From: Candidatus Hydrogenedens sp.
Lineage (GTDB): Bacteria > Hydrogenedentota > Hydrogenedentia > Hydrogenedentales > Hydrogenedentaceae
Assembly: GCA_049968235.1 (NCBI GenBank)
Contig: JBMFRC010000020.1
Location: forward strand, 1 to 59,355
Reading direction: 5' to 3'
DNA length: 59,355 nt
In this document: in pieces, positions 1 through 59,355 of the stretch
How positions within the stretch are numbered: the stretch's first letter is position 1
How the letters are laid out: each line of letters starts with the position of its first letter
Made by a program: the position numbers and the translations under genes
The notes under the pieces: model-generated
Databases searched by the model: none
Seen by the model: only the letters and a program-made list of their open reading frames with translations
Told to the model about the DNA's origin: nothing

Positions 1-235
1 CAGTCCACAGGATTGGAAAATAGGTTTGTCTGAATTATTGCGGTTAATACAATTCTTCAATACAGGTGGTTATCACAATTGCCCGAACGGCGAAGATGGC
101 TACTGTTCCGGTCAGTGATGTATATGTAATTCCTTTTTTTGTATATATATTCTGGCAAAACTTTTTAACCACTGTTTGTTCAGACACAAAATGAATAGAT
201 GGACACAGGGAAAAATCTGTTCTATATTAATGTAT

Positions 236-649
236 TTAATTGGTTAAGTGGTCCACAGATGATTGTTCATTTGTTGCGGGAGGAGGAGAGGTCCTTTGTC
301 TACGGAATCGTTGTCCGCGTTGGCGTGGAGGAGGTTCAGGTTCGTCATTATAGCGAACACGGAATATGCGTGTGCCAAACCCTTCCACACGAAATCCTTC
401 GGCTTTCCCAATAATGTTCCCTTTATCATCTAACAGGTCCGCTTCAAATCGCAGGTCTTTATCTTTTTGATTTTCTTCGCGAGGTAAGAAACGAATTTTG
501 CCTATTTTAGCATTTCTTTCTTTAACTCTCGAATGTAGTTCTAATGCCTCTTTAACCTTCTTATATTCTTCCGAGGGACCACATCCATTTATAGTTAAAA
601 AAAGAGGTAATAGTAAAAAAGGGATAACAAATATTGAGATTTTATTCAT
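236..649 (-). CDS. hypothetical lipoprotein (signal peptide plus Cys lipobox-like LTINGC)
   Basis: Hydrophobic N-terminus [23 protein letters not shown]. Overlaps the upstream gene by 4 nt, suggesting an operon with the DUF1559 protein. Confidence 0.4.
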
Positions 650-1632
650 AGAATTGCGTCCTTTTTATCATCATGTCTACCACGGTCAACTAAAGTTCCC
701 AGGAATAAGGCTAATCCACGCGAGACCGGTGCTTTTTCCGGATAGCGTAGAAATTCCACATGCCCATCCATATATAACACATTACATCCACCGGGTACAT
801 GATTAAAATATTTTACCATGCTGGATAATGTATCGTACATAACGAAAATTTCGCTTTGTGCCTGATTGCTTGCGGATGGATTATTAATATCAGTAATGAG
901 GAATCGTTCAATACCTTCTCTCAAACGGTAAATAGTATTGGTATTCCCATTCCCAAGTGGTTCATTGCTCATTATATTAATGACAGGGCAATCACTATCG
1001 GCTAATTCGAAACTTTTCGCAAGGAAATATGCTTCACCGCTTCCACCATGTAAATATCCAATGGCTTTTGTGAAAAGTCCAATAAACAGGGCAACAAACT
1101 GTTGAGGTCCTGTAGCGTCAGGATTATCAAGGACAAAATCGTGAGGAATATGCGGTAGTAACGACATAATATCCGCAATACCAATTTGTGGGTCTGTGTC
1201 TTCGCACTTATCTAAGACCCAACCTGTATATACATAACTTAAATCGATAGCATCACGCTTTTCTGCTAAGTTAAATTTCCCTGTTGTGGGGTCAATAAGA
1301 CTTTGCATGGTATTTTCCGGGTCTGAAGGGCACAAAATAATAGCAGGGTCTGTCAGATATTCAGGATAAATTGTGTTGACCATAGGTCCTAAAGCAATGA
1401 TTGCACGGCGATGTGAATATGCTTCAAATTGCATGGGCGGAAATTTTCCTCCATGGGCTTCATTGGCATACATTTTGTAGATGAGACCCCATTGTTTAAG
1501 GTTGTTCTGGCAACTGGAACGACGTGCTGCTTCACGAGCACGGGCAAGAGCAGGCAAAAGAATTGCCGCAAGTATTGCGATAATCGCAATTACAACAAGC
1601 AGTTCAATCAGAGTGAAACCTGTTTTTTGCAT
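646..1632 (-). CDS. DUF1559 protein with prepilin-type N-terminal cleavage/methylation domain
   Basis: The N-terminus [25 protein letters not shown] is a classic type IV pilin-like leader/TM. The following ~300 aa fit the DUF1559 architecture that is abundant in the PVC superphylum. Confidence 0.8.
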
Positions 1633-1752
1633 TGTATTTTCCTTTGCAAGAAATTAGCATAATTCTACTATTTCGACATCCGTTGTTTTAGGCTGGTTTC
1701 ATTAAAATAAGGTAACTTTTATAAACTTAGAGAGGTGGGAAAAATATTTGAA

Positions 1753-2781
1753 TTAGATAGTAGAAGAGTCGTTTGTTGTTTGGTTATCATAGATAGTAGA
1801 AGAATTCTCTTCATTAAATAAAGTTCCCTCTGTATTTATAAATTTATTTTTAGAAGCGTTATCATTAGAAGTGTTCTCGTTGAAATTATTAGAGTTAATT
1901 CTTATTTCATTATCTTTAACAACTTCTGAATTTATATTATTTCCATTTGGAGTGATATATTGGAAAAAATCCATGTTGGCATTAGTTTCTCCAAGAATAC
2001 TTACAAAATAATTTTCGATTTTCTTTATATCATTGATAACACCATTTTCAATCGCTGGTTTTATCAAATCTATTCCCTGTGGAGAATAAGGGAATATCAA
2101 AACCCTTACAATATCCCCCTTATAGTCAAAAATTACCTGGATTATTTTGCCCCCTTCTAATTCATTTTCCATATATCCAATAAGTTGATAATCGTTATTT
2201 GTCTCTAAAAAATCTTTTATATTTATTGAAATATTATCTACTTTTGAATTAATCATGTCCTGTATAGATTTAGAATCGGAATTTGATAAATTTTTTTCAA
2301 AGGATGAAAAGATAATATCTTCAAATTTATTTGTATTTGGTTTTTGTACTGCTTCTATAGTTTTACTTTTTTGTAAAACTTGAGAGGATTTATTTGTGGA
2401 GGTATGAATATAAGAAGAGATATATATAACAGATAATATAGAAATAACGAAAACTATTCCAGCACATAATGGAAGGAATAATTTTATAATTTTATTATTA
2501 GTTAGTAAATACCTTTTCTTATTCTTTTTATCATTAGGATTATCTTGTTGAATTTGGTTGATTACCTTTTCTATAAGTTTGTCTGGACAGGTTTCTTCAT
2601 TTTTTAATATGTTTGTTATAAGTATTTCAATTTTAGTTTCTTTTACGATAGATTCTTTATTATCCTCTATAAATTTTATACCTTTATTTTCTTTTACTAT
2701 TTCAAAACCTTCTTTATCAATAGATAGCCAGAACATCTCATTATTATCTTTGAATGGATTTTCAGAATCAGAATACTGCAT
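1753..2781 (-). CDS. putative membrane-anchored anti-sigma factor (Asn-rich extracytoplasmic domain)
   Basis: Overlaps the 3' end of the ECF sigma gene by 14 nt. Single TM helix (LFLPLCAGIVFVISILSVIYI). Low-complexity N-rich C-terminal region. Assignment is by synteny only. Confidence 0.4.
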   Translation of the reverse strand: MQYSDSENPFKDNNEMFWLSIDKEGFEIVKENKGIKFIEDNKESIVKETKIEILITNILKNEETCPDKLIEKVINQIQQDNPNDKKNKKRYLLTNNKIIKLFLPLCAGIVFVISILSVIYISSYIHTSTNKSSQVLQKSKTIEAVQKPNTNKFEDIIFSSFEKNLSNSDSKSIQDMINSKVDNISINIKDFLETNNDYQLIGYMENELEGGKIIQVIFDYKGDIVRVLIFPYSPQGIDLIKPAIENGVINDIKKIENYFVSILGETNANMDFFQYITPNGNNINSEVVKDNEIRINSNNFNENTSNDNASKNKFINTEGTLFNEENSSTIYDNQTTNDSSTI

Positions 2782-3391
2782 TTATTTTACTCCTTTGAAA
2801 AAACATAATATTTTTTTTTGGGAATGCGTTATTAATTTTAGGACTATTGTAAGGTTCATTTGTAGCCTTTTCATTGATTTGTTGTAAAAGGTTTTTTCTT
2901 AAATTTGCTCGTCCTCTGGCAAGATAGGTCATTACACTGGCATAAGGAATAGAAAGAACTTCTGAAATTTCTGTGTATGAAAAATTTTCAACATCTTTTA
3001 AATATATACACAATCTTTGTAATACAGGCAATTTAATAAATGCTTTGTATGTTTCATCAGAACATGATTCTAAAAATTTCTCGAAATCAATCTGAACATT
3101 TCCGGTCTTCCAGACCTGTTCATGAGAGGGAATTTCTTCATATTTATCTAAAGGTTCAGAGTGGTTCCATTTTTCTCTGTTTTCAATAAAAGATTTATTT
3201 ATTAGTATCTTATAAATCCATGCCCGAAAATTAGTTCCTTCCTGAAATTCATTTCTTTTTTCAAATGCAGTTATTATAGTTTCGGAAAATACATCATCAA
3301 TAGATGATGGATTTTTTAAATTTCTTTTTAAAAACCTATAAAGTTCATTTTTATATTTCACAATACATGAGATAAATTCGGTTTCGTTCAT
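2768..3391 (-). CDS. RNA polymerase ECF-type sigma-70 factor
   Basis: Region 2 (FRAWIYKILIN) and region 4 (FSYTEISEVLSIPYASVMTYLARGRANLRK) motifs are present. Confidence 0.8.
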   Translation of the reverse strand: MNETEFISCIVKYKNELYRFLKRNLKNPSSIDDVFSETIITAFEKRNEFQEGTNFRAWIYKILINKSFIENREKWNHSEPLDKYEEIPSHEQVWKTGNVQIDFEKFLESCSDETYKAFIKLPVLQRLCIYLKDVENFSYTEISEVLSIPYASVMTYLARGRANLRKNLLQQINEKATNEPYNSPKINNAFPKKNIMFFQRSKINAVF

Positions 3392-3403
3392 AAAATAAAC
3401 TCT

Positions 3404-3446
3404 TACAAAAACTTTAAGTAGGACGTATATTTAATACGCCCTACTT
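3404..3446 (-). terminator. putative intrinsic terminator downstream of the 3469..3816 gene
   Basis: Imperfect 12-bp stem (AAGTAGG/CGTAT ... ATACG/CCTACTT), 5-nt loop, at 3416..3446. It is followed on the minus strand by AAAGTTTTTGT. Confidence 0.35.
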
Positions 3447-3468
3447 ATTGATAATGTATACTTTTAGA

Positions 3469-3816
3469 TTACTTTTTTGCAGGGGTAGTGGCAGAGCTTA
3501 CTGCCTTTTCGTGTACCGAAGTTACATCAATTTCTGCATTATTTTTTACTGTCCCTGAAGCGGTAACCTCTTTGCCGTCTAATTTAACGACATCACCGGC
3601 TTTCGCTCCTATCACTTTAAGTGATTTGCCATTCAAGTCAGCAATTGCTTTTCCAGTGGCATCTTTGGCTTCACTTACGGCAATAGAAGCGACATTATTT
3701 TGTACGGAGACTTTGCCAGTTACAGTGGCTTTTACATCTGCTGCAAAACTGCTCAAAGAGATGAAAAGAACTACTGCTAAGGCAATACCTAATATTTGAT
3801 ACTTCTTCATATACAA
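3469..3816 (-). CDS. small secreted protein of unknown function
   Basis: Signal peptide LGIALAVVLFISLSSFAADV. Ala/Lys/Val-rich mature part. Confidence 0.4.
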   Translation of the reverse strand: MYMKKYQILGIALAVVLFISLSSFAADVKATVTGKVSVQNNVASIAVSEAKDATGKAIADLNGKSLKVIGAKAGDVVKLDGKEVTASGTVKNNAEIDVTSVHEKAVSSATTPAKK

Positions 3817-4063
3817 ACTCCTTCTTTTTGGGGTTTATTTTTGTATTATTATGAGTGGCCACCCAATGAACCCCTCACATTGGGGTTCATACTATATATT
3901 CATTTCAGTCCATAAAATTATGTCAAAAAGAAAAAATTTTTTAAGAAAAATACTACAAGGATTATGCGGTGGGACAGATTTGCTTTAAGAATGGCTCAAT
4001 ACTTATAAGAATTTAGTCTTGAAAAATTTTTATAGATAGTAAAGAATTAAAAAAGCGTATTAT

Positions 4064-5110
4064 TTATTTTACAAACTTTTCTTTTAATTTTAATGATATA
4101 TTTACCAGACTAATTAAAATAGGAACTTCCAGCAGTGGTCCAATTACGGTGGCTAAGGCTTGTTCGGAATGCACTCCAAAAATAGCAACTGCTACCGCTA
4201 TTGCTAATTCAAAGTCATTACTTGCGGCAGTGAACGCTACAGTGGCTGTTTTGGAATATTCCACCCCCATTTTTTTAGATATAAAGAAAGTAACAAACCA
4301 CATAACAAAGAAATATATCACCAGTGGAATGGATATTCGTATCACATCTAACGGTAGTTTAATGATATATTCACCTTTTAATGAAAACATAACTACAATC
4401 GTGAATAATAATGCTACCAATGTAATTGGATTTATTTTTGGAATAAACGAATTTTCATACCATTCTTTCCCTTTGAGACGAATCAGTCCAAAACGGGTAA
4501 ATATTCCGGCAAGGAAAGGTATGCCAAGATATATAAACACCGTCTTAGCGGAATCAATTATGGAAATGTTTATATTCAAACCGCTTGCCAACCCCAATAA
4601 ATTCAAGAAAATGGTTATGAAAATATAGATATACACGGCATAAAAAAGCACCTGAAATACAGCGTTAAAGGCAACCAGACCTACGGCTAATTCTCGGTCT
4701 CCTTCTGCTAATTCATTCCAGACAATAACCATTGCTATACATCTTGCTAATCCAACGAGAATGACCCCTATCATATACCCGGGATAATTTCGTAGAAAGA
4801 TTATTGCCAGAAGAAACATTACCACAGGACCTATAATCCAGTTCATAATTAATGATAAGGTTAATAGCCGTTTGTTTTTGAAAACCCTACCCATTTCCTC
4901 ATATTTAACCCGTGCAAGTGGCGGATACATCATAAGAATCAGTCCGATGGCAATAGGAATAGATGTAGTCCCTACTTGCATCTTTGTAATAATCTGGGTA
5001 ATGAATGGAAGGAAGAAACCTATACCGATACCTACAAAAATAGCAATGAAAATCCATAAAGTTAGAAACCGTTCTAAAAACGATAATCTTTTTACGGTTG
5101 AGTTGTTCAT
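4064..5110 (-). CDS. acr3: arsenite efflux transporter, ACR3 family
   Basis: N-terminus [24 protein letters not shown] matches the ACR3 family signature. About 10 TM helices. Lies in an ars context. Confidence 0.85.
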
Positions 5111-5134
5111 AAAAAAACTCCTTATTTTTAATAG

Positions 5135-6433
5135 TTAAACGATAACTCCGAATAGAATGCCAGTGATAGTTGCCATAATAACAACAAGGGAAACATAGGT
5201 AAATGTTTTTTTCAATCCTAAAATGTTGTATAGAACTATCATGCTGGGAAGAGATAATGCAGGACCTGCCAGTAAGAGAGCCAATGCAGGTCCTTTGCCC
5301 ATACCCGAACCAATTAAGCCCTGCAGTATAGGAACCTCCGTAAGCGTGGCAAAATACATAAACGCACCGACTATAGAAGCGAGGAAATTAGAACGGAAAG
5401 AATTCCCGCCAACCGCAGTATAAACCCATGAATTGGGAATTACTCCTTCATTACCCGGTCTACCTAATAAAAACCCGGCTACAAATACGCCCATAAGTAA
5501 TAATGGAAGGATTTGTTTTGCAAATGTCCATGTAGAAGAAAACCATTCCTTTGTTTCATCCGTTCCTGTCAGTGTGATAATTGAAAGGCCGATAAAACCA
5601 ACAGAAAACGCTACTACAGGTTCATGCGGGAAAAGAATTGCACTGATAATACATGCTATAGCGGTAACAATAATTTTCCACCATTGAATTTCAAACCATA
5701 ATGCAAGAATAATCCCTAAAATAACTCCCGAAATAGAAGTAAATACCCATTTATATTGAAACGTAAGATACCAGAACCCCGCATTATTTTCAGTTTTTCC
5801 CCAATTTGCAAACACAAGTATTGCTATCATAGATGCAAAGAAAACGGCAGTTTTCCATAAGGGTCGTGTGGGTTCTGAAACAGGCATATTGGCATGTCTT
5901 TGTGTTCGCTGTGTCTCTTCTTTGCGGAAAATAAAGAACATTAACAATCCAATAATAACACTAAATATAACTGCACCGATAGCACGAGCAAGACCTAACT
6001 CCAGACCTAATATACGTGCAGTAAGGATGATAGCTAACACATTAATAGCCGGACCCGAGTAGAGAAAAGCAGTGGCAGGTCCTAATCCAGCACCCATTTT
6101 GTATATACCACTAAAAAGAGGTAGTACCGTGCAGGAACAGACAGCCAGAATAGTTCCCGATACCGATGCTACTCCATAGGCGATAAATTTATTGGCATCG
6201 GCTCCGAGATATTTCATAACGGAGTTCTGACTGATAAATACCCCGATAGCACCCGCAATGAAAAAGGCGGGAACAAGGCATAGTAATACATGTTCCCGTG
6301 CATACCATTTAACCAGATAAAGTGCTTCCATTACTGCATTATCAAAACGGGGTGTGCCAACAGGTAAAAAATAGCAGACAAAAAATGCCAGAATGATTAA
6401 AAATAAAAATTTTCCTTCTTTTTTTATGTCCAT
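5135..6433 (-). CDS. COG0701-type permease with CSC motif (ArsP-like organoarsenical permease candidate)
   Basis: Polytopic membrane protein with the conserved VCSCTVLP motif typical of the DUF318/COG0701 permeases found in ars operons. Confidence 0.65.
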   Translation of the reverse strand: MDIKKEGKFLFLIILAFFVCYFLPVGTPRFDNAVMEALYLVKWYAREHVLLCLVPAFFIAGAIGVFISQNSVMKYLGADANKFIAYGVASVSGTILAVCSCTVLPLFSGIYKMGAGLGPATAFLYSGPAINVLAIILTARILGLELGLARAIGAVIFSVIIGLLMFFIFRKEETQRTQRHANMPVSEPTRPLWKTAVFFASMIAILVFANWGKTENNAGFWYLTFQYKWVFTSISGVILGIILALWFEIQWWKIIVTAIACIISAILFPHEPVVAFSVGFIGLSIITLTGTDETKEWFSSTWTFAKQILPLLLMGVFVAGFLLGRPGNEGVIPNSWVYTAVGGNSFRSNFLASIVGAFMYFATLTEVPILQGLIGSGMGKGPALALLLAGPALSLPSMIVLYNILGLKKTFTYVSLVVIMATITGILFGVIV

Positions 6434-6466
6434 ATATAAATTCCTTATGTGTGTGAAGGTTTATTA

Positions 6467-6802
6467 TTATTGTTCTGTTGATAAATTTAATATCTCGAAC
6501 TGCATTTTTGCTTTTTCAATGATTATGTTTTCAATGCACGATAAAAACATAGGGAGACATTTTAACCTTAACCGATAGTATACCCGTAAACCTTCTTTTC
6601 GGTCTTCGATAATTCCTGCCTGTTTTAATATAGATAGATGTTTTGAAATCGTAGATATATCATCTTTAATCAATTCTTGTAGTTCACAGACGCATTTCTC
6701 ATTTTGGGCTAATTCATTGACCATGAAAAGTCGTGTAGGATGAGATAGAGCCTTTAGTACCTGGGCATGTAATTCATATTTGTCTTTTAGTTTTTTGTTC
6801 AT
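6467..6802 (-). CDS. arsR: ArsR/SmtB family metalloregulatory repressor
   Basis: HTH region HPTRLFMVNELAQ and metal-binding CVCEL motif. First gene of the arsR-permease-acr3 operon. Confidence 0.8.
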   Translation of the reverse strand: MNKKLKDKYELHAQVLKALSHPTRLFMVNELAQNEKCVCELQELIKDDISTISKHLSILKQAGIIEDRKEGLRVYYRLRLKCLPMFLSCIENIIIEKAKMQFEILNLSTEQ

Positions 6803-6825
6803 AATGATATCCTTATAATAAACTG

Positions 6826-6857
6826 TTGGCTATTTGATATAATAGCAAAATAGCCAA
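6826..6857. promoter_or_regulatory. putative ArsR operator: 10-bp perfect inverted repeat with TATAAT in the spacer
   Basis: TTGGCTATTT-12 bp-AAATAGCCAA at 6826..6857. The 12-bp spacer GATATAATAGCA contains TATAAT. The site sits between divergent arsR and thioredoxin-like genes. Confidence 0.45.
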
Positions 6858-6999
6858 ATAAAATTCAAACTGAATATTTTATAAAAATATTACTCTTATC
6901 TCTCTAAGATAACAGAAACATATTATACCCAAATATCTATTTGAAAATATATTTGGTAATTTGGTAAAATAAGAATACTAACAACCCATACAGAAGGAG

Positions 7000-7242
7000 A
7001 TGTATATGAAAAAAATTAAAGTATTAGGTCCCGGTTGTATGAAATGTGTTCAATTATACAACAATGCAAAAACCGCAGTAGATGAACTTAAAATTGAATA
7101 TGAGATTGAAAAAGTTTCCGATATTCAGAAAATTATGGACTACGGTGTTATGATGACACCTGCATTGGTTGTAGATGGTGAAGTAAAAACAGTAGGAAAA
7201 GTCCCTTCTGTTGATGAAATAAAGAAAATATTAGCATCGTAA
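7000..7242 (+). CDS. thioredoxin-family small redox-active disulfide protein (GCMKC motif)
   Basis: The 80-aa protein with a CxxC active site (PGCMKC) resembles the 'redox-active disulfide protein 2' family often encoded beside COG0701 permeases in ars loci. Confidence 0.7.
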   Translation: MYMKKIKVLGPGCMKCVQLYNNAKTAVDELKIEYEIEKVSDIQKIMDYGVMMTPALVVDGEVKTVGKVPSVDEIKKILAS

Positions 7243-7279
7243 TCCTACGATATTACTTTATAATTTAGAGGAAGAAGAT

Positions 7280-7798
7280 ATGAAAAATATTATCTCTGCT
7301 TTACTAATTCTTTTTGTTTGTGTTTCATTAGGTTATCTTGTATATTCAGAGGTCAGAAATAATCGTGTTACTATTTCTGAAGTAAAAGACCAGATTAAGG
7401 AAAGTGTTTCGCAGGAAAACAAAACTTCTCCACAAAATACTATTAATAAATCAGAAGTCAACGAAAAGGTTATTGTATATTATTTTCATGGAACTGCTCG
7501 TTGTCCTACATGCCGAGCAATTGAAAACTATGCGAAAGAAGCAGTTGAAAATGCCTTCAAAACTGAATTAGAAACAGGGAAGTTGGAATTCCTAAGTGTA
7601 AATGTAGAGGAACCGCAAAATGAGCATTTTATACAGGACTTTCAATTATCTACACGCTGTGTAGTTGTAGAATGGAATGTAAATGGAAAAGTTCAGGACT
7701 GGAAACGGTTAGAGAAGGTCTGGGACCTAATTCATGGAGATAAAAATAGATATTACGACTATATACAGGAAAATGTCCGTCAATACTTGAAGGGATAA
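7280..7798 (+). CDS. membrane-anchored thioredoxin-fold protein (CPTC motif)
   Basis: N-terminal TM segment and a FHGTARCPTC CxxC motif. Likely periplasmic thiol-disulfide oxidoreductase partner of the adjacent CcdA-like protein. Confidence 0.5.
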   Translation: MKNIISALLILFVCVSLGYLVYSEVRNNRVTISEVKDQIKESVSQENKTSPQNTINKSEVNEKVIVYYFHGTARCPTCRAIENYAKEAVENAFKTELETGKLEFLSVNVEEPQNEHFIQDFQLSTRCVVVEWNVNGKVQDWKRLEKVWDLIHGDKNRYYDYIQENVRQYLKG

Positions 7799-7805
7799 AT
7801 ACGGA

Positions 7806-8498
7806 ATGCAATTTTTATTGGCTCTCTCATCTGCGATATATCTGGGTTTCTTAACATCTATCAGTCCCTGTCCTCTTGCAACAAATATTGTTGCTATTTC
7901 TTATATATCTAAAAAAATAACGCATCCTGGTTTTGTTCTATTGAATGGGCTTATTTATTCCTTAGGTAGAACACTTGCTTATATAATACTCAGTTTCATA
8001 CTTGTGAAAAGTTTGTTAGATATGCCGTTTCTTTCAAATTTTTTACAAAAATATATGAATAAAATTGTGGGACCTCTTCTTATTATCGTGGGTATGTTTC
8101 TTCTCGACCTTATTAAAATTAATCTCAATGTATCTTTTAAGATGGAAAAGTTTAATATGAAAATTGAAGAGTGGGGATTGGTAGGGGCTTTTCTACTTGG
8201 ATTGCTTTTTGCCTTATCCTTTTGTCCAACATCCGCTGCATTATTTTTTGGTGGATTAATACCATTGGCTACAAAAACAGGTTCTGATCTTACAGTTCCA
8301 TTTTTATATGGAATTAGTACGGGTATTCCCGTTATTATTCTTGCTTTCCTCATTTCATTTGGAACATCGAAAGTTAGTAAAGCATATAATTTTTTATCAT
8401 CTGCCGAACTCTGGGCACGAAGGATTACAGGTATAATTTTTATCCTTGTAGGGATTTATTTAACTCTCATTAATATATTCAAGATAAGCCTTTCCTGA
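7806..8498 (+). CDS. CcdA/DsbD-family transmembrane electron-transfer protein
   Basis: Six TM helices with two conserved Cys: SPCPL near the N-terminus and SFCPTS in the middle, as in the CcdA/DsbD beta domain. Confidence 0.7.
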   Translation: MQFLLALSSAIYLGFLTSISPCPLATNIVAISYISKKITHPGFVLLNGLIYSLGRTLAYIILSFILVKSLLDMPFLSNFLQKYMNKIVGPLLIIVGMFLLDLIKINLNVSFKMEKFNMKIEEWGLVGAFLLGLLFALSFCPTSAALFFGGLIPLATKTGSDLTVPFLYGISTGIPVIILAFLISFGTSKVSKAYNFLSSAELWARRITGIIFILVGIYLTLINIFKISLS

Positions 8499-8645
8499 AG
8501 ATAGTGCTGGCATTGCTATTTGTAGGAGTAATTGTTATCCCTGTAGGTTATACGAAAGATTGAATATTTGTTAATCAGGCAAATGCAAAAATGGGAATGA
8601 AGTGTAATATTGGGTAAACATATTTACATAAAAGTGTAACGGATA

Positions 8646-11600
8646 TTACAATTCTAATAGTTCTTTTATTTTTTGAGTTAATATCTGAATAGAAAAAGGT
8701 TTTTTAATCAAATGTTCTTCTTGTAAAAGTTGTTTATTTTGCAGATTAAGTTCATCTGTATAACCTGAGATAAATAGTGTTTTTAAGGATGGGATAAATT
8801 CTTCTATTTTTTTAGATAAATCAAAGCCATTCATTACAGGAAGAACGATATCAGAAATGAGTAATTTTATCTTATTTTTATTTTCTTTAGCGCGTTCCAG
8901 AGCCTCTATCGGGTCAGTTGTCAAAATAGGTTCGAAGCCCATTCGTGAAATAATCTTGTTTAATATTTCTAAGACAGTTTTTTCATCATCTATTATTAAT
9001 ACTGCTCCTCTTTTTTCTTCTGGTATTTCATAGAGTTGTATATCCCAATTTTCTGTGCTATTTTCTTCTTCACCTTTTTCATTTTTATATCTCGGAAGAT
9101 AAATCGTAAAAGTAGTCCCCTTTCCTGGTATGCTTTCTACGGTAATGAATCCGTTGTTTTGTCTGACAGTTCCATAGACCGTTGCCAGACCTAAACCTGT
9201 TCCCTCTCCTTGTTTTTTTGTAGTAAAATAGGGTTCAAATATTTTAGGCATAATTTCCGGGTCAATCCCCATCCCTGTATCAGAAACACGAAGGATAACA
9301 TACTCCCCATGAAGAAATCCCGGAATATTTGTATTAAATGTTGTTTCTGTTTTTCTATTTGCCACTTCGATAGTAATCTTACCTTCAGTAGGTATAGCAT
9401 CACGGGCATTTACACAAAGGTTAAGCAATATAATATCCAGATGAGAAGGGTCTAAATAGACATTCCATAAATCTTCGCAGGGTGTCCATTCAATATATAT
9501 CCTCTCAGGAATAACCCTTCTTAACAATTTAATATATGTCGAAATTTCGTTGTTTAAATTAAGAACCTTCGGTTTTATATCCTGTTTTTGCCCAAAAGCA
9601 AGTATCTTTTTAGTTAATTCAGAAGCACGTTCTACTGCTTTTCGGATTTCTTCAAGATTTTCTTTAATGGGCTCTCCTGTCTCCGATTTTAGTATTGACA
9701 ATTCTATATTACCTACAATTACACTTAACATATTATTAAAATCATGGGCAACACCTCCTACTAATTTTCCGATGGTATCTAATTTCTGACAGAGAACTAA
9801 TTGCTTCTGCATTTCTTCCTTATCTTTTTCTTCCTTTTTTCGTTCGGTAATATCAGATAAGATATGAATGAACCCGACCAATTGATTATTATCAAGAACA
9901 GGGTCAACAACTACTTCAAACCAGCGGTCATCTTTGCGAAATTCTAAAGTTTCTCTTTTCCTTGATTTTAACAGACGAATAACAGGACAGAAAGAAGGGG
10001 CTTCACGAGTTTCATGGACAATCTCCCAACATTTCTTGCCGAGAACTTCATCTGGAGTTAAATGGAATAATTTAATAATGGCATTATTGGTTCGTGTTAT
10101 TTCAAAATTCTTATTCAAAAACCATATAACACTATTAATATTGTCATAAGCGATTTGCCATTCTCTATTTAATCTTTTAATTTCTTCTTCAAATTTTTTC
10201 TTCTCCGTTATATCTGTAAATACACATGCAAAACGATTTTCTCCTGTCTTAAATGCATGAACAAGATAATGGCGATTTAAAGAATTCGTAAACATCTCAA
10301 ATGTTACAGGATTTCCTGTGATGACAACCTGTGCATAGGTCAATATCCAGAACTGCTCGATATTGGGTAAAACTTCTTTTACTGTTTTCCCGAGGATATT
10401 TTGTAATTTTAATCCTGTCATCTTTTGAAATGCATCATTAGCAACGAGAAAACGATAATCTACAGGAATGCCATGTTCATCAAATATGAATTCATGTTCG
10501 GCAAATGCTTCCTGCATGGATTCAAATAAATTTTTATAGTTCTGCTGTAATTTTCGTGTTTCTGTAACATCCTGTAATGTTCCATAAACCCCAATAATTT
10601 TTTCTTCCGTATCCCGCAATGGTGCGATAAATGCATTAAATATTTTTTCTTCTCCCGAAATAGAAAGGGTAAAATCTGAATTTTGATATATATTCCCCTT
10701 GAGGACTTCTTTGCATATGGAAATAAATTTTTCCGCAGAAGATTCATCAAAAAGTTCAGTATCATTAAATATACCAAATTCCTTATGGTTTTTATTAAAA
10801 AAATTTGCGTAGGATTTATTTACGCGAATATATTGTAAATTTTCACCTTTTATGAAAACACCGGAAGGTATTGCGTCCAGTATACTTGCCCATTTTAATT
10901 CTTCTGTAACCTTTTCTCTTATCTTTTGTTCTAATAATTCCTTCGTTTGGATTAGGTTTTTTTCTAATTTTGTTTTCTGATAAAGATTAATAACATGTTC
11001 TGTTGTAATGGGTTCTTTGATAATGGCAGAAACCCCTTTTTTAAGCCAATAAACCAATTCTTTTCTTGATTTTCCATGAAGTATTGCGATAACGACTGTA
11101 TTTGCATTTTTTTCGGCTATCTTTTTTATTAGTAGTGTGGGGTCTTCATATAATTTGTGAGAAATAACCACCAAATCATAATTTTTTTCAAGAAAAGATT
11201 TAATTGCTTGTTTAATAGTCGCAACATGCTCAATTTTATATTTGCTCATAGGAATAACCGCACAAGATTCATTTGTGCATTGAGTACAGGGGGCAACCCA
11301 TAGAATATTTGTAACTTCTTCTTTTCTTCTATCTTCAAAGACTTTACGAATTTTGGCAAATAAAATTTCCGGTTCGATAGGCATTTCGATAAAATCATCT
11401 GCACCTGCTTCATGAGCCGTTTTCAGTATTCCGTCTCCCAGAAACACAGAAGATACAATTAAAATCGGAACTTCTTTTGTATATGGCATTACATCAGAAC
11501 GAAGGCAACGGCATAATTCCCAGCCATTGATTTCAGGCATATAAATATCTGTTATCACTATATCGGGAGGAGTATCCGGGTTAATGTTCATTAAAGCCTG

Positions 11601-11732
11601 AACAGGTGAATTGAAAGCAGAAACAGAAAATCCTATTTTTTTTAACAGCCCTTCCATCAGTTTTAATTGTGTCAGGTCATCATCAATCAGTAGAACATTT
11701 TTGCCCTCAAATTCCCGATGATTACTATCCAT
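8646..11732 (-). CDS. hybrid sensor histidine kinase/response regulator (REC-PAS-PAS-HisKA-HATPase-REC)
   Basis: N-terminal receiver (LLIDDD...DIYMPEINGWEL). Multiple PAS segments. HisKA H-box AHDFNNML. HATPase G-boxes GLGLATV and GKGTTF. C-terminal receiver (LIIDDE...DIVLPVMNG). Confidence 0.8.
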   Translation of the reverse strand: MDSNHREFEGKNVLLIDDDLTQLKLMEGLLKKIGFSVSAFNSPVQALMNINPDTPPDIVITDIYMPEINGWELCRCLRSDVMPYTKEVPILIVSSVFLGDGILKTAHEAGADDFIEMPIEPEILFAKIRKVFEDRRKEEVTNILWVAPCTQCTNESCAVIPMSKYKIEHVATIKQAIKSFLEKNYDLVVISHKLYEDPTLLIKKIAEKNANTVVIAILHGKSRKELVYWLKKGVSAIIKEPITTEHVINLYQKTKLEKNLIQTKELLEQKIREKVTEELKWASILDAIPSGVFIKGENLQYIRVNKSYANFFNKNHKEFGIFNDTELFDESSAEKFISICKEVLKGNIYQNSDFTLSISGEEKIFNAFIAPLRDTEEKIIGVYGTLQDVTETRKLQQNYKNLFESMQEAFAEHEFIFDEHGIPVDYRFLVANDAFQKMTGLKLQNILGKTVKEVLPNIEQFWILTYAQVVITGNPVTFEMFTNSLNRHYLVHAFKTGENRFACVFTDITEKKKFEEEIKRLNREWQIAYDNINSVIWFLNKNFEITRTNNAIIKLFHLTPDEVLGKKCWEIVHETREAPSFCPVIRLLKSRKRETLEFRKDDRWFEVVVDPVLDNNQLVGFIHILSDITERKKEEKDKEEMQKQLVLCQKLDTIGKLVGGVAHDFNNMLSVIVGNIELSILKSETGEPIKENLEEIRKAVERASELTKKILAFGQKQDIKPKVLNLNNEISTYIKLLRRVIPERIYIEWTPCEDLWNVYLDPSHLDIILLNLCVNARDAIPTEGKITIEVANRKTETTFNTNIPGFLHGEYVILRVSDTGMGIDPEIMPKIFEPYFTTKKQGEGTGLGLATVYGTVRQNNGFITVESIPGKGTTFTIYLPRYKNEKGEEENSTENWDIQLYEIPEEKRGAVLIIDDEKTVLEILNKIISRMGFEPILTTDPIEALERAKENKNKIKLLISDIVLPVMNGFDLSKKIEEFIPSLKTLFISGYTDELNLQNKQLLQEEHLIKKPFSIQILTQKIKELLEL

Positions 11733-12663
11733 TTTTCATTACTCCATTAAAGCAAACTTGATTCCTGCCCTTTTCCTTTGCAAGGTACAATGCTTCATCC
11801 ACATATTTTATTACATTATCAATATTTGTTTTTTGGTTTACTATTATACCACCAATGCTTACTGTAATTTTAATTTTCCCTGTAGCTGTAACCATTTCTG
11901 TACTCTGCACGATTGTATTAAGTCGTTCTAATGTAATTTGGGCGTAAGATTCTGTTATATTAGGGATAATAATTAAAAATTCTTCTCCGCCCAACCTACC
12001 TATCTGGTCATACGGTCTTAACTGAGAGCGGATGATATGAACAAAACCTTTAAGCACATCATCCCCTGTCTGATGTCCATAAGTATCATTAATCTTCTTA
12101 AAATGGTCTAAATCACACATTGCCACACAAAATTGTTCTTCTGTCCTTTGTGAACGTTCCAATTCTTCATTCAATCGTTCTAAAATTCCTCGCCTATTCA
12201 GGCAACCTGTCAGGGGGTCATGAATGGCTTCATACTCAAGGGCTTTTTGGGTTTCCATTAAGTCTTTTTGTAAAGTAGCAGTGCGTAATCCTACACGAAT
12301 TCGTGCCCAGAGTTCATCTGCGTCAAAAGGTTTGCGAATATAATCATCCGCACCTGCTTCTAAGCCCTCGATAACTTCTTCTTTTTCTGTTTTTGTAGTT
12401 AACATAATGATATATGTAATGACTTCCTCTTTGTTTGCGCGTACAGTACGAACAACATCAATACCATCCATTTCGGGCATAACCCAATCCAGAATAGCCA
12501 GTAATGGTGGTGATTTATCCTGTAAAATTTCAAGGGCACTTTTGCCATCACTGACCTCAATGGGTTCATACCCCCATTTTCTTATTGCAGAAACCAGCAT
12601 AAGACGAGATACAAAATCGTCTTCTGCGACTAAAATTTTAATTTTCTCCTTTTTTTCATCCAT
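11725..12663 (-). CDS. response regulator with GGDEF diguanylate cyclase domain
   Basis: Receiver (ILVAEDD...DWVMPEMDG) plus GGDEF domain with RLGGEEF active-site motif. Overlaps neighbours on both sides by 8 nt (operon). Confidence 0.85.
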   Translation of the reverse strand: MDEKKEKIKILVAEDDFVSRLMLVSAIRKWGYEPIEVSDGKSALEILQDKSPPLLAILDWVMPEMDGIDVVRTVRANKEEVITYIIMLTTKTEKEEVIEGLEAGADDYIRKPFDADELWARIRVGLRTATLQKDLMETQKALEYEAIHDPLTGCLNRRGILERLNEELERSQRTEEQFCVAMCDLDHFKKINDTYGHQTGDDVLKGFVHIIRSQLRPYDQIGRLGGEEFLIIIPNITESYAQITLERLNTIVQSTEMVTATGKIKITVSIGGIIVNQKTNIDNVIKYVDEALYLAKEKGRNQVCFNGVMKNG

Positions 12664-15600
12664 AGAATATTTCCCGTATTTTTTCTGTTAATTCTTTAAA
12701 TTTATCTTCCATTTGTTGAATTAATTCGGGTACTTCTGTAATATTTCCTTCTTTACATAATTTTTCAATACGGAAGGCAACCTCGCGTAGTTGTTCACCA
12801 CCGATATTGGCGGAAGCCCCTTTAATCGAATGTGCTTGTCTCTCTGCATCTCTAATCCGTTTTTCCGAAAGATAATTTTTTAATAATTCTATTTGTTTAG
12901 GAATATCCTCTAAAAAACTATCTAAAATTGTTTTTGCCAATTCATTATCATCCATGATTCGTTTCATAAATGATTTATAATCAAAAACTATAGATGTATC
13001 TACCGTAGATGGAGGAGTATATCCTGTGTCTACCGTTGGCTTCTTAGCGATGGTAAGTGTTTCTTTTTCCGTTTGTATTTTACTGGGTAACCATTTTTCA
13101 AGGAGTTCTACCAATTTTTCCAGAACAATAGGTTTAGCTATATAGTCATTCATCCCTGCTTCAAGACATTTACCCTTATCTTCCTCAAGGGCATGAGCAG
13201 TCATGGCAATTATTGTAATATCATGATTTTTAACATTTGAGAAACGACTCCGTATCTTTTTCGTTGCCTGAATTCCATCCATCTCGGGCATCTGAACATC
13301 CATAAACATAAGGTCATATTCATTTTTTTCAAGTAATTCGAGTGCTTCTCTGCCGTTGTTGGCAATGTCGGGGGTTATACCTAACTTATTCAGCATTCCA
13401 ACCGCTACCTGCTGGTTCACCAGATTATCTTCTGCAAGTAATACCTTTGCTTTGAACGTTTTCCGTTGCTTCTGAATATCGCGAATGGAATGCCGGGTAA
13501 TAATGGAAGGTGTAAAAAATGGTCGTCTCCCATCCACAGTTTGTGATTTTGACAGGCTTAAAAGCGTTGTTAAAATGTCAAATAATTCCGTATGACGGAT
13601 AGGTTTGGTTAAATACGCCGAAAAACCAATATCTTTATATTTTTTTACATCACCTCGCATGCCAATAGAAGTTAACATTACTAAGATAGTATCGGATAGA
13701 TTTTCATCTGAAGAGATAATTTTTCCGAGGGTTTCTCCATCCATCTCAGGCATTTGCATATCGATAATACAAAGTTTTATGGGGTCATTTTCTTTCCTGG
13801 CTCTTTTAAGTATATTCAATGCAGTGAAAGCGTCCGGTGCTTCTTCGGGACGGGCTCCCCAGGACTTCAATCGCATTCGTAAAATTTCGCGATTACTATT
13901 GTTATCGTCAACAATTAAAATGCGGATATTTTGCAAATTTTCCGGAAATACAAAAAACTGGGGTCTGGCATCTTTTTGCTTTTTAACCCTTATTGTGAAC
14001 CAGAATGTTGAACCTTTCCCGTATTCACTTTTCACACCGATACTACCATGCATCATTTCTGCAAGGTTCTTGGATATCGCCAGACCCAATCCCGTTCCCC
14101 CATATTTTCGTGTCATTGATGCATCTACCTGAGTAAATTTATTAAAAAGAAGTTTAATTTTATCCTCCGGAATTCCAATACCTGTGTCTTTTACTATAAA
14201 TTTTAACATGACATCTTCATTGGTTTCTTCGATACAACTTACATGGATATTTACTTCGCCTTCATGTGTAAATTTTATAGCATTACCAACAAGATTGGTC
14301 AATATCTGTCGAATACGACCCGGGTCGCCTCTAAGTAAGTTGGGGACATTGTCTTCTGTAGCAATAACGAGTTCTAGCCTTTTTTCATTTGCTTTAACAG
14401 CCATTACATTGGAAAAATCCTCAAGCATACTAATCAGGTCGAAGTCAATCTCCTCTAAGTCTAACTTTCGTGCTTCAATCTTGGAGAAATCTAAAATGTC
14501 GTTAATTAAAGAAAGTAATGATTCGCCACTAGACTGAATCACTTCTGCATAATGTCTCTGCTGAGGTTCTAATTCCGTATCCAATAAAAGACTGGTCATA
14601 CCTATAATAGCGTTCATGGGCGTTCGTATTTCATGGCTCATATTCGCTAAAAATTCACTTTTTGCCATATTTGCCAGTTCTGCTTTTACTGCCAATTCCT
14701 GTGCCTTTTGTATTGCAGTAAGTAATTGATGGTTTGTTTCTCGTAACTCATTCTCAATTTCCTTTTCTTTACTTATATCGATAAAACAATCCAATATCAT
14801 GTTTTTCCCACCAATGTTAATTACCTTCACAGATTTCAAAACAGGTTTGCTCTCTCCGTTAGCCGTTAATAAAATTTTTTCTTGATTTACTATTTCTTCA
14901 TCAGGATTGTGTATGGGACACTGTCCAATTTCAGTGGGACATAAAAATTTATGACAGACCTTACCAATAATTTTATCTTTCTCCGCTCCGAACATTTTCG
15001 TACCCGCATCATTAATATATTCAATGATGTGTGTATCATTATCTATTAAAGCAATTCCTGCCTGTACGCTTTCCATTAATGTTCGCTGAAATAATTCACT
15101 TTCCAATAATTTTTGTTTTTGTTGATACTCCTCTGTTACATCACGGAATACAAAAACCGCTCCCAACATCTGATTTTCTGTATCATAAATTGGCGTGCAA
15201 CTATCAGCAATATTGTATTCTTTACTATCTTTTGATATAAGCACGGTGTTGTTCCCAATATCCACCCGTTCACCACTCCGCAGGGTCAGGTGTATTGGAT
15301 TTTCTATCGGTTCCCCTGTCGTGTAATTCTTTAATTGGATGATTTCGTCTATATGCTTTCCAATACCTTCTTTATCTGTCCATCCTGTAAGAACCTGAGC
15401 AGAACGGTTTATATCTATAATAACTCCTGACCTATCCACACTAATAACAGCATCTCCTATTGAGTAAAGTGTAGATTTGATTAATTCCCGACTACGATGA
15501 AGTTCACTTGTACGTTGTTGAATAAGATTTCGTAAGGTTCGATTATAATTTGAAAGGATAGATACCGATAAAGTTAATGCAAGAGTAACTACAAGACCTA

Positions 15601-17215
15601 CAATAAATGTGGTTTTTTTATCATCAATGATATTTACAAATAATAAATCCCCCGGACGAGTAACAATGCCATATAAAGTTTGTAAAATGAATATGGGATA
15701 AAACAGACTATTAGAATCATAAATGTTTAAATTTTTTAATATGCCGTCATAACCTATCTGTGAATCGTCGAAATAAATTTCGTTAATTTCATCCTTATTC
15801 AAAATGTGGAAAAAGTTTATATATAAAGATTTTGTAGAGAAAGTAAATTCTTTCTCATGTAATAAATAATTTAGAAACTTCTTTAAGTTTAATGTAATAC
15901 CAATAAACCCCTGAATTTGATTGTTTTTGAAGACAGGTTGAAATGCTAATATGTCAAATTGAGATTTATTAGGGAATAGAGGTATTCCACTTAGCGATAC
16001 TGAGGAGGGGCTTAATGTTTTTATCGCTTGTTGGACTATAAGTTTAAATTTTTCATTGGAGTTAATATCATAACCTTTTATTTGTATATCTTGATTCCAT
16101 GTAGAATACAGAACAGGTAAATAAAAATCCCTTTCCTGGGCGGGTTTTATATTCTCATGGCTGTCGAACTCCCATATCTGAAACTCGGGTGAATATGTCT
16201 CTCTAATTTTATTTAAAAAATGTTCTTTATCTTCATTACGAACCCATGGTATCCAGAGGTAAGATGCATAAAAAGAAATTTCTCTATCAAATGACTGGGT
16301 AAAATTATCAAATTCTTGGGGAGTTACTTCTGTACTATTTTCAAAAAAAGAAACAAAGGAGGGAATAATTGTATCACGGATATCTTCCAATTTTTCTCTC
16401 AAGATATTTACTTTTGCTGAAGAAACTTCGTTTAAAGTAACCCAATGTTGTCGCTGGTCTCTTTCTCCAACAAACCATGTCGCTCCAAGTGTAAAAATAA
16501 AAGCCAATAAAAAAGTTAAAATTGTTTCTGCATGTCGTAAACCATCGTATTTCCCTTTTTGTGTGTTTCTTCTACTAAAACCAATTCCTGAAACTAAAAT
16601 AACAATAACTGCTGATATAGTAAATATGATTGTTGGATACGCCTTACCCCAGATAATTTTTTTCCAATCACTTGCGTCAATATCCATCCCTAACACGGCT
16701 ATAGGTTTATCTCTCAATGGACTTTTAATAGGAACTAATCCGCTAATCCATACTCCCCATTCATCGGGAAGAGGTCCTTCCGTAAAAGGAACTCCTGTAT
16801 CAAAACAGCCAATCAACGCTTCTGAAGCATCCTCATATAGTTCTCCGGGTCGTGCTGGGGGGGTTTCTTCTGTGTCCTCTTGTGTATCCATATAAAAGAA
16901 TATCTTTTTATCTTCTGTCCTTCCCATTAAATAAAGATATTTGCAACGCGGAATTATTGCACGAACAGAACGAAGTCTTGTTTGCAAAGACTGATAAATA
17001 GGGTTTTCTAAATCTTCACCTGAAGCATGGAATTTTTCGATGTTATTAGGGTCAATACCTTCTGCTATATTGATAACCTGAGTTAAAAGTAATTGCCGAA
17101 GCCATTTATCATAAAATTTGTATGTGTGATAACTCCATATACTACCGCATAAAAGTATCAGGAATATAGAAAGCAGAATGTGCCATCGTAATAACCATTT
17201 TAAGTAATTACTCAT
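12656..17215 (-). CDS. large hybrid sensor histidine kinase (periplasmic sensor, PAS x3, HisKA-HATPase, two REC, C-terminal Hpt)
   Basis: TM helices flank a ~500-aa N-terminal extracytoplasmic region. H-box SHEIRTPMN. HATPase GTGLGLAI/GKGSTF. Two receivers (DMQMPEMDG and DVQMPEMDG). Hpt motif HSIKGASANIGG. Confidence 0.8.
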   Translation of the reverse strand: MSNYLKWLLRWHILLSIFLILLCGSIWSYHTYKFYDKWLRQLLLTQVINIAEGIDPNNIEKFHASGEDLENPIYQSLQTRLRSVRAIIPRCKYLYLMGRTEDKKIFFYMDTQEDTEETPPARPGELYEDASEALIGCFDTGVPFTEGPLPDEWGVWISGLVPIKSPLRDKPIAVLGMDIDASDWKKIIWGKAYPTIIFTISAVIVILVSGIGFSRRNTQKGKYDGLRHAETILTFLLAFIFTLGATWFVGERDQRQHWVTLNEVSSAKVNILREKLEDIRDTIIPSFVSFFENSTEVTPQEFDNFTQSFDREISFYASYLWIPWVRNEDKEHFLNKIRETYSPEFQIWEFDSHENIKPAQERDFYLPVLYSTWNQDIQIKGYDINSNEKFKLIVQQAIKTLSPSSVSLSGIPLFPNKSQFDILAFQPVFKNNQIQGFIGITLNLKKFLNYLLHEKEFTFSTKSLYINFFHILNKDEINEIYFDDSQIGYDGILKNLNIYDSNSLFYPIFILQTLYGIVTRPGDLLFVNIIDDKKTTFIVGLVVTLALTLSVSILSNYNRTLRNLIQQRTSELHRSRELIKSTLYSIGDAVISVDRSGVIIDINRSAQVLTGWTDKEGIGKHIDEIIQLKNYTTGEPIENPIHLTLRSGERVDIGNNTVLISKDSKEYNIADSCTPIYDTENQMLGAVFVFRDVTEEYQQKQKLLESELFQRTLMESVQAGIALIDNDTHIIEYINDAGTKMFGAEKDKIIGKVCHKFLCPTEIGQCPIHNPDEEIVNQEKILLTANGESKPVLKSVKVINIGGKNMILDCFIDISKEKEIENELRETNHQLLTAIQKAQELAVKAELANMAKSEFLANMSHEIRTPMNAIIGMTSLLLDTELEPQQRHYAEVIQSSGESLLSLINDILDFSKIEARKLDLEEIDFDLISMLEDFSNVMAVKANEKRLELVIATEDNVPNLLRGDPGRIRQILTNLVGNAIKFTHEGEVNIHVSCIEETNEDVMLKFIVKDTGIGIPEDKIKLLFNKFTQVDASMTRKYGGTGLGLAISKNLAEMMHGSIGVKSEYGKGSTFWFTIRVKKQKDARPQFFVFPENLQNIRILIVDDNNSNREILRMRLKSWGARPEEAPDAFTALNILKRARKENDPIKLCIIDMQMPEMDGETLGKIISSDENLSDTILVMLTSIGMRGDVKKYKDIGFSAYLTKPIRHTELFDILTTLLSLSKSQTVDGRRPFFTPSIITRHSIRDIQKQRKTFKAKVLLAEDNLVNQQVAVGMLNKLGITPDIANNGREALELLEKNEYDLMFMDVQMPEMDGIQATKKIRSRFSNVKNHDITIIAMTAHALEEDKGKCLEAGMNDYIAKPIVLEKLVELLEKWLPSKIQTEKETLTIAKKPTVDTGYTPPSTVDTSIVFDYKSFMKRIMDDNELAKTILDSFLEDIPKQIELLKNYLSEKRIRDAERQAHSIKGASANIGGEQLREVAFRIEKLCKEGNITEVPELIQQMEDKFKELTEKIREIFYG

Positions 17216-17218
17216 TTT

Positions 17219-18349
17219 TTATTCTCCAAAACGAATTACACCCTTCATTCCAAATAAAAACCGCAATATTTTATATTTTCTTATTAAAAAGTGGTAAATA
17301 ACAAGCGTAACAGAAAATGATAATACGGATAATACAAAAAATACTAATCCTACATTTAAATTCCATGAAATTATATAATATGCAAGGAGAACTATAATTG
17401 TTTGATGTAAAATGTAAAAAGGATAGGACATTTCACTTGCATAAGGGAGTATTCGCATCGGGGAATTAAGGTATTTCTCTCCATATCCTAATATAAATAA
17501 CAGCCAGAACCATACATTGAACCGGCGTAGAATATAAAAAAGGACATCTGAAGATGAGTATTTCTCAAAAGTCAAAGAAAATTTAATCAAAGAGAGGTAA
17601 ATTATCATTGTAGTCATACCTGCAAGAAATAACAAAAATCGGTTCTTTCGTATAAACTGTTCTATTTTGGGATTAGATACAATAAAAAAACCTATAAAGA
17701 AATAGGTATAATAATAAAAGGGATTTTTTGAGACAGGTGAGGGCAATTGCTCCACCAATCCAATTATTACGGGATAAAGAAATAAAAAAATATAATTTGC
17801 AATATAGTTCTCTATTTTTTGTGAATGTTTTTTGAGATTTAAGAATAATGGGACTGAAATAATACTATAAAAATAAAGATAAAGAATAAACCATAGATGT
17901 GCAGGAGTAAAAAAACCGGTATATCCCGTAAAGTCACCCTGTATATGGAAGAAATACTGTCTAATAAAGTTCAATAGGCTACCATCAGGGTGGGTTTTCA
18001 AATAAGCAAAATAAGGTTGAGGGGGAACAATAAATAGCATGGAAAATACAAAAGGAACAAGTAAACGTTTTGTCCTTTCTGCGATGTATTGATTCCATGT
18101 CCTTTTTTGTAGTGCGTAGAAGGTGGATATACCGGCTATTATAAATAGAAGTGGCATGTGCCACGGGGAAAGGAAAAATACGAAATAGTCCAGCAGGAAG
18201 TGGGAAGAGGAACTTTTTACATAAAAAGATTCGTATGAGAAGAATACCATTGCACAGTGAAATGGAATAAGAAGCAAAACGGCGAAAATTCGTAGATATT
18301 CAATATCATATCGTCGTTTTTCAAATACCGGTGATTTAAAGTTTGACAT
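17219..18349 (-). CDS. acyltransferase family 3 (OpgC/OafA-like) membrane protein
   Basis: Polytopic membrane protein. The N-terminal IEYLRIFAVLLLIPFHC resembles the acyltransferase_3 motif. Confidence 0.65.
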   Translation of the reverse strand: MSNFKSPVFEKRRYDIEYLRIFAVLLLIPFHCAMVFFSYESFYVKSSSSHFLLDYFVFFLSPWHMPLLFIIAGISTFYALQKRTWNQYIAERTKRLLVPFVFSMLFIVPPQPYFAYLKTHPDGSLLNFIRQYFFHIQGDFTGYTGFFTPAHLWFILYLYFYSIISVPLFLNLKKHSQKIENYIANYIFLFLYPVIIGLVEQLPSPVSKNPFYYYTYFFIGFFIVSNPKIEQFIRKNRFLLFLAGMTTMIIYLSLIKFSLTFEKYSSSDVLFYILRRFNVWFWLLFILGYGEKYLNSPMRILPYASEMSYPFYILHQTIIVLLAYYIISWNLNVGLVFFVLSVLSFSVTLVIYHFLIRKYKILRFLFGMKGVIRFGE

Positions 18350-18361
18350 AAATGGGATATA

Positions 18362-21300
18362 TTAATGTTTATGCTTTTTATCCAGTATGTTTCTAACTGT
18401 TCTTAATAAATCCTGTCTCCCATAAGGTTTGTTTATAAGATTAAGGTTTTTATCTAAAACAAAGTTGGTGTGTATGGAATTTTCGGAATAACCTGTTGAA
18501 AAAAGGACGGGCAAATCCGGTCGTATTGCTTTTATCTTTTCATAAACCTCTTTTCCATCCATTATAGGCATAATAACATCTAAGATAACAAGGTCAATAG
18601 CATTGATATTTTCTAGGAAAAGTTTAACACATTCTTCACCATCTTTTGCAGATAATACGCGATAACCTGCCTGTTCTAAAATACGCATTGCTACTGAGCG
18701 AACAGATAATTCATCTTCTGCAATTAATATGGTTTCATTTCCCATGAGTTGTTCATTCGCTCCTTTTTCAGTAGTATTTTCTTGTTGTATTTGCTCCTGA
18801 TGGGTAGCAGGCAGATAAATCTTGAAAGTAGTTCCCTTTCCCACCTCTGAATATACATGAATGATGCCGTTATGTTGTTGAACAAGTCCATAAACAGTTG
18901 ATAATCCCAATCCCGTTCCTTTTCCTGTTTCTTTTGTAGTAAAGAACGGGTCAAAACAATGTTCCAATGTATATTTGTCCATACCTATGCCCGTATCTGT
19001 AATACTAATAACCACAAAATCACCTGAAACTGTCCATGAAAGACCCTCTATCATTTCTTTTGATATATATGTGGAACTTGTTTCTATCAAGAGTTTCCCA
19101 CCATCGGGCATAGCATCATTTGCATTAACACAGAGGTTAATTAGAATAACTTCAATTGCATTTTTATCAGCGGAAATCATCGGTATGGAAGTATCCGGTA
19201 TAAAAGTTAATTCTATATTTTCACGGAGAAGTCTCTGTAACATTTTATATATATCATGGACCAGTTCGTTAACATTAATAATTTCTTTTTTCAGTACTTG
19301 CTTCCGGGCAAAGGCTAATAGTTGACGAATTAATGAAGATGCTTTTTGGTTGGCTTTGATTATTTCCTGTATATAAGGGACAATGGGGGAATCCGTATGA
19401 AGTTCTCGTTCTGCCAATTCCGCATAACCATTAATTACCATCAAATGATTATTTAAATCATGGGCAATACCCCCTGCTAATTGTCCAATACTTTCCATCT
19501 TCTGGGATTGTTTAAGGTCATTCTGGAGTTTCAATTCGTAGGTAATATCCCTGAAAATCATTACGATATTCATTAATTCTTTCTGCTCGTTGAATAATGG
19601 GGATATGGAATATTCTATGGTGGATATGTTCCCATCATTTTTAGTCCATTCCAGTTGTCCTCTTATCATTTTCCCACCTTTAAGAGATTTTATCTTTTCT
19701 TGATATTCTTCCTCTTTCATACCATTTTCAAGAAAAGAAGATAAATGTTTACCGGATAATTCCACATTCCCTTTCCCAGTGATTATCTTAACCGCAGGAT
19801 TCGTATAAATAATTACTTCATCTTTATCGGTAATTAGAATGCCCTCTTCCGCAGTTTCTACGGTTTGGATAAGTAAATCCCGCTGTTGTTCGGATTTTAA
19901 TTTATCTCGGTTCATAAGTGTTAAAGCCAATTGGTCTGCAACCTGACAGGCAAATGTAATTTCGTCATTATCCCAGATATGTTTTTCTCCTGTATATTCA
20001 AAACAAATCACTCCTTTATTTTGTTCACCTATTCGAATGCCCACATCTAACATGGATTTAATATTTAGAGGAATGAGATAGTTAGATGTATATCCTTTTG
20101 TTCGTGGGTCTTCCAGAGCGTCATACGCATCCACATATTTCGCTCTTTTTAATTCCTGAAACTCGTTAAAAAACTCTTCTTCATGTAGAACATAACCTGC
20201 TGAGTGGAGTCCAGAAAATAGGTCATAATGGTCTATACATTCTAATTGAGTTCGTTTATCATTAAATAGCCATACATTAACACGAGGAACTTTTAATTTT
20301 TTCCCAATTTCCTCTGTTATATACTTTGCCAAACCCTCAAAATTTCCCCTTGCTACATCTGGATGGGTTACTATACAGGTAAGAATATCGTTTTCAATGA
20401 TTAACCGCTCATTTTTTTCTTTCTGCTTTTCTTCTTCATTTTTTTGCTGAGTTATATCCCATAAATATCCCTGTAAATATAAAAGATTACCATCATCCCA
20501 TACTCCTGTCCCGATTTCTTCTATCCAGACCCAATGCCCATCACGATGCTGGATGCGGTAGAATAAATGATAAGGAAGTCTCTGCCTCAATTTATCATCA
20601 ACTTCATTAAAAATATAGTCCCTATCTTCTGGATGAAAAATATCCGAAAAATTTATTTTTGTAGATATAAACTCGTCTTTTGTATAACCTGTAAGATTAT
20701 AAACAGCATCCGTTAAATAGAGCATGGTGTAGAATTCGTCATTTTTACAGATATAAACCGTTCCGGGAAAATTCTCCGTTAAAAGTTTATACCTTCTTTC
20801 ACTTTCTTCCAGACTTCTCCTTGCTATCTTCGAATGTTTTAATGAATATTCCAGCATTTTGTTTGTTTTCATGATTTTATAAGCATAGATAATGGATGAA
20901 ATGGCAACAATAAGCAATGTCCAGAAAACAAGGAAAGAAATAATAAAATAACGTTGCCTTTTAATAAACTCAACAGTTGTTTCTTTTTCTACCTCTTCAA
21001 ATGGAGGTAGTCGTAGTTTCCGCACAAGTTCCTCAACAGAAGTGTAACTTAAATGAGGTATCCAACCGGCAGAGTCAATACATTGTGCTTCAGGACTTCC
21101 AGGAGGGATTTTTAAAAGAGCAAGAAGCATTTTCTTTTTAACTTCTTCCGGAATAGTAGAATGTGCAATACAACATGCTTCCGGGAATACATCCGTACTA
21201 TAAGGGTATGCAATTACTTTACTTCTTTTATTGTTTATAATTTTTACGGATTCTTCCTTTATTTTTCCTTCTTGAATAAATTTCCACAAATAAAAAGCAC

Positions 21301-21910
21301 TTATACAGCCTACATCCGCATTACCTGTAAGAACTGTTTGTAATACATCTTCATGATTTCCAGCAAAAACGATAGCGTTAAAATCTCTATCAGGTTCTAT
21401 TCCTTGTTTTTTAAATTCATGATATGGGAGAATCCATCCTGCAAAAAAATCCTTCCCGGGAATACAAACCTTCTTCCCGATAACATCTCGTATTGTATTT
21501 ATATCTTCACGGTCAGACCCACAAAAAATAGTCCCTGCTTGATATTCTGTTATCCCTTCAGGTCCTTTACGAACTATCGTGGCTATGAAACTATAAGCAT
21601 TGATATGTCCTGCAAGTATGGATGTGTAAGGATTACAAATAGCAAAATCAAGTTCGCCCCAGGATAATGACCTTATTAGGGTATCATCGGAAAGACATAA
21701 AAATTGGAATTGATAATCGGGAAACTCATTTTTTAAATATTGAATAAAAGGCTGGATGGATTGTGGGTTTGCTATTTCATTTAAAAATTTTTGATAGCCA
21801 ATGGTTATCTTTTTATCTGTATTTTGAGTATCTGCGTTTAAATTATTAGTAAGTGTAATAATATAGAAAAAGATTAGAAAGACTATATAAATCGTTTTTA
21901 TTTTCTTCAT
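18362..21910 (-). CDS. hybrid sensor histidine kinase with N-terminal PhnD/SsuA-like periplasmic substrate-binding domain, PAS-GAF-PAS, HisKA-HATPase, REC
   Basis: Signal peptide. ~300-aa periplasmic binding-protein-like domain. TM helix. H-box AHDLNNHL. G-boxes GLGLSTV/GKGTTF. C-terminal receiver (LIAEDE...DVIMPIMDG). Confidence 0.8.
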   Translation of the reverse strand: MKKIKTIYIVFLIFFYIITLTNNLNADTQNTDKKITIGYQKFLNEIANPQSIQPFIQYLKNEFPDYQFQFLCLSDDTLIRSLSWGELDFAICNPYTSILAGHINAYSFIATIVRKGPEGITEYQAGTIFCGSDREDINTIRDVIGKKVCIPGKDFFAGWILPYHEFKKQGIEPDRDFNAIVFAGNHEDVLQTVLTGNADVGCISAFYLWKFIQEGKIKEESVKIINNKRSKVIAYPYSTDVFPEACCIAHSTIPEEVKKKMLLALLKIPPGSPEAQCIDSAGWIPHLSYTSVEELVRKLRLPPFEEVEKETTVEFIKRQRYFIISFLVFWTLLIVAISSIIYAYKIMKTNKMLEYSLKHSKIARRSLEESERRYKLLTENFPGTVYICKNDEFYTMLYLTDAVYNLTGYTKDEFISTKINFSDIFHPEDRDYIFNEVDDKLRQRLPYHLFYRIQHRDGHWVWIEEIGTGVWDDGNLLYLQGYLWDITQQKNEEEKQKEKNERLIIENDILTCIVTHPDVARGNFEGLAKYITEEIGKKLKVPRVNVWLFNDKRTQLECIDHYDLFSGLHSAGYVLHEEEFFNEFQELKRAKYVDAYDALEDPRTKGYTSNYLIPLNIKSMLDVGIRIGEQNKGVICFEYTGEKHIWDNDEITFACQVADQLALTLMNRDKLKSEQQRDLLIQTVETAEEGILITDKDEVIIYTNPAVKIITGKGNVELSGKHLSSFLENGMKEEEYQEKIKSLKGGKMIRGQLEWTKNDGNISTIEYSISPLFNEQKELMNIVMIFRDITYELKLQNDLKQSQKMESIGQLAGGIAHDLNNHLMVINGYAELAERELHTDSPIVPYIQEIIKANQKASSLIRQLLAFARKQVLKKEIINVNELVHDIYKMLQRLLRENIELTFIPDTSIPMISADKNAIEVILINLCVNANDAMPDGGKLLIETSSTYISKEMIEGLSWTVSGDFVVISITDTGIGMDKYTLEHCFDPFFTTKETGKGTGLGLSTVYGLVQQHNGIIHVYSEVGKGTTFKIYLPATHQEQIQQENTTEKGANEQLMGNETILIAEDELSVRSVAMRILEQAGYRVLSAKDGEECVKLFLENINAIDLVILDVIMPIMDGKEVYEKIKAIRPDLPVLFSTGYSENSIHTNFVLDKNLNLINKPYGRQDLLRTVRNILDKKHKH

Positions 21911-22185
21911 AAAATAAATTGTTAAATTAGAACATTTATTCTAATAAATTCACACATAAAATTTATTATATGTAATAATTGACACTTTTTCAATTTTATA
22001 TTAAGCAAAATTTTTTATAAGGGATTTAACTGAATGTGCACGATGAGACAGATGGGACAGATTTTGATTTAATGGATAATAATAATGACAGGAGAGATAT
22101 GAAAGTAAAAGAAAAATAGGGTGTCTAAATAATATGAAATTATCTATTTTGTTTATCTTATACTACACATCAGAGGTAATTATGA

Positions 22186-22620
22186 CTAAAAATACATATT
22201 AATTCCTTCAACAAATTTTTTTATTTCATCTCGAACCCTACGATAAATATTAAGTATTTCCTCTTCTGTTTTAGCGGATTGAGCGAGATATGGTGGGTCT
22301 TCAAATCCTACATGAATTATTTTCGTTTTCCCTGGGAAAAGAGGACACTGTTCCCGGGCGTTATCACAAACAGTAATAACAAGGTCAAAATCACGAGAAG
22401 GTAATTCAGCAACTGTTTTAGAATAGTGATGAGATATATCTACACCAACTTCAGCCATAACTTTGACCGCGTAAGGATTTAAACCATGTTTTTCTACGCC
22501 AGCAGAAAAAGGTTCAATAGTGTCATTCCAAAAATATCTTGTCCAGCCCTCTGCCATTTGACTTCGACATGAATTACCGGTGCATAAAAACAATATCTTT
22601 TTCTTTGTTATCTTTGACAT
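22186..22620 (-). CDS. arsC: arsenate reductase, LMW phosphotyrosine phosphatase family (thioredoxin-coupled ArsC)
   Basis: P-loop CTGNSCRS. Correct size of ~140 aa. Confidence 0.8.
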   Translation of the reverse strand: MSKITKKKILFLCTGNSCRSQMAEGWTRYFWNDTIEPFSAGVEKHGLNPYAVKVMAEVGVDISHHYSKTVAELPSRDFDLVITVCDNAREQCPLFPGKTKIIHVGFEDPPYLAQSAKTEEEILNIYRRVRDEIKKFVEGINMYF

Positions 22621-22623
22621 TTT

Positions 22624-23721
22624 TTATTCCTTTTGTTTTGATATATTTCTAAAGGTTTCAATCCGATGAAAGGTCAAATAGTTAGCGTCGTGAAAATTAT
22701 TCGCTCCTCCAAAATCGTCATCATAAGCAGTGCGAACAACTGCAATAATATCTTCATTTTCAAACACCCAGTCTGCATATTGAAAACCGTGTTTGTCCAT
22801 ATTGGGATGATGAAGTATGGTTTTATAAAGTTCCCAGTTTTTCAAGTCGGTACTGGATGCAAGAACGAGTGTGTTTCGAATCCGAGCAGGATGGCGTTCT
22901 TTTATTTGTTCAGGAGAGTGCCAATTACAAAGTGTCCAGTATCTTTTTGTTTGTTCATCAAACCGTATGGTAAATTTTGTTGTTCCTCCGTTAAAATTTA
23001 CAAAACCTGTTTGTGGGTCAAAAGAAATTTTCTTTCCATCATCACTAATAGAAATAATGGCTGATTTTCCTCCTATTTTTGTGTCAACACGAAGCATATT
23101 AACAAGTTTTCCATCTGTAGTTGGTATGATATTCCCTTCCAACCAACCGTAAAACTCGCCATTCAGCCAGTCTTTTGATTTAGGTATACAATTACTAAAA
23201 GTCCAACTTTCAGCGTCTAATAAATTAGAACCTATAGGAGCACTCATAACAAATGCACGATATCGGTCACCCCATTTATCACTACCCATAGCATCTTCAA
23301 ATGCTCGCCAGATTCTACCGTTAAACTCAATCACAGTAACAGGAGCGGTATGATATTGAGCGGTATCTATAATGCCTGATTTTTTACTTATAGGTGTTGT
23401 CCATGTCCAGCCTTCATCGTCCGATTTACTAATTACTATATTCCCATGATGGCGGTCTGTACCCAACATATATATTTCATTGTTATATTTAAAAATACTT
23501 GCCCAGAACATTCCTTTGATGGTTGCTATTCTTTTCCATGAAATACCTTTATCTTCAGAACGATAGATATGTGTTACTGCTAACGAATGCTCTGTGGACA
23601 TTGGTCCAAACTCATCATGTTTTGCTAAATAAATTCCATCACGAACAATCACAATCCCCGGAGAGCCTATATATATACCTGTGTTAGCACATGAGTGTGT
23701 TATAACAATTCCGGGAGGCAA
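22624..23721 (-). CDS. BNR-repeat (sialidase-like) glycoside hydrolase family protein
   Basis: Asp-box/BNR motifs SEDKGISW, SDDEGWTW, SDDGKKIS. TTG start in the ORF track. No clear signal peptide. Confidence 0.55.
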   Translation of the reverse strand: MPPGIVITHSCANTGIYIGSPGIVIVRDGIYLAKHDEFGPMSTEHSLAVTHIYRSEDKGISWKRIATIKGMFWASIFKYNNEIYMLGTDRHHGNIVISKSDDEGWTWTTPISKKSGIIDTAQYHTAPVTVIEFNGRIWRAFEDAMGSDKWGDRYRAFVMSAPIGSNLLDAESWTFSNCIPKSKDWLNGEFYGWLEGNIIPTTDGKLVNMLRVDTKIGGKSAIISISDDGKKISFDPQTGFVNFNGGTTKFTIRFDEQTKRYWTLCNWHSPEQIKERHPARIRNTLVLASSTDLKNWELYKTILHHPNMDKHGFQYADWVFENEDIIAVVRTAYDDDFGGANNFHDANYLTFHRIETFRNISKQKE

Positions 23722-23952
23722 TTCTGAAAATAGGACATTTGCATAAGTTAGTAAAATAAAAAAAAAATGACCACATAAAATATCTCCTCATTAAACAAAA
23801 GTATATCACATTTTATTTGTAATATGATGATAACTACAAATGTTTGTTAAAGTATTACGCAAGGGGTTATACTTAACGATAAGTATATTCATGATTTGAT
23901 TTTTGTATTATATTTTTGCTATATATAATCATTATAAAAGAAGGTAAGGGTT

Positions 23953-24264
23953 ATGGCTACATTGATAAAACAAGTTATTGAAATAGAAGAAAAGGCTGGA
24001 AAAACCTTAGAAGAAGCTAAACAGCAAGCAAAAAAAATCCTGGAACAGGCGGATGAGGAAATAAAACAAATTGTTTCAGATATAGAAGTAAAGACGGAAG
24101 AAAGAATTAAAAAATATCGAGAACAAGCAGAACAAAAAGAAAAACAAGAGGAAGAAAAATTAAAGGAAGCAGGTGAAGAACAGGTAAAAAAAGTAAAGGA
24201 TATTCCACAGTCAAAGATTGACGAACAGGTTCAATTTGTCGTTAAGAAACTAAAAGAACTTTAA
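23953..24264 (+). CDS. V/A-type ATPase small coiled-coil stator subunit (G/H-like)
   Basis: Highly charged E/K-rich 103-aa helical protein in the first position of the V-ATPase operon, as subunit G is in the Thermus atp operon. Confidence 0.55.
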   Translation: MATLIKQVIEIEEKAGKTLEEAKQQAKKILEQADEEIKQIVSDIEVKTEERIKKYREQAEQKEKQEEEKLKEAGEEQVKKVKDIPQSKIDEQVQFVVKKLKEL

Positions 24265-24283
24265 GGAAAAAAGAGAGCGGGCT

Positions 24284-26359
24284 ATGGCTATAGACCGAAT
24301 GAAAAAAGTAACATTATTAACTCCTGTGCAGGCTTCGCAAAGGCTTTTAAAAACTATACATAGTTTAGGTGTCTGTGAAGTTTCTGATGTGTTGAATCAT
24401 TATCCTGAATTGAAAGATGCACTCAAAAGACCCGCCATTATAACAGATGAAATTGACAGCAATCTCCAAAAAATTCAAACGATACTTTCTTTATTAGATA
24501 TTTTTTCTCCCGTTGTTAAAGGTTTTATACAGGGTTTAGCACCTGTTCCTTTATTAATTACAAAAGAAGAATTAGATAATGCATTGCATAAATTTGATTT
24601 GGAAGAAGTTTATAAAGAAGCACAAATATTAGACACTGAATATCGAAAGGTAGAAAGAAATATTTCTGCAATAGAAAATCAAATTACAGAACTAACTCCG
24701 TTTGAAGATTTACCTTTTGCTATCCATGAGTTTCGTAAGCCCCAAAAAATAAAATTGCTTTTTGGTAAAATTGGTAATGCTTCTTATCAGGCACTTCAAA
24801 AAGATAATGAGTTCAAGAAAAAGACAGCAGTTGAAATTGTATATCCGGGGCAGTATTACAGGAAATCAGAGAAAGTAGGTGAACTTCCACAGTATGGACC
24901 TAAAGATACTATTCGTATTTTAGTTGCATGTTTATCGAATGATTTGCCAGAGATACAGAAAAAACTGAGAGAATATGGATTTGAAGAGATAAGTTTGCCC
25001 GAAATTAATGGGACAGTCCGTGACCATATCCGCGAATTAAAAGCGGATTTATCTACCTTAAAAGTTCAGGTTCAAGAAATTGCCAATAAGGCACATAAAC
25101 TATCTGTTCATCGTAGAACGGCAGAAGTATTAAAAGCATATTGGGAAAACAAAAAACGAATGGTTTTAACGAAATCAAAAGCGGTAGAGGGGAAATGGAT
25201 ACAAATTTTGTCGGGCTATGTCAGGGAAATGGATTTACCCAAATTACAACAAGTTATAAAGAATGAAATGCCTGAAGTTTCTATTCTTATAGAAGACCCA
25301 GCCCCGGGAGAAGATGTGCCGATAAGTATATCTTTGCCTCCATTGGTGAGACCTATTCAGATGTTAATTAATATGTATGGGCTTCCTCCGTATGATTTCT
25401 TTGACCCATCTCCTACTTTAATTTGGGGCTTTTTATTGTTCTTTGGTATATGCTTTGGTGATGTAGCATATGGAATCATTCTATTATTGGCAAGTCTTTA
25501 TATAATGAAACGAACGCGTCCCTATGAAGGTATATACAATTTTGCAAAATTATTATTTTTTGCTTCTATCCCTACAATAATTTGTGGTTTCTTATTGGGT
25601 TCATTGTTCGGTGATTTATATAAACCCGAATATTTAGGAGAAAATAATATACTACAGCGGATAATGGAGAAGACGACAGTATTAAATCCAATGGACCAAC
25701 CTGTTATTTTATTAATGATTGCATTAGTTATCGGGGTATTAAATCAGTTTTTCGGTATTGGCTTGAAGATGTATGGGATGGCAAAGAGGGGAGACAAAGC
25801 AGGAGCGGTTATGGACGGATTAATGTGGCTGATAGCCCTTCCAGGTTTTATAATTATTGTAAGTGGAATGTTTGTTACTCCTCCTTCGTGGTTAAATTGG
25901 ATAGGAATTTCTCTTTTTGGAATTGGTGCATTAGGGCTTGTATTGACCCAGGGGAGGGACCAAGCAAATCCTGTTGCACGGTTTGTAACAGGATTAATTA
26001 GTTTATATGGTATTGTGGGTAGTTATGGTATAACTGCATTTATAGGGGATACGATGTCTTACTGCCGTTTACTGGCTCTGGGTTTAACCACATCCATTGT
26101 TGCTATGTCCTTTAATATGATTGCTAACCTTTTGAGACCTATTCCCTATGTAGGAATTATCATTTTTATACTGGCTTTAATTGTAGGTCATTTATTTAAT
26201 TTTCTAATAAGCGTTATGGGTGCATTTGTTCACTCCATGCGTCTTATTCTGGTAGAATTTTTTGGTAGATTCTACGAGGGAGGTGGAAAACCATTTGAAC
26301 CTTTAGGATTTAATTCGGAAAGTGCTATTTTAGTAACTTCTGATGAAAAAAATAAATAA
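24284..26359 (+). CDS. atpI: V/A-type ATPase subunit I (a-subunit)
   Basis: The 691-aa protein has an ~330-aa soluble N-terminal half and a polytopic C-terminal half. Confidence 0.8.
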   Translation: MAIDRMKKVTLLTPVQASQRLLKTIHSLGVCEVSDVLNHYPELKDALKRPAIITDEIDSNLQKIQTILSLLDIFSPVVKGFIQGLAPVPLLITKEELDNALHKFDLEEVYKEAQILDTEYRKVERNISAIENQITELTPFEDLPFAIHEFRKPQKIKLLFGKIGNASYQALQKDNEFKKKTAVEIVYPGQYYRKSEKVGELPQYGPKDTIRILVACLSNDLPEIQKKLREYGFEEISLPEINGTVRDHIRELKADLSTLKVQVQEIANKAHKLSVHRRTAEVLKAYWENKKRMVLTKSKAVEGKWIQILSGYVREMDLPKLQQVIKNEMPEVSILIEDPAPGEDVPISISLPPLVRPIQMLINMYGLPPYDFFDPSPTLIWGFLLFFGICFGDVAYGIILLLASLYIMKRTRPYEGIYNFAKLLFFASIPTIICGFLLGSLFGDLYKPEYLGENNILQRIMEKTTVLNPMDQPVILLMIALVIGVLNQFFGIGLKMYGMAKRGDKAGAVMDGLMWLIALPGFIIIVSGMFVTPPSWLNWIGISLFGIGALGLVLTQGRDQANPVARFVTGLISLYGIVGSYGITAFIGDTMSYCRLLALGLTTSIVAMSFNMIANLLRPIPYVGIIIFILALIVGHLFNFLISVMGAFVHSMRLILVEFFGRFYEGGGKPFEPLGFNSESAILVTSDEKNK

Positions 26360-26411
26360 ACAATTTAAGGAATAAATAAAACGATAACCGTAAAAAGATG
26401 GAGATAAGTGT

Positions 26412-26933
26412 ATGGATAACGCACTTGCAATCGAGATTGGTCGTGGTTTGGCAATTGCTGGAGCAGGTTTAGCGGTAGGTTTAGGTTGCTCCGGGTCCGG
26501 AAAAGGAATTGGAATTGCTTCCCAGGCAGTTGGAGGCGTTCTAAGTGAGAAACCAGATTTGTTCGGAAGATTATTAGTTCTACTGGCACTTCCTGGAACA
26601 CAAGGGTTCTATGGCTTCATCACTGCCATACTTATCTTTGTCCGTTCCGGATTAATTACCGGACAAATGATAATTACACCTGGAACCGGGTTAGCACTAT
26701 TCGTGTTAGGTTTCGGTGTCGGATTGGCATTGTATTTCTCTGCTCAGTGGCAGGGTGAAGCGTCTGCGGCAAGTATCTCATTGGTAGCACGCAGACCGGA
26801 AGCATTTGGTCGTTCCGTCATTCTCCCTGCAATGGTGGAAACTTATGCTGTGGTAGCCTTACTTGTTGCTATTCTAGCTATTAATTGGTTAACTGCAAAC
26901 AATGATGTTACTGCATTTATTCGCACACAGTAA
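26412..26933 (+). CDS. atpK: V/A-type ATPase proteolipid subunit K (c-subunit, duplicated hairpin)
   Basis: Gly/Ala-rich TM helices (GLAIAGAGLAVGLG). Conserved acidic residue in PAMVETYA. 173 aa is consistent with four TM helices. Confidence 0.8.
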   Translation: MDNALAIEIGRGLAIAGAGLAVGLGCSGSGKGIGIASQAVGGVLSEKPDLFGRLLVLLALPGTQGFYGFITAILIFVRSGLITGQMIITPGTGLALFVLGFGVGLALYFSAQWQGEASAASISLVARRPEAFGRSVILPAMVETYAVVALLVAILAINWLTANNDVTAFIRTQ

Positions 26934-26986
26934 TTGAAGAAAAAAATAAATAAAAGTTTTTTGCCTTCACAGTAAGGAATAATAAA

Positions 26987-27580
26987 ATGGCATTAGATGA
27001 AATTAGTAAAGCAGTTTTAGACTCAGTTCAGCGGGAAGCAGAACTGATAATAAAATCTGCAATGAAGGAAGCCGAGGAAAAGAAAAAAAATGCTCAACGA
27101 AGTGCAGAAGAAAAAGCAGAACGGTTATATCAATTAGCTATCCGAAATATTGATGAGGAGATGGCAAGGAAATCCGTTCAGGTTCAAGGGCAGATTAATA
27201 AAGAAGTTCTGAAAGAAAAAAATATTATCATAACTCAGGTATTCCAGAAAGCTAGAGAACTAGTTCTAAAATCATCGGCACAAGAATATCAACAATTGAT
27301 GGAAAAATTATTAACCCGTGCTATTCCACAGGGTAGTAAAGGAACTATTCGTGTTCATAAAGATGATTTAGAACTTTTCAAAAGTTTGGTCAACAAATGG
27401 AATACAAGCCATGGGACTGTATTAACGATTGATGATAAAACTTTTCTTCCTTCTCGTGGAGGATTTTTATTTATCACAGATGGATACCAGGTGGACCAGA
27501 CACTGGATACTATTTTAAGTGATTTACAAAGGGAAATAGTTCCCATAGTTGCTCAGAATTTATTTATCGGAAATACTTAA
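26987..27580 (+). CDS. atpE: V/A-type ATPase subunit E
   Basis: The 197-aa protein has a long N-terminal charged helix and a globular C-terminus. It sits in the operon position matching subunit E. Confidence 0.75.
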   Translation: MALDEISKAVLDSVQREAELIIKSAMKEAEEKKKNAQRSAEEKAERLYQLAIRNIDEEMARKSVQVQGQINKEVLKEKNIIITQVFQKARELVLKSSAQEYQQLMEKLLTRAIPQGSKGTIRVHKDDLELFKSLVNKWNTSHGTVLTIDDKTFLPSRGGFLFITDGYQVDQTLDTILSDLQREIVPIVAQNLFIGNT

Positions 27581-27604
27581 TAGAAAACAAGAAGGAGTAG
27601 GTGC

Positions 27605-28597
27605 TTGAAAGCCCTTTCAAAAGGACAACATCGCTGGGGATTTGTATGTGGACAGATTAGTGTATTAGAAGGGCGATTGATGTCCTATGACTTTTTTATG
27701 AACCTTGGAAGTATTGAAAAGTCAGAAGATGTTTTGCATCGTCTTCAAGAGACTTCCCTTCGCGAATTTATGGTTCCCGGTGCAGAAACATGGGAAGATT
27801 GGAGTACTATTATTGATAGCTATGTCCATTCTCAAATAAATGAATTAAAGAAGGCATCGCCATCTCCCGAAATTACAGATGTTTTCTTATTAAATGAAGA
27901 CTATGTTAACTTAAAACGAGCAATTAATGGTAAGAATGCACTTTTCCCTAAAAATGTATTTAGTGATTCACGATTAACTGAAATTGCTTCTGGAAATCCT
28001 GCTTTATTCCCTGAAATTATTAGACCATCTATTAGTGCTATTGCTAATTCTGCAGGTGCACAAACCGAAAATCCAATAATTACGGATATTGTGCTGGATG
28101 GTTGTTATTTAAGACAGTATTTGTGGCTTATCTCGAGACTTAATTGTCCCCTGTTAAATGAATGGTCGGAATCTCGTGTTCTTTCTAAATTAATAGTAGT
28201 TCTCTGGCGAGCATTAAAAGCAGGACACAATCTGAAAATGTTCCAACAATATTTGCTACCACTGGAACCGTTTAATCATTTAGTTACGGAACTTTGTACC
28301 ACAACAGAATTAAGGTCTTGGGGAAATATTATACCCGGAATAATAGGTGACATCTGGAGAGAATGTTTTGAATTGAGTGAAGATGAACAGATTTCAAAAT
28401 TTGAACAAAAAATTTCCGATTTTATAACTCAGCAAGTGAAACAAGCAAAATTACAAACAATGGGTCCTGAAAGAGTGGCTGCATTTTGTTGGGGGCTTAA
28501 CATGGAAGCATTCAATTTGAAACTGATTGTAAGCGGTAAACTTAATGGTTTGCCTTCTAATATGCTTAAAGACAGGATTCGACAGACTTATGTATAA
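27605..28597 (+). CDS. atpC: V/A-type ATPase subunit C (d-subunit)
   Basis: The 330-aa helical protein has a TTG start 9 nt after AAGGAG. Operon position is between E and F. Confidence 0.7.
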   Translation: MKALSKGQHRWGFVCGQISVLEGRLMSYDFFMNLGSIEKSEDVLHRLQETSLREFMVPGAETWEDWSTIIDSYVHSQINELKKASPSPEITDVFLLNEDYVNLKRAINGKNALFPKNVFSDSRLTEIASGNPALFPEIIRPSISAIANSAGAQTENPIITDIVLDGCYLRQYLWLISRLNCPLLNEWSESRVLSKLIVVLWRALKAGHNLKMFQQYLLPLEPFNHLVTELCTTTELRSWGNIIPGIIGDIWRECFELSEDEQISKFEQKISDFITQQVKQAKLQTMGPERVAAFCWGLNMEAFNLKLIVSGKLNGLPSNMLKDRIRQTYV

Positions 28598-28913
28598 AGC
28601 GTATGTTATAGGTGAAAAAGGTTTAATACAGGGATTTAAATCAGCGGGTTTTGAAGTGTGCCATGCTTTAACTCCTCATGATTTACAACTAATTTTCCAG
28701 CAAATACAGCAAGAAGGTGGGGCTTCAATCATTCTGATAACAGAAGAACTTGCAAAAGAATCCAGAGAAATCATACAAGACTATAGGTTAGTAAGCAATG
28801 CAGTTATAACAACGATACCAACACATAAAGGCACCCAACATCTGGGATTTAAAGAAATGAAAAGACAGATAGAATATTCAATCGGCGTTGATATGCTCGG
28901 GAAAGAGGAATAA
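28590..28913 (+). CDS. atpF: V/A-type ATPase subunit F
   Basis: MYKAYVIGEKGLIQGFKSAGFEV is the typical subunit F N-terminus. The ATG at 28590 overlaps the atpC stop (ATGTATAA). The ORF-track start at 28545 is probably over-extended. Confidence 0.75.
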   Translation: MYKAYVIGEKGLIQGFKSAGFEVCHALTPHDLQLIFQQIQQEGGASIILITEELAKESREIIQDYRLVSNAVITTIPTHKGTQHLGFKEMKRQIEYSIGVDMLGKEE

Positions 28914-28989
28914 GCCCGATGAACATAAATAAGAAAAACATATTAAATGTAATAATGTGAATAAAAAAGGAACATTAGGGAAATAGAAT

Positions 28990-30750
28990 ATGAGTACAAA
29001 CAATCAGGGTGAAGTCGTTAAAGTATCCGGACCGTTAGTTGTGGCTCGTGGTTTAGCCGGTGCCAGAATGTATGAAATGGTGCGTGTCGGTGAAGCCAAA
29101 CTGTTCGGAGAAATTATTGAAATTCGAGGAGAGGAATATTCCATTCAGGTTTATGAAGAAACTGAAGGGATTGGACCGGGTCAACCTGTTTATAGGACAG
29201 GAGAAGCCTTAAGTGTCGAATTAGGACCCGGGTTGATTCGCTCCATTTATGACGGTGTTCAGCGACCACTGGATAAAATTGCGGCACAATATGGCGAATA
29301 CATAGTCCGTGGAGCGGAAAGTCCTTCATTAGACCGTTCATTAATATGGAAATTCGAGCCTGTTGCAAAAGTAGGCGACCATGTTATCGCCGGTGATGTT
29401 CTGGGGACGGTGCGTGAAACAAAATTAGTTGTTCATAAAATTTTGGTGCCTAATGGAGTAGAAGGGACCATAAAAAAGATTGCTCCTGTTGAGGGTAATG
29501 TTGATACCGTTATTGCGGTTATTGATACAGAAAAAGGACCGCGTGAATTAACAATGGTTCAGCGTTGGCCTGTTCGAGAACCCCGTCCCGTTGCGAAAAA
29601 ACTTCCACCCTTAGAGCCGTTAACTACCGGACAACGTGTCCTGGATATGTTTTTCCCCATGACCAAAGGGGGTACGGCTTGTGTACCGGGACCATTTGGA
29701 AGTGGTAAAACGGTTGTTCAGCACCAATTAGCGAAGTGGGCAAATGCGAATATTGTTGTTTATGTAGGATGTGGGGAACGCGGAAATGAAATGACCGATG
29801 TGCTCATGGAATTTCCCGAATTGAAAGACCCCGAATCGGGCGAACCTCTTATGGAACGGACAGTTCTTATTGCCAACACATCGAACATGCCTGTAGCAGC
29901 CCGAGAAGCAAGTGTGTTTACTGGAATTACTATTGCCGAATATTTCCGTGATATGGGCTATAGTGTGGCTTTGATGGCGGACTCAACAAGTCGTTGGGCA
30001 GAGGCTATGCGAGAAATGTCCGGTCGTTTAGAAGAAATGCCGGGTGAAGAAGGTTATCCCGCATATTTAGGGACAAGAATTGCCAGTTTCTATGAACGCT
30101 CCGGGAATGTTATCTGTTTGGGTTCGGACAAGAGAAATGGAACATTATCTCTTATCGGTGCGGTATCCCCTCCGGGCGGAGACTTTTCTGAACCTGTTGT
30201 GCAAGCAACACTTCGTGTTGTTAAAGTATTCTGGGGATTGGACGATAAATTAGCCTTCGCAAGACATTTCCCTGCAATAAACTGGTTAACATCATATTCG
30301 CTATATCAGGAAGTTGTAGATAAGTATGCAAATGAGCATTATAACGCAAGGTGGTCTGAAGTGCGTCGAAGGGCAATGGCTATATTACAAAGAGAAGCAG
30401 AGTTGGAAGAACTGGTTCGTCTGGTAGGTATGGATGCACTTCCCGCAGAAGACCGTTTATTAATGCAGGCGGCAAAGATGATAAGAGAAGATTTCTTACA
30501 TCAGAACGCCTTTGATGAATTAGATACATATACATCCATGGTAAAACAATTCCAACTTTTGAATACGATTTTGCATTATTACGATGAAGTTCGTCCTGCA
30601 TTACAAAGAGGTGTCCCTTTAACCAAACTTTTGACTTTGCCTGTTCTTGAAGAAATTTCAAAAGCAAAATTAATACCTGAAGATAAATTAACTCAGTTTG
30701 ATGAGTTACGAAATAAAGTTACAGAACAAGTAAAAGCATTAATGTCATAG
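28990..30750 (+). CDS. atpA: V/A-type ATPase catalytic subunit A
   Basis: Walker A GPFGSGKT. 586 aa with the non-homologous region typical of A subunits. Confidence 0.95.
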
Positions 30751-30800
30751 AGTTATTGATAAATGTTAACCAACATAAAAATAGAGTGAGGTGAATAACC

Positions 30801-32180
30801 GTGGTTACGAAAGAATATCGCACAGTAAAAGAAATTATCGGTCCACTAATGTTAATCGAAGGAGTAGAAGGAATTACTTATGGTGAACTTACAGACATTC
30901 GTCTTGATGATGGGACGATGCGTCGTGGACGGGTTCTGGAAGTGCATCGGGACAGAGCAGTAGTTCAGGTATTCGAAGGTACCAGTGGACTGGCTCCCCA
31001 GGGTGTTACAGTCAAATTTCTGGGCAAAGGGGTTGAATTAGGTGTTTCAGGTGATATTTTAGGTCGTGTGTTCGATGGTTTCGGAAGACCGATTGACGAT
31101 GGTCCTCCTATTATCCCTGAAAAATGGCTGAACATTAATGGAAACCCCATGAATCCCTATTCACGAGATTATCCTAATGAATTTATTCAAACAGGTATAT
31201 CAACCATAGACCTATTAAATCCCTTAGTGCGTGGGCAAAAACTGCCGTTCTTTTCAGGGTCCGGTTTACCTCACTCAAGAATGGCTGCACAGGTAGCGCG
31301 TCAGGCAAGGGTATTAAAAACAGGTGAAAAATTTGCTGTAATATTCGCTACGATGGGTATAACCTTTGAAGAAGCAGAATTTTTCATTAACGACTTCCGC
31401 AGAACAGGTGCTCTCGAAAGAGCGGTATTATTTATTAACCTTGCTGATGACCCTGCTATTGAACGTATTGCTGTTCCGCGTATGGCTTTAACCGTTGCAG
31501 AATTTTTAGCATACGAAAAAGATATGCATGTTCTGGTTATTCTTACAGACCTTACCAATTATTGTGAGGCATTACGCGAAATATCCGCCGCACGAAAAGA
31601 AGTCCCCGGAAGACGTGGTTACCCTGGATACTTATACACTGACCTAAGTACGATTTATGAACGGGCAGGTCGTATTAAAGGGAAAATGGGTTCCATTACT
31701 CAACTTCCTGTATTAACCATGCCTGAAGATGATAAAACACATCCTATTCCAGACCTTACCGGATATATCACAGAAGGACAGATTATTTTAAGTCGTTCTT
31801 TGCATGCTCAAGGAATTTATCCGCCTGTAGATGTGCTTCCTTCTCTATCACGATTGAAAGATAAAGGAATTGGTGTTGGAAAGACTCGTGAAGACCATGC
31901 CAATGTAATGAATCAATTGTATGCGGCATATGCACGAGGCAAAAATGCAAAAGAACTGGCGGTAGTCTTAGGTGAGTCTGCTTTGAGTGATATTGACCTT
32001 TTGTATGTGAAATTTGCAGATGCCTTTGAAGACCGTTTTATCCGTCAGGGTGAAGATGAAAACCGTAGTATTGAAGATAGTCTACGGATTGGTTGGGAAT
32101 TACTTGGCTTACTTCCGAAATCAGAATTAAAGCGTGTAAGACCCGAATTTATCGAAAAATATTATCCCGAAAATAAATAA
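30801..32180 (+). CDS. atpB: V/A-type ATPase subunit B
   Basis: 459 aa. Motifs [24 protein letters not shown] and the degenerate P-loop region are typical of regulatory B subunits. Confidence 0.95.
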
Positions 32181-32213
32181 AACCATAGAGAGAATGATAT
32201 ATAAGGTTGCTAT

Positions 32214-32846
32214 ATGAGATTAGCAGTAAATCCAACAAGAATGGAATTGCTTAGGCTACGAAAGAGATTAGTCGTGGCTCAGCGGGGGCATAAATTATTA
32301 AAAGATAAATTAGATGGTCTGATGAAGGATTTCGGGAGAATCACCGCCGAATATAAAAAGGCACGGTTAGAAGTAGATAAAGAATTGCCACAGGTTTTGA
32401 AATTATTTGTGTTAGCAGAAGCCACATCTTCGAGATTAATTGTAGAAGATGCTCTTGAATCCACAAGACAAGAGATGGACATTCAGATGAAACCTCAGAG
32501 ATTAATGAGTGTTCAAATTCCAAAATTAGAGATTACTTTCGGAAAAAGCGAAGGGGGCTACTCTTTGATTCATACTTCTTCTGAACTGGACAAAGCTATA
32601 ACGCAGATGAAAGAATTTTTACCGAAACTATTGAAAATGGCTGAGTTAGAAGAAACTGTCCGCAGGTTATGTCAGGAAATAGAAAAAACACGAAGAAGAG
32701 TTAATGCATTAGAGCATACCTTAATCCCACGAATGAAAGAAACCATTAAGTTTATTAAAAACAAATTAGACGAAATGGAACGCTCCACTACCAGCCAGTT
32801 GATGCGAATTAAAGCACAGCGATTAGCCCAGGAAGCGGGGAATTAA
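32214..32846 (+). CDS. atpD: V/A-type ATPase subunit D (central stalk)
   Basis: The 210-aa coiled-coil protein is in the last position of the operon. Confidence 0.8.
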   Translation: MRLAVNPTRMELLRLRKRLVVAQRGHKLLKDKLDGLMKDFGRITAEYKKARLEVDKELPQVLKLFVLAEATSSRLIVEDALESTRQEMDIQMKPQRLMSVQIPKLEITFGKSEGGYSLIHTSSELDKAITQMKEFLPKLLKMAELEETVRRLCQEIEKTRRRVNALEHTLIPRMKETIKFIKNKLDEMERSTTSQLMRIKAQRLAQEAGN

Positions 32847-32901
32847 TACATTATAAGGTCGACCAAGCCAAACTGGTTCGTCTGACCTGTCCGATAATAA
32901 T

Positions 32902-34143
32902 TTATTTCACCCAATTTGCCTGAATAGGTTCTTGAAAATTTCGTGCCTGTTCATTTACCTGAGCAGTCTTTACATCTCCAGAATGGATATACATTCGATA
33001 ACGAAATGATAAAGTTTCACCCTTCTTAATTGTATAATTTCCGTTTTCCGGTAAATTCTTGTTATATTCCTTTTCACGGAAATAAGAATAACCAAAACAG
33101 TTAGCAGCAAAGAGACCATATTTACGCACATGCCAACTAGTGGGATAGCGTAGATTCGAAGGATAGTCAAAAATAGCCAATCCCCTCCAACCAACATCCT
33201 TCATATCAGCAGAATAATCACACCATGGTGCCGGTTTGCCCCATACTTTATCTTCACCTATTTCACCATTGGCGATAGTTATGATTCCTTTAGAAGAAAT
33301 ATCTGGATGCATTCTTGCTGCAACAATTCCACCTTCTTTTGTATCCTGAAATTCAACATCTTTCTCTTCTGCTACAAAAGATACAAAAGCATCAAAAATA
33401 CGGGCTTTTTCAGGTGTATTGTAAAAACGATATTCGCGATTTTCTGTAACAAGATAATTTCCATCTTTGTCATACCACTTATTACTGCTAACAATCCAGC
33501 CATAAGCATCACCCGAGCCATAGGTTACATTTTCTACTTTTTGAATACCTGTTCCTTCTTCTTCTGTCCAGACATTAACACCGTTAATATTACCGTATGC
33601 CGACCAGAATGATTTATGATGAGGATGGTCCTGTGCAAATTTAGGAGTTCCTTCGGATTTCATTGGGTAATCTCTTGTAATTGTAACCTGGTTTTCCGAC
33701 ATTAAAGGCCAGAGAAATGGTTTTTTCCACTCTTTTCCATAGTAATATACCGTAAACAACTTGCCATTAATAGTAACCTTTAAGGTGTCAGGGACATCTC
33801 CGGGAATTATCTCAACATTCTCTACGTATTCCGCAGGTTTATCCGGAAGTATTACCTCATATATATGTTCCGTGTTAGGCATTGCACCTTCGGGAATACA
33901 TACAAATTCTCCATTTCGTAAAGTTGCAGGAAACTCTTTACCTGTCTTTGCCTCAAGTATTTTTACTAATCTATTTTCAGGAATGGTAGCATTGCAGGGT
34001 AAAACGATGATGGGATTGACCATTTTATAATCACCTGCTTTAAGATGAATTTTCATATGTTCCAGCGATTCAGAGAAAACGGAGGAAGTTAAAACAATCA
34101 ATAGTGTTGAAAAAATAAGCATGACAACCAACTTGCTGTTCAT
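32902..34143 (-). CDS. secreted protein of unknown function (PmoA/DUF6807-like)
   Basis: Signal peptide MLIFSTLLIVLTSSVFS. Trp/Tyr-rich ~390-aa mature domain. The family call is tentative. Confidence 0.4.
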   Translation of the reverse strand: MNSKLVVMLIFSTLLIVLTSSVFSESLEHMKIHLKAGDYKMVNPIIVLPCNATIPENRLVKILEAKTGKEFPATLRNGEFVCIPEGAMPNTEHIYEVILPDKPAEYVENVEIIPGDVPDTLKVTINGKLFTVYYYGKEWKKPFLWPLMSENQVTITRDYPMKSEGTPKFAQDHPHHKSFWSAYGNINGVNVWTEEEGTGIQKVENVTYGSGDAYGWIVSSNKWYDKDGNYLVTENREYRFYNTPEKARIFDAFVSFVAEEKDVEFQDTKEGGIVAARMHPDISSKGIITIANGEIGEDKVWGKPAPWCDYSADMKDVGWRGLAIFDYPSNLRYPTSWHVRKYGLFAANCFGYSYFREKEYNKNLPENGNYTIKKGETLSFRYRMYIHSGDVKTAQVNEQARNFQEPIQANWVK

Positions 34144-34309
34144 AAAAAAACTCCTTTAATTAAGTATTATGAGATATAGATTTGCTTTATTATAAACACT
34201 TATTCAGACATTTTTCAAAAGTATAAATAAAAGGGTAAGTCGTTTTAAATTGGAGAGGACTTTATAGTATTCTTATACGAATTGTCGAGAGAAATAAAAG
34301 GAATAGAGT

Positions 34310-35278
34310 ATGGAAACAAGAAGAAGTTTTATGAAGACATGTGCTTTAGGTTTTGGTTTAACAAGTGTTAGCCAGATTACTTTTGGAGGCACAGAAAAGG
34401 AACCGAAGAAAGAAAGTAATGAACCAAAGAGGTATCAAGGGGGAATTAGCCCCTGGCCATTAATTTTAAATACAAGCACAATAAGACCTGCCCCAAATTT
34501 ATTAGAAAAGATAAAGATTGCACATGAAACAAAATGGGATGGAATAGAACCGTGGATTAACGAGATAGAAGAATATGAGAAACAGGGGGGTAATTTGAAA
34601 GATTTAGGTAAACAAATTAAGGATTTAGGACTTATCGTTCCCAATGTAATAGGTCTGTGGGATTCTATGCCTGATGGAGAAGAAAACTTCAAAACTTCTC
34701 TGGAAGTAAATCGGAATCGGATGCGAATGTCCGCGGATATTGGTTCAAAGCATATTGCAGCAATTCCCGCACCTGATAGAGAGAATATAGACCTGAAATG
34801 GTGTTCCCGTTGTTATAAAGAATTATTAAAGATTGGTGAAGAAGAATATGGGATAAGGGTTGCAGTTGAGTTTGTAGGTTTCTTTAAGGGAGTTTATCGT
34901 TTTGGACAAGCCTGTGCTATTGCGGTAGATGCGGATGACCCACGAGCATGTATTGTTGCAGACACATTCCATTTATTCCGTGGTGGTTCGGGATTTTCCG
35001 GTTTAGAACTGGTTCAAGGGAAACTTATTGCCCATTTCCATTGGAATGATGTACCAGGAGATGTCCCTCGTGAAGAACAGGGTGATGCACATCGTATATT
35101 TCCCGGAGATGGAATACTTCCTCTAAAAGATACGCTAGTAACATTAAAGAATATCGGATATACAGGCTGTCTGTCATTGGAAATTTTTAATAGAGAATAC
35201 TGGAAACAAGATTTAAAAATAGTAGCGGAAAATGGTTTGAAGAAAATGCAGGAATGTGTTAAGTCATCAGGAGTGTAA
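34310..35278 (+). CDS. Tat-exported sugar phosphate isomerase/epimerase (xylose isomerase-like TIM barrel)
   Basis: Twin-arginine motif ETRRSFMKTCALGFGL. TIM-barrel family features (HFHWNDVPGD, LSLEIF). Confidence 0.65.
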   Translation: METRRSFMKTCALGFGLTSVSQITFGGTEKEPKKESNEPKRYQGGISPWPLILNTSTIRPAPNLLEKIKIAHETKWDGIEPWINEIEEYEKQGGNLKDLGKQIKDLGLIVPNVIGLWDSMPDGEENFKTSLEVNRNRMRMSADIGSKHIAAIPAPDRENIDLKWCSRCYKELLKIGEEEYGIRVAVEFVGFFKGVYRFGQACAIAVDADDPRACIVADTFHLFRGGSGFSGLELVQGKLIAHFHWNDVPGDVPREEQGDAHRIFPGDGILPLKDTLVTLKNIGYTGCLSLEIFNREYWKQDLKIVAENGLKKMQECVKSSGV

Positions 35279-35281
35279 TGA

Positions 35282-35932
35282 ATGCGATTTCGACTTCTTT
35301 TGCTTACAGGTATAGTGCTGTCTCTGTCCTTTATTTTTAGTTGTCAAAATAGCAATATATCAGAAAAGTTAAATGTAAATACGGAACTTAAATCCGAAGA
35401 AAGCCCCGATTTGTTATTAGAAGAAATATATTCCAAGGAGGAGGAAGAGGAAATAGAGGTATCTTTTAACGAGATGGCTGATAGCAAAGAAATGAATATT
35501 CCGGAGGGAATTGAATTCAGTAAGAAAGTTCCACATCTCTGGCCTATAAAAGATAATTCAGGATATATAAGTTCATGGTTTGGCGGTTCTCGCAGTAAAG
35601 GAGGTGGTAGAACAAGAGTTCATAAGGGAATTGATATTATTGTTCCATTGGGGACCCCTGTAATAGCAACTGCAGATGGAATTGTTCGTTTATCAGGAAC
35701 CATGCGTGGCTATGGTTTATTAATTGTTGTAGAACATGCAGATGGAATCCACAGTGCATATGCACATTTAAGCAAATTGTTAGTTAAAGTAGGAGATGTT
35801 ATTAAGGAAGGGGACATTCTTGGTTTATCCGGTGCTACAGGAAGAGTAACCACTGCTCATTTGCATTATGAAGTCAGAAAGGGAGAGAAATCTCTAAATC
35901 CTTTATGGTTCTTACCCGCTATGGAAGAATAA
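35282..35932 (+). CDS. M23 family metallopeptidase (lipoprotein)
   Basis: HKGIDI...ATADGIV...HLHYEV catalytic motifs. Lipobox SFIFSC. Confidence 0.8.
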   Translation: MRFRLLLLTGIVLSLSFIFSCQNSNISEKLNVNTELKSEESPDLLLEEIYSKEEEEEIEVSFNEMADSKEMNIPEGIEFSKKVPHLWPIKDNSGYISSWFGGSRSKGGGRTRVHKGIDIIVPLGTPVIATADGIVRLSGTMRGYGLLIVVEHADGIHSAYAHLSKLLVKVGDVIKEGDILGLSGATGRVTTAHLHYEVRKGEKSLNPLWFLPAMEE

Positions 35933-36161
35933 ATTTATCGATACGAATATGTGTCTTTATTTTTCCAATCAATTTCGTTTTAGGAGGGTATTGATTTAAA
36001 ATATAATATAGTTATAATCACGATAAAGTATTATTGACTTTATAAGGAGGCTGAATACTCTGATTACTGGTAATATCCACGGTTTAAAAGCAAATCAAAT
36101 AAAGAGGCTTGAATCACTTAAAAATAGAAAACCGGTTCCTACCCGAATAATTTCTGTAGAA

Positions 36162-37697
36162 TTGAGCCGAACTTTATGTGAATTATCTCACGAGATGGGA
36201 CGGCAGATAGGTGTCCTTATAGACCGTAAAGGAAGGATAACGGATGTTTGTGTCGGCGATGCCCAGTCAATCCCCATGCCTCCTATTGATAGGAGGACAT
36301 TAAACCGATTATCCGAAGTTCGACTTGTTCATACCCATTTAGGGACAAACACAGGATTGGACGATAATGATTTAAGTTATCTGGCTATTTATAGATTGGA
36401 TGCTGTTTCTGCAATTGAAGTAGATAATAATGCTCTTCCCAGAAGGATATATTTTGCCCATTTACTACCTGCCAATGATAAGAACAAATCATGGCAAATT
36501 TATCCACCGACTACGGTTTATGATTTAAAAGATGATTTCTTAGAACTCATTCAGTCTTTGGAAGAAGAATTAGAACGCAATCGTGTCTCCAATCAACCTA
36601 ATTTGAAAGGGGACAATGCTATTCTAATTCATGTATCTACCCAGCCTTTATCTATAATACAGGACTCCATACTGGAACTTTTAGAATTATCACGAAGTGC
36701 GGGAATAAAGGTGTTGGATAAAGTAATTCAAAGGAGACCTCCCGACGCGAGATATGTGCTGGGACAAGGAAAATTCAAGCAGATACTTATACGGGCAGTA
36801 CAGTTGGGTGCAGATATGCTTGTCTTTGACCAGAATCTGAGTCCTTCACAGGTAAAGTCCCTATCTGACTTTACCGATTTAAAAATTTTGGATAGGACAC
36901 AGGTAATATTGGATATATTTGCCCAACATGCAGTTACGCGAGAAGGAAAAATTCAAGTTGAATTGGCACAATTAAAATACCTGTTCCCATTTTTAGGGAT
37001 AAAACAAACGGCACTATCACGGTTAACAGGTGGAATTGGGGGAAGAGGTCCCGGTGAAACGAAATTAGAAATTGATAGAAGAAGAGCCAGAGACCGAATT
37101 GCCCAACTTGAACAGGAAGTGAAGGAATTAGGAAAACGAAGAGAACTAAGAAGACAGGTCCGCACAGTTCGACAGGTACCAACAGTGGCTATTGTGGGAT
37201 ATACAAATGCAGGGAAATCTACTTTGCTCAACAACTTAACAAATAGTACAGTTGTCGCAGAAGATTTTCTATTTGCTACCTTACACCCCGTTTCAAGACG
37301 ATTGCGTTTTCCTCGTGAAAGAGAAGTAATTATAATTGATACTGTAGGTTTTATAAGAAATCTGCCCAAAGATTTAATGTCTGCATTCCGAACAACATTT
37401 GAAGAAATTAATGATGCAGATTTATTATTACATGTATTGGATGTTTCATCTGAAGATGTTGAGGAAAAACACGATACCGTAGTAAAACTATTGAAAGATT
37501 TAGAATTGGATAGCAAACCACGAATTAATGTGTTAAACAAAATTGATAAGGCAAATCCGGCTATTGTTCAAGGATTAATTCAACAATACGATGGGGTCCC
37601 TATCAGTGCATTAGACCCTTCCACATTTAATTCCTTACTTGAAAAGATGGAGATACTTCTTTGGGGAAGAACGGCTTTATACGAATCAAAATTTTAG
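36162..37697 (+). CDS. hflX: GTPase HflX
   Basis: G1 GYTNAGKST, G3 DTVGF, G4 NKID, plus HflX N-terminal domain. The listed start is TTG without an SD. The reading frame stays open upstream to 36018, with AAGGAGG at 36044..36050. The true non-ATG start is probably near 36060. Confidence 0.8.
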   Translation: MSRTLCELSHEMGRQIGVLIDRKGRITDVCVGDAQSIPMPPIDRRTLNRLSEVRLVHTHLGTNTGLDDNDLSYLAIYRLDAVSAIEVDNNALPRRIYFAHLLPANDKNKSWQIYPPTTVYDLKDDFLELIQSLEEELERNRVSNQPNLKGDNAILIHVSTQPLSIIQDSILELLELSRSAGIKVLDKVIQRRPPDARYVLGQGKFKQILIRAVQLGADMLVFDQNLSPSQVKSLSDFTDLKILDRTQVILDIFAQHAVTREGKIQVELAQLKYLFPFLGIKQTALSRLTGGIGGRGPGETKLEIDRRRARDRIAQLEQEVKELGKRRELRRQVRTVRQVPTVAIVGYTNAGKSTLLNNLTNSTVVAEDFLFATLHPVSRRLRFPREREVIIIDTVGFIRNLPKDLMSAFRTTFEEINDADLLLHVLDVSSEDVEEKHDTVVKLLKDLELDSKPRINVLNKIDKANPAIVQGLIQQYDGVPISALDPSTFNSLLEKMEILLWGRTALYESKF

Positions 37698-38728
37698 GAA
37701 TACTCCTTTTATCATGTAGTATATTTCAATGCTCGAAAATCGGTGATATGGCCACTACAATAACACTGGCAAAAAATAAAATAAACGAGTATTACCAACT
37801 ACAAAAACAGATTAAAAATACTCCACCTTCCTCATCGCAGCAATTGCAAGAATTAAATCTAAAAGCCCGCTCTTTAATCAATGACGCTCAAATTATGTTA
37901 GAACAAATAGATGTGTTAAATTTAGATTTACCTGAAGGGATTAATACTTACCTGGATGTCTTAGAAATTCAGGGCCATCACGACCTGGTTGTCGAAATTT
38001 TACAGAAACTTGTTAGAAAAAATTCGGAGAATGGAGATTATTGGGTTCGATTGGGCTGGAATAATATGAAGAAAGGAAATAATTGGCTACAGGATGCCTT
38101 CCGTTGTTTTGAAAGAGCCGTAAAATTGAAAGTTTCCGAAAAAGAGAAAATACGATTATGGAAATCATTTGGAGATATTTATTGGGAATTAAGACAAATA
38201 GAACCTGCAAGAGAATCTTATAATAAGGCATTAGAGATAGGTAATGATATTTGGTCAAAAGTGGGTTTGGCAGGTATAGAGGTCGTTTATGGGAATATGA
38301 AAGAGGCAGAAGACAAACTTGCAGATATTGGTAAAGAATTACAGGAGTATGATGTCCCCGTTCGATTAAGAATGAGAGAGGCATTGTCACTATTTGAAGA
38401 GCAGAAAAAGAATATTGATGAAAAAGCAGAGACAATAATGGCGTATAGTCATATATTATATAGAGCAGGAAGGATAGAGGATGCTATTGCTACTGCGAAT
38501 CATGCTTTATTTATGAACAACCAAAATTGGGAAGGATGGAATTTTTTAGGTAGCATATATCTTCAGTTAGGTTACTTAAAGGATGCAGAAAAAACATTTT
38601 TAGAATCTTTAAAGGTAAATTCAGACCAGCCTAATTTAAAAAATATAATTGAAGAATTGTCAAAAAGAGGAAATACAAATCCACCGACCGATAAAAGCCC
38701 CCAACCTTTAATCTTTAGAAAAAATTAA
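37661..38728 (+). CDS. TPR-repeat lipoprotein
   Basis: Signal/lipobox ILGILLLSCS. Multiple TPR-like helical repeats (YWVRLGW, AFRCFERAVKL, ARESYNKALEI). The start overlaps the hflX 3' end. Confidence 0.55.
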   Translation: MGKNGFIRIKILGILLLSCSIFQCSKIGDMATTITLAKNKINEYYQLQKQIKNTPPSSSQQLQELNLKARSLINDAQIMLEQIDVLNLDLPEGINTYLDVLEIQGHHDLVVEILQKLVRKNSENGDYWVRLGWNNMKKGNNWLQDAFRCFERAVKLKVSEKEKIRLWKSFGDIYWELRQIEPARESYNKALEIGNDIWSKVGLAGIEVVYGNMKEAEDKLADIGKELQEYDVPVRLRMREALSLFEEQKKNIDEKAETIMAYSHILYRAGRIEDAIATANHALFMNNQNWEGWNFLGSIYLQLGYLKDAEKTFLESLKVNSDQPNLKNIIEELSKRGNTNPPTDKSPQPLIFRKN

Positions 38729-38783
38729 TAGTAAAAGTAGAATATCAAGAAAATAAACAGATATTGGTGCAATGTAATTAAAG

Positions 38784-38812
38784 TTGTGATATTAATAAAA
38801 ATATGATATAAT
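38784..38812 (+). promoter_or_regulatory. putative sigma70 promoter of the ffh-rpsP-trmD-rplS operon
   Basis: TTGTGA (38784..38789), 17-bp spacer, TATAAT (38807..38812), about 50 nt upstream of the ffh ATG. Confidence 0.35.
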
Positions 38813-38859
38813 ATAGTGCATTTCTATAAGGATTCCCATATAACTATTCGAGTAAAAAT

Positions 38860-40209
38860 ATGTTTGAGAACCTATCAAAAAAATTAGAATCTGCATTTAA
38901 ATTCTTTCGTGGTCAACTTCGGCTAACCGAAGAGAACATGAAAGAAGGGTTGCAAATAATTCGTGTCGCCCTTCTGGAAGCAGATGTTAACTACAAGGTG
39001 GTAAAAAAGTTTGTTGAGGATATTCAACAAAAGGCATTGGGACAAAATGTCTTAGAGAGCATAAATCCAACTCAACAACTTATTAAAATTGTATATGATG
39101 AACTTGTAGAAATTATGGGTGGTGAAAATCAGGACATTGTAAAAGCAACAACACCACCTACAATAATAATGATGGTCGGGCTACAGGGACAGGGAAAAAC
39201 AACATCTGCTGCAAAACTTGCGAATTATATGAAGAGGAAAAAAGGGCAAAAGCCGATGTTGGTTGCATGTGATATTTATCGCCCTGCAGCGATTAAACAA
39301 TTGGAAATTTTAGCACAACAAGCAGAAGTGGAGTATTTCTCTTTGGGTGCAGATGTAAATCCCGTCGATATAGCCATGATGTCAATTGGAGAAGCAAATT
39401 TAAGAGGTTGTGATGCTGTTATTCTGGATACCGCAGGAAGACTTCATATTGATACAGAAATGATGGCAGAAGTCCGTCAGATAGCCATGCAGGTAAAACC
39501 CCATGAGATACTTTTTGTGGCTAATGCTATGATGGGTCAGGATGCAGTCCGTTCAGCAAAACAGTTTCATGACACAGTGCCACTTACAGGTGTTGTTTTG
39601 ACACAGATGGATGGTGATGCACGGGGTGGAGCGGCACTAAGTATTATTGAAGTTACAAATTGTCCTATTAAATTTATTGGTACCGGAGAAAAGATTGATG
39701 CCTTAGAGTTATTCCATCCACGACGTATGGCAGACCAGATTTTGGGAATGGGCGATGTAGTCTCTCTTGTAGAGAAAGCACAAGAGGTTGTAGATAAAGA
39801 AAAGGCAATGCAATTCCAGGATAAAGTCCGAAAAGCCAGTTGGGATTTAGAGGACTTTTTAGAACAAATGCGACAGGTTAAAAAAATGGGAAGTTTCGGT
39901 GATTTAATAAAGAAAATCCCCGGAATAGGTAAGATGATACCTTCAGGTATGGATTTGCCTGAAGATGAATTAAAACATACTGAGGCTATAATACTATCAA
40001 TGACAAAGGAAGAAAGACGAAATCCGAAAATTATTAATGGAAGTCGCCGTAGACGAATTGCAGATGGTAGTGGGACATCGGTTCAAGAAGTTAATGCACT
40101 ATTGAAAGATTTTGAAAAAATGCGTAAGATGATGAAAGATATGGTTAAAGGAGCAAAAGGAAAAATTCCGAAAGGAATTGGACCTTTTATGCCCGGAGGT
40201 ATGATGTAA
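38860..40209 (+). CDS. ffh: signal recognition particle protein Ffh
   Basis: N-domain. G-domain GLQGQGKTT, DTAGR, TQMDGD. Met-rich M-domain C-terminus. Confidence 0.95.
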   Translation: MFENLSKKLESAFKFFRGQLRLTEENMKEGLQIIRVALLEADVNYKVVKKFVEDIQQKALGQNVLESINPTQQLIKIVYDELVEIMGGENQDIVKATTPPTIIMMVGLQGQGKTTSAAKLANYMKRKKGQKPMLVACDIYRPAAIKQLEILAQQAEVEYFSLGADVNPVDIAMMSIGEANLRGCDAVILDTAGRLHIDTEMMAEVRQIAMQVKPHEILFVANAMMGQDAVRSAKQFHDTVPLTGVVLTQMDGDARGGAALSIIEVTNCPIKFIGTGEKIDALELFHPRRMADQILGMGDVVSLVEKAQEVVDKEKAMQFQDKVRKASWDLEDFLEQMRQVKKMGSFGDLIKKIPGIGKMIPSGMDLPEDELKHTEAIILSMTKEERRNPKIINGSRRRRIADGSGTSVQEVNALLKDFEKMRKMMKDMVKGAKGKIPKGIGPFMPGGMM

Positions 40210-40268
40210 TAGGAAGAACAAATTAATATTAACATATAACACAGAAGGATAATAAAGAAAGGAAAATT

Positions 40269-40532
40269 ATGGCAACAGTAATACGGTTAAAAAGAGGTGG
40301 AAGAACTCATGACCCTTACTATCGCATAGTGGTTATGGATTCGAGAGAAAGAAGACAGGGAAAAGAGATAGATATTATTGGGTTTTATCAGCCCAAGGCT
40401 CGCCCCGAACCTATTACAAATATTGATGAAGAAAAGTTAAAACAATGGTTAAATAAAGGTGTTCGCACATCCGATACAGTACGTTCACTCATTAAAAAGA
40501 TGGGTATTTTGAAAAATACCACGAACGCTTAA
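40269..40532 (+). CDS. rpsP: 30S ribosomal protein S16
   Basis: MATVIRLKRGGRTHDPYYRIVV is the canonical S16 N-terminus. Confidence 0.9.
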   Translation: MATVIRLKRGGRTHDPYYRIVVMDSRERRQGKEIDIIGFYQPKARPEPITNIDEEKLKQWLNKGVRTSDTVRSLIKKMGILKNTTNA

Positions 40533-40564
40533 TCTTAATAGTATAATGATATTGGAGTTATACC

Positions 40565-40795
40565 GTGAAAGAACTTGTAGAATTTATAGTTAAAAAATTG
40601 GTTAAAAAACCAGAAGAGATTTCCGTATCTTCCATAGAATCCGAAGAACAGATTGTGTTGCAATTAAAAGTAGAAAAAGAAGATATGGGAAGAATTATTG
40701 GTAAGAATGGTAAGACAATTAAAGCGATACGGACAATAGTTAATATCGCTTCTGCCAAATTAGGGAAAAAAGTAAACCTGGAAGTCCTCGAATAA
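40565..40795 (+). CDS. KH-domain RNA-binding protein (YlqC-like)
   Basis: [21 protein letters not shown] motif. Conserved position after rpsP. Confidence 0.8.
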
Positions 40796-40827
40796 CGAGA
40801 ACAGATAAACATATAAGTTTATATGGA

Positions 40828-41550
40828 ATGACAATACAAATAGATGTTTTAACAATTTTCCCAGAATACTTTACAATACCTCTTCAAAATAGTTTGTTAG
40901 GTAAAGCAATTCAAGAGGAAATAATGAAAGTAAGAGTGCATAACATAAGAGATTTTGCCAAAGATAAACATAAAACGGTCGATGATACTCCTTACGGAGG
41001 AGGACCGGGAATGGTAATGAAGTGTGAGCCTATGTTTGAAGCAGTGGAATCTTTAAGAGATAGCAACTCTCTCGAACATGTAATTTTGTTATCTCCCGGA
41101 GGTAAACTACTCACACAGGACAAAGTCAGGGAAATGGCACAATGGAAAGATTTTGTTCTAATTTGTGGGCGGTATGAAGGCGTTGATGAACGAGTTGTCG
41201 AGAACCTAATAACAGAAGAAATATCTATTGGCGATTATGTGTTAAGTGGGGGAGAATTACCCGCACTTGTAATTATCGAGGCTGTTAGTAGAATGTTGCC
41301 CGGTGTTATTGGCGAATGGGAGTCTGTTACAAATGATTCTTTATATGATGGATTATTATCTTATCCCCAATATACAAAGCCTGCAGAATTTCGTGGGATG
41401 AAGGTCCCGGAGATTTTATTGTCGGGAAATCATGAAAAAATAAAATTTTGGCGAGAAGAGCAATCTCTTTTGCGAACCAAAAAGAAACGCCCTGATTTAC
41501 TAAAAAAATATCTTGAAAAGAAAGAAGCAGACAATAAAAAAGTGGAATAA
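40828..41550 (+). CDS. trmD: tRNA (guanine37-N1)-methyltransferase
   Basis: [14 protein letters not shown], and [12 protein letters not shown] motifs of the SPOUT TrmD family. Confidence 0.9.
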
Positions 41551-41599
41551 TCAAATACAAAATAAATATAATAAATACTTTATAAAAGGAGACTTAACC

Positions 41600-41995
41600 G
41601 TGGATGTAATTACAGAATATTTATCCAAGCACATGAAACCCCCGGAAAATTTGCCTGAATTTAATATAGGAGATACAGTTCGGGTTAATTTTAAGATTAT
41701 AGAAGGGGGAAAAGAAAGAATACAGGTTTTTGAAGGTGTTGTTATTGGTCGTAAGCATGGAACCAGTCCCCATGCTACCTTTACCGTAAGAAGAGTAACT
41801 TATGGTGAAGGAGTAGAACGCGTTTTCCCATTGCATTCCCCGCGTATTGCTAAAGTAGATGTCGTTCGCGAAGGTAAAGTGAGAAGAGCAAAACTTTATT
41901 ACCTGAGAGAGCGTATTGGTAAGCATGCCAAAGTAAAGGCGAAACAAAGACTTACAGTCGAAGAAACATCTCCAGAACCATCCAAAGAAAGTTAA
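41600..41995 (+). CDS. rplS: 50S ribosomal protein L19
   Basis: [26 protein letters not shown] core. A GTG start at 41600 lies 8 nt after AAGGAG. The ORF-track start at 41513 lies inside the trmD 3' end and is probably over-extended. Confidence 0.8.
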
Positions 41996-42096
41996 AATTA
42001 TTATACAACTCAATTTTTTCATAGATATAAGGGGGTTGTTAATTTGAAAAAATATATAAAAGGGGGGTATAGTTTTAAAAACTATGGAATAATTCT

Positions 42097-42699
42097 ATGT
42101 TGAATGGGGATGTTCTTGTATTAAATCGCTCATGGATAGCGGTAAATATAACCACCGTTAAAAGGGCTATGGTTATGCTCTTTCAGGGGCATGCTTGTGT
42201 TGTACACCCACAAAATTATACATTATACGATTTTAATTCCTGGTGTGAGTTGTCTCAACAAAAAGAACAATTCCACAAGGGTCGTTATATTGTTACACCA
42301 AGTGTGAAGATATTACTCCCTGATGTGATTCTGCTAACTGTTTATAATGGTTTCGTCCTTCGCGAAGTTCGTTTGTGTCGAAAAAATATATTTGAAAGAG
42401 ACCGTTGTCAGTGTCAATACTGTGGCAAAGTATTACCCAAGCATGAATTAACTATTGACCATGTTATACCTCGTTCCCGCGGTGGAGAAGATACCTGGGA
42501 CAATTTAGTTCTTGCATGCTTATCATGTAATTTACGAAAAGGGAACCTGACTCCGGATGAAGCAGAAATGTCTCTACTTCGCAAACCTATTGCTCCTAAA
42601 TGGCTACCCAAATTGGGAATTCGTGTCCGAAAAGAGCAATTGTCAACATGGCAGAAGTTTGTTGATTTTGCATACTGGCATACAGAAATATCCGAGTAG
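42097..42699 (+). CDS. HNH endonuclease family protein
   Basis: HNH motif CQYCGKVLPKHELTIDHVIPRSRGGEDTWDNLVLACLSCNLRKG: zinc-finger Cys pairs plus catalytic H and N. Confidence 0.75.
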   Translation: MLNGDVLVLNRSWIAVNITTVKRAMVMLFQGHACVVHPQNYTLYDFNSWCELSQQKEQFHKGRYIVTPSVKILLPDVILLTVYNGFVLREVRLCRKNIFERDRCQCQYCGKVLPKHELTIDHVIPRSRGGEDTWDNLVLACLSCNLRKGNLTPDEAEMSLLRKPIAPKWLPKLGIRVRKEQLSTWQKFVDFAYWHTEISE

Positions 42700-42795
42700 A
42701 TTGCATAAAAAGGTAATAAAAGGGGACTATTCTTTTTGTTTTTTATTTCAACTTAAAATAATTACCAAAAGCGAAGAAATGGAATCTTTTATTTT

Positions 42796-45264
42796 GTGAA
42801 TAATATGTTTGCCGATGTAATCGTTTTATTACCTATTGATAGTATTTTAACTTACAAAATCCCCGAGAATTTACAATCCAAAATTGCTGTGGGGTCCCGT
42901 GTAATTGTCCCTATCAGGAATGCAATGGAAGTGGGTATCGTTATAAATGTCCATAATAATTATCCTGAAAGTGATATTGCGAAAGAAATCAAAGATATAA
43001 TTGATGCCCCGGATAAAGAAACTGTTATCAATCAAGAGATGATACAGTTATGTAAGTGGATTTCAGATTATTACATTTGTGCTCCGGGCTTATCACTTCA
43101 GATGGCAATTCCCGGTTTTTTACGCTCAACAGGTAAAATTAAATATGCTATTAATACAGACAGGCAATGTAATTATTTACCGGGAAGTCTACCCTATCAG
43201 ATTCTTGAAGTTATAAAGGATAGACCTTTAGACCTGAAAGAATTGAAAAAGAAATTTGGAAATGCGGAGATAGAGAACGAAATACCCCTTTTACTGAAAG
43301 ATGGAATTATCAAAGTTATTATTGAACCGATAAAAATACAAGAAAAAATAAAGAAAGAAATATGGGTACGATTAAGAAAAGATAAAACGGTTACGCAGGA
43401 AGATTTATTACTCTGGCAAAAAAAAGCTCCTCAGCAGGTAAAGACTTATCTTTTCTTACTTCATGAAGGGAAGGAGTATCCACTTTCTGAATTAATTCAG
43501 ATGCAGGAAATTAGCAGGAGTATTGTTTCATCCCTTAAACGGAAAGGATTAATAGAATTCATAGAAAAAAGTGTTCTGCGAATTCCCAGAGTATATCAAT
43601 ATACAGAATCCTTTGAAAACCATCAGCCAATCATTCTGAATGAAGAACAACAATTATGTATAAAATCCATTTCTGACGCGATTCATGAACAGAAGTTCAA
43701 GACTTTTCTGCTTTTCGGTGTAACAGGTTCAGGAAAAACAGAGGTGTATTTACAGGCAATACAGAAGGCAATGGAATGTGGACAACAATCTTTACTCCTT
43801 GTGCCGGAAATTTCTCTCACTCCGCAGACGATTGCCCGATTATATTCACGGTTTAAAGAACAGGTGGCTGTTTTACATAGCGGTTTAAGTGAAGGAGAAA
43901 GATTTGATGAGTGGAGAAGAATAAAAGAAAGGAAAGTAAATGTAGTTGTAGGTGTCCGTTCTGCAATTTTTGCACCTTTTCAACGTTTAGGACTTATTAT
44001 TATAGATGAGGAACACGAACATACCTATAAACAGGGAGAAACTCCACGATACCATGCGAGAGATGTCGCTGTTATGCGTGCTCAGATAAATTCTGCTGTA
44101 TGTGTTTTAGGTTCTGCTACACCCTCCCTTGAATCTTTTATGCATGCATCATCAGCCAAATATCATTTACTTCAATTAACACAGAGAGTTGCATCCGGTT
44201 CGTTACCTTTGATTCATATTGTTGACTTAAGAAAAGAAACGGATAAAACTTCAGGAGAACCTGTGCTTTCAGCATTACTCAGAGAGAAAATAGATGAACG
44301 ATTAAAAAGAAAAGAACAGACCATCTTATTAATTAACCGCCGTGGCTTTTCTCCTATATCCATGTGCCCATCCTGTGGCTGGATAGTATTATGTCCCAAT
44401 TGCCAAACAAGTTTGAATTATCATAGATACGATGGTACAGTGCGTTGCCATTATTGCAATTACAAACAACCTCGACCCGTTCAATGTCTTGAATGTGGTC
44501 AAACCCCATTAGTGCTAATAGGAACAGGTACCCAGCGAATAGAAGATATGTTAATACAGAATTTCCCATCTGCATCAATAGCAAGAATGGATACAGATGT
44601 TACTATATCAAAAAGTAGAGGATATTCTGTTTTAAAAAAATTTGCAGAACATAAAATAGATATTCTTATCGGGACACAGATGATAGCCAAAGGACATGAT
44701 TATCCCCATGTTACTCTGGTTGGGGTATTGAATGCGGATATAGGACTATCCATCCCCAATTTTCGTTCTACTGAATTTGTATTTCAATTGCTTATGCAAG
44801 TAGCAGGACGTTCCGGTAGAAGGGAAAGAACAGGAGAGGTTGTTATCCAGACATTTATGCCCGGACATTATGTTATTAAATCTATCCAGAATCATGATTA
44901 CAAGTTATTTGCGGAATATGAATTGAGAAATCGTAAAACTGTAGGTTATCCACCCTATAATCGCATGATTCAATTCGGATTGGAATCTGAAGATGAAAAA
45001 GAAGTAAGAGATATGGTGTATAATCTTGTGCAATATTCGAAGATGAATTTAAATATACAACAGAATAACTGCCATATATTAGGTCCTGCTCCTGCTATAA
45101 TACGCAAGGTTCAAGGAAAATATCGTTGGCAATTTGCTCTATTAGGAAAAGCCACAAAAACTATTAATGCTATAGCAAGAGATATTAATAACTATTTTTA
45201 TACACAAAAAACAAGTAGTAAAATTTTACTTCGGATTGATGTTGACCCTTATGATATATATTAA
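42796..45264 (+). CDS. priA: primosomal protein N' (replication restart helicase PriA)
   Basis: Walker A GVTGSGKT. DEEH box. Cys-rich zinc-binding insert CPSCGW...CPNC...CHYCNY...CLECG. Confidence 0.9.
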   Translation: MNNMFADVIVLLPIDSILTYKIPENLQSKIAVGSRVIVPIRNAMEVGIVINVHNNYPESDIAKEIKDIIDAPDKETVINQEMIQLCKWISDYYICAPGLSLQMAIPGFLRSTGKIKYAINTDRQCNYLPGSLPYQILEVIKDRPLDLKELKKKFGNAEIENEIPLLLKDGIIKVIIEPIKIQEKIKKEIWVRLRKDKTVTQEDLLLWQKKAPQQVKTYLFLLHEGKEYPLSELIQMQEISRSIVSSLKRKGLIEFIEKSVLRIPRVYQYTESFENHQPIILNEEQQLCIKSISDAIHEQKFKTFLLFGVTGSGKTEVYLQAIQKAMECGQQSLLLVPEISLTPQTIARLYSRFKEQVAVLHSGLSEGERFDEWRRIKERKVNVVVGVRSAIFAPFQRLGLIIIDEEHEHTYKQGETPRYHARDVAVMRAQINSAVCVLGSATPSLESFMHASSAKYHLLQLTQRVASGSLPLIHIVDLRKETDKTSGEPVLSALLREKIDERLKRKEQTILLINRRGFSPISMCPSCGWIVLCPNCQTSLNYHRYDGTVRCHYCNYKQPRPVQCLECGQTPLVLIGTGTQRIEDMLIQNFPSASIARMDTDVTISKSRGYSVLKKFAEHKIDILIGTQMIAKGHDYPHVTLVGVLNADIGLSIPNFRSTEFVFQLLMQVAGRSGRRERTGEVVIQTFMPGHYVIKSIQNHDYKLFAEYELRNRKTVGYPPYNRMIQFGLESEDEKEVRDMVYNLVQYSKMNLNIQQNNCHILGPAPAIIRKVQGKYRWQFALLGKATKTINAIARDINNYFYTQKTSSKILLRIDVDPYDIY

Positions 45265-45299
45265 AATGCGGTCTAAAATTAATTAAAGAAAGGTGAAAT

Positions 45300-45980
45300 A
45301 TGGAAATTAAAGTGTTTATTTTTGATTTAGATGGAACTTTAATGGATTCTGAAATCATCTGGGTATATGCAATTTACGAATATCTTTTAGATAAAGGATT
45401 GGATATGAGTTATGGCAGTGCGGTTGACCTTGTTTATGGCAATTCATGGGAATATATTTATGAGGAATTAGAAAAAAGGTATCCTGAATTAAAAAATGAA
45501 ATGCCTAATTTTATAGAAAAAGTATATCCATATTTTAATAAATATATAGAAAAAATGCCTTTAGCGATACCCTCGTCAATACAATTATTAAAAGAATTAT
45601 CAAACAATTATATTTGTGCCATTGTTTCAGGTTCCTATCGTAGGGATGTTATAGAAGCCATTCAAAGGTTAGGAATAGAAGAAAACATATCTTTATTTTT
45701 AGGAAAGGAAGATTATTACCCCGGCAAACCTCATCCCGCTGGGTATGTGAAGGCAAGTGAACTGTTAAAGGTAAAACCGGAACAGTGTGTTGTTTTCGAA
45801 GATTCTACTGTAGGAGTTAATTCTGCAAAATCTGCGGGTATGTTCTGTGTAGCTCTGGCAAGACCAGACCGCCCTAAACAGGATATTTCTCTTGCGGACC
45901 TTGTCCTCTCTGATTTAAGCCAGTTTTCTCTGGATTTGTTAGAACAGAAATGCAGGAAAGAATGTTCAGCGATGGAATAG
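45300..45980 (+). CDS. HAD-superfamily hydrolase (beta-phosphoglucomutase-like subfamily IA)
   Basis: Motif I FIFDLDGTLMDSE. Motif II SGS. C-terminal FEDSTVGVNSAKSAGM. Confidence 0.7.
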   Translation: MEIKVFIFDLDGTLMDSEIIWVYAIYEYLLDKGLDMSYGSAVDLVYGNSWEYIYEELEKRYPELKNEMPNFIEKVYPYFNKYIEKMPLAIPSSIQLLKELSNNYICAIVSGSYRRDVIEAIQRLGIEENISLFLGKEDYYPGKPHPAGYVKASELLKVKPEQCVVFEDSTVGVNSAKSAGMFCVALARPDRPKQDISLADLVLSDLSQFSLDLLEQKCRKECSAME

Positions 45981-46202
45981 ACTTAAAGCAAATATTATAA
46001 GATTGATGATGATAGTAAGTATTAAACTCAGAATAATAGATGTAGTTAATGGAAAATAAACTTTACCTTTCTCCCATTCAAAATTTATATCTCCGGGAAG
46101 TTTCCCAAAATTAAAAGGTAGTAAATTAGAAAGCCAGATTGTCCCTCCAATGAAAAGGAATACAAGACCTAATACAAAAAAGTATTTTGCAAGGTTGTTC
46201 AT
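45966..46202 (-). CDS. small membrane protein (DUF2905-like)
   Basis: 78 aa, two TM helices separated by GKLPGDINFEW. Confidence 0.45.
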   Translation of the reverse strand: MNNLAKYFFVLGLVFLFIGGTIWLSNLLPFNFGKLPGDINFEWEKGKVYFPLTTSIILSLILTIIINLIIFALSLFHR

Positions 46203-46214
46203 ATTAAACCTCCA

Positions 46215-47318
46215 TTAATACTTATATAAACACTTTTTATATGTTTCAAGTGTTTGTTGAGCGGTCTTTTCCCATGTAAAATTTTTAACATAAATCATTC
46301 CGTTTTGACTCATATCCTGTCTTTTTGTGTTGTCTTCGCAAAGATAATGAATTGATTCAGCAATGTGTTGAATATCATGAGGGTCAACCAGCAATGCTTT
46401 GTCTCCAAGTATTTCAGGAAAGGTTCCACAATTGGATGCGATTACAGGCGTACCACAACTCATCGCTTCAAGAGGGGGTAAGCCAAAACCTTCGTAAAAA
46501 CTAATATACATAAAAATATCTGCTCCACTTATAATAACGGGAAAATCCTCATCCAGGATATACCCTAATCTGTGAATACGTTCGCGATGTTCCGATTTAT
46601 TTATGATTTCTTCGATACTTCTTGTCTTCCAACCTGTGCGTCCTATAATAACAAGGTCATGATGAATCTTATGAGCAATGTTTGACCATGCTCTAATGAG
46701 AGATGGAATATTTTTCCGTGGTTCTAATGTACCCGCAAATAGAATATACTTTTCTGGGAGTTTGTATTTATTTTTAATTTCATCTATTTTTTGTTGAGGC
46801 TGTGGTTTAAAGAAATCACTAACGCCGAGATATATTACATCAATTTTGTCTTTATTAATGTCGTAATGCTTTTGTATCTCTTTTTTAGAAAAAAAAGAAT
46901 CAGTAATAATTCGTTGAGAGAATTTTATTGTCTCTTCAACAGTTCTTTTATAGAACCATTGATAGTGGATTGGAAACCAATTTGGATTTTCTAAGAAAGC
47001 AAGGTCGTGAACTGTTGTGATATGGGGAACATTTCCCAATTTATAGCCATAAGTTGCGGGATAATGGACGATATCAGGTTGAAATTCATTGAAATACTTT
47101 TTTAGAAGGAATGATTGAAAAAATCTCATTATATATTTGTTACTCGGTAAAGATTGAACGGTTAATTTGTTAGACGATATAGATAAAGACTTTGACAAAG
47201 GAAGGAATATATGTAATTCTTCAGGAAGATTGATAAGATTTTTGACTAATTCTTCCGTATATCTACCTGTTCCACTTAAATTACCTATCTGAAAACCATT
47301 TAATAAAATATGTATCAT
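46215..47318 (-). CDS. glycosyltransferase family 4
   Basis: EGFGLPPLEAMSCGTPVIASN is the GT4 EX7E region. Confidence 0.8.
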   Translation of the reverse strand: MIHILLNGFQIGNLSGTGRYTEELVKNLINLPEELHIFLPLSKSLSISSNKLTVQSLPSNKYIMRFFQSFLLKKYFNEFQPDIVHYPATYGYKLGNVPHITTVHDLAFLENPNWFPIHYQWFYKRTVEETIKFSQRIITDSFFSKKEIQKHYDINKDKIDVIYLGVSDFFKPQPQQKIDEIKNKYKLPEKYILFAGTLEPRKNIPSLIRAWSNIAHKIHHDLVIIGRTGWKTRSIEEIINKSEHRERIHRLGYILDEDFPVIISGADIFMYISFYEGFGLPPLEAMSCGTPVIASNCGTFPEILGDKALLVDPHDIQHIAESIHYLCEDNTKRQDMSQNGMIYVKNFTWEKTAQQTLETYKKCLYKY

Positions 47319-48475
47319 ATTTTTCCCAGTTCTTTATAAACTTCGAAATGAGATTGTGCAGTTTTTTGCCAACTAAAATTTTTTGCCTGTAATATACTAT
47401 GATTACTCATATCATTTAGTATTCTTTTATCAAATAAAATTTTCAGTATTGTTTCTGCAAAATTGTCTATATCCTGCGGATTTATTGTAATCCCCTGTGT
47501 CCCTACAACTTCAGGTAATGCCCCCTGATTAGAAACAATTGTAGGACACCCACACGCCATTGCTTCAAGTGGTGGAATCCCAAAACCTTCATCAAAACTG
47601 GGAAAGACAAATAAGTCCGCAGAATTATAGAACCACTTTAATTCAGTATGGTCCTGTACATAATTCAAATAAACAATTTTCTCTGCACATGCTAACCGTT
47701 GCATGTACAAAAAAATATCATCTGCATGAAATCCTTTTTTCCCTATTAAAACGAGTTTATGGGGAATTTGGCGATGTATCTTTTCATAAATATTGAGGAG
47801 ACCGGTTATGTTTTTTCTCTCTTCAATAGTTCCCACAAATAAAATGAATGGGGAATCAATACGATAATGTCCTTCTACATAGTTTTGTGCTTCTTCTTTA
47901 TCCAGAGGTTGAAAAATAGTATTGTCAAAACCTGGATATGAAACGGATACTTTATTCGATGAAATACCTATCAATATCTCTATATCCTTTTTGCTTTTCT
48001 CAGAACAGGTAATAATATGAGAAGCTCTTTGTGCAGAATTTATTATGTTGGGTAGAAATAAATTTTTTATTTGCGGACTTACCCATTGAGGGTTTGTTAG
48101 AAAAGTTAAGTCATAAATAGATAAAACAGTTTTTTTATTCTGGACTGGGGGTAAGTAGTAGTTTGTGAAATGAAAAATTGAATTATCATGAAAAAAATGG
48201 TCAATCCCTGGATAATGAAAGTGTTCCCACCATTTGTATAATATCCTTACAGGGATAGGAATGTATTTATTTCTCTGTAATTTTCTGACTATTTCAAGAG
48301 AATTTTTTTGAAACCTATGGAGACCAAATGAAATTCCATTTATTTTTAAGTCATTATACTCTGATAGCAGGTATTTAAGTGTATAGTGAACATAATTGCC
48401 AATACCTGTTTTTTTACCTCGTAAAGGGGTGATGTCAATAGTTACAGAAAAATTTAAATAGGATAAATCATTCAT
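47315..48475 (-). CDS. glycosyltransferase family 4
   Basis: EGFGIPPLEAMACGCPTIVSN. A 4-nt overlap with the downstream GT4 gene indicates an operon. Confidence 0.8.
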   Translation of the reverse strand: MNDLSYLNFSVTIDITPLRGKKTGIGNYVHYTLKYLLSEYNDLKINGISFGLHRFQKNSLEIVRKLQRNKYIPIPVRILYKWWEHFHYPGIDHFFHDNSIFHFTNYYLPPVQNKKTVLSIYDLTFLTNPQWVSPQIKNLFLPNIINSAQRASHIITCSEKSKKDIEILIGISSNKVSVSYPGFDNTIFQPLDKEEAQNYVEGHYRIDSPFILFVGTIEERKNITGLLNIYEKIHRQIPHKLVLIGKKGFHADDIFLYMQRLACAEKIVYLNYVQDHTELKWFYNSADLFVFPSFDEGFGIPPLEAMACGCPTIVSNQGALPEVVGTQGITINPQDIDNFAETILKILFDKRILNDMSNHSILQAKNFSWQKTAQSHFEVYKELGKI

Positions 48476-48594
48476 AAAAGTCTGCTTTTGTAATTTAATA
48501 TGTTTAAGCGATAAAATATTATAATGTTGGATGTTTATGCAATTTAAAATCCAGATTCCAAATAAACATTAACTTTAAAAGAAGGAGTATTTCA

Positions 48595-49692
48595 ATGCTT
48601 ATTGATTTTGGTGGGACGAAAGAAGAAGTGATTACTCGAAAAGAATTTCCTATGGCAAAGGCAAGGAAAGTTTTGAAGGACGAAGTAATTGCAATTATAG
48701 GGTATGGAGTTCAGGGTCCGGCGCAGAGTTTAAATTTGCGAGATAACGGTTTTAATGTAATTGTAGGACAGGACCCGAAATTTAAGTCCGATTGGGACCG
48801 TGCTGTAAAAGATGGCTGGAAACCTGGCAAAACTTTGTTTGATATTGAAGAAGCCTGTGAGAAAGGAACAATTATTCAATTATTGGTTTCTGATGCAGCA
48901 CAAAAAGCTATTTGGCCCGATGTAAAGAAGCATTTGAAACCCGGAGATGCCCTATATTTCTCTCATGGTTTTTCTATCGTATACAAAAATTTAACGAAAG
49001 TAATTCCGCCTGATTATGTGGATGTTATTATGGTTGCTCCAAAAGGGTCAGGTACTTCTGTTCGTAGAAATTTCTTGAGTGGTGCTGGTATTAATTCCAG
49101 TTATGCCGTTGCTCAAGACTATACGGGGAGAGCATTAGAACGATGCTTAGCACTTGGTATAGGTATCGGTTCTGGCTTCTTATTCCCGACTACTTTTGAA
49201 AATGAAGTATATAGCGATTTGACAGGTGAAAGAGGTGTATTAATGGGTGCCCTTGCAGGTATTATGGAAGCACAATATCAGGTTCTACGCGAGAATGGTC
49301 ATAGTCCCAGTGAGGCGTTCAACGAAACGGTAGAAGAACTTACACAGAGTTTAATCCGTCTTGTTGATGAGAACGGAATGGACTGGATGTATCAGAATTG
49401 TTCCGCAACGGCACAACGCGGTGCTTTGGATTGGAAACCTAAATTTAAAAAAGCAACGCTTCCTGTTTTTCGTGAATTGTATAAACGCGTGAAAGAAGGG
49501 GCTGAAACAAAGCGTGTATTAAAATCTTTGGGCAATCCAAATTATAAGCAGGAATTGCAGAAAGAACTTGCAGAAATGGCAAATAGTGAAATGTGGCTTG
49601 CCGGAAAAGCATGTAGGGCATTAAGACCCAAAGAACCTGCAAGTAAACAGATTAAGTCAAAAGTTGGAACCCAAGGAAGAACTAATTATTAA
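48595..49692 (+). CDS. ilvC: ketol-acid reductoisomerase (class I)
   Basis: Rossmann GYGVQGPAQSLNLRDNGFNV. The DFGGT...EFP N-terminal extension is as seen in some class I enzymes. C-terminal extension is present. Confidence 0.85.
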   Translation: MLIDFGGTKEEVITRKEFPMAKARKVLKDEVIAIIGYGVQGPAQSLNLRDNGFNVIVGQDPKFKSDWDRAVKDGWKPGKTLFDIEEACEKGTIIQLLVSDAAQKAIWPDVKKHLKPGDALYFSHGFSIVYKNLTKVIPPDYVDVIMVAPKGSGTSVRRNFLSGAGINSSYAVAQDYTGRALERCLALGIGIGSGFLFPTTFENEVYSDLTGERGVLMGALAGIMEAQYQVLRENGHSPSEAFNETVEELTQSLIRLVDENGMDWMYQNCSATAQRGALDWKPKFKKATLPVFRELYKRVKEGAETKRVLKSLGNPNYKQELQKELAEMANSEMWLAGKACRALRPKEPASKQIKSKVGTQGRTNY

Positions 49693-49720
49693 TGGGTTCA
49701 TTGTGTATTGATAATTATAT

Positions 49721-49749
49721 CCGGGAAGTGAAACTTCCCGGATTTTTTT
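49721..49749 (+). terminator. rho-independent terminator after ilvC
   Basis: CCGGGAAG-TGAAA-CTTCCCGG perfect 8-bp stem followed by ATTTTTTT. Confidence 0.6.
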
Positions 49750-49763
49750 GTGATGATTTAAAT

Positions 49764-50831
49764 ATGAAAAGAACAATCATTGAAACATACCTGTATAGTA
49801 AAGAAAAACCTTCTCGTTTCCTGTTTCCTGTATTAAATAGTTTGGCGTACTTCCAGAAATGGGGAATGTGGGTTCGTTCCCAAAAAACGGTTTATAGACC
49901 GAACATATATGTGGTGAGTTTCGGGGGGATTACAATAGGAGGAGTAGGTAAAACGCCCGCAGTTATAGAACGATTAGAAAATGAAACTAAAGATGGTAAT
50001 AAAAAAATTTGTGTAATTAGCAGGGGTTATGGAACAAAAAAATATAGGGGTATCATAGAAGGTTGTTATAAAGGGGAAAATGTCCATTTAAGGAAATATT
50101 ATAAAGAAAACAGATTTCCCGTAGAAGAGATAACCATTCCTATCAATAAGGCTTATACAATTTTGGGAGATGAATTATCATTAATCCTTTACCGTATAAA
50201 AAATATAACAGTGGTCAAAGATTCAAACCGAGTGAGGGCGGTAAAATGGGCAGAGCATAATGGATTTAATATGGTAATTTTGGATGATGCATATCAGTAT
50301 TTGATGATAGGTCGAAATGAAAATATTTTACTATTAAGTGCACTGAACCCATGGGGAAATGGACTTATTTTTCCAGCAGGTATTTTAAGGGAACCTTTGG
50401 ATGCTATGCATAGGGCAACAGAAATATGGATAACACACTGTGATCAGGTACCAAAGGAAAATTTGAAAAAATTGAAAATTTTTCTAAAAGATATTTGCCC
50501 GGAGAAAAAAATACGATGGACATACCATAAACCATTGTATTGGACAAAAAAGAATTCTTCCTATCAACTCCCTGTGGATTACTTCACAGGTAAGGATGTG
50601 GATGTATTTTGTGCGGTTGGAAATCCCCAATCCTTCTTAAATATATTGGGACGGCAACAAATAAATATTAAAAACACTTATCTATACCGTGACCATACAC
50701 CTATACCGAGCAAGATATTAAAAGGGGAGAGAGTTATCTTGACTACGGAGAAAAATCTTTTAACTTTGGAAGAAGAACGGGCAGAGGTGTATGCCCTTTG
50801 TATTGGACTTGCTGATTATTTATGGGATTAA
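49764..50831 (+). CDS. lpxK: tetraacyldisaccharide 4'-kinase
   Basis: P-loop VVSFGGITIGGVGKTP and ISRGYG motifs. Start moved to the ATG at 49764, downstream of the ilvC terminator. The ORF-track start at 49692 lies within the terminator hairpin region. Confidence 0.7.
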   Translation: MKRTIIETYLYSKEKPSRFLFPVLNSLAYFQKWGMWVRSQKTVYRPNIYVVSFGGITIGGVGKTPAVIERLENETKDGNKKICVISRGYGTKKYRGIIEGCYKGENVHLRKYYKENRFPVEEITIPINKAYTILGDELSLILYRIKNITVVKDSNRVRAVKWAEHNGFNMVILDDAYQYLMIGRNENILLLSALNPWGNGLIFPAGILREPLDAMHRATEIWITHCDQVPKENLKKLKIFLKDICPEKKIRWTYHKPLYWTKKNSSYQLPVDYFTGKDVDVFCAVGNPQSFLNILGRQQINIKNTYLYRDHTPIPSKILKGERVILTTEKNLLTLEEERAEVYALCIGLADYLWD

Positions 50832-51768
50832 TTTTATAAATCTTTAACTCTTCATATATATCTATTAGATCTCTTATTTCAAATTTACCTATGTCCCATA
50901 TCATAGCATTTGCAGTCCCTAATGCAACACCCAATCTTCCGGTATCCTCTATGGAAAACTTCTTGTGTAAACCAATTGCAAAACCAGCCACAAGAGCATC
51001 TCCTGAACCTACAGGATTTATTTCTTTTATTTTGGGGGGGACTATGTGAAAATAAGTATTATCCCGAAAAACAAGAGCCCCTTCCCGTCCCATAGACAAG
51101 ACCACCAGGGGTATTTTATGCGATTTGTGTAAATACTGAATGGCTTCTATTCTCGAATTTATATTTTTTAAGTCAGAATTTAAAAATTTAGATAGTTCCT
51201 CAATATTAGGTTTTACCATATAAGGTTTACTTTTTATGCCCTCTGAGAATTCATTACCATAAGTATCAAGTATGACTTTAGTTCCTTTATCATTTGCTAT
51301 TTTTATCAAATCTTTATATAAAAAGGATATTTCTGCATCAGGAACAGTTCCTGAAAGAACGACAATGGGTATCCTATGCGAGGATAGGATTTCCTCAAAT
51401 TTTTGAATAAAATTTTGATATTCTTCAATAGATATTTTAGGTCCTGGTTCAAAGAAAGCAGTTTGTCTCCACGATTTTTCTTCAAGGACAGTGGTTATTG
51501 TTCTTGTTGGAATTTCAGTCCATACAGGGAAACATGTAACCCTATCATTTTCGCAAAGCATTTTTATCACTTGTTTCCCCGTGTATCCTCCGACCCACAA
51601 CAGAGCACCAGCACGAAATCCTAATGTTACTAATACGCGGGCAACATTGTTCCCCTTACCACCGGATATTTGTGTATATTTATAGGCACGAACTCTATCA
51701 CCGGGTTTGAATTCTCGAATAAAAACGGTTTTGTCGATGCATGGATTGGGTGTAACAGTAAGGAACAT
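50743..51768 (-). CDS. PfkB-family carbohydrate kinase (1-phosphofructokinase/tagatose-6-P kinase-like)
   Basis: N-terminus LTVTPNPCIDKT and C-terminal PVGSGDALVAGF (GAGD-type anion hole). Confidence 0.7.
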   Translation of the reverse strand: MFLTVTPNPCIDKTVFIREFKPGDRVRAYKYTQISGGKGNNVARVLVTLGFRAGALLWVGGYTGKQVIKMLCENDRVTCFPVWTEIPTRTITTVLEEKSWRQTAFFEPGPKISIEEYQNFIQKFEEILSSHRIPIVVLSGTVPDAEISFLYKDLIKIANDKGTKVILDTYGNEFSEGIKSKPYMVKPNIEELSKFLNSDLKNINSRIEAIQYLHKSHKIPLVVLSMGREGALVFRDNTYFHIVPPKIKEINPVGSGDALVAGFAIGLHKKFSIEDTGRLGVALGTANAMIWDIGKFEIRDLIDIYEELKIYKINPINNQQVQYKGHTPLPVLLPKLKDFSP

Positions 51769-51776
51769 AGGTATAA

Positions 51777-52754
51777 TTATTTATGTTCTTCGTAATATCT
51801 TGTTAAGGCACAACCTGCACAACCGATAACGCCACTGTCTTCACCTAAACCGGCGGGGACAATCTCACATCGTTTTGCTGGCACTTCAAAGGCATTTTTC
51901 ATTACTGTTTCCCGAACAGGGTTAAATAAAACATTACCTGCGGATATCATTCCACCACAAAGAATAACCCGTTCTGGATTTAACATATTAACGATGCTGG
52001 CAATACCCAGACCGAGCCATACTGCTGTTTCATGGAATACTTCCCTGGCAAGTGCGTCGCCTTTTTCGACTGCCTGAAAAATCATCTTACCCGTGATAGT
52101 ATGAATATTGTTATGGCATATTTCTGTCAATATAGTTTTCTTTCCTTTTTCAATTTCTTCCTGTGCAGTGCGGACCATACCCGTTACCGATGCGTACGCT
52201 TCTAAACATCCTTTAGAACCACAACCGCATAATCTACCATCCCTCTGGACCTTCAAATGTCCTAATTCTCCTGCAGTTCCATCAATACCACGCAGCAACT
52301 TCTTAAAAACAACAATACCACCACCTACTCCTGTGCCTAATGTCAGCACCGCGATACAATCACAACCCTGGCCTGCTCCCAGCCAATATTCTCCAAAACA
52401 TGCTGCATTCGCATCATTTTCAATATAACAGGGGACATTTAACCGTTTTCGCATTTCGTCGGCTAAAGGGACATTATGCCAGCCTGGCAAATTCGGTGGG
52501 CTATATACAATTCCCGTTTGCCAATTCATCGGACCCGGTGCACCAATTCCAACGGATAAAATATCTTGAGTCGTTAGACCTTCCTTATCCATTAACTCAT
52601 GCACGACATCAGCCATAGCATCCATAATGGCTTTGGGTCCTTCCTGTGTGGGCGTAGGGACGCTTGTTTTCACAACGATTCTTTTCTCTTCAGATACAAT
52701 AGCAGATTTTATATTTGTTCCGCCCAAATCAACACCAATAATATATTTACTCAC
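51777..52754 (-). CDS. ROK-family glucokinase
   Basis: IIGVDLGGTNIKSAIV. ROK zinc motif CGCGSKGCLEAYAS. Confidence 0.8.
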   Translation of the reverse strand: MSKYIIGVDLGGTNIKSAIVSEEKRIVVKTSVPTPTQEGPKAIMDAMADVVHELMDKEGLTTQDILSVGIGAPGPMNWQTGIVYSPPNLPGWHNVPLADEMRKRLNVPCYIENDANAACFGEYWLGAGQGCDCIAVLTLGTGVGGGIVVFKKLLRGIDGTAGELGHLKVQRDGRLCGCGSKGCLEAYASVTGMVRTAQEEIEKGKKTILTEICHNNIHTITGKMIFQAVEKGDALAREVFHETAVWLGLGIASIVNMLNPERVILCGGMISAGNVLFNPVRETVMKNAFEVPAKRCEIVPAGLGEDSGVIGCAGCALTRYYEEHK

Positions 52755-54216
52755 AGTTTATACCTCCTTTGTTATGTAAATATTCAATGGCTCTGGAAAG
52801 TCGTTCCAGTGTTTTTTCTTTCCCTAACAATTCCATAAGTTCAAAGAAGCCCGGTCCAACCGATTTTCCCGTAAGTGCAAGGCGTGTAGGATTTATCAAT
52901 GCACCTAATTTTATATTAAATTCAGCACAAACTTCATCAAAAACCTGCTTTAACGGGTCATGTTCCCACACAGATACACAGGACAGTTTAGTCTGAACCT
53001 TTTTTAGATAAGTAATTACCGTTTCTGGCGTTTTCCATAATTTTGCTTCCGCTTCCGATTCATAAGTATCAAAATCCTTGAAAAAGAAGTCAGAAAGAAA
53101 CACAATTCGATTTAAAGTTGGCAATTTTTCCTGACAAATTTGAGCCAATTTTGTCAACCATTCCTTACTTTTTGTAGATGTGTTAAACCCATGCTTTTCG
53201 AGGATAGGTATAAGGCGGTCACGAAGGTCTTCAACCGATAAATTGCGAATATGCAAACCATTAAGCCATTCTAATTTTTTCCGGTCAAATCGTGCAGCAG
53301 ACTTGTTAATTCGTTCGATTGAAAAATGTTCAATAAGTTCGGGCAGAGTAAAAAACTCGCGATTTTCCTCCTCCGATGTCCAGCCTAAAAGTGCTACATA
53401 GTTAACAATAGCCTCCGGCACATACCCATCTTCCCGCCAATCTAACACATTCGCACCATGCAATCTCTTACTAAACTTTCGACCTTGCTCATCATGAACC
53501 AGCGGATGATGTGCATAATGGGGGAGCGGAGCATCCAATGCCTTGAAAAGCATAATGTGGCGGGGGGTATTTGTTAAATGGTCATCACCGCGAATGACAT
53601 GCGTTATTTTCATCGTAATATCATCTACAACTACAGCCAGATGAAAAACCGGATCACCATTGGCACGAAGAATGATAAAATCATCATACTGACTGTTCTT
53701 AAAAACAACCGTCCCTTGAATAAGGTCATTTACCACCGTCTCACCTTCCGGCACACGAAAACGAATTACATAAGGGGCATCCCCTTTTTCACGAACCTGT
53801 TCCGGGGTTAAATTCCTGCAAAAACCCGGATAATACAGATTCCCTGTTTCATCTTTATAAGATTCCAAACTTTCCTTTGAACAAAAACACTTATAGGCTT
53901 TCCCCCGTTCCAATAATTGATAAGCCATTTTCCTATAAAGTTCTTTCCGTTGACTTTGACGGTAAGGAGCATAATCCCCTTTCTCAGGCACATCACCAAA
54001 CGGGGGTCCCTCATCCCAATCAATCCCTAACCACTTAAACCCCTCACACATCCCGAAAACATACTGTTCATCTGTTCGCTCCGCATCAGTGTCTTCCAAT
54101 CTTAATATAAATGTTCCCTTATTCTTACGAGCAAAAAGCCAATTATACAATGCAGTCTTAGCAGTACCTATATGCAAAAAGCCTGAAGGCGAAGGTGCTA
54201 TTCGTGTGCGAACCAT
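52747..54216 (-). CDS. gltX: glutamate--tRNA ligase
   Basis: HIGH motif PSPSGFLHIGTAKTA. KMSKS variant KFSKR. Confidence 0.9.
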   Translation of the reverse strand: MVRTRIAPSPSGFLHIGTAKTALYNWLFARKNKGTFILRLEDTDAERTDEQYVFGMCEGFKWLGIDWDEGPPFGDVPEKGDYAPYRQSQRKELYRKMAYQLLERGKAYKCFCSKESLESYKDETGNLYYPGFCRNLTPEQVREKGDAPYVIRFRVPEGETVVNDLIQGTVVFKNSQYDDFIILRANGDPVFHLAVVVDDITMKITHVIRGDDHLTNTPRHIMLFKALDAPLPHYAHHPLVHDEQGRKFSKRLHGANVLDWREDGYVPEAIVNYVALLGWTSEEENREFFTLPELIEHFSIERINKSAARFDRKKLEWLNGLHIRNLSVEDLRDRLIPILEKHGFNTSTKSKEWLTKLAQICQEKLPTLNRIVFLSDFFFKDFDTYESEAEAKLWKTPETVITYLKKVQTKLSCVSVWEHDPLKQVFDEVCAEFNIKLGALINPTRLALTGKSVGPGFFELMELLGKEKTLERLSRAIEYLHNKGGINCE

Positions 54217-54418
54217 AATGTTCCTTACAACAATTCATAATTTAATTTTATGGAATAAAGAGATTTTATAATACCACGAATATCCACATATTTTCACATA
54301 TCAAAAAAACACCCAAAAAAAATCATAACAAACAATCTCTCACCACCTCGCAATCTATACTTAAACAACTATATTATTTATAATCATTAGTCTTATTAGA
54401 TAGTGAATAAAGCAATTT

Positions 54419-54450
54419 AAAAAAAATAAATGCCCCCACTGGGAGGGCAT
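54419..54450 (-). terminator. intrinsic terminator of the tracrRNA
   Basis: Minus-strand RNA AUGCCCUC-CCAGU-GGGGGCAU: 8-bp stem (one G-U), 5-nt loop, followed by UUUAUUUUUUUU. Confidence 0.6.
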
Positions 54451-54492
54451 TGGCTACCTTTTACGGATACCCTTACGCAGCAGAACTCCTTA

Positions 54493-54528
54493 CTATGTTA
54501 AGAGGAGAAATGCTCGCTCTGCTATAAT
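54493..54528. repeat. solitary degenerate CRISPR repeat copy, inverted relative to the array (encodes the tracrRNA anti-repeat)
   Basis: CTATGTTAAGAGGAGAAATGCTCGCTCTGCTATAAT versus the reverse complement of the array repeat, GCTATGTTTTGAGGGAAGTGCTCGCTCTGCTATAAT. The 3' 18 nt and 5' 7 nt are identical; the middle is diverged. Confidence 0.75.
54520..54528 (+). promoter_or_regulatory. putative cas9 promoter: extended -10 TGCTATAAT contributed by the degenerate repeat
   Basis: Perfect TGnTATAAT on the + strand, 116 nt upstream of the cas9 ATG. No recognisable -35. Confidence 0.35.
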
Positions 54529-54536
54529 CTTTTTTA

Positions 54537-54565
54537 ATTATAGCAAAAAAAAATTGAAATGTCAA
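54537..54565 (-). promoter_or_regulatory. tracrRNA promoter (consensus sigma70 with extended -10)
   Basis: On the minus strand: TTGACA (54565..54560), exactly 17 nt spacer, TGCTATAAT (54545..54537). The predicted TSS is about 54530, at the first nucleotides of the anti-repeat. Confidence 0.6.
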
Positions 54566-54643
54566 ATTATATTTGGTAAATTATTTAATATAATTATTGA
54601 CAAATTTTTATTTTTAACCAAACACAAAAAAAGGAGAAAGAGA

Positions 54644-57600
54644 ATGAACAATACAGATAACTTTGATAACTTTAGTCCTTATACATTAGGTCTTGATTTA
54701 GGTTCCAATTCTATCGGTTGGGCACTTATTAAATTAGATGAGAACGATAATCCCTGTGGAATTGAGAAGGTGGGTGTTCGCGTATTTGAGGCGGGTATGG
54801 AAGGTCAGTATGAAAGTGGAAAAGAAGAATCGCGAAATAAAAAAAGAAGGGATGCCCGGTTAGCTCGTCGTCAATATGAACGCCGTGCTCGAAGGTATCG
54901 TAAGTTAGCAAACTTACTTCAGAAGATAGGATTACTTCCGGAGGGCGATATGAATAATAGTTTAGAAAGGCAAGCCATTCTGGATACATTAGATAAGGAA
55001 TTACGTTCCAGATATATTAATCCCAATCTTCCTGAAGAAGAAAAAAATCGACTGAACCAAATATTTATCTATTACCTCCGTTCATTGGCAGTCGAGCAGA
55101 AGTTAGAACCGTTTGCATTAGGACGTATCCTATATCATTTATGTCAGAGACGCGGATTCTTAAGTAATCGTCGTGGACAAAAACAAGATGATGAAGAACG
55201 AGGAAAAGTAAAGGAAGGAATCGCCGAAATTCGACAGGAAATGAGCCGATTAGGTGCAGAAACACTCGGTAGATATTTTGCTAAAATTGACCCTCTTGAA
55301 AAACGAATACGCGGGAGATGGACTGCCCGTGATATGTATGAACAAGAATTCTATACTATCTGGGAACACCAGGCAAAATATTATCCAGAACTACTCAACG
55401 ATACAAATAAAAAACAAATCTTCCGTGCAATATTTTTTCAACGCCCCTTAAAATCGCAAAAAGATAAAATTGGGTTTTGCCAGTTTGAATGTATCAAACT
55501 AGGTGCCCAACGCAACCGTCGCCGGGCTCCATGGTTTATACTCAAAGCACAAAGGTTCAGATTGCTACAAAAAGTGAATGATTTGTTAATTGTAGAAGAT
55601 AAGTTTACAAAAAGACCTCTCACAGATGATGAACGAAAAATAATTATAGACCATCTTGAAAAATATGGAGATGAAACCTTTGCACAATTGCGCAAACTGT
55701 TGGGTTTGAAAAAGACAGTAAAATTCAATCTGGAAGAAGGTGGAGAAAAGAAAATTCGTGGAAATAGAACCGCAGGTGCTATTCGTGAAGTTATCGGTGA
55801 ACTATGGGACAACATGCCGGATGCGGAGCGGGATAAACTTGTTGAAGATATATATTCCATTGTCAGTAATAAAGCATTAAAGAAACGATTAATAAACCAT
55901 TGGAAATTCACAGAAGAACAAGCAGAAAAATTATCGGAAATAAGCATTGAAGATGGTTACTGCAATCTATCCCGTCAGGCAATTGATAAATTCCTGCCTG
56001 GACTGGAATCGGGAAAACACTATTCTACATTAGTCAAAGAAATTTATGGGATAGATGACATTAATATCATAGTTAACCTGTTACCCCCCTTAGAATCCGC
56101 CCCTATTGGCGAAATTCGGAATCCAACCGTAACACGAACATTGGCGGAAATGAGAAAAATCGTTAACGAACTTGTAAAACGATATGGCAAGCCAAAGTTT
56201 ATTCATATTGAAACTGCACGAGATTTAAGGAATACAAAAAAAGAACGAGAGAAGATTTGGAAAAATAACAGATATTTGGAAGAAGTTCGTGAAAAAATAA
56301 AAAAAGACCTGATAAGTAAAGGTATCTCCAATCCAACAAATGATGATGTTGAACGATATATGTTAGCAGATGAGTGTGGTTGGGTTTGTCCTTATACAGG
56401 TCGTTCTATTAGTTTTAATGCCTTATTTGTCGAATCTCAATTCGATATAGAACATATAATTCCGCTCAGCCGCTGTCTCGATAATTCATTCAAGAATAAA
56501 ACATTGTGTTATCACGAGGAAAATAGGAATAGAAAGCATAATCAAACGCCGTTTGAAGCCTATGGCTCAAATGAAACACAATGGAATGAAATTTTAAGAA
56601 GGGTCGAAAATTTTAGTTCGATATACGCAGTAGAAAAATTAAAACGATTTAAAATGCACGGGGAAGATTTAGACGAATTCATCGATAAGTTTTCTGCATC
56701 TCAATTAAATGACACGCGCTACGCTTCGAGAGAAGCAAGAATATACTGTGCTTTGCTATACGGAAAAGAATATCGAAAACATGTATTCACCGTATCTGGT
56801 TCAACAACAGCAGTCATACGGCGTATGTGGGATTTGAATAAGATATTAGGTAGTGCGGAAAAAAATAGAGAAGACCATCGACAGCATGCTATCGACGCTA
56901 TCGTAATTGCCCTGACTTCACCTGCAATGATAAAGAGCATTTCCCAACAGGCAGAAAAAATCCCGAAAGATACCCCCAAACGATACCGCTGGTGGAGACA
57001 TATTAAACCGCCATGGGATACTATCTTTAACGAAGCCCATGAAAAAGTGCTGAATATTATTGTCTCACACCGTCCCGAACGAAAAGTGAGCGGTAGACTT
57101 CATGAGGAAACAAATTACAGTCCACCCAAACCCGGTGATAAAGAAGGAGAAACCGTTGTTCATGTAAGAAAATCTTTAAGTAATATTTCTAAGGGTGAGA
57201 TAGAAGAAATTGTTGACCCGGTTGTTAGGGAAACAGTAAAAAAGAAATTAGAAGAATTGGGGGGAGACCCGAAAAAAGCCTTTGCTGACCCCGCGAATTA
57301 TCCATTAATGCCCAATAAGAAAGGACTTCATATACCTATACGCCATGTGCGTATTCGTAAAAAAATGAATGTTTTCCCCATAGGCAAAAATGAACGAATT
57401 CGTTATGTCGCCACAGATGAAAATCACCATGTGGAAATTTTTGAGACAAAAGATAAAAAAGGAAAAACCATCTGGGATGCTAATGTGGTCAGCATGTTCG
57501 AAGCAATGCAACGAAAGAAAGAGGGCAAAGAAATTATCCAGCGAAAACTTATCCGCGATGGGAAAGTTGTCGAAGATGCAAAATTCCTCTTTAGCCTCTG

Positions 57601-57844
57601 CAAAGGAGATGTGGTTTACATGAAAGAATTGTATGATGAAAACAAATATGAATACTTTAAATTAATAAAAATGGATATAAACTGTGTATTTATGTTTCTT
57701 CCAATTTACATGGCAAAAATACCACAAAAAAATGGTAAGAAGGATTTTACAGGATTAACAAGAAAACCAAGTTCTCTTTTAACTTCTGATGCAAAGAAAT
57801 GTTCTATCAATGTTTTAGGAGAAGTGCAAATAGCACATGACTGA
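54644..57844 (+). CDS. cas9: Cas9, type II-C (1066 aa)
   Basis: RuvC-I LGLDLGSNSIGWAL (Asp18). Arg-rich bridge helix RRDARLARRQYERRARRYRKL. RuvC-II IHIETARD (Glu523). HNH FDIEHIIP...N (His604, codon 56453..56455). RuvC-III HHAIDAIVIA (His748/Asp751). The ATG at 54644 lies 7 nt after AAGGAG. The ORF-track start at 54554 adds a spurious 30-aa extension. Confidence 0.9.
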   Translation: MNNTDNFDNFSPYTLGLDLGSNSIGWALIKLDENDNPCGIEKVGVRVFEAGMEGQYESGKEESRNKKRRDARLARRQYERRARRYRKLANLLQKIGLLPEGDMNNSLERQAILDTLDKELRSRYINPNLPEEEKNRLNQIFIYYLRSLAVEQKLEPFALGRILYHLCQRRGFLSNRRGQKQDDEERGKVKEGIAEIRQEMSRLGAETLGRYFAKIDPLEKRIRGRWTARDMYEQEFYTIWEHQAKYYPELLNDTNKKQIFRAIFFQRPLKSQKDKIGFCQFECIKLGAQRNRRRAPWFILKAQRFRLLQKVNDLLIVEDKFTKRPLTDDERKIIIDHLEKYGDETFAQLRKLLGLKKTVKFNLEEGGEKKIRGNRTAGAIREVIGELWDNMPDAERDKLVEDIYSIVSNKALKKRLINHWKFTEEQAEKLSEISIEDGYCNLSRQAIDKFLPGLESGKHYSTLVKEIYGIDDINIIVNLLPPLESAPIGEIRNPTVTRTLAEMRKIVNELVKRYGKPKFIHIETARDLRNTKKEREKIWKNNRYLEEVREKIKKDLISKGISNPTNDDVERYMLADECGWVCPYTGRSISFNALFVESQFDIEHIIPLSRCLDNSFKNKTLCYHEENRNRKHNQTPFEAYGSNETQWNEILRRVENFSSIYAVEKLKRFKMHGEDLDEFIDKFSASQLNDTRYASREARIYCALLYGKEYRKHVFTVSGSTTAVIRRMWDLNKILGSAEKNREDHRQHAIDAIVIALTSPAMIKSISQQAEKIPKDTPKRYRWWRHIKPPWDTIFNEAHEKVLNIIVSHRPERKVSGRLHEETNYSPPKPGDKEGETVVHVRKSLSNISKGEIEEIVDPVVRETVKKKLEELGGDPKKAFADPANYPLMPNKKGLHIPIRHVRIRKKMNVFPIGKNERIRYVATDENHHVEIFETKDKKGKTIWDANVVSMFEAMQRKKEGKEIIQRKLIRDGKVVEDAKFLFSLCKGDVVYMKELYDENKYEYFKLIKMDINCVFMFLPIYMAKIPQKNGKKDFTGLTRKPSSLLTSDAKKCSINVLGEVQIAHD

Positions 57845-58730
57845 ACATATTATAGACCTGTCCGAAGAAGGTGGACGGCTGAATATCGATTTAGAACGAT
57901 TAGCAATAACACAAGGGGAGAAGGAATTTTTTATTCCCTTAGCAGAAGTATCTGTGGTAATTGTTTCACATCCGGCTGTAACTTTAACACAACCCGTATT
58001 GTCCGGCTTAATGAAGTATGGAGCCGTATTTATTACCTGTGATGAAAAACGAATGCCCATCGGTATGATGTATCCATTAGTGGGACATCATCTACAAATG
58101 GAAAAATTAAAATATCAGATAGAAGCCTCTTTACCTATACGCAAACGAGCATGGCAACAGATTATTAAATCAAAAATTCAAGCACAGGGAAACTTATTAT
58201 TAGAATTACACGGAGACGATAAAGGTCTAATTCCATTAGCAGAACGCGTGCAGTCCGGTGACCCGGATAATGTGGAAGGACTGGCAAGCAGGAAGTATTG
58301 GAATTTTTTATTCCCAGCCGAATTTGAGTTCCATCGAAATCCAGAAGCAGGGGGAATTAATGCCCTGCTGAATTATGGATATGCTATTCTACGCGGGATT
58401 ACAGCAAGAGCCATCGTTAGTGCAGGGCTAAATCCAAGTATCGGCATTCATCATCACAACCGATATAATCCGTTTTGCCTCGCTGATGATTTAATGGAAC
58501 CCTATCGACCCATTGTAGATTTTGCTGTGGTGAAGTTTATGCGGGGAAAAGATGCCTTTGTTGAACTAAATAAAGAAGCAAAACAATTTCTGATACAAAA
58601 TTTGATGAAAAAATATAAAATGAATGATGAAGAACGAAACTTGTTCGATATTACTTTTAGAACCGCTGTATCCCTTGCTCAGATGTTTGAGGGAAAAAGA
58701 AAAACATTAATACTCCCTGAAATTGTATAA
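57837..58730 (+). CDS. cas1: Cas1 (type II)
   Basis: Motifs CDEKRMP, LNYGYAIL, DLMEPYRP are shared with type II Cas1. An 8-nt overlap with the cas9 stop indicates translational coupling. Confidence 0.9.
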   Translation: MTEHIIDLSEEGGRLNIDLERLAITQGEKEFFIPLAEVSVVIVSHPAVTLTQPVLSGLMKYGAVFITCDEKRMPIGMMYPLVGHHLQMEKLKYQIEASLPIRKRAWQQIIKSKIQAQGNLLLELHGDDKGLIPLAERVQSGDPDNVEGLASRKYWNFLFPAEFEFHRNPEAGGINALLNYGYAILRGITARAIVSAGLNPSIGIHHHNRYNPFCLADDLMEPYRPIVDFAVVKFMRGKDAFVELNKEAKQFLIQNLMKKYKMNDEERNLFDITFRTAVSLAQMFEGKRKTLILPEIV

Positions 58731-58849
58731 ATATAATCCATGGCTAAAAAAGCCACGAACTTGCAAATTAAGAACAAATTAAACCATGAAAAGCCATGAG
58801 CAAGAAAAAAGATAAAAATAAAAAACCTCAAATATCAGGATATAAATCT

Positions 58850-59155
58850 ATGTGGATGATCGCTATGTTCGATTTACCTGTGGAAACAAATGAAGACCGA
58901 AAACATGCTACGCAGTTTCGAAATTTGCTATTAAGAGAAGGATACTCCATGTTGCAGTTTTCCGTTTATGGCAGATATTTCCCAAGCGAAGAAGCAAGTG
59001 AACCCTATAAAAAAAGAATTCGTCAAAGTATTCCACCACGAGGAGAAGTCCGACTCCTCTATATTACTGATAAACAGTTCGAGAAAATGGAAATCTTCGT
59101 GTCAAAAAAGAAACGAAAAGCAGAAGAACCTACCCCACAATTACTACTTTTTTAA
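58850..59155 (+). CDS. cas2: Cas2
   Basis: MWMIAMFDLPV...RNLLLREGYSMLQFSVY matches the Cas2 core (MLVLVTYDV-type start). The ATG at 58850 lies after AGGA. The ORF-track start at 58796 adds a Lys-rich 18 aa without an SD. Confidence 0.8.
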   Translation: MWMIAMFDLPVETNEDRKHATQFRNLLLREGYSMLQFSVYGRYFPSEEASEPYKKRIRQSIPPRGEVRLLYITDKQFEKMEIFVSKKKRKAEEPTPQLLLF

Positions 59156-59175
59156 TAAAAAATCCTCCCTTTTTA

Positions 59176-59190
59176 ACTATGTTTGAGGGA
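59176..59190. repeat. partial degenerate inverted repeat fragment between cas2 and the array
   Basis: CTATGTTTGAGGGAT matches the first 16 nt of the reverse-complement repeat (CTATGTTTTGAGGGAA) with one T deletion and one substitution. Confidence 0.4.
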
Positions 59191-59204
59191 TTTATAAATT
59201 TTAG

Positions 59205-59355
59205 ATTATAGCAGAGCGAGCACTTCCCTCAAAACATAGCTTATCCATTAGCAACTCTCTAACGGTTACCATTATAGCAGAGCGAGCACTTCCCTCAAAA
59301 CATAGCAGACTCGAATTGACATTGACACCACCGACAATTATAGCAGAGCGAGCAC
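59205..59355. CRISPR. CRISPR array, 36-bp repeat ATTATAGCAGAGCGAGCACTTCCCTCAAAACATAGC, 30-bp spacers; truncated by the window end; probably transcribed on the minus strand
   Basis: Identical repeats at 59205..59240 and 59271..59306, and a partial one at 59337..59355. Spacers at 59241..59270 and 59307..59336. The minus-strand form of each repeat ends in TGCTATAAT. Confidence 0.9.

What the first reader, a model, noticed from the sequence alone, without database searches (positions are those of the whole stretch)
54419..59355. Complete compact type II-C CRISPR-Cas9 locus with a reconstructable guide RNA, in a likely PVC-lineage genome
All parts of a functional type II-C system are visible in order: tracrRNA (minus strand), cas9 (1066 aa, all RuvC and HNH catalytic residues intact), cas1, cas2 and the array. 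No csn2 or cas4 is present, which defines subtype II-C. The repeat does not match any Cas9 system I recognise, and the genomic context (DUF1559 pilin-like protein, V-type ATPase, Tat isomerase) points to an under-sampled lineage. This looks like an uncharacterised Cas9 ortholog whose crRNA:tracrRNA duplex can be designed directly from this window.
Basis: partly seen in the sequence, partly recalled or inferred. Interest (0 to 1): 0.85.

Follow-up and report, generated by a model that had tools for sequence, protein, structure and literature searches.

The report
Ordinary type II-C CRISPR-Cas9 locus
This is a real, intact, but conventional type II-C CRISPR-Cas9 immune locus (tracrRNA, cas9, cas1, cas2, repeat array) in the chromosome of an uncultured Candidatus Hydrogenedens bacterium, built like the Neisseria and Campylobacter systems; its Cas9 is an untested relative of known enzymes, not a new kind of system.

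Summary
The window carries a minus-strand tracrRNA (about 54530 to 54420), cas9 (54644-57844, 1066 aa), cas1, cas2 and a 36-nt repeat / 30-nt spacer array from 59205. The window end cuts the array after 2.3 repeats.

HMMs call all three proteins type II. No csn2 or cas4 lies between cas2 and the array, so the subtype is II-C. The closest solved structure is Nme1Cas9, and it is a distant match (E 7e-80).

The crRNAs must be read from the minus strand, towards cas2. Each repeat carries a sigma-70-like promoter (TTGAGG-16-TGcTATAAT). All 46 distinct repeats of the wider clade end in TAnAnT. This is the known II-C arrangement of repeat-borne promoters, with new spacers added at the cas2-proximal end.

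The lineage guess is wrong. GltX is 92% identical to, and syntenic with, Candidatus Hydrogenedens terephthalaticus (Hydrogenedentota, FCB group), not a PVC organism.

The clade has more than 580 members among species-representative genomes. Close relatives (83% full length, 99% partial) are already in public databases, annotated as Cas9.

Verdict: new member of a known kind, modest interest. The PAM is unknown. The PAM-interacting segment is a swapped cassette among close relatives.

The parts
54537..54565 (-). tracrRNA promoter, TTGACA-17 nt-TGcTATAAT (12 of 12 matches, extended -10)
   Evidence: Promoter scan. TTGACA-type promoters sit at the same place in related loci.
54420..54530 (-). tracrRNA, about 110 nt. 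Anti-repeat 54528..54493, AGUAAG plus nexus hairpin and middle hairpin 54492..54452, terminator hairpin 54451..54429, U-run to 54419.
   Evidence: Duplex with the repeat, dG -56. Terminator. Same position and strand in 20 of 20 related loci examined. Cognate repeat:anti-repeat pairing is the best in 13 of 14 loci. Same tail layout in 38 of 44 loci. No Rfam match.
54554..54582 (+). Weak promoter-like site for cas9, back to back with the tracrRNA promoter
   Evidence: 9 of 12 matches. Consensus match only; function is inferred.
54644..57844 (+). cas9, 1066 aa, type II-C. RuvC residues D18/E523/H748/D751; HNH residues E603-H604...N627. The PAM-interacting segment, about residues 996-1050, is hypervariable.
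57837..58730 (+). cas1 (type II / NMENI class), 297 aa, overlapping the cas9 stop by 8 nt
   Evidence: An identical protein is found in NCBI assembly GCA_049971155.1.
58796..59155 (+). cas2, 119 aa from the first ATG (101 aa if it starts at 58850)
   Evidence: The 101-aa call is in L083.
59160..59193 (.). Hairpin between cas2 and the first repeat (AAATCCTCCC...GAGGGATTT). It is flanked by an A-run and a T-rich stretch. Its loop and 3' arm (59177-59190, CTATGTTTGAGGGA) are an inverted copy of the first 15 nt of the crRNA-sense repeat.
   Evidence: A hairpin abuts the cas2-proximal repeat in most loci of the clade (36 of 54 with z below -2). Its role is inferred: bidirectional terminator, insulator or leader signal.
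59205..59355 (-). CRISPR array, cut by the window end. Repeats at 59205-59240, 59271-59306 and 59337-59355 (partial); spacers at 59241-59270 and 59307-59336. The crRNA-sense repeat is GCTATGTTTTGAGGGAAGTGCTCGCTCTGCTATAAT.
   Evidence: The identical repeat forms arrays of 33-36 units in L084 and L085.
59205..59232 (-). Repeat-internal promoter TTGAGG-16-TGcTATAAT in repeat 1, pointing into the leader and cas2
   Evidence: 10 of 12 matches, with TG.
59271..59298 (-). Repeat-internal promoter TTGAGG-16-TGcTATAAT in repeat 2. The predicted start is near nt 7 of spacer 59270..59241, which would give a 24-nt guide.
   Evidence: TAnAnT ends all 46 distinct repeats of the clade.

Best explanation
This is a chromosomal type II-C CRISPR-Cas9 adaptive immunity locus of a Candidatus Hydrogenedens species. 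It works like the Neisseria meningitidis and Campylobacter jejuni systems.

1. The tracrRNA is transcribed divergently from cas9, from its own strong promoter, and ends at an intrinsic terminator.
2. The array is transcribed on the minus strand, towards cas2. Short transcripts start from a sigma-70 promoter inside each repeat, about 7 nt into the downstream spacer. Each gives a 24-nt guide followed by the next repeat.
3. The 5' part of that repeat pairs with the tracrRNA anti-repeat, and Cas9 binds the duplex.
4. Cas9 cuts PAM-flanked DNA with its RuvC and HNH sites.
5. Cas1-Cas2 add new spacers at the cas2-proximal repeat, which is the transcriptionally downstream end.

Shown here: the genes, the catalytic residues, the strand and boundary signals of the tracrRNA, repeat:anti-repeat complementarity and its co-variation across loci, conservation of the promoter motif, and spacer turnover at the cas2-proximal end.

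Inferred, not shown: actual transcription starts, independence from RNase III, nuclease activity, and the PAM.
For: Proteins:
- Cas9 matches TIGR01865 at 746 bits; Cas1 matches cas1_NMENI; Cas2 matches TIGR01573.
- PADLOC gives Cas9, Cas1_II and Cas2_II.
- The nearest structures are all II-C enzymes, with Nme1Cas9 first.

tracrRNA:
- Perfect promoter and terminator on the minus strand.
- Full-length duplex with the repeat.
- Anti-repeat at the same place and strand in 20 of 20 relatives.
- Cognate duplexes average -54 kcal/mol against -31 for non-cognate pairs.
- A shared tail layout whose stem sequences differ between loci.

Repeat promoters:
- TTGAGG-16-TGcTATAAT in both full repeats.
- T31, A32, A34 and T36 are invariant in 46 of 46 distinct repeats, and TTG sits at positions 9-11 in 35 of 46.
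- Repeat-borne promoters and acquisition at the last repeat are described for II-C systems (PMC12080349).

Polarity of acquisition:
- L084 and L085 share their cas-distal spacers and then diverge.
- The cas-distal terminal repeat in L087 is mutated in its first 7 nt while keeping the promoter part.
- The sister assembly L083 has 100% identical Cas1 and Cas2 but different cas2-proximal spacers.

Host and location:
- Synteny with gltX, and GltX 92% identical to Ca. H. terephthalaticus.
- Housekeeping genes surround the locus.
Against: - No expression data exist. The promoter calls are consensus matches, and the region as a whole has no excess of promoter-like sites (12 found against 16.7 expected).
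- The conserved TAnAnT lies at the leader-proximal repeat end, so it could be kept for Cas1-Cas2 recognition rather than for transcription.
- The window's tracrRNA tail is an outlier in its genus. It has a G.G mismatch in the nexus stem.
- Only two complete spacers are visible, and no protospacer was found for any of 7 spacers tested. Targets and PAM are therefore unknown.
Confidence: 0.9

Rival explanations
1. The repeat-internal promoter motifs do not fire. crRNAs come from one long minus-strand precursor that starts beyond the far end of the array and is cut by RNase III on the tracrRNA duplex, as in type II-A. The TAnAnT motif would be conserved for Cas1-Cas2 or Cas9 recognition.
For: The promoter scan finds no overall excess of sites. 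The motif sits at the repeat end next to the integration site. The full 36-nt repeat:anti-repeat duplex would be a good RNase III substrate.
Against: Both hexamers, the 16-nt spacing and the TG extension occur together in the window repeat. The -35-like TTG is also conserved in 35 of 46 repeats. The cas-distal terminal repeat in L087 has lost its tracr-pairing 5' part but keeps the promoter part intact. Repeat promoters are the described II-C arrangement (PMC12080349). Both routes can coexist.
Confidence: 0.15
2. The locus is intact in sequence but functionally decaying in this strain. The tracrRNA tail has been overwritten by a divergent patch that Cas9 no longer binds well.
For: 20 of the 24 differences from the sister assembly L081 (GltX 100% identical) over about 3 kb fall in 54419-54495, the tracrRNA tail; the same 20 recur in L082. 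The window's nexus stem carries a G.G mismatch and its tail folds more weakly (-20.5 against -23 to -27 kcal/mol).
Against: The three-hairpin layout is kept, and the terminator changes are compensatory. All cas reading frames and catalytic residues are intact. The window pairs perfectly at the repeat 5' end, whereas the sister strains have a mismatch there. Spacer content differs between near-identical strains, which implies recent acquisition.
Confidence: 0.07
3. The array is read on the + strand from a leader next to cas2, and the complementary RNA upstream of cas9 is a + strand transcript.
For: The + strand orientation also gives a stable duplex in silico (-48.7 kcal/mol). The array follows cas2 in the same direction as the operon.
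Against: A + strand tracrRNA would end right after the anti-repeat, with no nexus or hairpin tail. It would have no promoter, whereas the minus strand has a perfect promoter, the tail and a terminator. This minus-strand layout is conserved in all 20 relatives examined.
Confidence: 0.02

Closest known systems
Neisseria meningitidis type II-C CRISPR-Cas9 (Nme1Cas9; PDB 6KC8, 6JDQ)
   Same: - Gene order: tracrRNA, cas9, cas1, cas2, array.
- Cas9 of about 1070-1080 aa.
- 36-nt repeats with 30-nt spacers.
- The repeat ends in an extended -10 box (TGcTATAAT here; TGCTACAAT in Nme, from my memory of Zhang et al. 2013, which I could not open).
- The array is read towards cas2.
- A 24-nt guide is predicted.
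- Cas1 matches the NMENI model.
- It is the best solved-structure match.
- Close relatives differ in a swapped PAM-interacting segment, as reported for Nme1/2/3Cas9 (Edraki et al. 2019, as cited in PMC13431127).
   Different: - Only a distant sequence relative: 272 bits, aligned in three segments, and 23.7 bits over the C-terminal third.
- Different repeat and tracrRNA sequences.
- The host is an uncultured anaerobe of Hydrogenedentota.
- The locus is chromosomal and syntenic within the genus, whereas the Nme locus is reported to lie on a mobile element (PMC13431127).
- The PAM is unknown.
Campylobacter jejuni type II-C CRISPR-Cas9
   Same: Repeat-borne promoters, acquisition at the transcriptionally last repeat, and a mutated 'extra' first repeat (PMC12080349). 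The same pattern is seen in arrays that carry this window's repeat.
   Different: CjeCas9 is shorter and a much weaker match (5x2g, E 1e-27). The Cje terminator described in that paper lies at the far, upstream end of the array. The hairpin noted here lies at the cas2-proximal end.
Uncharacterised environmental II-C Cas9 clade (Hydrogenedentota, Planctomycetota, Acidobacteriota, Chloroflexota, Zixibacteria and other MAGs)
   Same: 40-83% identical Cas9 proteins. Identical gene order, 66-nt array period, the repeat family GCUGUGGnUUG...GGUACACU, the minus-strand tracrRNA position and tail layout, and a hairpin abutting the first repeat.
   Different: Within its genus, the window differs in its PAM-interacting cassette (shared only with P0003 and P0005) and in its tracrRNA tail. 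I found no experimentally characterised member of this clade. A full-text search for Hydrogenedent* plus Cas9 returned only Cas12b and unrelated papers.

Membership tests
Type II CRISPR-Cas (Cas9 effector) | A single large effector with a split RuvC domain and an inserted HNH domain, with the catalytic residues present | tested here: met
   TIGR01865 at 746 bits against a cutoff of 100, over the full length. Pfam HNH_4, RuvC_III and Cas9_a. D18, E523, H604, N627, H748 and D751 are invariant in 20 relatives and align to the Nme1Cas9 motifs.
Type II CRISPR-Cas (Cas9 effector) | A tracrRNA with an anti-repeat complementary to the CRISPR repeat, followed by a structured 3' tail | tested here: met
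   Anti-repeat at 54493-54528, duplex dG -56. Promoter and terminator on the minus strand. Conserved position, co-variation with the cognate repeat and tail layout. Expression was not tested. The Rfam tracrRNA model does not match, which is expected for a non-Streptococcus tracrRNA.
Subtype II-C | The adaptation module is cas1 and cas2 only, with no csn2 (II-A) and no cas4 (II-B) | tested here: met
   cas2 is followed after 49 nt by the array. Upstream of the tracrRNA lie gltX and a ROK kinase. In a related array with the identical repeat, the DNA beyond the far end encodes an MMPL transporter and a LolA-like protein. The far side of this window's own array is not in the window.
Subtype II-C | Cas9 groups with II-C orthologs rather than with II-A, II-B or II-D | tested here: met
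   The top solved-structure matches are about 1050-1150 aa. The first is Nme1Cas9, recognised from the alignment. I take the following rows to be other II-C enzymes from memory, because the table names them only 'Cas9'. SpCas9-type chains score only about E 1e-11. The Cas9d model scores 144 bits against a cutoff of 375. No formal tree was built.
II-C systems with repeat-borne promoters (Nme/Cje mode) | A sigma-70 promoter inside each repeat, directed into the downstream spacer | tested here: inconclusive
   The sequence motif is present and conserved, but no transcript data are available. See the first rival explanation.
II-C systems with repeat-borne promoters (Nme/Cje mode) | New spacers are added at the transcriptionally last, cas-proximal repeat, and the oldest 'extra' repeat is degenerate in its 5' part | tested here: met
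   Tested on arrays that share this exact repeat. L084 and L085 share distal spacers and diverge proximally. The L087 distal repeat is mutated at nt 1-7. L083 and the window have identical Cas1, Cas2 and leader but different proximal spacers.
   GltX is 92% identical to, and syntenic with, that of Candidatus Hydrogenedens terephthalaticus. The closest Cas9 hits are labelled Ca. Hydrogenedens. NCBI lineage: FCB group, then Candidatus Hydrogenedentota.

The most novel reading that the evidence does not exclude
The most novel reading left open concerns modular diversity around one guide scaffold, not the locus type.

- Within one genus, Cas9 proteins that use the same repeat and nearly the same tracrRNA carry at least four unrelated versions of a roughly 55-residue PAM-interacting cassette. 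The cassettes have been exchanged by recombination.
- The tracrRNA tail is itself a recombination or diversification hotspot between otherwise identical genomes.
- A hairpin of conserved structure but not conserved sequence, abutting the spacer-acquiring repeat across the whole clade, could be an undescribed II-C leader element. It might act as an insulator between the converging cas and crRNA transcripts, or as an integration signal.

If correct, the genus would offer a natural panel of PAM specificities for one sgRNA, and a new handle on II-C spacer acquisition.
Probability: 0.35. Interest if true: 0.5.

Novelty: new member of a known kind. Interest (0 to 1): 0.3.

Why it matters
It adds one more untested compact Cas9 (1066 aa) from an uncultured phylum. 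Its full guide RNA can be read from the sequence, which is useful to anyone mining Cas9 orthologs.

It does not change how type II-C systems are understood. The practical point is a warning. The PAM cannot be borrowed from the nearest relatives, because the PAM-interacting segment is a swapped cassette. This strain's tracrRNA tail is also atypical for its genus.

The side observations could repay a small follow-up study. These are cassette swapping, a tracrRNA-tail hotspot between near-identical genomes, and a conserved hairpin at the acquisition end of the array.

Tried and rejected
- An exact look-up of the Cas9 protein found no contig. GltX and Cas1 look-ups found only short contigs from two NCBI assemblies, so the array could not be extended.
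- Rfam, at a permissive threshold, found nothing in 54000-59355.
- RNAalifold on MAFFT alignments of the tracrRNA recovered only part of the structure, because the stems were misaligned. I used per-sequence folds and repeat:anti-repeat energies instead and did not build a covariance model.
- Protospacer and PAM search:
  - Seven spacers gave no exact match in IMG/VR. Two were from the window, three from sister assemblies and two from L084/L085.
  - Whole arrays L084 and L085 against the GenBank phage collection gave only chance-level hits.
  - No window spacer matched the window or any fetched locus.
- Partial spacer matches to relatives' cas9 or flanks (24 of 30 nt over the full spacer, or 18 of 18 nt as the reported seed) are AT-rich and near chance level, so I did not treat them as targets. 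L002's flank (a methylase and gene fragments) gave no clear sign of a mobile element.
- A scaRNA-like reading of the inverted repeat fragment next to the array was considered. The N. meningitidis scaRNA papers gave no positional parallel that I could use. It remains a speculation.
- Zhang et al. 2013 (Mol Cell) could not be opened. Statements about it rest on memory, or on PMC12080349 and PMC13431127.

Full report

Yes. The ORF list gives three genes in series on the + strand:
- a 1066-aa protein from the ATG at 54644, preceded by AAAGGAGA, ending at 57844;
- a 297-aa protein at 57837-58730;
- a 119-aa protein at 58796-59155.

Pfam, NCBIfam and PADLOC identify them as Cas9, type II Cas1 and Cas2:
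- Cas9 matches TIGR01865 at 746 bits over its full length, plus HNH_4, RuvC_III and Cas9_a.
- Cas1 matches TIGR03639 'cas1_NMENI' and PADLOC Cas1_II.
- Cas2 matches TIGR01573 and PADLOC Cas2_II.

From 59205 there are two identical 36-nt repeats and the first 19 nt of a third, spaced 66 nt apart, at which point the window ends. The same 36-mer forms tandem arrays of 33 and 36 units on metagenome contigs, so this is a real CRISPR repeat.

Upstream of cas9, 54493-54528 is a near-perfect inverted copy of the repeat. The predicted RNA duplex spans the whole repeat at -56 kcal/mol.

**2. Strands and boundaries**

The consensus scan places these features on the minus strand:
- a perfect sigma-70 promoter (TTGACA, 17 nt, TGcTATAAT) at 54565..54537, a few bases upstream of the anti-repeat;
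- a 9-bp terminator hairpin at 54451..54429, followed by TATTTTTTTT ending at 54419.

The tracrRNA therefore runs from about 54530 to about 54420, roughly 110 nt. Its order is anti-repeat, AGUAAG, a short nexus hairpin, a middle hairpin, then the terminator.

Because the anti-repeat has the same sense as the + strand of the array, the crRNAs must be minus-strand transcripts. The functional repeat is GCUAUGUUUUGAGGGAAGUGCUCGCUCUGCUAUAAU.

A + strand alternative would leave a tracrRNA with no promoter and no 3' tail. I reject it.

**3. How the guides are most likely made**

Each full repeat contains, on the minus strand, TTGAGG, 16 nt, TGcTATAAT (10 of 12 matches, with the TG extension).
- The -10 box is the last six bases of the repeat.
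- A start about 7 nt downstream falls at spacer nt 7 and leaves a 24-nt guide.
- Across 46 distinct repeats from related loci, positions 31, 32, 34 and 36 (TAnAnT) are invariant. TTG sits at positions 9-11 in 35 of them.

Feussner et al. 2025 (PMC12080349) state three things for II-C systems in general. Each repeat has its own promoter. Spacers are acquired at the last repeat. The first, 'extra' repeat tends to be mutated in its first 15 nt.

The arrays that share this window's repeat show that pattern:
- L084 and L085 share two spacers on the cas-distal side and then differ.
- The cas-distal terminal repeat of L087 has lost nt 1-7 but keeps the promoter half.
- Assembly L083 has 100% identical Cas1 and Cas2, but both of its cas2-proximal spacers differ from the window's.

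Transcription starts and RNase III independence are still inferences. The conserved motif also lies at the integration end of the repeat, so it could serve Cas1-Cas2 instead. I give that rival 0.15.

**4. Support from relatives**

A protein search found 2963 relatives at E below 1e-20.
- The best full-length hit is 83% identical.
- A 655-aa fragment is 99% identical.
- Both are labelled Candidatus Hydrogenedens sp. and are already annotated as Cas9.

A scan of one genome per species found at least 583 loci that encode a relative. In the 80 loci fetched:
- the order cas9, cas1, cas2, array recurs, with a 66-nt array period;
- an anti-repeat lies 70-150 nt upstream of cas9 on the opposite strand in all 20 loci examined, preceded by TTGACA-type promoters;
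- repeat and anti-repeat co-vary: cognate duplexes average -54 kcal/mol, non-cognate -31, and the cognate partner is the best in 13 of 14 loci;
- the tail layout (AGUAAG, nexus hairpin, nested middle hairpin, terminator with a U-run) recurs in 38 of 44 loci, with many different stem sequences.

**5. Subtype and closest known systems**

No csn2 or cas4 lies between cas2 and the array, or upstream of the tracrRNA. There the neighbours are gltX and a ROK kinase. Beyond the far end of a related array lie transporter genes.

The best solved-structure match is Nme1Cas9 (6kc8/6jdq, E 7e-80), followed by other chains of about 1050-1150 aa. SpCas9-type chains reach only about 1e-11.

The catalytic residues align as follows:
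- D18 in LGLDLG;
- E523 in IHIETAR;
- H604 in DIEHIIP, with N627 23 residues later (the same spacing as H588/N611 in Nme and H840/N863 in Spy, from memory);
- H748 and D751 in QHAIDA.

All are invariant in 20 relatives. The residue before the HNH histidine is Glu, not Asp, throughout the clade.

The locus is a member of subtype II-C. It works like the Nme and Cje systems, but it is only distantly related to them in sequence.

**6. Host**

The PVC guess fails.
- GltX beside the locus is 92% identical to that of Candidatus Hydrogenedens terephthalaticus (L004).
- The gltX-tracrRNA-cas9 arrangement is shared with L004, L086 and L003.
- NCBI places Hydrogenedentota in the FCB group.

The rest of the window holds housekeeping genes, so the locus is chromosomal: hybrid sensor kinases, a V-type ATPase operon and PriA. 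Within the genus, Cas9 (78%) has diverged faster than Cas1 (90%) or GltX (92%).

**7. Things that qualify 'the guide RNA can be designed directly'**

First, the PAM is unknown. Seven spacers had no exact match in IMG/VR, and two whole arrays had no credible match among GenBank phages.

Second, the PAM cannot be inferred from close relatives.
- Residues 996-1050 are only 37% conserved among proteins that are about 80% identical elsewhere.
- They fall into discrete cassettes.
- P0001 is 86% identical over residues 1-990 but 29% identical in this segment. P0003 is 78% and 82%.
- This mirrors the Nme1/2/3Cas9 situation cited in PMC13431127.

Third, this strain's tracrRNA tail is unusual.
- Two sister assemblies with 100% identical GltX (L081, L082) share the same 20 differences from the window inside 54419-54495.
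- For L081 that is 20 of the 24 differences across about 3 kb.
- The three-hairpin layout and the terminator pairing are kept, but the nexus stem has a G.G mismatch.

I rate 'functionally decaying' at 0.07. Even so, an experimenter should test both this tail and the genus-consensus tail.

**8. Verdict**

The finding is correct as an annotation. It is wrong on lineage and over-scored on novelty.
- It is a new, uncharacterised member of a well-known kind.
- It lies in a clade that is large, public and already machine-annotated.
- Interest is about 0.3, mostly as an enzyme-mining lead.

The side observations are listed separately. These are the swapped PAM cassette, the tracrRNA-tail hotspot, and a structurally conserved hairpin abutting the acquisition-side repeat in 36 of 54 loci.

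Noticed in passing
window 59160-59193; also L006-L070, immediately before the first repeat: A hairpin lies 0-11 nt from the cas2-proximal (spacer-acquiring) repeat in most loci of this Cas9 clade (36 of 54 with z below -2 against shuffles). The stems differ in sequence: CCCCCC/GGGGGG in many loci, unrelated stems in L016, L043, L064 and L066. Most lack a U-run on either strand, so they are not canonical terminators. The window's version is flanked by an A-run and a T-rich stretch. Feussner et al. 2025 analysed the other end of II-C arrays. I found no description of this element.
   Followed up: partly
window 59177-59190 (also L001, L002, L003): The loop and 3' arm of that hairpin read CTATGTTTGAGGGA. 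This is an inverted copy of the first 15 nt of the crRNA-sense repeat, with one deletion. It is conserved in the four closest loci but absent from distant ones. It may be a relic of a repeat, or a tracrRNA-pairing decoy or scaRNA-like element. Nothing was tested beyond conservation.
   Followed up: partly
window 57629-57793 (Cas9 residues about 996-1050): The PAM-interacting segment is a swapped cassette. It has at least four unrelated versions among Cas9 proteins that are 74-86% identical elsewhere. The distribution is incongruent with the rest of the protein: P0001 is 86% elsewhere and 29% here; P0003 is 78% and 82%. All of these use the same or nearly the same repeat.
   Followed up: yes
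window 54419-54495: The tracrRNA tail is a divergence hotspot. The same 20 differences from two sister assemblies (L081, L082) fall in these 77 nt. For L081 only 4 other differences occur in about 2.9 kb of flank. The changes are partly compensatory. A second small cluster (55405-55465, Cas9 residues 259-274, conservative changes) lies at the end of contig L082 and may be an assembly-end effect.
   Followed up: partly
window 56450-56455 (Cas9 E603-H604): The HNH motif is D-I-E-H. It has Glu where Nme and Spy Cas9 have the metal-binding Asp (D587/D839, from memory). This is invariant in all 20 aligned clade members.
   Followed up: partly
window 54520-54546: The tracrRNA promoter's -10 box (TGCTATAAT) and the start of the anti-repeat (ATTATAGCA) form a 9-nt inverted repeat around the transcription start. 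The -10 box is identical to the one inside each CRISPR repeat. The -35 boxes of the divergent tracrRNA and putative cas9 promoters abut at 54554-54565.
   Followed up: no
L081:1-45: The 5' end of NCBI contig JBMFLO010000379.1 is a chimeric join. An array repeat end plus a spacer is fused to the tracrRNA anti-repeat through their shared 18 nt. This is an assembly artefact. It also explains why these loci break into short contigs.
   Followed up: yes
L085 spacer 20 vs L086:10982-11011; L084 spacer 26 vs L002:3601-3618; L001 spacer 5 vs L002:818-835: Three spacers from Hydrogenedens-type arrays partly match the cas9 genes or flanks of related loci. L085 spacer 20 matches 24 of 30 nt across the full spacer; for the other two the reported match is an exact 18-nt seed (18 of 18). 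All are AT-rich and near chance expectation. Inter-strain targeting cannot be claimed.
   Followed up: partly
window 8646-21910 (minus strand): A run of very large hybrid sensor kinase / response regulator genes (1028, 1519 and 1182 aa, with PAS, CHASE, GAF and Hpt domains), plus a GGDEF response regulator and an acyltransferase. It is unrelated to the CRISPR locus.
   Followed up: no

What the first reader, a model, noticed from the sequence alone, without database searches (positions are those of the whole stretch)
54419..54565. tracrRNA gene defined at nucleotide level: consensus promoter, anti-repeat with bulge, nexus, terminator
The minus strand between gltX and cas9 encodes an RNA with three defining parts. 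Its first 18 nt equal the repeat 5' end on the + strand. It then continues into a partly mismatched segment (UUUCUCCUCUU) and ends in AACAUAG matching the repeat 3' end, giving the lower stem-bulge-upper stem geometry of type II guide duplexes. It is followed by UAAGG, as in the Spy and Nme nexus, and by a strong intrinsic terminator. The promoter is a textbook TTGACA-17-TGCTATAAT. The + strand alternative has no hairpins or terminator and runs into cas9.
Basis: seen in the sequence. Interest (0 to 1): 0.8.

Follow-up and report, generated by a model that had tools for sequence, protein, structure and literature searches.

The report
tracrRNA gene beside a type II-C cas9
The stretch between gltX and cas9 very probably encodes the small helper RNA (tracrRNA) that every Cas9 system needs; it is cleanly delimited and conserved in relatives, but it is an ordinary new example of a well-known kind of gene.

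Summary
On the minus strand of 54419-54565 lie a 12/12 sigma-70 promoter with TG extension, a 37-nt near-copy of the CRISPR repeat (18 nt exact), UAAGG, two hairpins and a 9-bp terminator with a U-run.

The locus is type II-C: cas9 (1066 aa), cas1, cas2 and a 36-nt-repeat array. It comes from a Candidatus Hydrogenedens genome.

The RNA equals the plus-strand repeat, so it can pair only with crRNA read from the minus strand. Three things support that direction:
- every repeat carries a minus-strand TTGAGG-16-TATAAT promoter with a TG extension;
- the minus/minus duplex is more stable (-56.2 vs -48.7 kcal/mol);
- across 13 loci, G.U pairs favour it 34 to 7.

All 21 related loci examined have a tracr-like anti-repeat next to cas9, on the divergent strand in every one except L017. 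In the 13 loci with a known repeat, each anti-repeat tracks its own repeat. The tail helices show compensatory changes.

One oddity: this copy has a G.G mismatch in the nexus helix, which is paired in all 11 aligned relatives.

This is a new member of a known kind, with modest interest. No expression data exist.

The parts
54560..54565 (-). tracrRNA promoter, -35 box TTGACA
   Evidence: Promoter scan, 12/12 match. Invariant in the five relatives aligned.
54537..54545 (-). tracrRNA promoter, extended -10 TGCTATAAT. The predicted start is A54530, 7 nt downstream.
   Evidence: TATAAT is invariant in relatives and the preceding TG is kept in all but L011 (GGGTATAAT); the n of TGnTATAAT varies.
54492..54528 (-). 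Anti-repeat, 37 nt. It pairs with the whole 36-nt repeat of the minus-strand crRNA.
   Evidence: 18-nt exact match. Duplex energy -56.2 kcal/mol with a lower stem, internal loop and upper stem. Tracks its own repeat across loci.
54477..54491 (-). AAGG plus the nexus-like hairpin GGAGU-UCU-GCUGC. G54478 makes a G.G mismatch.
   Evidence: Helix found by RNAalifold, with compensatory changes in relatives. Local energy is -1.5 kcal/mol here against -5.8 in relatives.
54452..54472 (-). Second tail hairpin (GG.UA.CC / GGUA.CC)
   Evidence: The equivalent bipartite helix in relatives shows changes on both sides.
54419..54451 (-). Intrinsic terminator: a 9-bp stem, a 5-nt loop and the UAUUUUUUUU tail
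   Evidence: Three of its seven aligned pairs show compensatory changes.
54644..57844 (+). cas9 (1066 aa; ATG at 54644), the protein partner
   Evidence: TIGR01865 at 747 bits, with HNH_4, RuvC_III and Cas9_a domains. The nearest solved structures are Cas9 chains of about 1082 aa, E about 1e-80.
57837..59155 (+). cas1 (57837-58730, NMENI type) and cas2 (58796-59155)
59205..59355 (-). CRISPR array, cut by the window end. The 36-nt repeats start at 59205, 59271 and 59337, with 30-nt spacers. In crRNA sense the repeat reads GCUAUGUUUUGAGGGAAGUGCUCGCUCUGCUAUAAU, and each complete repeat holds a TTGAGG-16-TATAAT promoter with a TG extension.

Best explanation
This is the tracrRNA gene of a type II-C CRISPR-Cas9 locus in a Candidatus Hydrogenedens genome.

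Proposed mechanism:
- A strong constitutive-type promoter starts an RNA of about 105-112 nt at about 54530 on the minus strand, and the RNA ends in the U-run at 54419-54428.
- Its 5' 37 nt pair with the repeat part of crRNAs. These crRNAs are made from the minus strand of the array by a promoter inside every repeat, as in Neisseria and Campylobacter.
- The duplex has an 8-bp lower stem closed by a G.U pair, a UU/UU internal loop and a long upper stem.
- The tail that follows has AAGG, a short nexus hairpin, a second hairpin and a terminator hairpin. It is the scaffold bound by the 1066-aa Cas9, which then cuts DNA matching the spacer.

Shown here: the sequence elements, the pairing, conservation, co-variation with the repeat and compensatory changes in the tail.

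Inferred: transcription, the exact RNA ends, any RNase III trimming, Cas9 binding and activity.
For: - Locus type: cas9, cas1 (NMENI type), cas2 and a 36/30 array.
- Promoter 12/12 with TG, and a terminator, both on the minus strand.
- The 18-nt exact anti-repeat has 0 matches expected by chance.
- Duplex energy is -56.2 kcal/mol (minus/minus) against -48.7 (plus/plus).
- Across 13 loci the minus/minus duplex is more stable in 11 and essentially tied (within 0.3 kcal/mol) in 2. G.U pairs number 34 against 7. Own repeat/anti-repeat energies are -44 to -56 kcal/mol, against -11 to -43 between the near, far and distant groups of loci; within a group, where repeats are nearly identical, cross-pairings are as strong as the own pairs.
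- Each repeat has a minus-strand TTGAGG-16-TATAAT promoter with TG. This is the known type II-C arrangement (PMC12080349; PMC3737331).
- Promoter, anti-repeat and tail are conserved in 12 loci whose Cas9 is 74-83% identical, while sequence beyond the terminator diverges.
- The same layout occurs in 7 loci at 45-48% Cas9 identity and 2 at 29-32%.
- Tail helices: 93.6% of cells are paired against at most 55% when partners are slid, and 6 pairs have changes on both sides.
- The RNA follows cas9, not gltX. gltX is the neighbour in only 5 of the related loci.
Against: - There are no transcript data of any kind.
- No Rfam family matched, even at E up to 10.
- In this copy the second pair of the nexus helix is G.G, whereas all 11 aligned relatives have G-C there and two more distant loci appear to have A-U. 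This lowers the local stability from -5.8 to -1.5 kcal/mol.
- The free RNA as a whole does not fold significantly better than shuffles (z = -1.65).
- The tail structure was derived from the same alignment on which it was counted.
- No protospacer was found to confirm crRNA polarity through the PAM side.
Confidence: 0.9

Rival explanations
1. A real tracrRNA gene that is impaired in this particular genome. The C-to-G change at 54478 breaks the second base pair of the nexus helix, so Cas9 loading or cleavage is weakened and the locus may be decaying.
For: G.G occurs only in the window. All 11 aligned relatives have G-C there and two more distant loci appear to have A-U. Hairpin energy is -1.5 against -5.8 kcal/mol. 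The window's tail is the most divergent of the close family.
Against: - cas9, cas1 and cas2 are intact ORFs with full-length family matches.
- The array repeats are identical to each other.
- The promoter is perfect.
- The other four nexus pairs, hairpin 2 and the terminator are kept, partly through compensatory changes.
- A single internal mismatch may be tolerated, or it may be an assembly error.
Confidence: 0.12
2. The anti-repeat is used in the other direction. The array and a tracrRNA are both read from the plus strand, so the tracrRNA would run from about 54493 into the cas9 5' region.
For: Complementarity is nearly symmetric (-48.7 kcal/mol plus/plus). Two related loci give essentially equal energies in both directions (L004, L011). 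A plus-strand TGCTATAAT lies at 54520-54528.
Against: - There is no plus-strand terminator.
- No promoter sits upstream of the plus-strand anti-repeat.
- The conserved, structured tail lies on the minus-strand side.
- G.U pairs would become A.C mismatches (34 against 7).
- Repeat-embedded promoters face the minus direction.
Confidence: 0.03
3. A stray, degenerate inverted copy of a repeat with no function. Such solitary repeat units occur in type II loci (PMC10120712).
For: Repeat-like debris does occur in CRISPR loci. A second partial inverted repeat exists in this locus at 59177-59191.
Against: - A perfect promoter and a terminator bracket it.
- The whole unit is conserved at Cas9 identities from 83% down to 29%.
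- It changes together with the repeat.
- Its non-repeat tail has compensatory base changes.
Confidence: 0.02
4. A leader or small RNA belonging to gltX, which lies downstream on the same strand (for example a T-box-type leader).
For: gltX (52747-54216, minus strand) starts about 200 nt after the terminator.
Against: - No T-box or other Rfam family matched.
- The RNA ends in a strong terminator with no alternative antiterminator evident.
- In most related loci the same RNA sits next to cas9 without gltX.
Confidence: 0.01

Closest known systems
Neisseria meningitidis Nme1Cas9 tracrRNA and type II-C locus
   Same: - Cas9 of about 1,080 aa is the nearest solved relative (E about 1e-80).
- The gene set is cas9-cas1-cas2 only.
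- The repeat is 36 nt and its 3' end is a -10 box: TACAAT in Nme, TATAAT here.
- The array is read opposite to the cas genes (PMC3737331).
- The lower stem is 8 bp, closed by G.U and followed directly by AAGG. Compare GUUGUAGC/GCUACAAU-AAGG in the Nme sgRNA (PMC6594998) with GCUAUGUU/AACAUAGU-AAGG here.
   Different: - The Cas9 alignment covers only part of the protein (272 bits over residues 143-768).
- Beyond AAGG there is no sequence similarity in the tail.
- The first tail hairpin is short here (5 bp) and long in Nme.
- The tracrRNA gene lies upstream of cas9 on the opposite strand. From my memory, not checked here, the Nme gene lies downstream of cas9.
Campylobacter jejuni type II-C tracrRNA and crRNAs
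   Same: Each repeat carries its own promoter, spacers are acquired at the last transcribed repeat, and the array is antisense to cas (PMC12080349; PMC3737331).
   Different: Cas9 similarity is much lower (E about 1e-28). The tracrRNA position differs and there is no sequence similarity.
Streptococcus pyogenes tracrRNA (type II-A)
   Same: The gene is divergent from and upstream of cas9. The module order is the same: anti-repeat, AAGG with a short nexus hairpin closed by GG/CC and followed by G, then further hairpins and a terminator. The Spy sequence is recalled from memory, not retrieved here.
   Different: - S. pyogenes is type II-A with a larger Cas9, and its array is co-directional with cas.
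- It has a long tracr-L form with a 5' extension that represses the cas9 promoter (PMC10120712).
- Here the predicted start is within 0-2 nt of the anti-repeat in every locus, so no such long form is predicted.
Uncharacterised tracrRNA homologues in Hydrogenedentes and other metagenome-assembled genomes
   Same: The RNA is directly alignable at 77-86% identity in 12 loci. It has the same architecture in loci with 45-48% identical Cas9.
   Different: The window copy has the most divergent tail of the close family, plus the nexus G.G mismatch. None of these RNAs is annotated or described in the papers searched.

Membership tests
tracrRNA (trans-activating CRISPR RNA of type II systems) | Encoded within or next to a type II cas operon, in an intergenic region | tested here: met
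   It lies in the 427-nt gap between gltX and cas9, 114 nt from the cas9 ATG. The locus has cas9, cas1, cas2 and an array.
tracrRNA (trans-activating CRISPR RNA of type II systems) | Anti-repeat able to pair with the repeat of the crRNA in the transcribed orientation | tested here: met
   34 pairs and -56.2 kcal/mol with the minus-strand repeat transcript. 0 chance matches are expected. The minus direction of the array is supported by promoters in the repeats and by G.U asymmetry.
tracrRNA (trans-activating CRISPR RNA of type II systems) | Lower stem, bulge or internal loop, and upper stem geometry of the guide duplex | tested here: met
   8 bp, a 2x2 UU/UU loop, 4 bp, a 1-nt bulge and 22 bp. 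The same layout occurs in 12 other loci.
tracrRNA (trans-activating CRISPR RNA of type II systems) | Own promoter and Rho-independent terminator | tested here: met
   12/12 promoter with TG, and a 9-bp terminator with a U-run. Both are conserved in relatives.
tracrRNA (trans-activating CRISPR RNA of type II systems) | Structured 3' tail (nexus plus hairpins) conserved with the Cas9 lineage | tested here: met
   Three helices are predicted by RNAalifold. 93.6% of cells are paired against at most 55% in slid controls, and 6 pairs show compensatory changes. Caveat: the window's nexus has one G.G mismatch.
tracrRNA (trans-activating CRISPR RNA of type II systems) | Anti-repeat co-evolves with the cognate repeat | tested here: met
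   Own pairs give -44 to -56 kcal/mol. Pairs between the near, far and distant groups of loci give -11 to -43; within a group the repeats are too similar to discriminate.
tracrRNA (trans-activating CRISPR RNA of type II systems) | Expressed, binds Cas9, and is required for crRNA function and interference | not testable with these tools
   No transcriptome or biochemical data are available.
Type II-C CRISPR-Cas (Nme/Cje-like) | cas9-cas1-cas2 without csn2 or cas4, with a compact Cas9 | tested here: met
   Three cas genes followed directly by the array. Cas9 is 1066 aa and Cas1 matches TIGR03639 cas1_NMENI.
Type II-C CRISPR-Cas (Nme/Cje-like) | Promoter inside each repeat, with the array transcribed towards the cas genes | tested here: inconclusive
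   A consensus-like TTGAGG-16-TATAAT with TG lies on the minus strand of both complete repeats. Similar sites occur in relatives' repeats, read by eye from the sequences. Promoter activity has not been measured.
Any curated Rfam family (including tracrRNA models) | Match to a covariance model at or near its gathering score | tested here: not met
   No hit at gathering thresholds in the whole window. Only chance-level hits (E of at least 0.4, 18 bits or less) in 54200-54700. tracrRNAs are known to be too diverse for a single model (PMC3737331).
T-box or other gltX leader | Leader RNA continuous with the downstream aminoacyl-tRNA synthetase gene | tested here: not met
   There is no Rfam T-box match, a strong terminator lies 200 nt before gltX, and the RNA is found without gltX in most relatives.

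The most novel reading that the evidence does not exclude
The DNA encoding the anti-repeat may also be a promoter for cas9. The anti-repeat copies the repeat, and the repeat ends in a -10 box. Its opposite strand therefore carries TGCTATAAT (54520-54528, plus strand) pointing at cas9, interleaved with the tracrRNA promoter. The two predicted starts lie about 5 nt apart, and each -10 box lies inside the other's transcript.

In more distant relatives the tracrRNA promoter abuts the cas9 start codon. In L023 and L024 the only plus-strand promoter-like site before cas9 is this repeat-derived one inside the anti-repeat. If this reading is right, RNA polymerase would choose between making tracrRNA and making cas9 mRNA at one compact element, coupling their dosage.
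Probability: 0.2. Interest if true: 0.45.

Novelty: new member of a known kind. Interest (0 to 1): 0.25.

Why it matters
The result gives a nucleotide-level definition of the guide-RNA scaffold for an uncharacterised, compact (1066 aa) Cas9 lineage from Hydrogenedentes. That is what is needed to design a single-guide RNA and test the enzyme.

It also shows that several hallmarks extend to a little-studied phylum and to about 20 related metagenomic loci:
- the Neisseria/Campylobacter style of crRNA production, with a promoter in every repeat and an array read towards the cas genes;
- the AAGG-nexus module.

It does not change any concept. A tracrRNA next to cas9 is expected.

Tried and rejected
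- Rfam. A whole-window scan at gathering scores and a permissive scan of 54200-54700 gave only chance-level hits to SIB_RNA, ctRNA_pGA1 and others.
- Viral contigs. A search for the invariant 18-mer TTAACATAGTAAGGAGTT gave two hits (L015, L016). Neither has an anti-repeat or tail and both look like ribosome-binding-site contexts, so they are chance matches, not phage-borne tracr or sgRNA mimics.
- Protospacer and PAM search, to fix crRNA polarity independently. Two window spacers against viral contigs and the 65-spacer array of L001 against the phage collection gave no match.
- A tracrRNA promoter derived from a repeat. TGCTATAAT forms a palindrome with the anti-repeat start, but the n of TGnTATAAT is C, G, A or T in relatives. 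The resemblance therefore reflects the extended -10 consensus.
- Folding the free full-length RNA pairs the anti-repeat with the tail and is not significantly stable. I treated this as irrelevant to the duplexed state and analysed the tail alone.
- A literature search for a described Hydrogenedentes Cas9 or tracrRNA found only Cas12b papers.

Full report
**What is in the sequence.**
- The gap between gltX (52747-54216, minus strand; TIGR00464, 517 bits) and the next gene is 427 nt.
- The next gene is cas9. Its ORF runs from 54554, but the ATG with a ribosome-binding site is at 54644, which gives 1066 aa. It matches TIGR01865 at 747 bits and carries HNH_4, RuvC_III and Cas9_a domains.
- cas1 (NMENI type) and cas2 follow.
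- From 59205 there is a CRISPR array of 36-nt repeats (ATTATAGCAGAGCGAGCACTTCCCTCAAAACATAGC on the plus strand) with 30-nt spacers, cut by the end of the window.
- This is a type II-C layout. The nearest solved structures are Cas9 chains of about 1082 aa (E about 1e-80); I recognise these entries as Neisseria meningitidis Cas9.
- A 99%-identical partial protein is labelled Candidatus Hydrogenedens sp. The best full-length relative is 83% identical.

**Check of the observation.**
- TTGACA at 54565-54560, 17 nt, TATAAT at 54542-54537 preceded by TGC. The scan scores this 12/12 with TG, the only perfect site in 54000-59355.
- Seven nucleotides downstream is A54530.
- From 54528 the strand reads ATTATAGCAGAGCGAGCA, identical to the first 18 nt of the plus-strand repeat. 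With up to three mismatches this pattern occurs only here and in the three repeats, with none expected by chance.
- UUUCUCCUCUU, AACAUAG and UAAGG follow.
- The terminator is a 9-bp stem (54451-54429, -12.9 kcal/mol) followed by UAUUUUUUUU.
- No plus-strand terminator-like site exists in 54000-59355.
- Small corrections: the 17 nt lie between the hexamers, and the RNA probably begins with AG before the anti-repeat.

**Which strand is used.** An RNA equal to the plus-strand repeat can pair only with a crRNA transcribed from the minus strand of the array.
1. Each complete repeat carries TTGAGG-16-TATAAT with a TG extension on the minus strand, with the -10 box at the very end of the repeat.
   - This is the arrangement described for type II-C systems: each repeat has its own promoter, and new spacers enter at the last transcribed repeat (PMC12080349).
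   - The arrays of N. meningitidis and C. jejuni are read opposite to the cas operon (PMC3737331).
   - With a start 7 nt after the -10 box, the guide would be 24 nt. This is an inference.
2. The minus/minus duplex is more stable than the plus/plus one (-56.2 against -48.7 kcal/mol), because two positions are G.U rather than A.C.
3. In 13 loci with known repeat and anti-repeat, minus/minus wins in 11 and is essentially tied (within 0.3 kcal/mol) in 2. G.U pairs number 34 against 7.
4. The promoter, the terminator and the conserved tail are all on the minus-strand side.

**The duplex.** From the spacer side it has an 8-bp lower stem (GCUAUGUU/AACAUAGU, closed by G.U), a UU/UU internal loop, 4 bp, a one-nucleotide bulge in the tracrRNA, and 22 bp. 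The Nme1Cas9 single-guide RNA printed in PMC6594998 has the same 8-bp lower stem closed by G.U and followed by AAGG (GUUGUAGC/GCUACAAU-AAGG).

**Relatives.**
- Searches with Cas9 brought in 12 loci at 74-83% identity, 7 at 45-48% and 2 at 29-32%.
- In the close set the promoter, the anti-repeat and the first 20 nt of the tail are almost invariant, while sequence past the terminator is unrelated.
- The distant sets have different repeats. Even so, each has a divergent RNA gene before cas9 whose 5' part copies its own repeat. After the anti-repeat come AGUAAG(G/A), a short hairpin, CGCAGG, a hairpin that usually has a UACG or CACG loop, and a terminator.
- Own repeat/anti-repeat energies are -44 to -56 kcal/mol, against -11 to -43 between the three groups of loci; within a group the repeats are nearly identical, so cross-pairings there are as strong as the own pairs.
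- gltX is the neighbour in only five close relatives. There it is 90-92% identical, while Cas9 is 74-83% identical. The RNA therefore travels with cas9.

**Tail structure.**
- RNAalifold on 12 tails, with the anti-repeat removed, predicts three elements. These are a nexus hairpin directly after AAGG, a bipartite second hairpin, and the terminator.
- On that structure 93.6% of cells are standard pairs, against 34-55% when the partners are slid by 1-3 columns.
- Six of 17 pairs show changes on both sides, and no shuffle reaches the observed covariation score.
- The caveat is that the structure was derived from the same alignment.
- In the window the elements map to 54489-54477, 54472-54452 and 54451-54429.

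**An oddity in this copy.**
- The second pair of the nexus helix is G.G (G54478 on the minus strand). All 11 aligned relatives have G-C there, and two more distant loci (L022, L023) appear to have A-U.
- The local hairpin energy falls from -5.8 to -1.5 kcal/mol.
- The rest of the window's tail also differs most from the close family. Part of that difference is compensatory, and one relative (L017, 67% Cas9 identity) shares the window's version of the second hairpin.
- I cannot tell whether the mismatch is tolerated, mildly harmful, or an assembly error.

**Comparison with what is known.**
- The region passes each step of the published in-silico definition of a tracrRNA (PMC3737331). "Upstream of cas9" is one of the four usual positions.
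- 76% of the repeat-like intergenic sequences in type II loci lie next to cas9 (PMC10120712).
- No Rfam model matches. That is expected for this very diverse RNA class.
- No paper in the library describes a Hydrogenedentes Cas9 or its RNA.
- This is a new member of a known kind.

**Side observations.**
- The tracrRNA -35 box is half of a palindrome (CTTGACATGTCAAG in relatives). Its other half is a plus-strand -35 box, followed 17 nt later by TAAATT. This is a candidate cas9 promoter set back to back with the tracrRNA promoter.
- The anti-repeat DNA carries on its plus strand the repeat's own TGCTATAAT, facing cas9. In L023 and L024 that repeat-derived site is the only plus-strand promoter-like site before cas9.
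- The 49-nt leader between cas2 and the array holds a conserved inverted partial repeat, and probably a terminator for transcripts leaving the last repeat.

**Verdict.** Novelty is low. Interest is 0.25, mainly as a ready-made scaffold definition for an untested compact Cas9.

Noticed in passing
window 59205-59232 and 59271-59298 (minus strand): Each complete CRISPR repeat contains TTGAGG-16-TATAAT with a TG extension on the minus strand, and the -10 box is the last 6 nt of the repeat. Repeats of more distant relatives carry TTGACA-16-TACAAT or similar. A start 7 nt downstream would give 24-nt guides.
   Followed up: partly
window 59156-59204 (leader between cas2 and repeat 1), motif at 59177-59191: aCTATGTTTGAGGGA is an inverted copy of the repeat's other end, one base shorter. 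It is conserved in all 9 related loci compared. It follows repeat changes in two lineages (L003, L011) but not in two others. On the minus strand, AAAUCCCUC...GGGAGGAUUU plus a U-run could terminate transcripts from the last repeat's promoter before they run antisense into cas2. More distant relatives have a strong hairpin, sometimes a clear terminator, at the same place.
   Followed up: partly
window 54554-54582 (plus strand): The tracrRNA -35 box is half of a palindrome (TTGAAATGTCAA here, CTTGACATGTCAAG in relatives). The plus-strand half, TTGAAA, followed after 17 nt by TAAATT with TG, is a conserved candidate cas9 promoter set back to back with the tracrRNA promoter.
   Followed up: partly
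window 54520-54528 (plus strand); L023 2443-2470; L024 2417-2446: The plus strand of the anti-repeat DNA keeps the repeat's extended -10 box (TGCTATAAT) pointing at cas9. In L023 and L024 this repeat-derived site is the only plus-strand promoter-like site before cas9. In several distant relatives the tracrRNA promoter leaves only 15-45 nt before the cas9 start.
   Followed up: partly
window 54478: G on the minus strand gives a G.G mismatch in the nexus helix, which is paired in all 11 aligned relatives. It could be a tolerated variant, a mildly harmful one, or an assembly error.
   Followed up: partly
L017 1-206: In a relative with 67% identical Cas9 the tracrRNA gene lies upstream of cas9 but on the same strand. 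Its nexus loop holds an inserted 8-bp hairpin, no cas1 or cas2 follows cas9, and its second hairpin resembles the window's version.
   Followed up: no
L012 377-552: This tracrRNA copy has lost the middle of the anti-repeat and has a duplicated segment in the tail. It may be a decaying locus or an assembly artefact.
   Followed up: no
window 52747-54216 compared with 54644-57844: Among five syntenic relatives gltX is 90-92% identical in protein while Cas9 is only 74-83% identical. cas9 therefore evolves much faster than its housekeeping neighbour.
   Followed up: no

What the first reader, a model, noticed from the sequence alone, without database searches (positions are those of the whole stretch)
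54493..54545. Back-to-back inverted TGCTATAAT boxes: one degenerate repeat serves as tracrRNA anti-repeat and may also drive cas9
At 54520..54545 the sequence TGCTATAAT-cttttttta-ATTATAGCA is an inverted pair of extended -10 boxes. The minus-strand box, with TTGACA 17 bp upstream, drives the tracrRNA. The + strand box is the 3' end of the degenerate inverted repeat, points at cas9 (ATG 116 nt away) and has no -35. The two promoters face each other with their transcription start sites a few nt apart, so tracrRNA and cas9 transcription could interfere or be co-regulated. The arrangement looks like an ancient repeat-spacer unit that was captured upstream of cas9 and repurposed.
Basis: seen in the sequence. 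Interest (0 to 1): 0.6.

Follow-up and report, generated by a model that had tools for sequence, protein, structure and literature searches.

The report
tracrRNA promoter facing a repeat-derived box
The inverted pair of promoter boxes is real, but it is mostly an unavoidable side effect of how this CRISPR-Cas9 locus makes its tracrRNA, and cas9 has a better-conserved promoter of its own just downstream.

Summary

The minus box, with TTGACA 17 bp upstream, is the tracrRNA promoter. In 11 related loci it stays TGnTATAAT with n free, and the -35 is invariant.

The + box is the complement of the first 9 nt of the anti-repeat. It mirrors the extended -10 that ends every CRISPR repeat, as in the Neisseria-type repeat-embedded crRNA promoters.

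The inverted pair follows from geometry. The tracrRNA starts at the first base of the anti-repeat, so its -10 must sit 6-9 nt from the mirrored repeat -10. Loci with about 45-48% Cas9 identity show the same layout with different hexamers.

Whether the + box drives cas9 is unresolved and less likely here. All 11 close loci keep a canonical + strand promoter (TTGAnn-17-TAnAnT, 54554-54582). One relative lost the TG of the + box while keeping base pairing. However, in five of six mid-distance loci the mirrored box is the best + strand candidate.

The parts
54420..54530 (-). tracrRNA gene, about 111 nt: anti-repeat, invariant CAUAGUAAGG nexus-like motif, two small stems, terminator.
   Evidence: The promoter and terminator bracket it. 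It forms a -56 kcal/mol duplex with the repeat, with a 2x2 internal loop and a 1-nt bulge. The consensus fold has 25 pairs, 9 of them with compensatory changes across 10 loci. There is no Rfam family hit, only chance-level matches.
54492..54528 (-). Anti-repeat. On the minus strand it reads ATTATAGCAGAGCGAGCATTTCTCCTCTTAACATAGT.
   Evidence: It forms inverted repeats with the array repeats: the first 18 nt match perfectly and 22-24 nt match at 95-96%.
54520..54528 (+). + strand TGCTATAAT box. It is the complement of anti-repeat nt 1-9 and a mirror of the extended -10 at the 3' end of every repeat. It has no -35.
   Evidence: It is TGCTATAAT in 10 of 11 close loci and TACTATAAT in L001. It scores 8.2 bits, against a median best score of 9.4 in shuffled sequence.
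54529..54536 (.). 8-nt spacer between the boxes. It contains both predicted transcription starts: minus about 54530/54529, plus about 54535.
   Evidence: The spacer sequence is free and its length is 8-9 nt in the close relatives. The start positions are inferred from the usual 7-nt distance between -10 and start.
54537..54545 (-). Extended -10 (TGCTATAAT) of the tracrRNA promoter.
   Evidence: The TATAAT hexamer is invariant. TG is kept in 10 of 11 loci (L011 has GG). The n position varies C/T/G/A.
54560..54565 (-). -35 TTGACA of the tracrRNA promoter, with a 17-bp spacer.
   Evidence: It is a 12/12 consensus match, invariant in all close loci, and the promoter scores 19.1 bits.
54546..54559 (+). 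A-tract (54546-54553, UP-element-like) plus the -35 TTGAAA (54554-54559) of the candidate cas9 promoter. This -35 abuts the tracrRNA -35.
   Evidence: TTGA is invariant and positions 5-6 vary (AA/CA/TA/CT) in 11 loci. The A-tract is conserved.
54574..54582 (+). -10 of the candidate cas9 promoter (TGgTAAATT). The predicted start is about 54588-54590.
   Evidence: The spacer is exactly 17 bp in all 11 loci. The hexamer is TAAATT, TAAAAT, TACATT, TAGATT, TAAACT or AATAAT, so positions 2, 4 and 6 are kept and positions 3 and 5 are free. It scores 14.4 bits, close to the 99th percentile of shuffle maxima (14.5).
54592..54603 (+). Conserved AATTATTGACAA element in the cas9 5' leader. Its function is unknown.
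   Evidence: It is nearly invariant in 11 loci. No -10 partner lies at 16-18 bp.
54632..57844 (+). Shine-Dalgarno AGGAG (54632-54636) and cas9 (ATG 54644, 1066 aa).
   Evidence: TIGR01865, E = 6e-224. Homologues start at the same ATG.
57837..59155 (+). cas1 (57837-58730) and cas2 (58796-59155).
   Evidence: TIGR03639 cas1_NMENI and TIGR01573 cas2.
59205..59355 (-). CRISPR array, cut by the window end. Repeats are 36 nt and spacers 30 nt. The crRNA strand is minus. Each repeat ends in TGCTATAAT and has TTGAGG 16 bp upstream.
   Evidence: The repeat-embedded promoter scores 15.0 bits.

Best explanation
The segment is the 5' end of a type II-C tracrRNA gene together with its promoter. The minus-strand TGCTATAAT, with TTGACA 17 bp upstream, is a near-perfect sigma-70-type extended -10 promoter. 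It starts the tracrRNA at the first base or two of the anti-repeat. The + strand TGCTATAAT is simply the other strand of the anti-repeat's first 9 nt. These nucleotides must pair with the 3' end of the CRISPR repeat, and in this lineage that repeat end carries the extended -10 of a repeat-embedded crRNA promoter of the Neisseria or Campylobacter type. A tracrRNA that starts at its anti-repeat therefore places its own -10 about 6-9 nt from a mirrored repeat -10, and this produces the inverted pair. In this clade cas9 is most likely transcribed mainly from a separate conserved promoter: an A-tract, TTGAAA at 54554-54559, a 17-bp spacer and TGgTAAATT at 54574-54582. Its -35 abuts the tracrRNA -35. 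The mirrored box is at most a weak auxiliary promoter, and it is sterically outcompeted by the consensus tracrRNA promoter. What is shown: the sequence anatomy, the complementarity and the conservation patterns. What is inferred: all transcription starts, all promoter activity and the competition.
For: The locus is type II-C: cas9, cas1_NMENI and cas2 with no fourth gene. The array repeats end in TGCTATAAT on the crRNA strand. The anti-repeat matches the repeat perfectly over 18 nt, and the full duplex is -56 kcal/mol with the usual internal loop. The tracrRNA fold has 9 pairs with compensatory changes. The tracrRNA promoter is a 12/12 match plus TG. In relatives its n position varies while TATAAT, TG and TTGACA are kept. 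The geometry is conserved with other hexamers: TATACT-8-ACTATA in L017, TATACT-7-AATATA in L021, TATACT-7-ATTATA in L022, TATACT-6-ATTATA in L027, and TATAGT-7-AGTATA in L028. Repeat and anti-repeat covary in this region, with CAGG in L018 against CATG in L021. The candidate cas9 promoter is present at a fixed 17-bp spacing in 11 of 11 close loci and varies in the way a real promoter does. It scores 14.4 bits against 8.2 for the + box. L001 lost the TG of the + box through a change that keeps a G:U pair, while its repeats keep TGC. In E. coli, strengthening one -35 at overlapping divergent promoters strongly reduces transcription in the other direction (PMC12825309). Repeat-embedded promoters in type II-C systems are established (PMC5965381; PMC12477760).
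Against: There are no transcript data for this organism, so every start site is predicted. A perfect TGnTATAAT can work without a -35, and the same box is presumed to fire in every repeat. My scoring of extended -10 sites is ad hoc and may undervalue the + box. In 5 of 6 mid-distance loci the mirrored box, with TTGnnn at 16-17 bp, is the best + strand candidate and no canonical alternative is visible. Across the 17 loci with this layout the key -10 positions (-12, -11, -7) of the mirrored box never change, although A-to-G changes in the tracrRNA would still keep wobble pairing. The -10 of the proposed cas9 promoter (TAAATT) matches the consensus at only 4 of 6 positions. Promoter rules for this phylum are assumed from E. 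coli.
Confidence: 0.6

Rival explanations
1. The repeat-derived extended -10 inside the anti-repeat (54520-54528, + strand) is a genuine and significant cas9 promoter. Because it overlaps the tracrRNA promoter, the two compete, and this couples tracrRNA and cas9 output.
For: The box is a perfect TGnTATAAT. The identical box ends every repeat, where by analogy with Neisseria it drives crRNAs. It is conserved in 10 of 11 close loci. The homologous site is the top-scoring + strand candidate in L021, L022, L026, L027 and L028, and in L021, L026 and L028 the upstream gene is divergent, so the promoter must lie in this short region. The -12, -11 and -7 positions are unchanged in 17 loci.
Against: Conservation of the box cannot be separated from the pairing constraint, because the neighbouring anti-repeat bases are equally invariant. 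L001 lost the TG. There is no -35 in this clade, and the 8.2-bit score is ordinary for this AT-rich region. A 19-bit consensus promoter occupies the same DNA on the other strand. Experiments on overlapping promoters predict that the stronger one wins. A separate conserved promoter lies downstream. L015 and L016 have the tracrRNA in the other orientation.
Confidence: 0.28
2. The 9-8-9 palindrome acts as a unit, either as an operator for a dimeric regulator or as an RNA or DNA hairpin.
For: The symmetry is a perfect 9/9 in the window. A neighbouring near-palindrome, TTGAAATGTCAA, also exists.
Against: The arms do not covary. The third base of the minus arm varies freely while the + arm stays TGC, and the spacer varies in sequence and length. 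Each arm fits TGnTATAAT independently. No predicted transcript contains both arms, because both starts lie between them. In the mid-distance loci the two hexamers are not complementary (TATACT against TATAGT or TATATT).
Confidence: 0.03
3. The + box and the 54554-54582 promoter work as tandem promoters that both contribute substantially. Their balance would depend on how much RNA polymerase occupies the tracrRNA promoter.
For: Both sites are conserved in the clade. Both are sigma-70-like.
Against: The arguments are the same as against the first rival. Nothing in the sequence requires two promoters.
Confidence: 0.09

Closest known systems
Neisseria meningitidis and Campylobacter jejuni type II-C CRISPR-Cas with repeat-embedded crRNA promoters (Zhang et al. 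2013; Dugar et al. 2013; reviewed in PMC5965381)
   Same: The locus has cas9-cas1-cas2 and an array with 36-nt repeats and 30-nt spacers. The crRNA strand runs opposite to the cas genes. Every repeat ends in an extended -10 (TGCTATAAT here; TGCTACAAT in Neisseria, recalled from my own knowledge). cas1 matches the NMENI-type model.
   Different: Here the tracrRNA lies upstream of cas9 and diverges from it, so the mirrored repeat promoter points at cas9. Transcription from the repeats has not been shown for this organism. I could not retrieve the Neisseria tracrRNA sequence to compare its mirrored box.
Streptococcus pyogenes-type layout: tracrRNA upstream of cas9 on the opposite strand, with tracr-L autoregulation of the cas promoter (cited in PMC12477760 and PMC5965381)
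   Same: The tracrRNA is divergent from cas9 and shares one short control region with it.
   Different: That system is type II-A, with a leader promoter rather than repeat promoters. Here I found only one tracrRNA promoter, no long form and no guide-like 5' extension, because the RNA starts at the anti-repeat.
Bacterial bidirectional promoters with RNA polymerase competition (Warman et al.; PMC12825309)
   Same: Two oppositely oriented promoters share the same DNA, so only one polymerase can bind at a time. A strong -35 on one side suppresses the other.
   Different: Those promoters share one pseudo-symmetric -10, with starts typically 18, 10 or 23 bp apart. Here there are two separate full hexamers 8 bp apart, with predicted starts about 5 bp apart, and one hexamer is a by-product of an RNA-pairing constraint.
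Stand-alone repeat-like elements in CRISPR-cas loci (Shmakov et al. 2023, bioRxiv 10.1101/2023.03.03.530964)
   Same: A degenerate repeat copy lies outside the array, next to the cas genes.
   Different: Here the copy is plainly the tracrRNA anti-repeat. It has a full tracrRNA scaffold and terminator and is not a cr-like regulatory RNA.

Membership tests
Type II-C CRISPR-Cas locus | Cas9 together with Cas1 and Cas2, and no csn2 or cas4. | tested here: met
   TIGR01865 (747 bits), TIGR03639 cas1_NMENI and TIGR01573 cas2. The genes are contiguous from 54644 to 59155 with no fourth ORF, and the upstream neighbour is gltX.
tracrRNA | An anti-repeat complementary to the CRISPR repeat, lying outside the array. 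| tested here: met
   An 18-nt perfect match and a 36/37-nt duplex of -56 kcal/mol with an internal loop.
tracrRNA | An own promoter, a Rho-independent terminator and a conserved 3' scaffold. | tested here: met
   A 12/12 promoter and a terminator at 54451-54429 followed by a T-run. The consensus fold has 9 compensatory pairs. Expression itself is not testable here. No Rfam model matched.
Repeat-embedded crRNA promoters (Neisseria type) | An extended -10 at the 3' end of every repeat, oriented into the spacer. | tested here: met
   TGCTATAAT ends each repeat on the minus strand in the window and in L001-L004, L011 and L025. TTGAGG lies 16 bp upstream, and the site scores 15.0 bits.
Repeat-embedded crRNA promoters (Neisseria type) | Primary (5'-triphosphate) crRNA 5' ends inside the spacers. 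| not testable with these tools
   This needs dRNA-seq or an equivalent method on this organism.
Extended -10 promoter (the + box as a cas9 promoter) | A TGnTATAAT sequence on the correct strand upstream of the gene. | tested here: met
   54520-54528, 116 nt from the ATG.
Extended -10 promoter (the + box as a cas9 promoter) | Conservation beyond what the overlapping anti-repeat constraint explains. | tested here: inconclusive
   The box is kept in 10 of 11 loci, but the flanking anti-repeat bases are equally invariant. L001 lost the TG through a change that preserves pairing. The -12, -11 and -7 positions are never changed in 17 loci, but the sample is small and the loci are not independent.
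Extended -10 promoter (the + box as a cas9 promoter) | A mapped transcription start about 7 nt downstream of the hexamer. | not testable with these tools
   No transcript data are available.
Bidirectional promoter (Warman et al.) | A single shared pseudo-symmetric -10, with divergent starts about 18, 10 or 23 bp apart. | tested here: not met
   There are two separate hexamers 8 bp apart, with predicted starts about 5 bp apart. The site may behave similarly through steric competition, but it is not a member of this class.
tracr-L-type Cas9 autoregulation | A second upstream tracrRNA promoter that gives a long form with a guide-like 5' part matching the cas promoter. | tested here: not met
   The next-best minus-strand sites score 8.1 bits or less and are not conserved. 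The tracrRNA starts at its anti-repeat.

The most novel reading that the evidence does not exclude
In this type II-C lineage the promoter that CRISPR repeats carry for crRNA synthesis is also used, as its mirrored copy inside the tracrRNA anti-repeat, as the ancestral promoter of the cas9 operon. One 36-nt element would then be an RNA-pairing module on one strand and a promoter on the other. Because this promoter and the tracrRNA promoter occupy the same DNA, mutually exclusive polymerase binding would set the Cas9-to-tracrRNA ratio. The Hydrogenedens clade would have added a second canonical promoter later.
Probability: 0.2. Interest if true: 0.55.

Novelty: new member of a known kind. Interest (0 to 1): 0.3.

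Why it matters
The finding shows that a striking palindrome of two perfect promoter boxes can arise with no palindrome function. It follows from two separate constraints. The tracrRNA starts at its anti-repeat, and the repeat 3' end carries a promoter. For CRISPR biology it adds an uncultivated-phylum example of the Neisseria-type repeat-promoter architecture, combined with a divergent tracrRNA-cas9 control region. It also raises a testable question: is the mirrored repeat promoter in the anti-repeat silent, or does it feed cas9 expression? In more distant relatives it is the best visible candidate. If it is active, it would be a compact way to couple Cas9 and tracrRNA levels. If it is silent, it illustrates how a consensus promoter can mask a cryptic one that pairing constraints will not let evolution remove.

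Tried and rejected
- **Rfam:** a search of 54200-54700 gave only chance-level matches (SIB_RNA and ctRNA_pGA1, E about 0.4), so there is no curated family for this tracrRNA.
- **Minus box as a relic of a second repeat:** rejected. The 27 nt upstream share 5 of 27 bases with the repeat.
- **Palindrome as an operator or hairpin:** rejected, because the arms do not covary and no predicted transcript spans both.
- **TTG at 54554 as the cas9 start** (the longest ORF): rejected. Homologues start at the ATG at 54644, which has an AGGAG.
- **TTGACA at 54597-54602 as a -35:** no -10 lies at 16-18 bp in any locus. The element remains unexplained.
- **A long tracrRNA form from an upstream minus-strand promoter:** the only candidate is weak and not conserved (TTGGTT-17-AATAAT, 7.9 bits).
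- **Literature:** Zhang et al. 2013 could not be read. A search for the Neisseria tracrRNA sequence found nothing, so I could not check from a source whether Neisseria keeps the mirrored box. Searches found no report of an anti-repeat-embedded cas9 promoter.
- **TGCTATAAT at 45093:** it lies inside a coding ORF and is a chance match.

Full report
**What is in the sequence.** The + strand reads TGCTATAAT (54520-54528), ctttttta (54529-54536), ATTATAGCA (54537-54545). The 9-mer occurs six times in the window against 0.86 expected. Three copies are CRISPR repeats at the window end, two are the pair in question, and one (45093) lies inside an 822-aa ORF. The spacer is 8 nt, not 9. The cas9 ATG is at 54644, behind AGGAG at 54632-54636.

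**Context.** The interval 54217-54643 is the divergent intergenic region between gltX (minus strand, 52747-54216) and cas9 (54644-57844, 1066 aa, TIGR01865). cas1 (NMENI type) and cas2 follow, with no fourth cas gene, so this is a type II-C locus.
- A CRISPR array starts at 59205, with 36-nt repeats and 30-nt spacers.
- Read on the minus strand, each repeat is GCTATGTTTTGAGGGAAGTGCTCGCTCTGCTATAAT.
- It therefore ends in a perfect extended -10 and has TTGAGG 16 bp upstream. This scores 15.0 bits in my sigma-70 scoring.
- This is the architecture known from Neisseria meningitidis and Campylobacter jejuni, where crRNAs start from promoters inside the repeats (PMC5965381; PMC12477760).
- The closest Cas9 proteins come from Candidatus Hydrogenedens and Hydrogenedentota metagenome bins.

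**The tracrRNA.**
- The minus strand from about 54530 to 54420 carries a 37-nt anti-repeat (54528-54492). Its first 18 nt are identical to the + strand reading of the repeat.
- The predicted repeat:anti-repeat duplex is -56 kcal/mol, with a 2x2 internal loop and a one-base bulge.
- Downstream come an invariant CAUAGUAAGG motif, two small stems and a terminator (54451-54429 plus a T-run).
- Ten homologous RNAs share a consensus fold of 25 pairs, 9 of which show compensatory changes.
- Rfam has no model that matches.

**The minus box is the tracrRNA promoter.** TTGACA (54565-54560), a 17-bp spacer and TGCTATAAT give a 12/12 match plus TG, scoring 19.1 bits. I compared 11 distinct close loci with 73-83% Cas9 identity: the window, L001-L004, L006, L008, L009, L011, L019 and L023.
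- TATAAT and TTGACA are invariant.
- The spacer is always 17 bp.
- TG is kept in 10 of 11 loci (L011 has GG).
- The base between TG and TATAAT is C, T, G or A.

This is the signature of an extended -10 and not of a palindrome arm. The usual 7-nt distance puts the start at 54530/54529, one or two bases before the anti-repeat (inference).

**The + box is the other strand of the anti-repeat.** It mirrors the promoter that ends every repeat because the anti-repeat pairs with the repeat over its full length. The pair of inverted boxes then follows from geometry. If the tracrRNA starts at its anti-repeat, its -10 must lie about 7 nt from the mirrored repeat -10. Loci with only about 45-48% Cas9 identity and the same divergent layout bear this out, with different hexamers:

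| Locus | + hexamer | gap (nt) | minus hexamer read on + strand |
|---|---|---|---|
| L017 | TATACT | 8 | ACTATA |
| L021 | TATACT | 7 | AATATA |
| L022 | TATACT | 7 | ATTATA |
| L027 | TATACT | 6 | ATTATA |
| L028 | TATAGT | 7 | AGTATA |

L014 (29% identity) has the same layout with decayed hexamers. The repeat and anti-repeat covary in this segment: CAGG in L018 against CATG in L021, in both elements. Pairing there is therefore under selection. The 27 nt upstream of the minus box show no similarity to the repeat (5/27), so nothing supports a captured repeat-spacer unit beyond the accepted repeat origin of anti-repeats.

**Does the + box drive cas9?**

Evidence against, in this clade:
- All 11 close loci carry a + strand promoter directly after the tracrRNA promoter. 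It consists of a conserved A-tract (54546-54553), a -35 TTGAnn (54554-54559), exactly 17 bp, and a -10 TAAATT, TAAAAT, TACATT, TAGATT, TAAACT or AATAAT (54577-54582).
- Its variation is what a real promoter shows. TTGA is invariant while positions 5-6 of the -35 vary. In the -10, positions 2, 4 and 6 are fixed and positions 3 and 5 are free.
- It scores 14.4 bits, close to the 99th percentile of shuffle maxima (14.5). The + box scores 8.2 bits, below the median best score of shuffles, 9.4.
- L001 has TACTATAAT in the anti-repeat complement while all 20 of its repeats keep TGCTATAAT. That change preserves a G:U pair but removes the TG on which a promoter without a -35 depends.
- The + box shares its DNA with a consensus promoter on the other strand. 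In E. coli, improving one -35 at overlapping divergent promoters strongly reduces transcription the other way (PMC12825309).
- In L015 (67% Cas9 identity) and L016 (62%) the tracrRNA lies on the same strand as cas9, so the layout is not obligatory.

Evidence in favour:
- A perfect TGnTATAAT can act without a -35 (established knowledge), and the same box presumably fires in each repeat.
- In five of six mid-distance loci (L021, L022, L026, L027, L028) the mirrored box, there accompanied by TTGnnn at 16-17 bp, is the top-scoring + strand site upstream of cas9. The next candidates fall far behind in L026, L027 and L028: 13.0 against 4.6, 9.9 against 7.3 and 9.9 against 3.3 bits.
- In L021, L026 and L028 the upstream gene is divergent, so the cas9 promoter must lie in that short region.
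- The three critical -10 positions of the mirrored box never change in the 17 loci with this layout. The differences from the locus's own repeat that I saw are at -14 (L001, L026) and -8 (L028).

This sample is small and phylogenetically dependent. My treatment of extended -10 sites in the score is ad hoc.

**Verdict.** The tracrRNA promoter assignment is strong. The claim that the anti-repeat copy drives cas9 is neither required nor excluded. I put it at roughly 0.3 for a substantial role in this genome. I favour the conserved 54554-54582 promoter as the main cas9 promoter, with the mirrored box largely occluded. The locus is a new member of a known kind, a Neisseria-type II-C system in Hydrogenedentota. 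The only potentially new idea is the dual use of a repeat-derived promoter, which needs 5'-end mapping or reporter assays.

**Literature.** Searches found no description of an anti-repeat-embedded cas9 promoter.

Noticed in passing
window 59160-59204: Between the cas2 stop and the first repeat lies an inverted partial repeat. The + strand reads ACTATGTTTGAGGGA, which is the first 16 nt of the crRNA-sense repeat minus one T. It is conserved in L001-L004, L011 and L025. On the minus strand, just downstream of the last repeat's promoter box, it reads AUCCCUCAAACAUAGUUAAAAAGGGAGGAUUUUUU. That is a hairpin plus a U-run, so it is probably the terminator for array transcripts, and it resembles a second, truncated anti-repeat.
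   Followed up: partly
window 54592-54603: AATTATTGACAA is nearly invariant in 11 loci. It lies just downstream of the predicted cas9 promoter start and has no -10 partner at 16-18 bp. It could be an operator or a leader element. Its function is unknown.
   Followed up: partly
window 54554-54565: The cas9-direction -35 and the tracrRNA -35 abut each other. Together they form a 12-bp palindrome, TTGACATGTCAA, which is perfect in L001, L004, L009 and L023 and off by one base in the window (TTGAAATGTCAA). The variation fits two -35 hexamers better than a protein-binding site.
   Followed up: partly
L015 1-210 and 3396-3600; L016 1-111: In these Cas9 relatives (67% and 62% identity) the tracrRNA is on the same strand as cas9. 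In L015 no T-run follows the last hairpin, so read-through into cas9 is possible. L015 also has the array directly after cas9, in inverted orientation, and has no cas1 or cas2.
   Followed up: partly
L003 2690-2840: The 3' part of the tracrRNA gene, the terminator hairpin and preceding stem, is duplicated in tandem.
   Followed up: no
L012 485-530: This L002-like locus has a 16-nt deletion inside the anti-repeat that leaves both promoter boxes intact, plus a short duplication in the tracrRNA 3' part. It may be a decaying locus or an assembly variant.
   Followed up: no
L019 4597-5043; L022 7309-7680; L027 7069-7518: Small extra genes are inserted between cas1 and cas2 in some relatives: PDDEXK_3 in L019 and L022, and a 23S_rRNA_IVP family gene in L027.
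   Followed up: no
L022 1-2500: A type I-E cas1-cas2 pair and its array lie immediately upstream of the type II-C tracrRNA-cas9 module.
   Followed up: no

What the first reader, a model, noticed from the sequence alone, without database searches (positions are those of the whole stretch)
54644..57844. Cas9 ortholog features: Cys pairs flanking the HNH active site and a short PAM-interacting C-terminus
Cysteines 578/582 (ECGWVCPY) and 611/622 (CLDNSFKNKTLC) bracket the catalytic His604. Four cysteines bracketing His604 suggest a structural zinc site. The C-terminal ~200 aa (from KKGLHIPIRHVRIRKK onward), which should specify the PAM, has no similarity I can recognise to characterised II-C PAM-interacting domains. 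The PAM is therefore unpredictable from sequence and would need to be determined experimentally. The protein is small enough for AAV-size packaging.
Basis: partly seen in the sequence, partly recalled or inferred. Interest (0 to 1): 0.65.

Follow-up and report, generated by a model that had tools for sequence, protein, structure and literature searches.

The report
Ordinary type II-C Cas9 locus
This is a complete, apparently functional but ordinary compact CRISPR-Cas9 system from an uncultivated Hydrogenedens bacterium; its cysteine cluster is a partly conserved remnant of an old zinc finger, and its DNA-motif-reading tail has the usual fold but an unknown specificity.

Summary
The ORF 54644-57844 (+) is a 1066-aa type II-C Cas9 (TIGR01865, 746.6 bits) of Candidatus Hydrogenedens. 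It sits in a complete locus: minus-strand tracrRNA, cas9, cas1, cas2 and a CRISPR array cut by the window end.

Four of 13 Cys within 45 residues is not unusual by chance (p about 0.12).

Conservation splits the four. C578, C582 and C622 are 95-99% conserved across 151 divergent clade representatives. C611 is Cys in only 23% (Ser in 66%). C582 is the first ligand of the ancestral CX2C...CX2C HNH zinc finger (AnaCas9). Rare clade members with that canonical finger lack C578 and/or C622. A rewired structural metal site is therefore plausible (about 50%) but unproven, because no coordinates were available.

The C-terminus has the standard II-C WED/PI fold (Foldseek E down to 5e-13, TM 0.55-0.60 to Nme, Geo, Thermo and Bl Cas9) at only 19-23% identity. 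Its last ~66 residues are a hypervariable module swapped between close orthologues. The PAM is unknown, and protospacer searches found nothing.

Verdict: a new member of a known kind, of low to moderate interest.

The parts
54537..54565 (-). Promoter of the tracrRNA: TTGACA, 17-nt spacer, TATAAT, with TG extension
   Evidence: 12 of 12 consensus match. The promoter is conserved upstream of the cas9 orthologues in L007 and L008.
54421..54530 (-). tracrRNA, about 110 nt. Anti-repeat about 54492-54528; UAAGG nexus-like motif; intrinsic terminator 54429-54451 plus a T run
   Evidence: Inverted repeat with the CRISPR repeats. Terminator found. The crRNA repeat:tracrRNA duplex is -76.7 kcal/mol against -43.1 +/- 2.8 for shuffled repeats. 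The anti-repeat is identical in L007 and L008.
54644..57844 (+). cas9, 1066 aa, type II-C. Catalytic residues by alignment: RuvC D18, E523, H748, D751; HNH E603, H604, N618, N627
   Evidence: Pfam HNH_4, RuvC_III and Cas9_a. TIGR01865 scores 746.6 bits against a cut-off of 100. Best solved relatives are Nme1/Nme2Cas9, E 7e-80. 99% identical to a partial NCBI MAG protein and 83% to the full-length Ca. Hydrogenedens Cas9 P0001.
56249..56683 (+). HNH nuclease domain (about aa 536-680)
   Evidence: AlphaFold2 model of aa 521-681 has pLDDT 94. Foldseek TM 0.7-0.84 to the Nme, Geo, Thermo and Hpa Cas9 HNH domains.
56375..56509 (+). Cys cluster C578, C582, C611, C622 around His604
   Evidence: Positions. 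Conservation: C578 96%, C582 99%, C622 95%, C611 23%. The triad is mutually exclusive with the canonical CX2C...CX2C ligands.
57029..57841 (+). WED plus PAM-interacting region (about aa 796-1066; boundaries approximate)
   Evidence: AlphaFold2 model has pLDDT 91. Full-length Foldseek alignment to the Nme2, Nme1, Thermo, Bl and Geo Cas9 C-termini: E 5e-13 to 1e-10, TM 0.55-0.60, 19-23% identity.
57644..57841 (+). Hypervariable terminal PI module (aa 1001-1066), the likely PAM-specifying part
   Evidence: Protein identity to P0001 is 82-89% in every other domain but 48% here. To P0003 it is 77% here. Nucleotide identity shows the same discordance: L004 drops to 56%, L009 rises to 82%.
57837..58730 (+). 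cas1 (297 aa), overlapping the cas9 stop by 8 nt
   Evidence: PF01867. TIGR03639 cas1_NMENI scores 269 bits against a cut-off of 120.
58796..59155 (+). cas2 (119 aa)
   Evidence: PF09827. TIGR01573.
59205..59355 (-). CRISPR array, cut by the window end. The 36-nt repeat is ATTATAGCAGAGCGAGCACTTCCCTCAAAACATAGC as written on the + strand, with 30-nt spacers. The crRNA is read from the minus strand; in that orientation each repeat ends in TGCTATAAT (an extended -10 box)
   Evidence: The identical repeat occurs in metagenomic arrays of 33-36 repeats. Orientation is deduced from the tracrRNA strand.

Best explanation
The region encodes a conventional, probably active type II-C Cas9 of Candidatus Hydrogenedens, within a complete locus: tracrRNA, cas9, cas1, cas2 and a CRISPR array.

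Inferred mechanism, by homology to NmeCas9 and GeoCas9:
- crRNAs are read from the minus strand of the array, probably from the extended -10 box at the end of each repeat.
- They pair with the minus-strand tracrRNA and guide Cas9 to PAM-flanked DNA.
- The HNH site (E603, H604, N618, N627) cuts the target strand. The RuvC site (D18, E523, H748, D751) cuts the other strand.

The cysteine cluster is a clade-specific derivative of the ancestral HNH zinc finger.
- C582 is the surviving first ligand; it corresponds to AnaCas9 C566 and is also kept in Nme and Geo.
- The other three canonical ligand positions are T585, Y623 and E626.
- C578 and C622 are new, nearly invariant cysteines of a very large environmental II-C clade.
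- C611 is an addition seen mainly in the Hydrogenedens subclade.
- I consider it about 50% likely that these thiols hold a structural (not catalytic) Zn2+ that staples the helix before beta-1, the beta-1 knuckle and beta-3. C611 or H624 would be the fourth ligand in this protein. Otherwise they are core-packing residues.

The C-terminus is a normal II-C WED/PI domain. Its last ~66 residues form a swappable, hypervariable module that most likely sets the PAM. That PAM is unknown.
For: Shown:
- Family membership.
- Catalytic residues aligned with NmeCas9.
- tracrRNA with a 12/12 promoter, a terminator and a -76.7 kcal/mol duplex with the repeat. It is conserved in orthologous loci.
- Array with an identical repeat in long metagenomic arrays.
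- Cys conservation.
- Members with the canonical CPYC...CxxCN pattern (P0147, P0227, P0254) lack C578 and/or C622. Fisher p = 0.0002-0.008.
- Confident HNH and C-terminal models with II-C folds.
- Mosaic terminal module.

Inferred: the cleavage mechanism, repeat-internal promoters (by analogy with type II-C, PMC5965381), metal binding, and the PAM role of aa 1001-1066.
Against: - No biochemical data exist for any member of this clade, and none has a solved structure. The best PDB relative is about 30% identical.
- For the metal site: C611 is Ser in two-thirds of the clade.
- 29% of triad-bearing members have no fourth Cys or His nearby.
- C622 lies one residue before the canonical third-ligand position, so its side chain may face the other way.
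- Other invariant Cys (C279, and C582 itself in Nme and Geo) exist without any known metal.
- The exclusivity statistics rest on only 2-4 lineages.
- The metal-binding acidic residue is Glu603, not the Asp of characterised Cas9s. It is conserved in the clade, but its activity is untested.
Confidence: 0.85

Rival explanations
1. One reading: C578, C582, C611 and C622 together form a bona fide tetrahedral Cys4 structural zinc site in this protein.
For: All four are Cys in every close orthologue (P0001-P0015) and the HNH model is confident in this region. Three of them are 95-99% conserved clade-wide. The ancestral HNH fold carries a Cys4 zinc finger at this locus (PMC4333417).
Against: C611 is Ser in 66% of clade representatives and in GeoCas9, and Thr in NmeCas9. 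The spacing is non-canonical. The cluster alone is not beyond chance. No coordinates were available to check geometry.
Confidence: 0.3
2. A metal site is built on the conserved triad C578/C582/C622, with a non-Cys611 fourth ligand: H624, a carboxylate such as the invariant E577 or D613, or water. C611 would be a bystander.
For: The triad is what is conserved. H624 is present here and in 29% of representatives. E577 is 100% and D613 93% conserved.
Against: No single candidate fourth ligand is both conserved and known to be nearby. 41 of 139 triad members have no Cys or His nearby. E577 is also E or Q in zinc-free Cas9s.
Confidence: 0.2
3. There is no metal. The cysteines are buried packing residues and evolutionary leftovers of a lost zinc finger, as C566 is in NmeCas9.
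For: C582 is retained in Nme and Geo Cas9, whose HNH domains lack the other ligands. C279 is invariant without a known metal role. Losses of C578 and C622 are to small residues (Ser, Ala), typical of core positions. The fourth ligand is not conserved.
Against: 95-99% conservation of two clade-specific Cys at 40-50% overall identity, in proteins with 1% Cys, is stronger than usual for packing. Their loss coincides with reappearance of the canonical ligands.
Confidence: 0.45

Closest known systems
Neisseria meningitidis Nme1Cas9 / Nme2Cas9 (type II-C; PDB 6kc8, 6jdq, 6jfu)
   Same: - Best solved sequence relatives, E 7e-80.
- Same size class (1082 aa) and the same domain order.
- HNH fold TM 0.7-0.79. 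WED/PI fold TM 0.57-0.60 over the full length.
- Same locus layout, with the crRNA read towards cas2 and an extended -10 box at the repeat end.
- Hypervariable PI module between close orthologues. The Nme1/Nme2 case is from my own knowledge (Edraki et al. 2019).
   Different: - About 30% identity overall and 19-22% in the C-terminus.
- Nme has only the C582-equivalent Cys (C566), with Q, T and V at the other three positions.
- Nme uses Asp587 where this protein has Glu603.
- The PAM-contacting residues cannot be mapped.
GeoCas9 / ThermoCas9 (PDB 8uza, 8jtj, 9ar4) and BlCas9 (8x5v)
   Same: The C-terminal region gives weak sequence hits: BlCas9 E 5e-6, GeoCas9 E 2e-3, extending to about residue 1000. 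Foldseek E about 1e-11 with 20-23% identity. HNH TM up to 0.84.
   Different: The last ~66 residues have no sequence match. A profile of 892-1066 alone no longer detects them. The Geo HNH has only the first Cys.
AnaCas9 HNH zinc finger (PDB 4ogc/4oge) and other Zn-finger HNH nucleases (Gme HNH, T4 endonuclease VII, McrA)
   Same: Same beta-beta-alpha-metal fold (TM 0.64-0.65). C582 occupies the first zinc-ligand position in the conserved C-x-Y-x-G knuckle. Rare members of this clade still carry the full CX2C...CX2C set.
   Different: Canonical ligands 2, 3 and 4 are T585, Y623 and E626 here. The extra cysteines sit at -4 (C578), -1 of ligand 3 (C622), and in the turn after beta-2 (C611). My mapping of the Ana ligands C566/C569/C602/C605 is from memory. 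It is consistent with the published D581, N597, N606 and K609 numbering (PMC5304195, PMC6706240).
Uncharacterised environmental II-C Cas9 clade (Hydrogenedentes, Planctomycetota, Zixibacteria, Chloroflexi, Brocadiales MAGs)
   Same: - 150 representatives at 50% clustering all score above 670 bits.
- They share the EC-x-W-x-CPYTG ... NKTLC motifs.
- P0001 (83% identity) has the identical CRISPR repeat.
- P0003 (GCA_000405145.1) has the same gltX-cas9 synteny.
- These proteins are already annotated as Cas9 by NCBI and JGI.
   Different: This exact full-length sequence is not in the collection; only a 655-aa partial at 99% identity is. The terminal PI module differs from the closest orthologue.

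Membership tests
Cas9 (type II CRISPR effector) | Curated equivalog model TIGR01865 matched above its cut-off over the full length | tested here: met
   746.6 bits against a cut-off of 100, covering profile positions 1-1070.
Cas9 (type II CRISPR effector) | Split RuvC-like domain with catalytic Asp, Glu, His and Asp | tested here: met
   D18, E523, H748 and D751 align with NmeCas9 motifs. Pfam RuvC_III, E 9e-18.
Cas9 (type II CRISPR effector) | Inserted HNH domain with a catalytic His and the two Asn residues | tested here: met
   HNH_4 scores 72.8 bits. H604, N618 and N627 are invariant in 151 relatives. The metal ligand is Glu603 (93% of the clade) rather than Asp.
Cas9 (type II CRISPR effector) | tracrRNA with an anti-repeat complementary to the CRISPR repeat | tested here: met
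Cas9 (type II CRISPR effector) | RNA-guided, PAM-dependent double-strand DNA cleavage | not testable with these tools
   Needs biochemistry.
Subtype II-C | cas9-cas1-cas2 only (no csn2 or cas4), with a compact Cas9 | tested here: met
   cas2 ends at 59155 and the array starts at 59205, with no further ORF between them. Cas1 matches cas1_NMENI. The region beyond the array lies outside the window.
Zinc-finger HNH (AnaCas9 / T4 endo VII / McrA type) | CX2C knuckle immediately before beta-1 | tested here: not met
   The sequence is C582-P-Y-T585. The second position is Thr or Ser in 97% of the clade. A CX3C (C578...C582) is present instead.
Zinc-finger HNH (AnaCas9 / T4 endo VII / McrA type) | CX2C (or CX2H) directly before the metal-binding Asn of the helix | tested here: not met
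   Y623 and E626 precede N627. C622 lies one residue upstream.
Zinc-finger HNH (AnaCas9 / T4 endo VII / McrA type) | All four ligands conserved among relatives | tested here: not met
   C611 is Cys in 23% of 151 representatives and 60% of the 120 closest homologues. The other three are 95-100% conserved.
Zinc-finger HNH (AnaCas9 / T4 endo VII / McrA type) | Four ligand atoms converge within bonding distance; Zn is present | not testable with these tools
   The structure tool returns no coordinates. There is no metal analysis.
Nme/Geo-type II-C WED + PAM-interacting domain | Shared fold over the whole C-terminal region | tested here: met
   Foldseek E 5e-13 to 1e-10, 274-304 aligned columns, TM 0.55-0.60.
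Nme/Geo-type II-C WED + PAM-interacting domain | Sequence similarity high enough to transfer the PAM | tested here: not met
   19-23% identity. A profile of 892-1066 finds only CbCas9, E 3e-6. The last 66 aa are only 48% identical even to the 83%-identical orthologue.

The most novel reading that the evidence does not exclude
The large environmental II-C clade that includes this protein carries a rewired structural metal site in its HNH domain. The site is built on C578, C582 and C622, completed by C611 in Hydrogenedens. It would have replaced the ancestral CX2C...CX2C zinc finger. That would be a third state between zinc-finger HNH domains (AnaCas9, IscB-like) and zinc-free ones (Sp, Nme, Geo Cas9).
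Probability: 0.4. Interest if true: 0.4.

Novelty: new member of a known kind. Interest (0 to 1): 0.25.

Why it matters
As a genome-editing candidate it is one more compact (3.2 kb) II-C Cas9. Its guide RNA is fully definable: the tracrRNA, repeat and strand were worked out here. Its PAM is untested. At least 150 sequence clusters (50% identity) of similar enzymes exist in public data, so its value depends entirely on what PAM and activity experiments reveal.

Two points have some wider interest.
- The Cys triad is a testable case of how the HNH zinc finger decayed or was rewired during Cas9 evolution.
- The discordant last ~66 residues show PAM-module swapping among close relatives, as in Neisseria. 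This warns against transferring PAMs between orthologues that share a repeat.

Tried and rejected
1. Direct geometric test of the zinc site. The AlphaFold2 HNH model is confident (pLDDT 94). No coordinates are exposed, so S-S distances could not be measured. Strand register from DSSP alone was too ambiguous to use.

2. PAM inference from protospacers. The material was the two window spacers plus about 105 spacers from arrays with the identical or a near-identical repeat (L002, L003, L005, L006, L009, L010). The searches were:
- 8 IMG/VR scans
- 2 GTDB genome scans
- BLAST of three arrays against GenBank phages, and of one (L010) against plasmids
- local BLAST against all held loci
No usable protospacer was found. 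Only chance-level hits appeared (E 0.2-0.7).

3. Extending the array. The only public contig with the identical cas2 ends about 180 nt after it.

4. Rfam scan of the tracrRNA region: nothing significant. tracrRNAs of this clade are not in Rfam.

5. Jinek et al. 2014 (PMC4184034) is not held. The AnaCas9 ligand numbers therefore rest on my memory plus secondary papers.

6. Rejected: that the C-terminus is a novel PAM-interacting fold.

7. Rejected: that the four-Cys clustering is statistically remarkable on its own.

8. Rejected: the longer TTG start at 54554. It has no Shine-Dalgarno sequence, and the homologues do not cover it.
Full report
**Observation.** The ORF at 54644-57844 (+) translates to 1066 aa plus stop.
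- The ATG has an AGGAG ribosome-binding site, and homologues begin aligning at residues 8-14. This start is therefore preferred over the mechanical TTG at 54554.
- Cys578/Cys582 (ECGWVCPY), Cys611/Cys622 (CLDNSFKNKTLC), His604 (DIEHIIP) and KKGLHIPIRHVRIRKK (892-907) are exactly as described.
- The tail from K892 is 175 aa, not ~200.
- With 13 Cys in the protein, four within 45 residues arises in 11.5% of random placements. The clustering alone is therefore not evidence.

**What it is.**
- The protein hits Pfam HNH_4, RuvC_III and Cas9_a. It matches the Cas9 equivalog TIGR01865 at 746.6 bits over the whole profile.
- The best solved relatives are Nme1/Nme2Cas9 (E 7e-80), then ThermoCas9, GeoCas9 and HpaCas9.
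- RuvC residues D18, E523, H748 and D751, and HNH residues E603, H604, N618 and N627, align with the catalytic residues of NmeCas9.
- cas1 (cas1_NMENI, 269 bits) and cas2 follow directly.
- A CRISPR array starts at 59205 with a 36-nt repeat and 30-nt spacers. It is cut by the window end.
- There is no csn2 or cas4, so this is type II-C.

**Source organism and relatives.**
- The organism is Candidatus Hydrogenedens. A 655-aa partial NCBI MAG protein is 99% identical, and the closest full-length protein (P0001) is 83% identical.
- The gltX-cas9 synteny is shared with GCA_000405145.1.
- The protein belongs to a very large uncharacterised environmental clade. All 150 listed representatives at 50% clustering score above 670 bits.

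**Guide RNAs.**
- An anti-repeat lies upstream of cas9.
- On the minus strand it is preceded by a perfect TTGACA-17-TATAAT promoter with a TG extension (54565-54537). It is followed by an intrinsic terminator (54451-54429).
- This gives a ~110-nt tracrRNA (54530 to 54421).
- The tracrRNA pairs with the minus-strand reading of the repeat at -76.7 kcal/mol, against -43.1 +/- 2.8 for shuffled repeats.
- It is conserved in the orthologous loci L007 and L008.
- In crRNA orientation each repeat ends in TGCTATAAT, an extended -10 box. This fits the repeat-internal promoters described for type II-C (PMC5965381). That last step is inference.

**The cysteines: conservation.**
- Among the 120 closest homologues, C578 is 97% conserved, C582 100%, C622 100% and C611 60%, with Ser in 39%.
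- Among 151 sequences (150 clade representatives plus the query), C578 is 96%, C582 99% and C622 95%. C611 is only 23%, with Ser in 66%.
- The conserved unit is therefore a triad, not a quartet.

**The cysteines: relation to the ancestral zinc finger.**
- C582 sits in the C-x-Y-x-G knuckle shared with Nme and Geo Cas9, where it is the only Cys.
- It corresponds to the first ligand of the CX2C...CX2C zinc finger that stabilises the AnaCas9 HNH fold (PMC4333417, PMC5304195). The ligand numbering is from my memory. It is consistent with published D581, N597, N606 and K609.
- The other canonical ligand positions are T585, Y623 and E626 here.
- A few clade members still have the canonical set (P0147: CPYC...CWDCN; P0227: CPYC...CRACN; P0254). 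These have lost C578 and/or C622.
- The exclusivity is significant (Fisher p 0.0002-0.008), although it rests on few lineages.
- This suggests that the triad occupies the functional place of the old finger.

**The cysteines: evidence against an obligatory tetrahedral site.**
- 41 of 139 triad-bearing representatives have no further Cys or His nearby.
- C622 is one residue out of register with canonical ligand 3.
- Invariant cysteines without a known metal exist in the same proteins (C279; C582 in Nme).
- The HNH model is confident (pLDDT 94) and Nme/Geo-like. No coordinates were available, so the decisive distance test could not be run.
- I put a structural metal site at about 50%.

**The C-terminus.**
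- Sequence similarity to solved Cas9s is weak. Residues 816-1066 hit BlCas9 (E 5e-6) and GeoCas9 (E 2e-3), only up to about residue 1000.
- A clade profile of 892-1066 detects only CbCas9 (E 3e-6).
- At fold level, the AlphaFold2 model of 790-1066 (pLDDT 91) aligns over its whole length to the WED+PI regions of Nme2, Nme1, Thermo, Bl, Geo and Hpa Cas9. Values are E 5e-13 to 1e-10, TM 0.55-0.60 and 19-23% identity.
- The domain is therefore standard for II-C and of normal length. It is not a new kind of PAM reader, but it is too divergent to transfer a PAM.
- Residues 1001-1066 are hypervariable among otherwise close orthologues. P0001 is 82-89% identical in all other domains but 48% here, while the more distant P0003 is 77% identical here.
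- Nucleotide identity shows the same discordance: L004 falls to 56% and L009 rises to 82% in the last window.
- This is the signature of PI-module exchange known from Nme1/Nme2Cas9 (my knowledge). It means that spacers from arrays with the same repeat cannot safely be pooled to infer this enzyme's PAM.

**PAM attempt.**
- About 105 spacers were collected from arrays with the identical or a near-identical repeat. They were searched against IMG/VR, GTDB genomes, GenBank phages, plasmids (one array only) and all held loci.
- No real protospacer was found.
- The PAM remains undetermined. Sequence-based predictors such as Protein2PAM (bioRxiv 10.1101/2025.01.06.631536) could be applied, so 'unpredictable from sequence' is too strong.

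**Size.** 1066 aa (3.2 kb) falls in the range of Cas9s packaged in single AAV vectors: CjeCas9 at 984 aa, SauriCas9 at 1061 and Nme2Cas9 at 1082 (PMC8560862). This is typical of type II-C rather than special.

**Verdict.**
This is a Cas9 with a possible, non-canonical and only partly conserved metal site. Its PI domain is divergent but has an ordinary fold.
- It is a new member of a known kind, already annotated as Cas9 in public MAGs.
- Interest is low to moderate.

Noticed in passing
L002 spacer 10 and L003 spacer 13; homologous sites at window 55256-55283 and near the 3' end of cas9 in L004 (10988-11011): Two spacers in metagenomic arrays with the identical repeat appear to derive from a cas9 orthologue. 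GCAGAAACATTAGGAAAATATTTTGCTACA encodes AETLGKYFAT; the window has AETLGRYFAK, a 24/28 nt match with most of the mismatches at wobble positions. It matches 24/30 in L007 and L008. ATTAATAAATGTTTTATTGATGTATTAGGA encodes INKCFIDVLG, against KKCSINVLG at the Cas9 C-terminus. This may reflect related cas9 loci on mobile elements, or inter-strain CRISPR conflict. The true source was not found.
   Followed up: partly
window 57644-57841 (Cas9 aa 1001-1066): The terminal PI module is phylogenetically discordant with the rest of cas9. It is 48% identical to the 83%-identical orthologue, but 77% identical to a 78%-identical one. Nucleotide identity is 56% against 82%. This suggests recombinational PAM-module exchange.
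   Followed up: yes
window 59205-59355 (- strand) and L002/L003/L005: In crRNA orientation each repeat ends with the extended -10 box TGCTATAAT, as in Neisseria type II-C. L002 and L003 share old spacers on the cas-distal side and differ on the cas2-proximal side. L005 shows a degenerate terminal repeat at the distal end. New spacers therefore enter next to cas2, although crRNAs are read towards cas2.
   Followed up: partly
window 56450-56452 (Cas9 E603): The HNH metal-binding acidic residue directly before the catalytic His is Glu (DIEH) in 93% of this clade. Characterised Cas9s (Sp, Sa, Nme, Geo, Ana) have Asp there.
   Followed up: no
window 55478-55480 (Cas9 C279): Cys279 in the REC-lobe motif G-x-C-x-F-E is invariant in all 151 clade sequences. 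It is also present in NmeCas9 (LGHCTFE). It is a fourth highly conserved Cys with no obvious partner.
   Followed up: no
window 49692-54216 and L009/L011: The chromosomal context lpxK, pfkB-family kinase, ROK glucokinase, gltX, then cas9 is conserved between this window and Ca. Hydrogenedens assembly GCA_000405145.1. This indicates a vertically inherited chromosomal CRISPR locus in the genus.
   Followed up: partly
L007 2138-3779 and L008 857-1804: In two orthologous loci the region upstream of cas9 carries an N6/N4 DNA methyltransferase. In L007 it also carries a nucleotidyltransferase/HEPN pair. These defence or toxin-antitoxin-like genes are absent from the window's upstream region.
   Followed up: no
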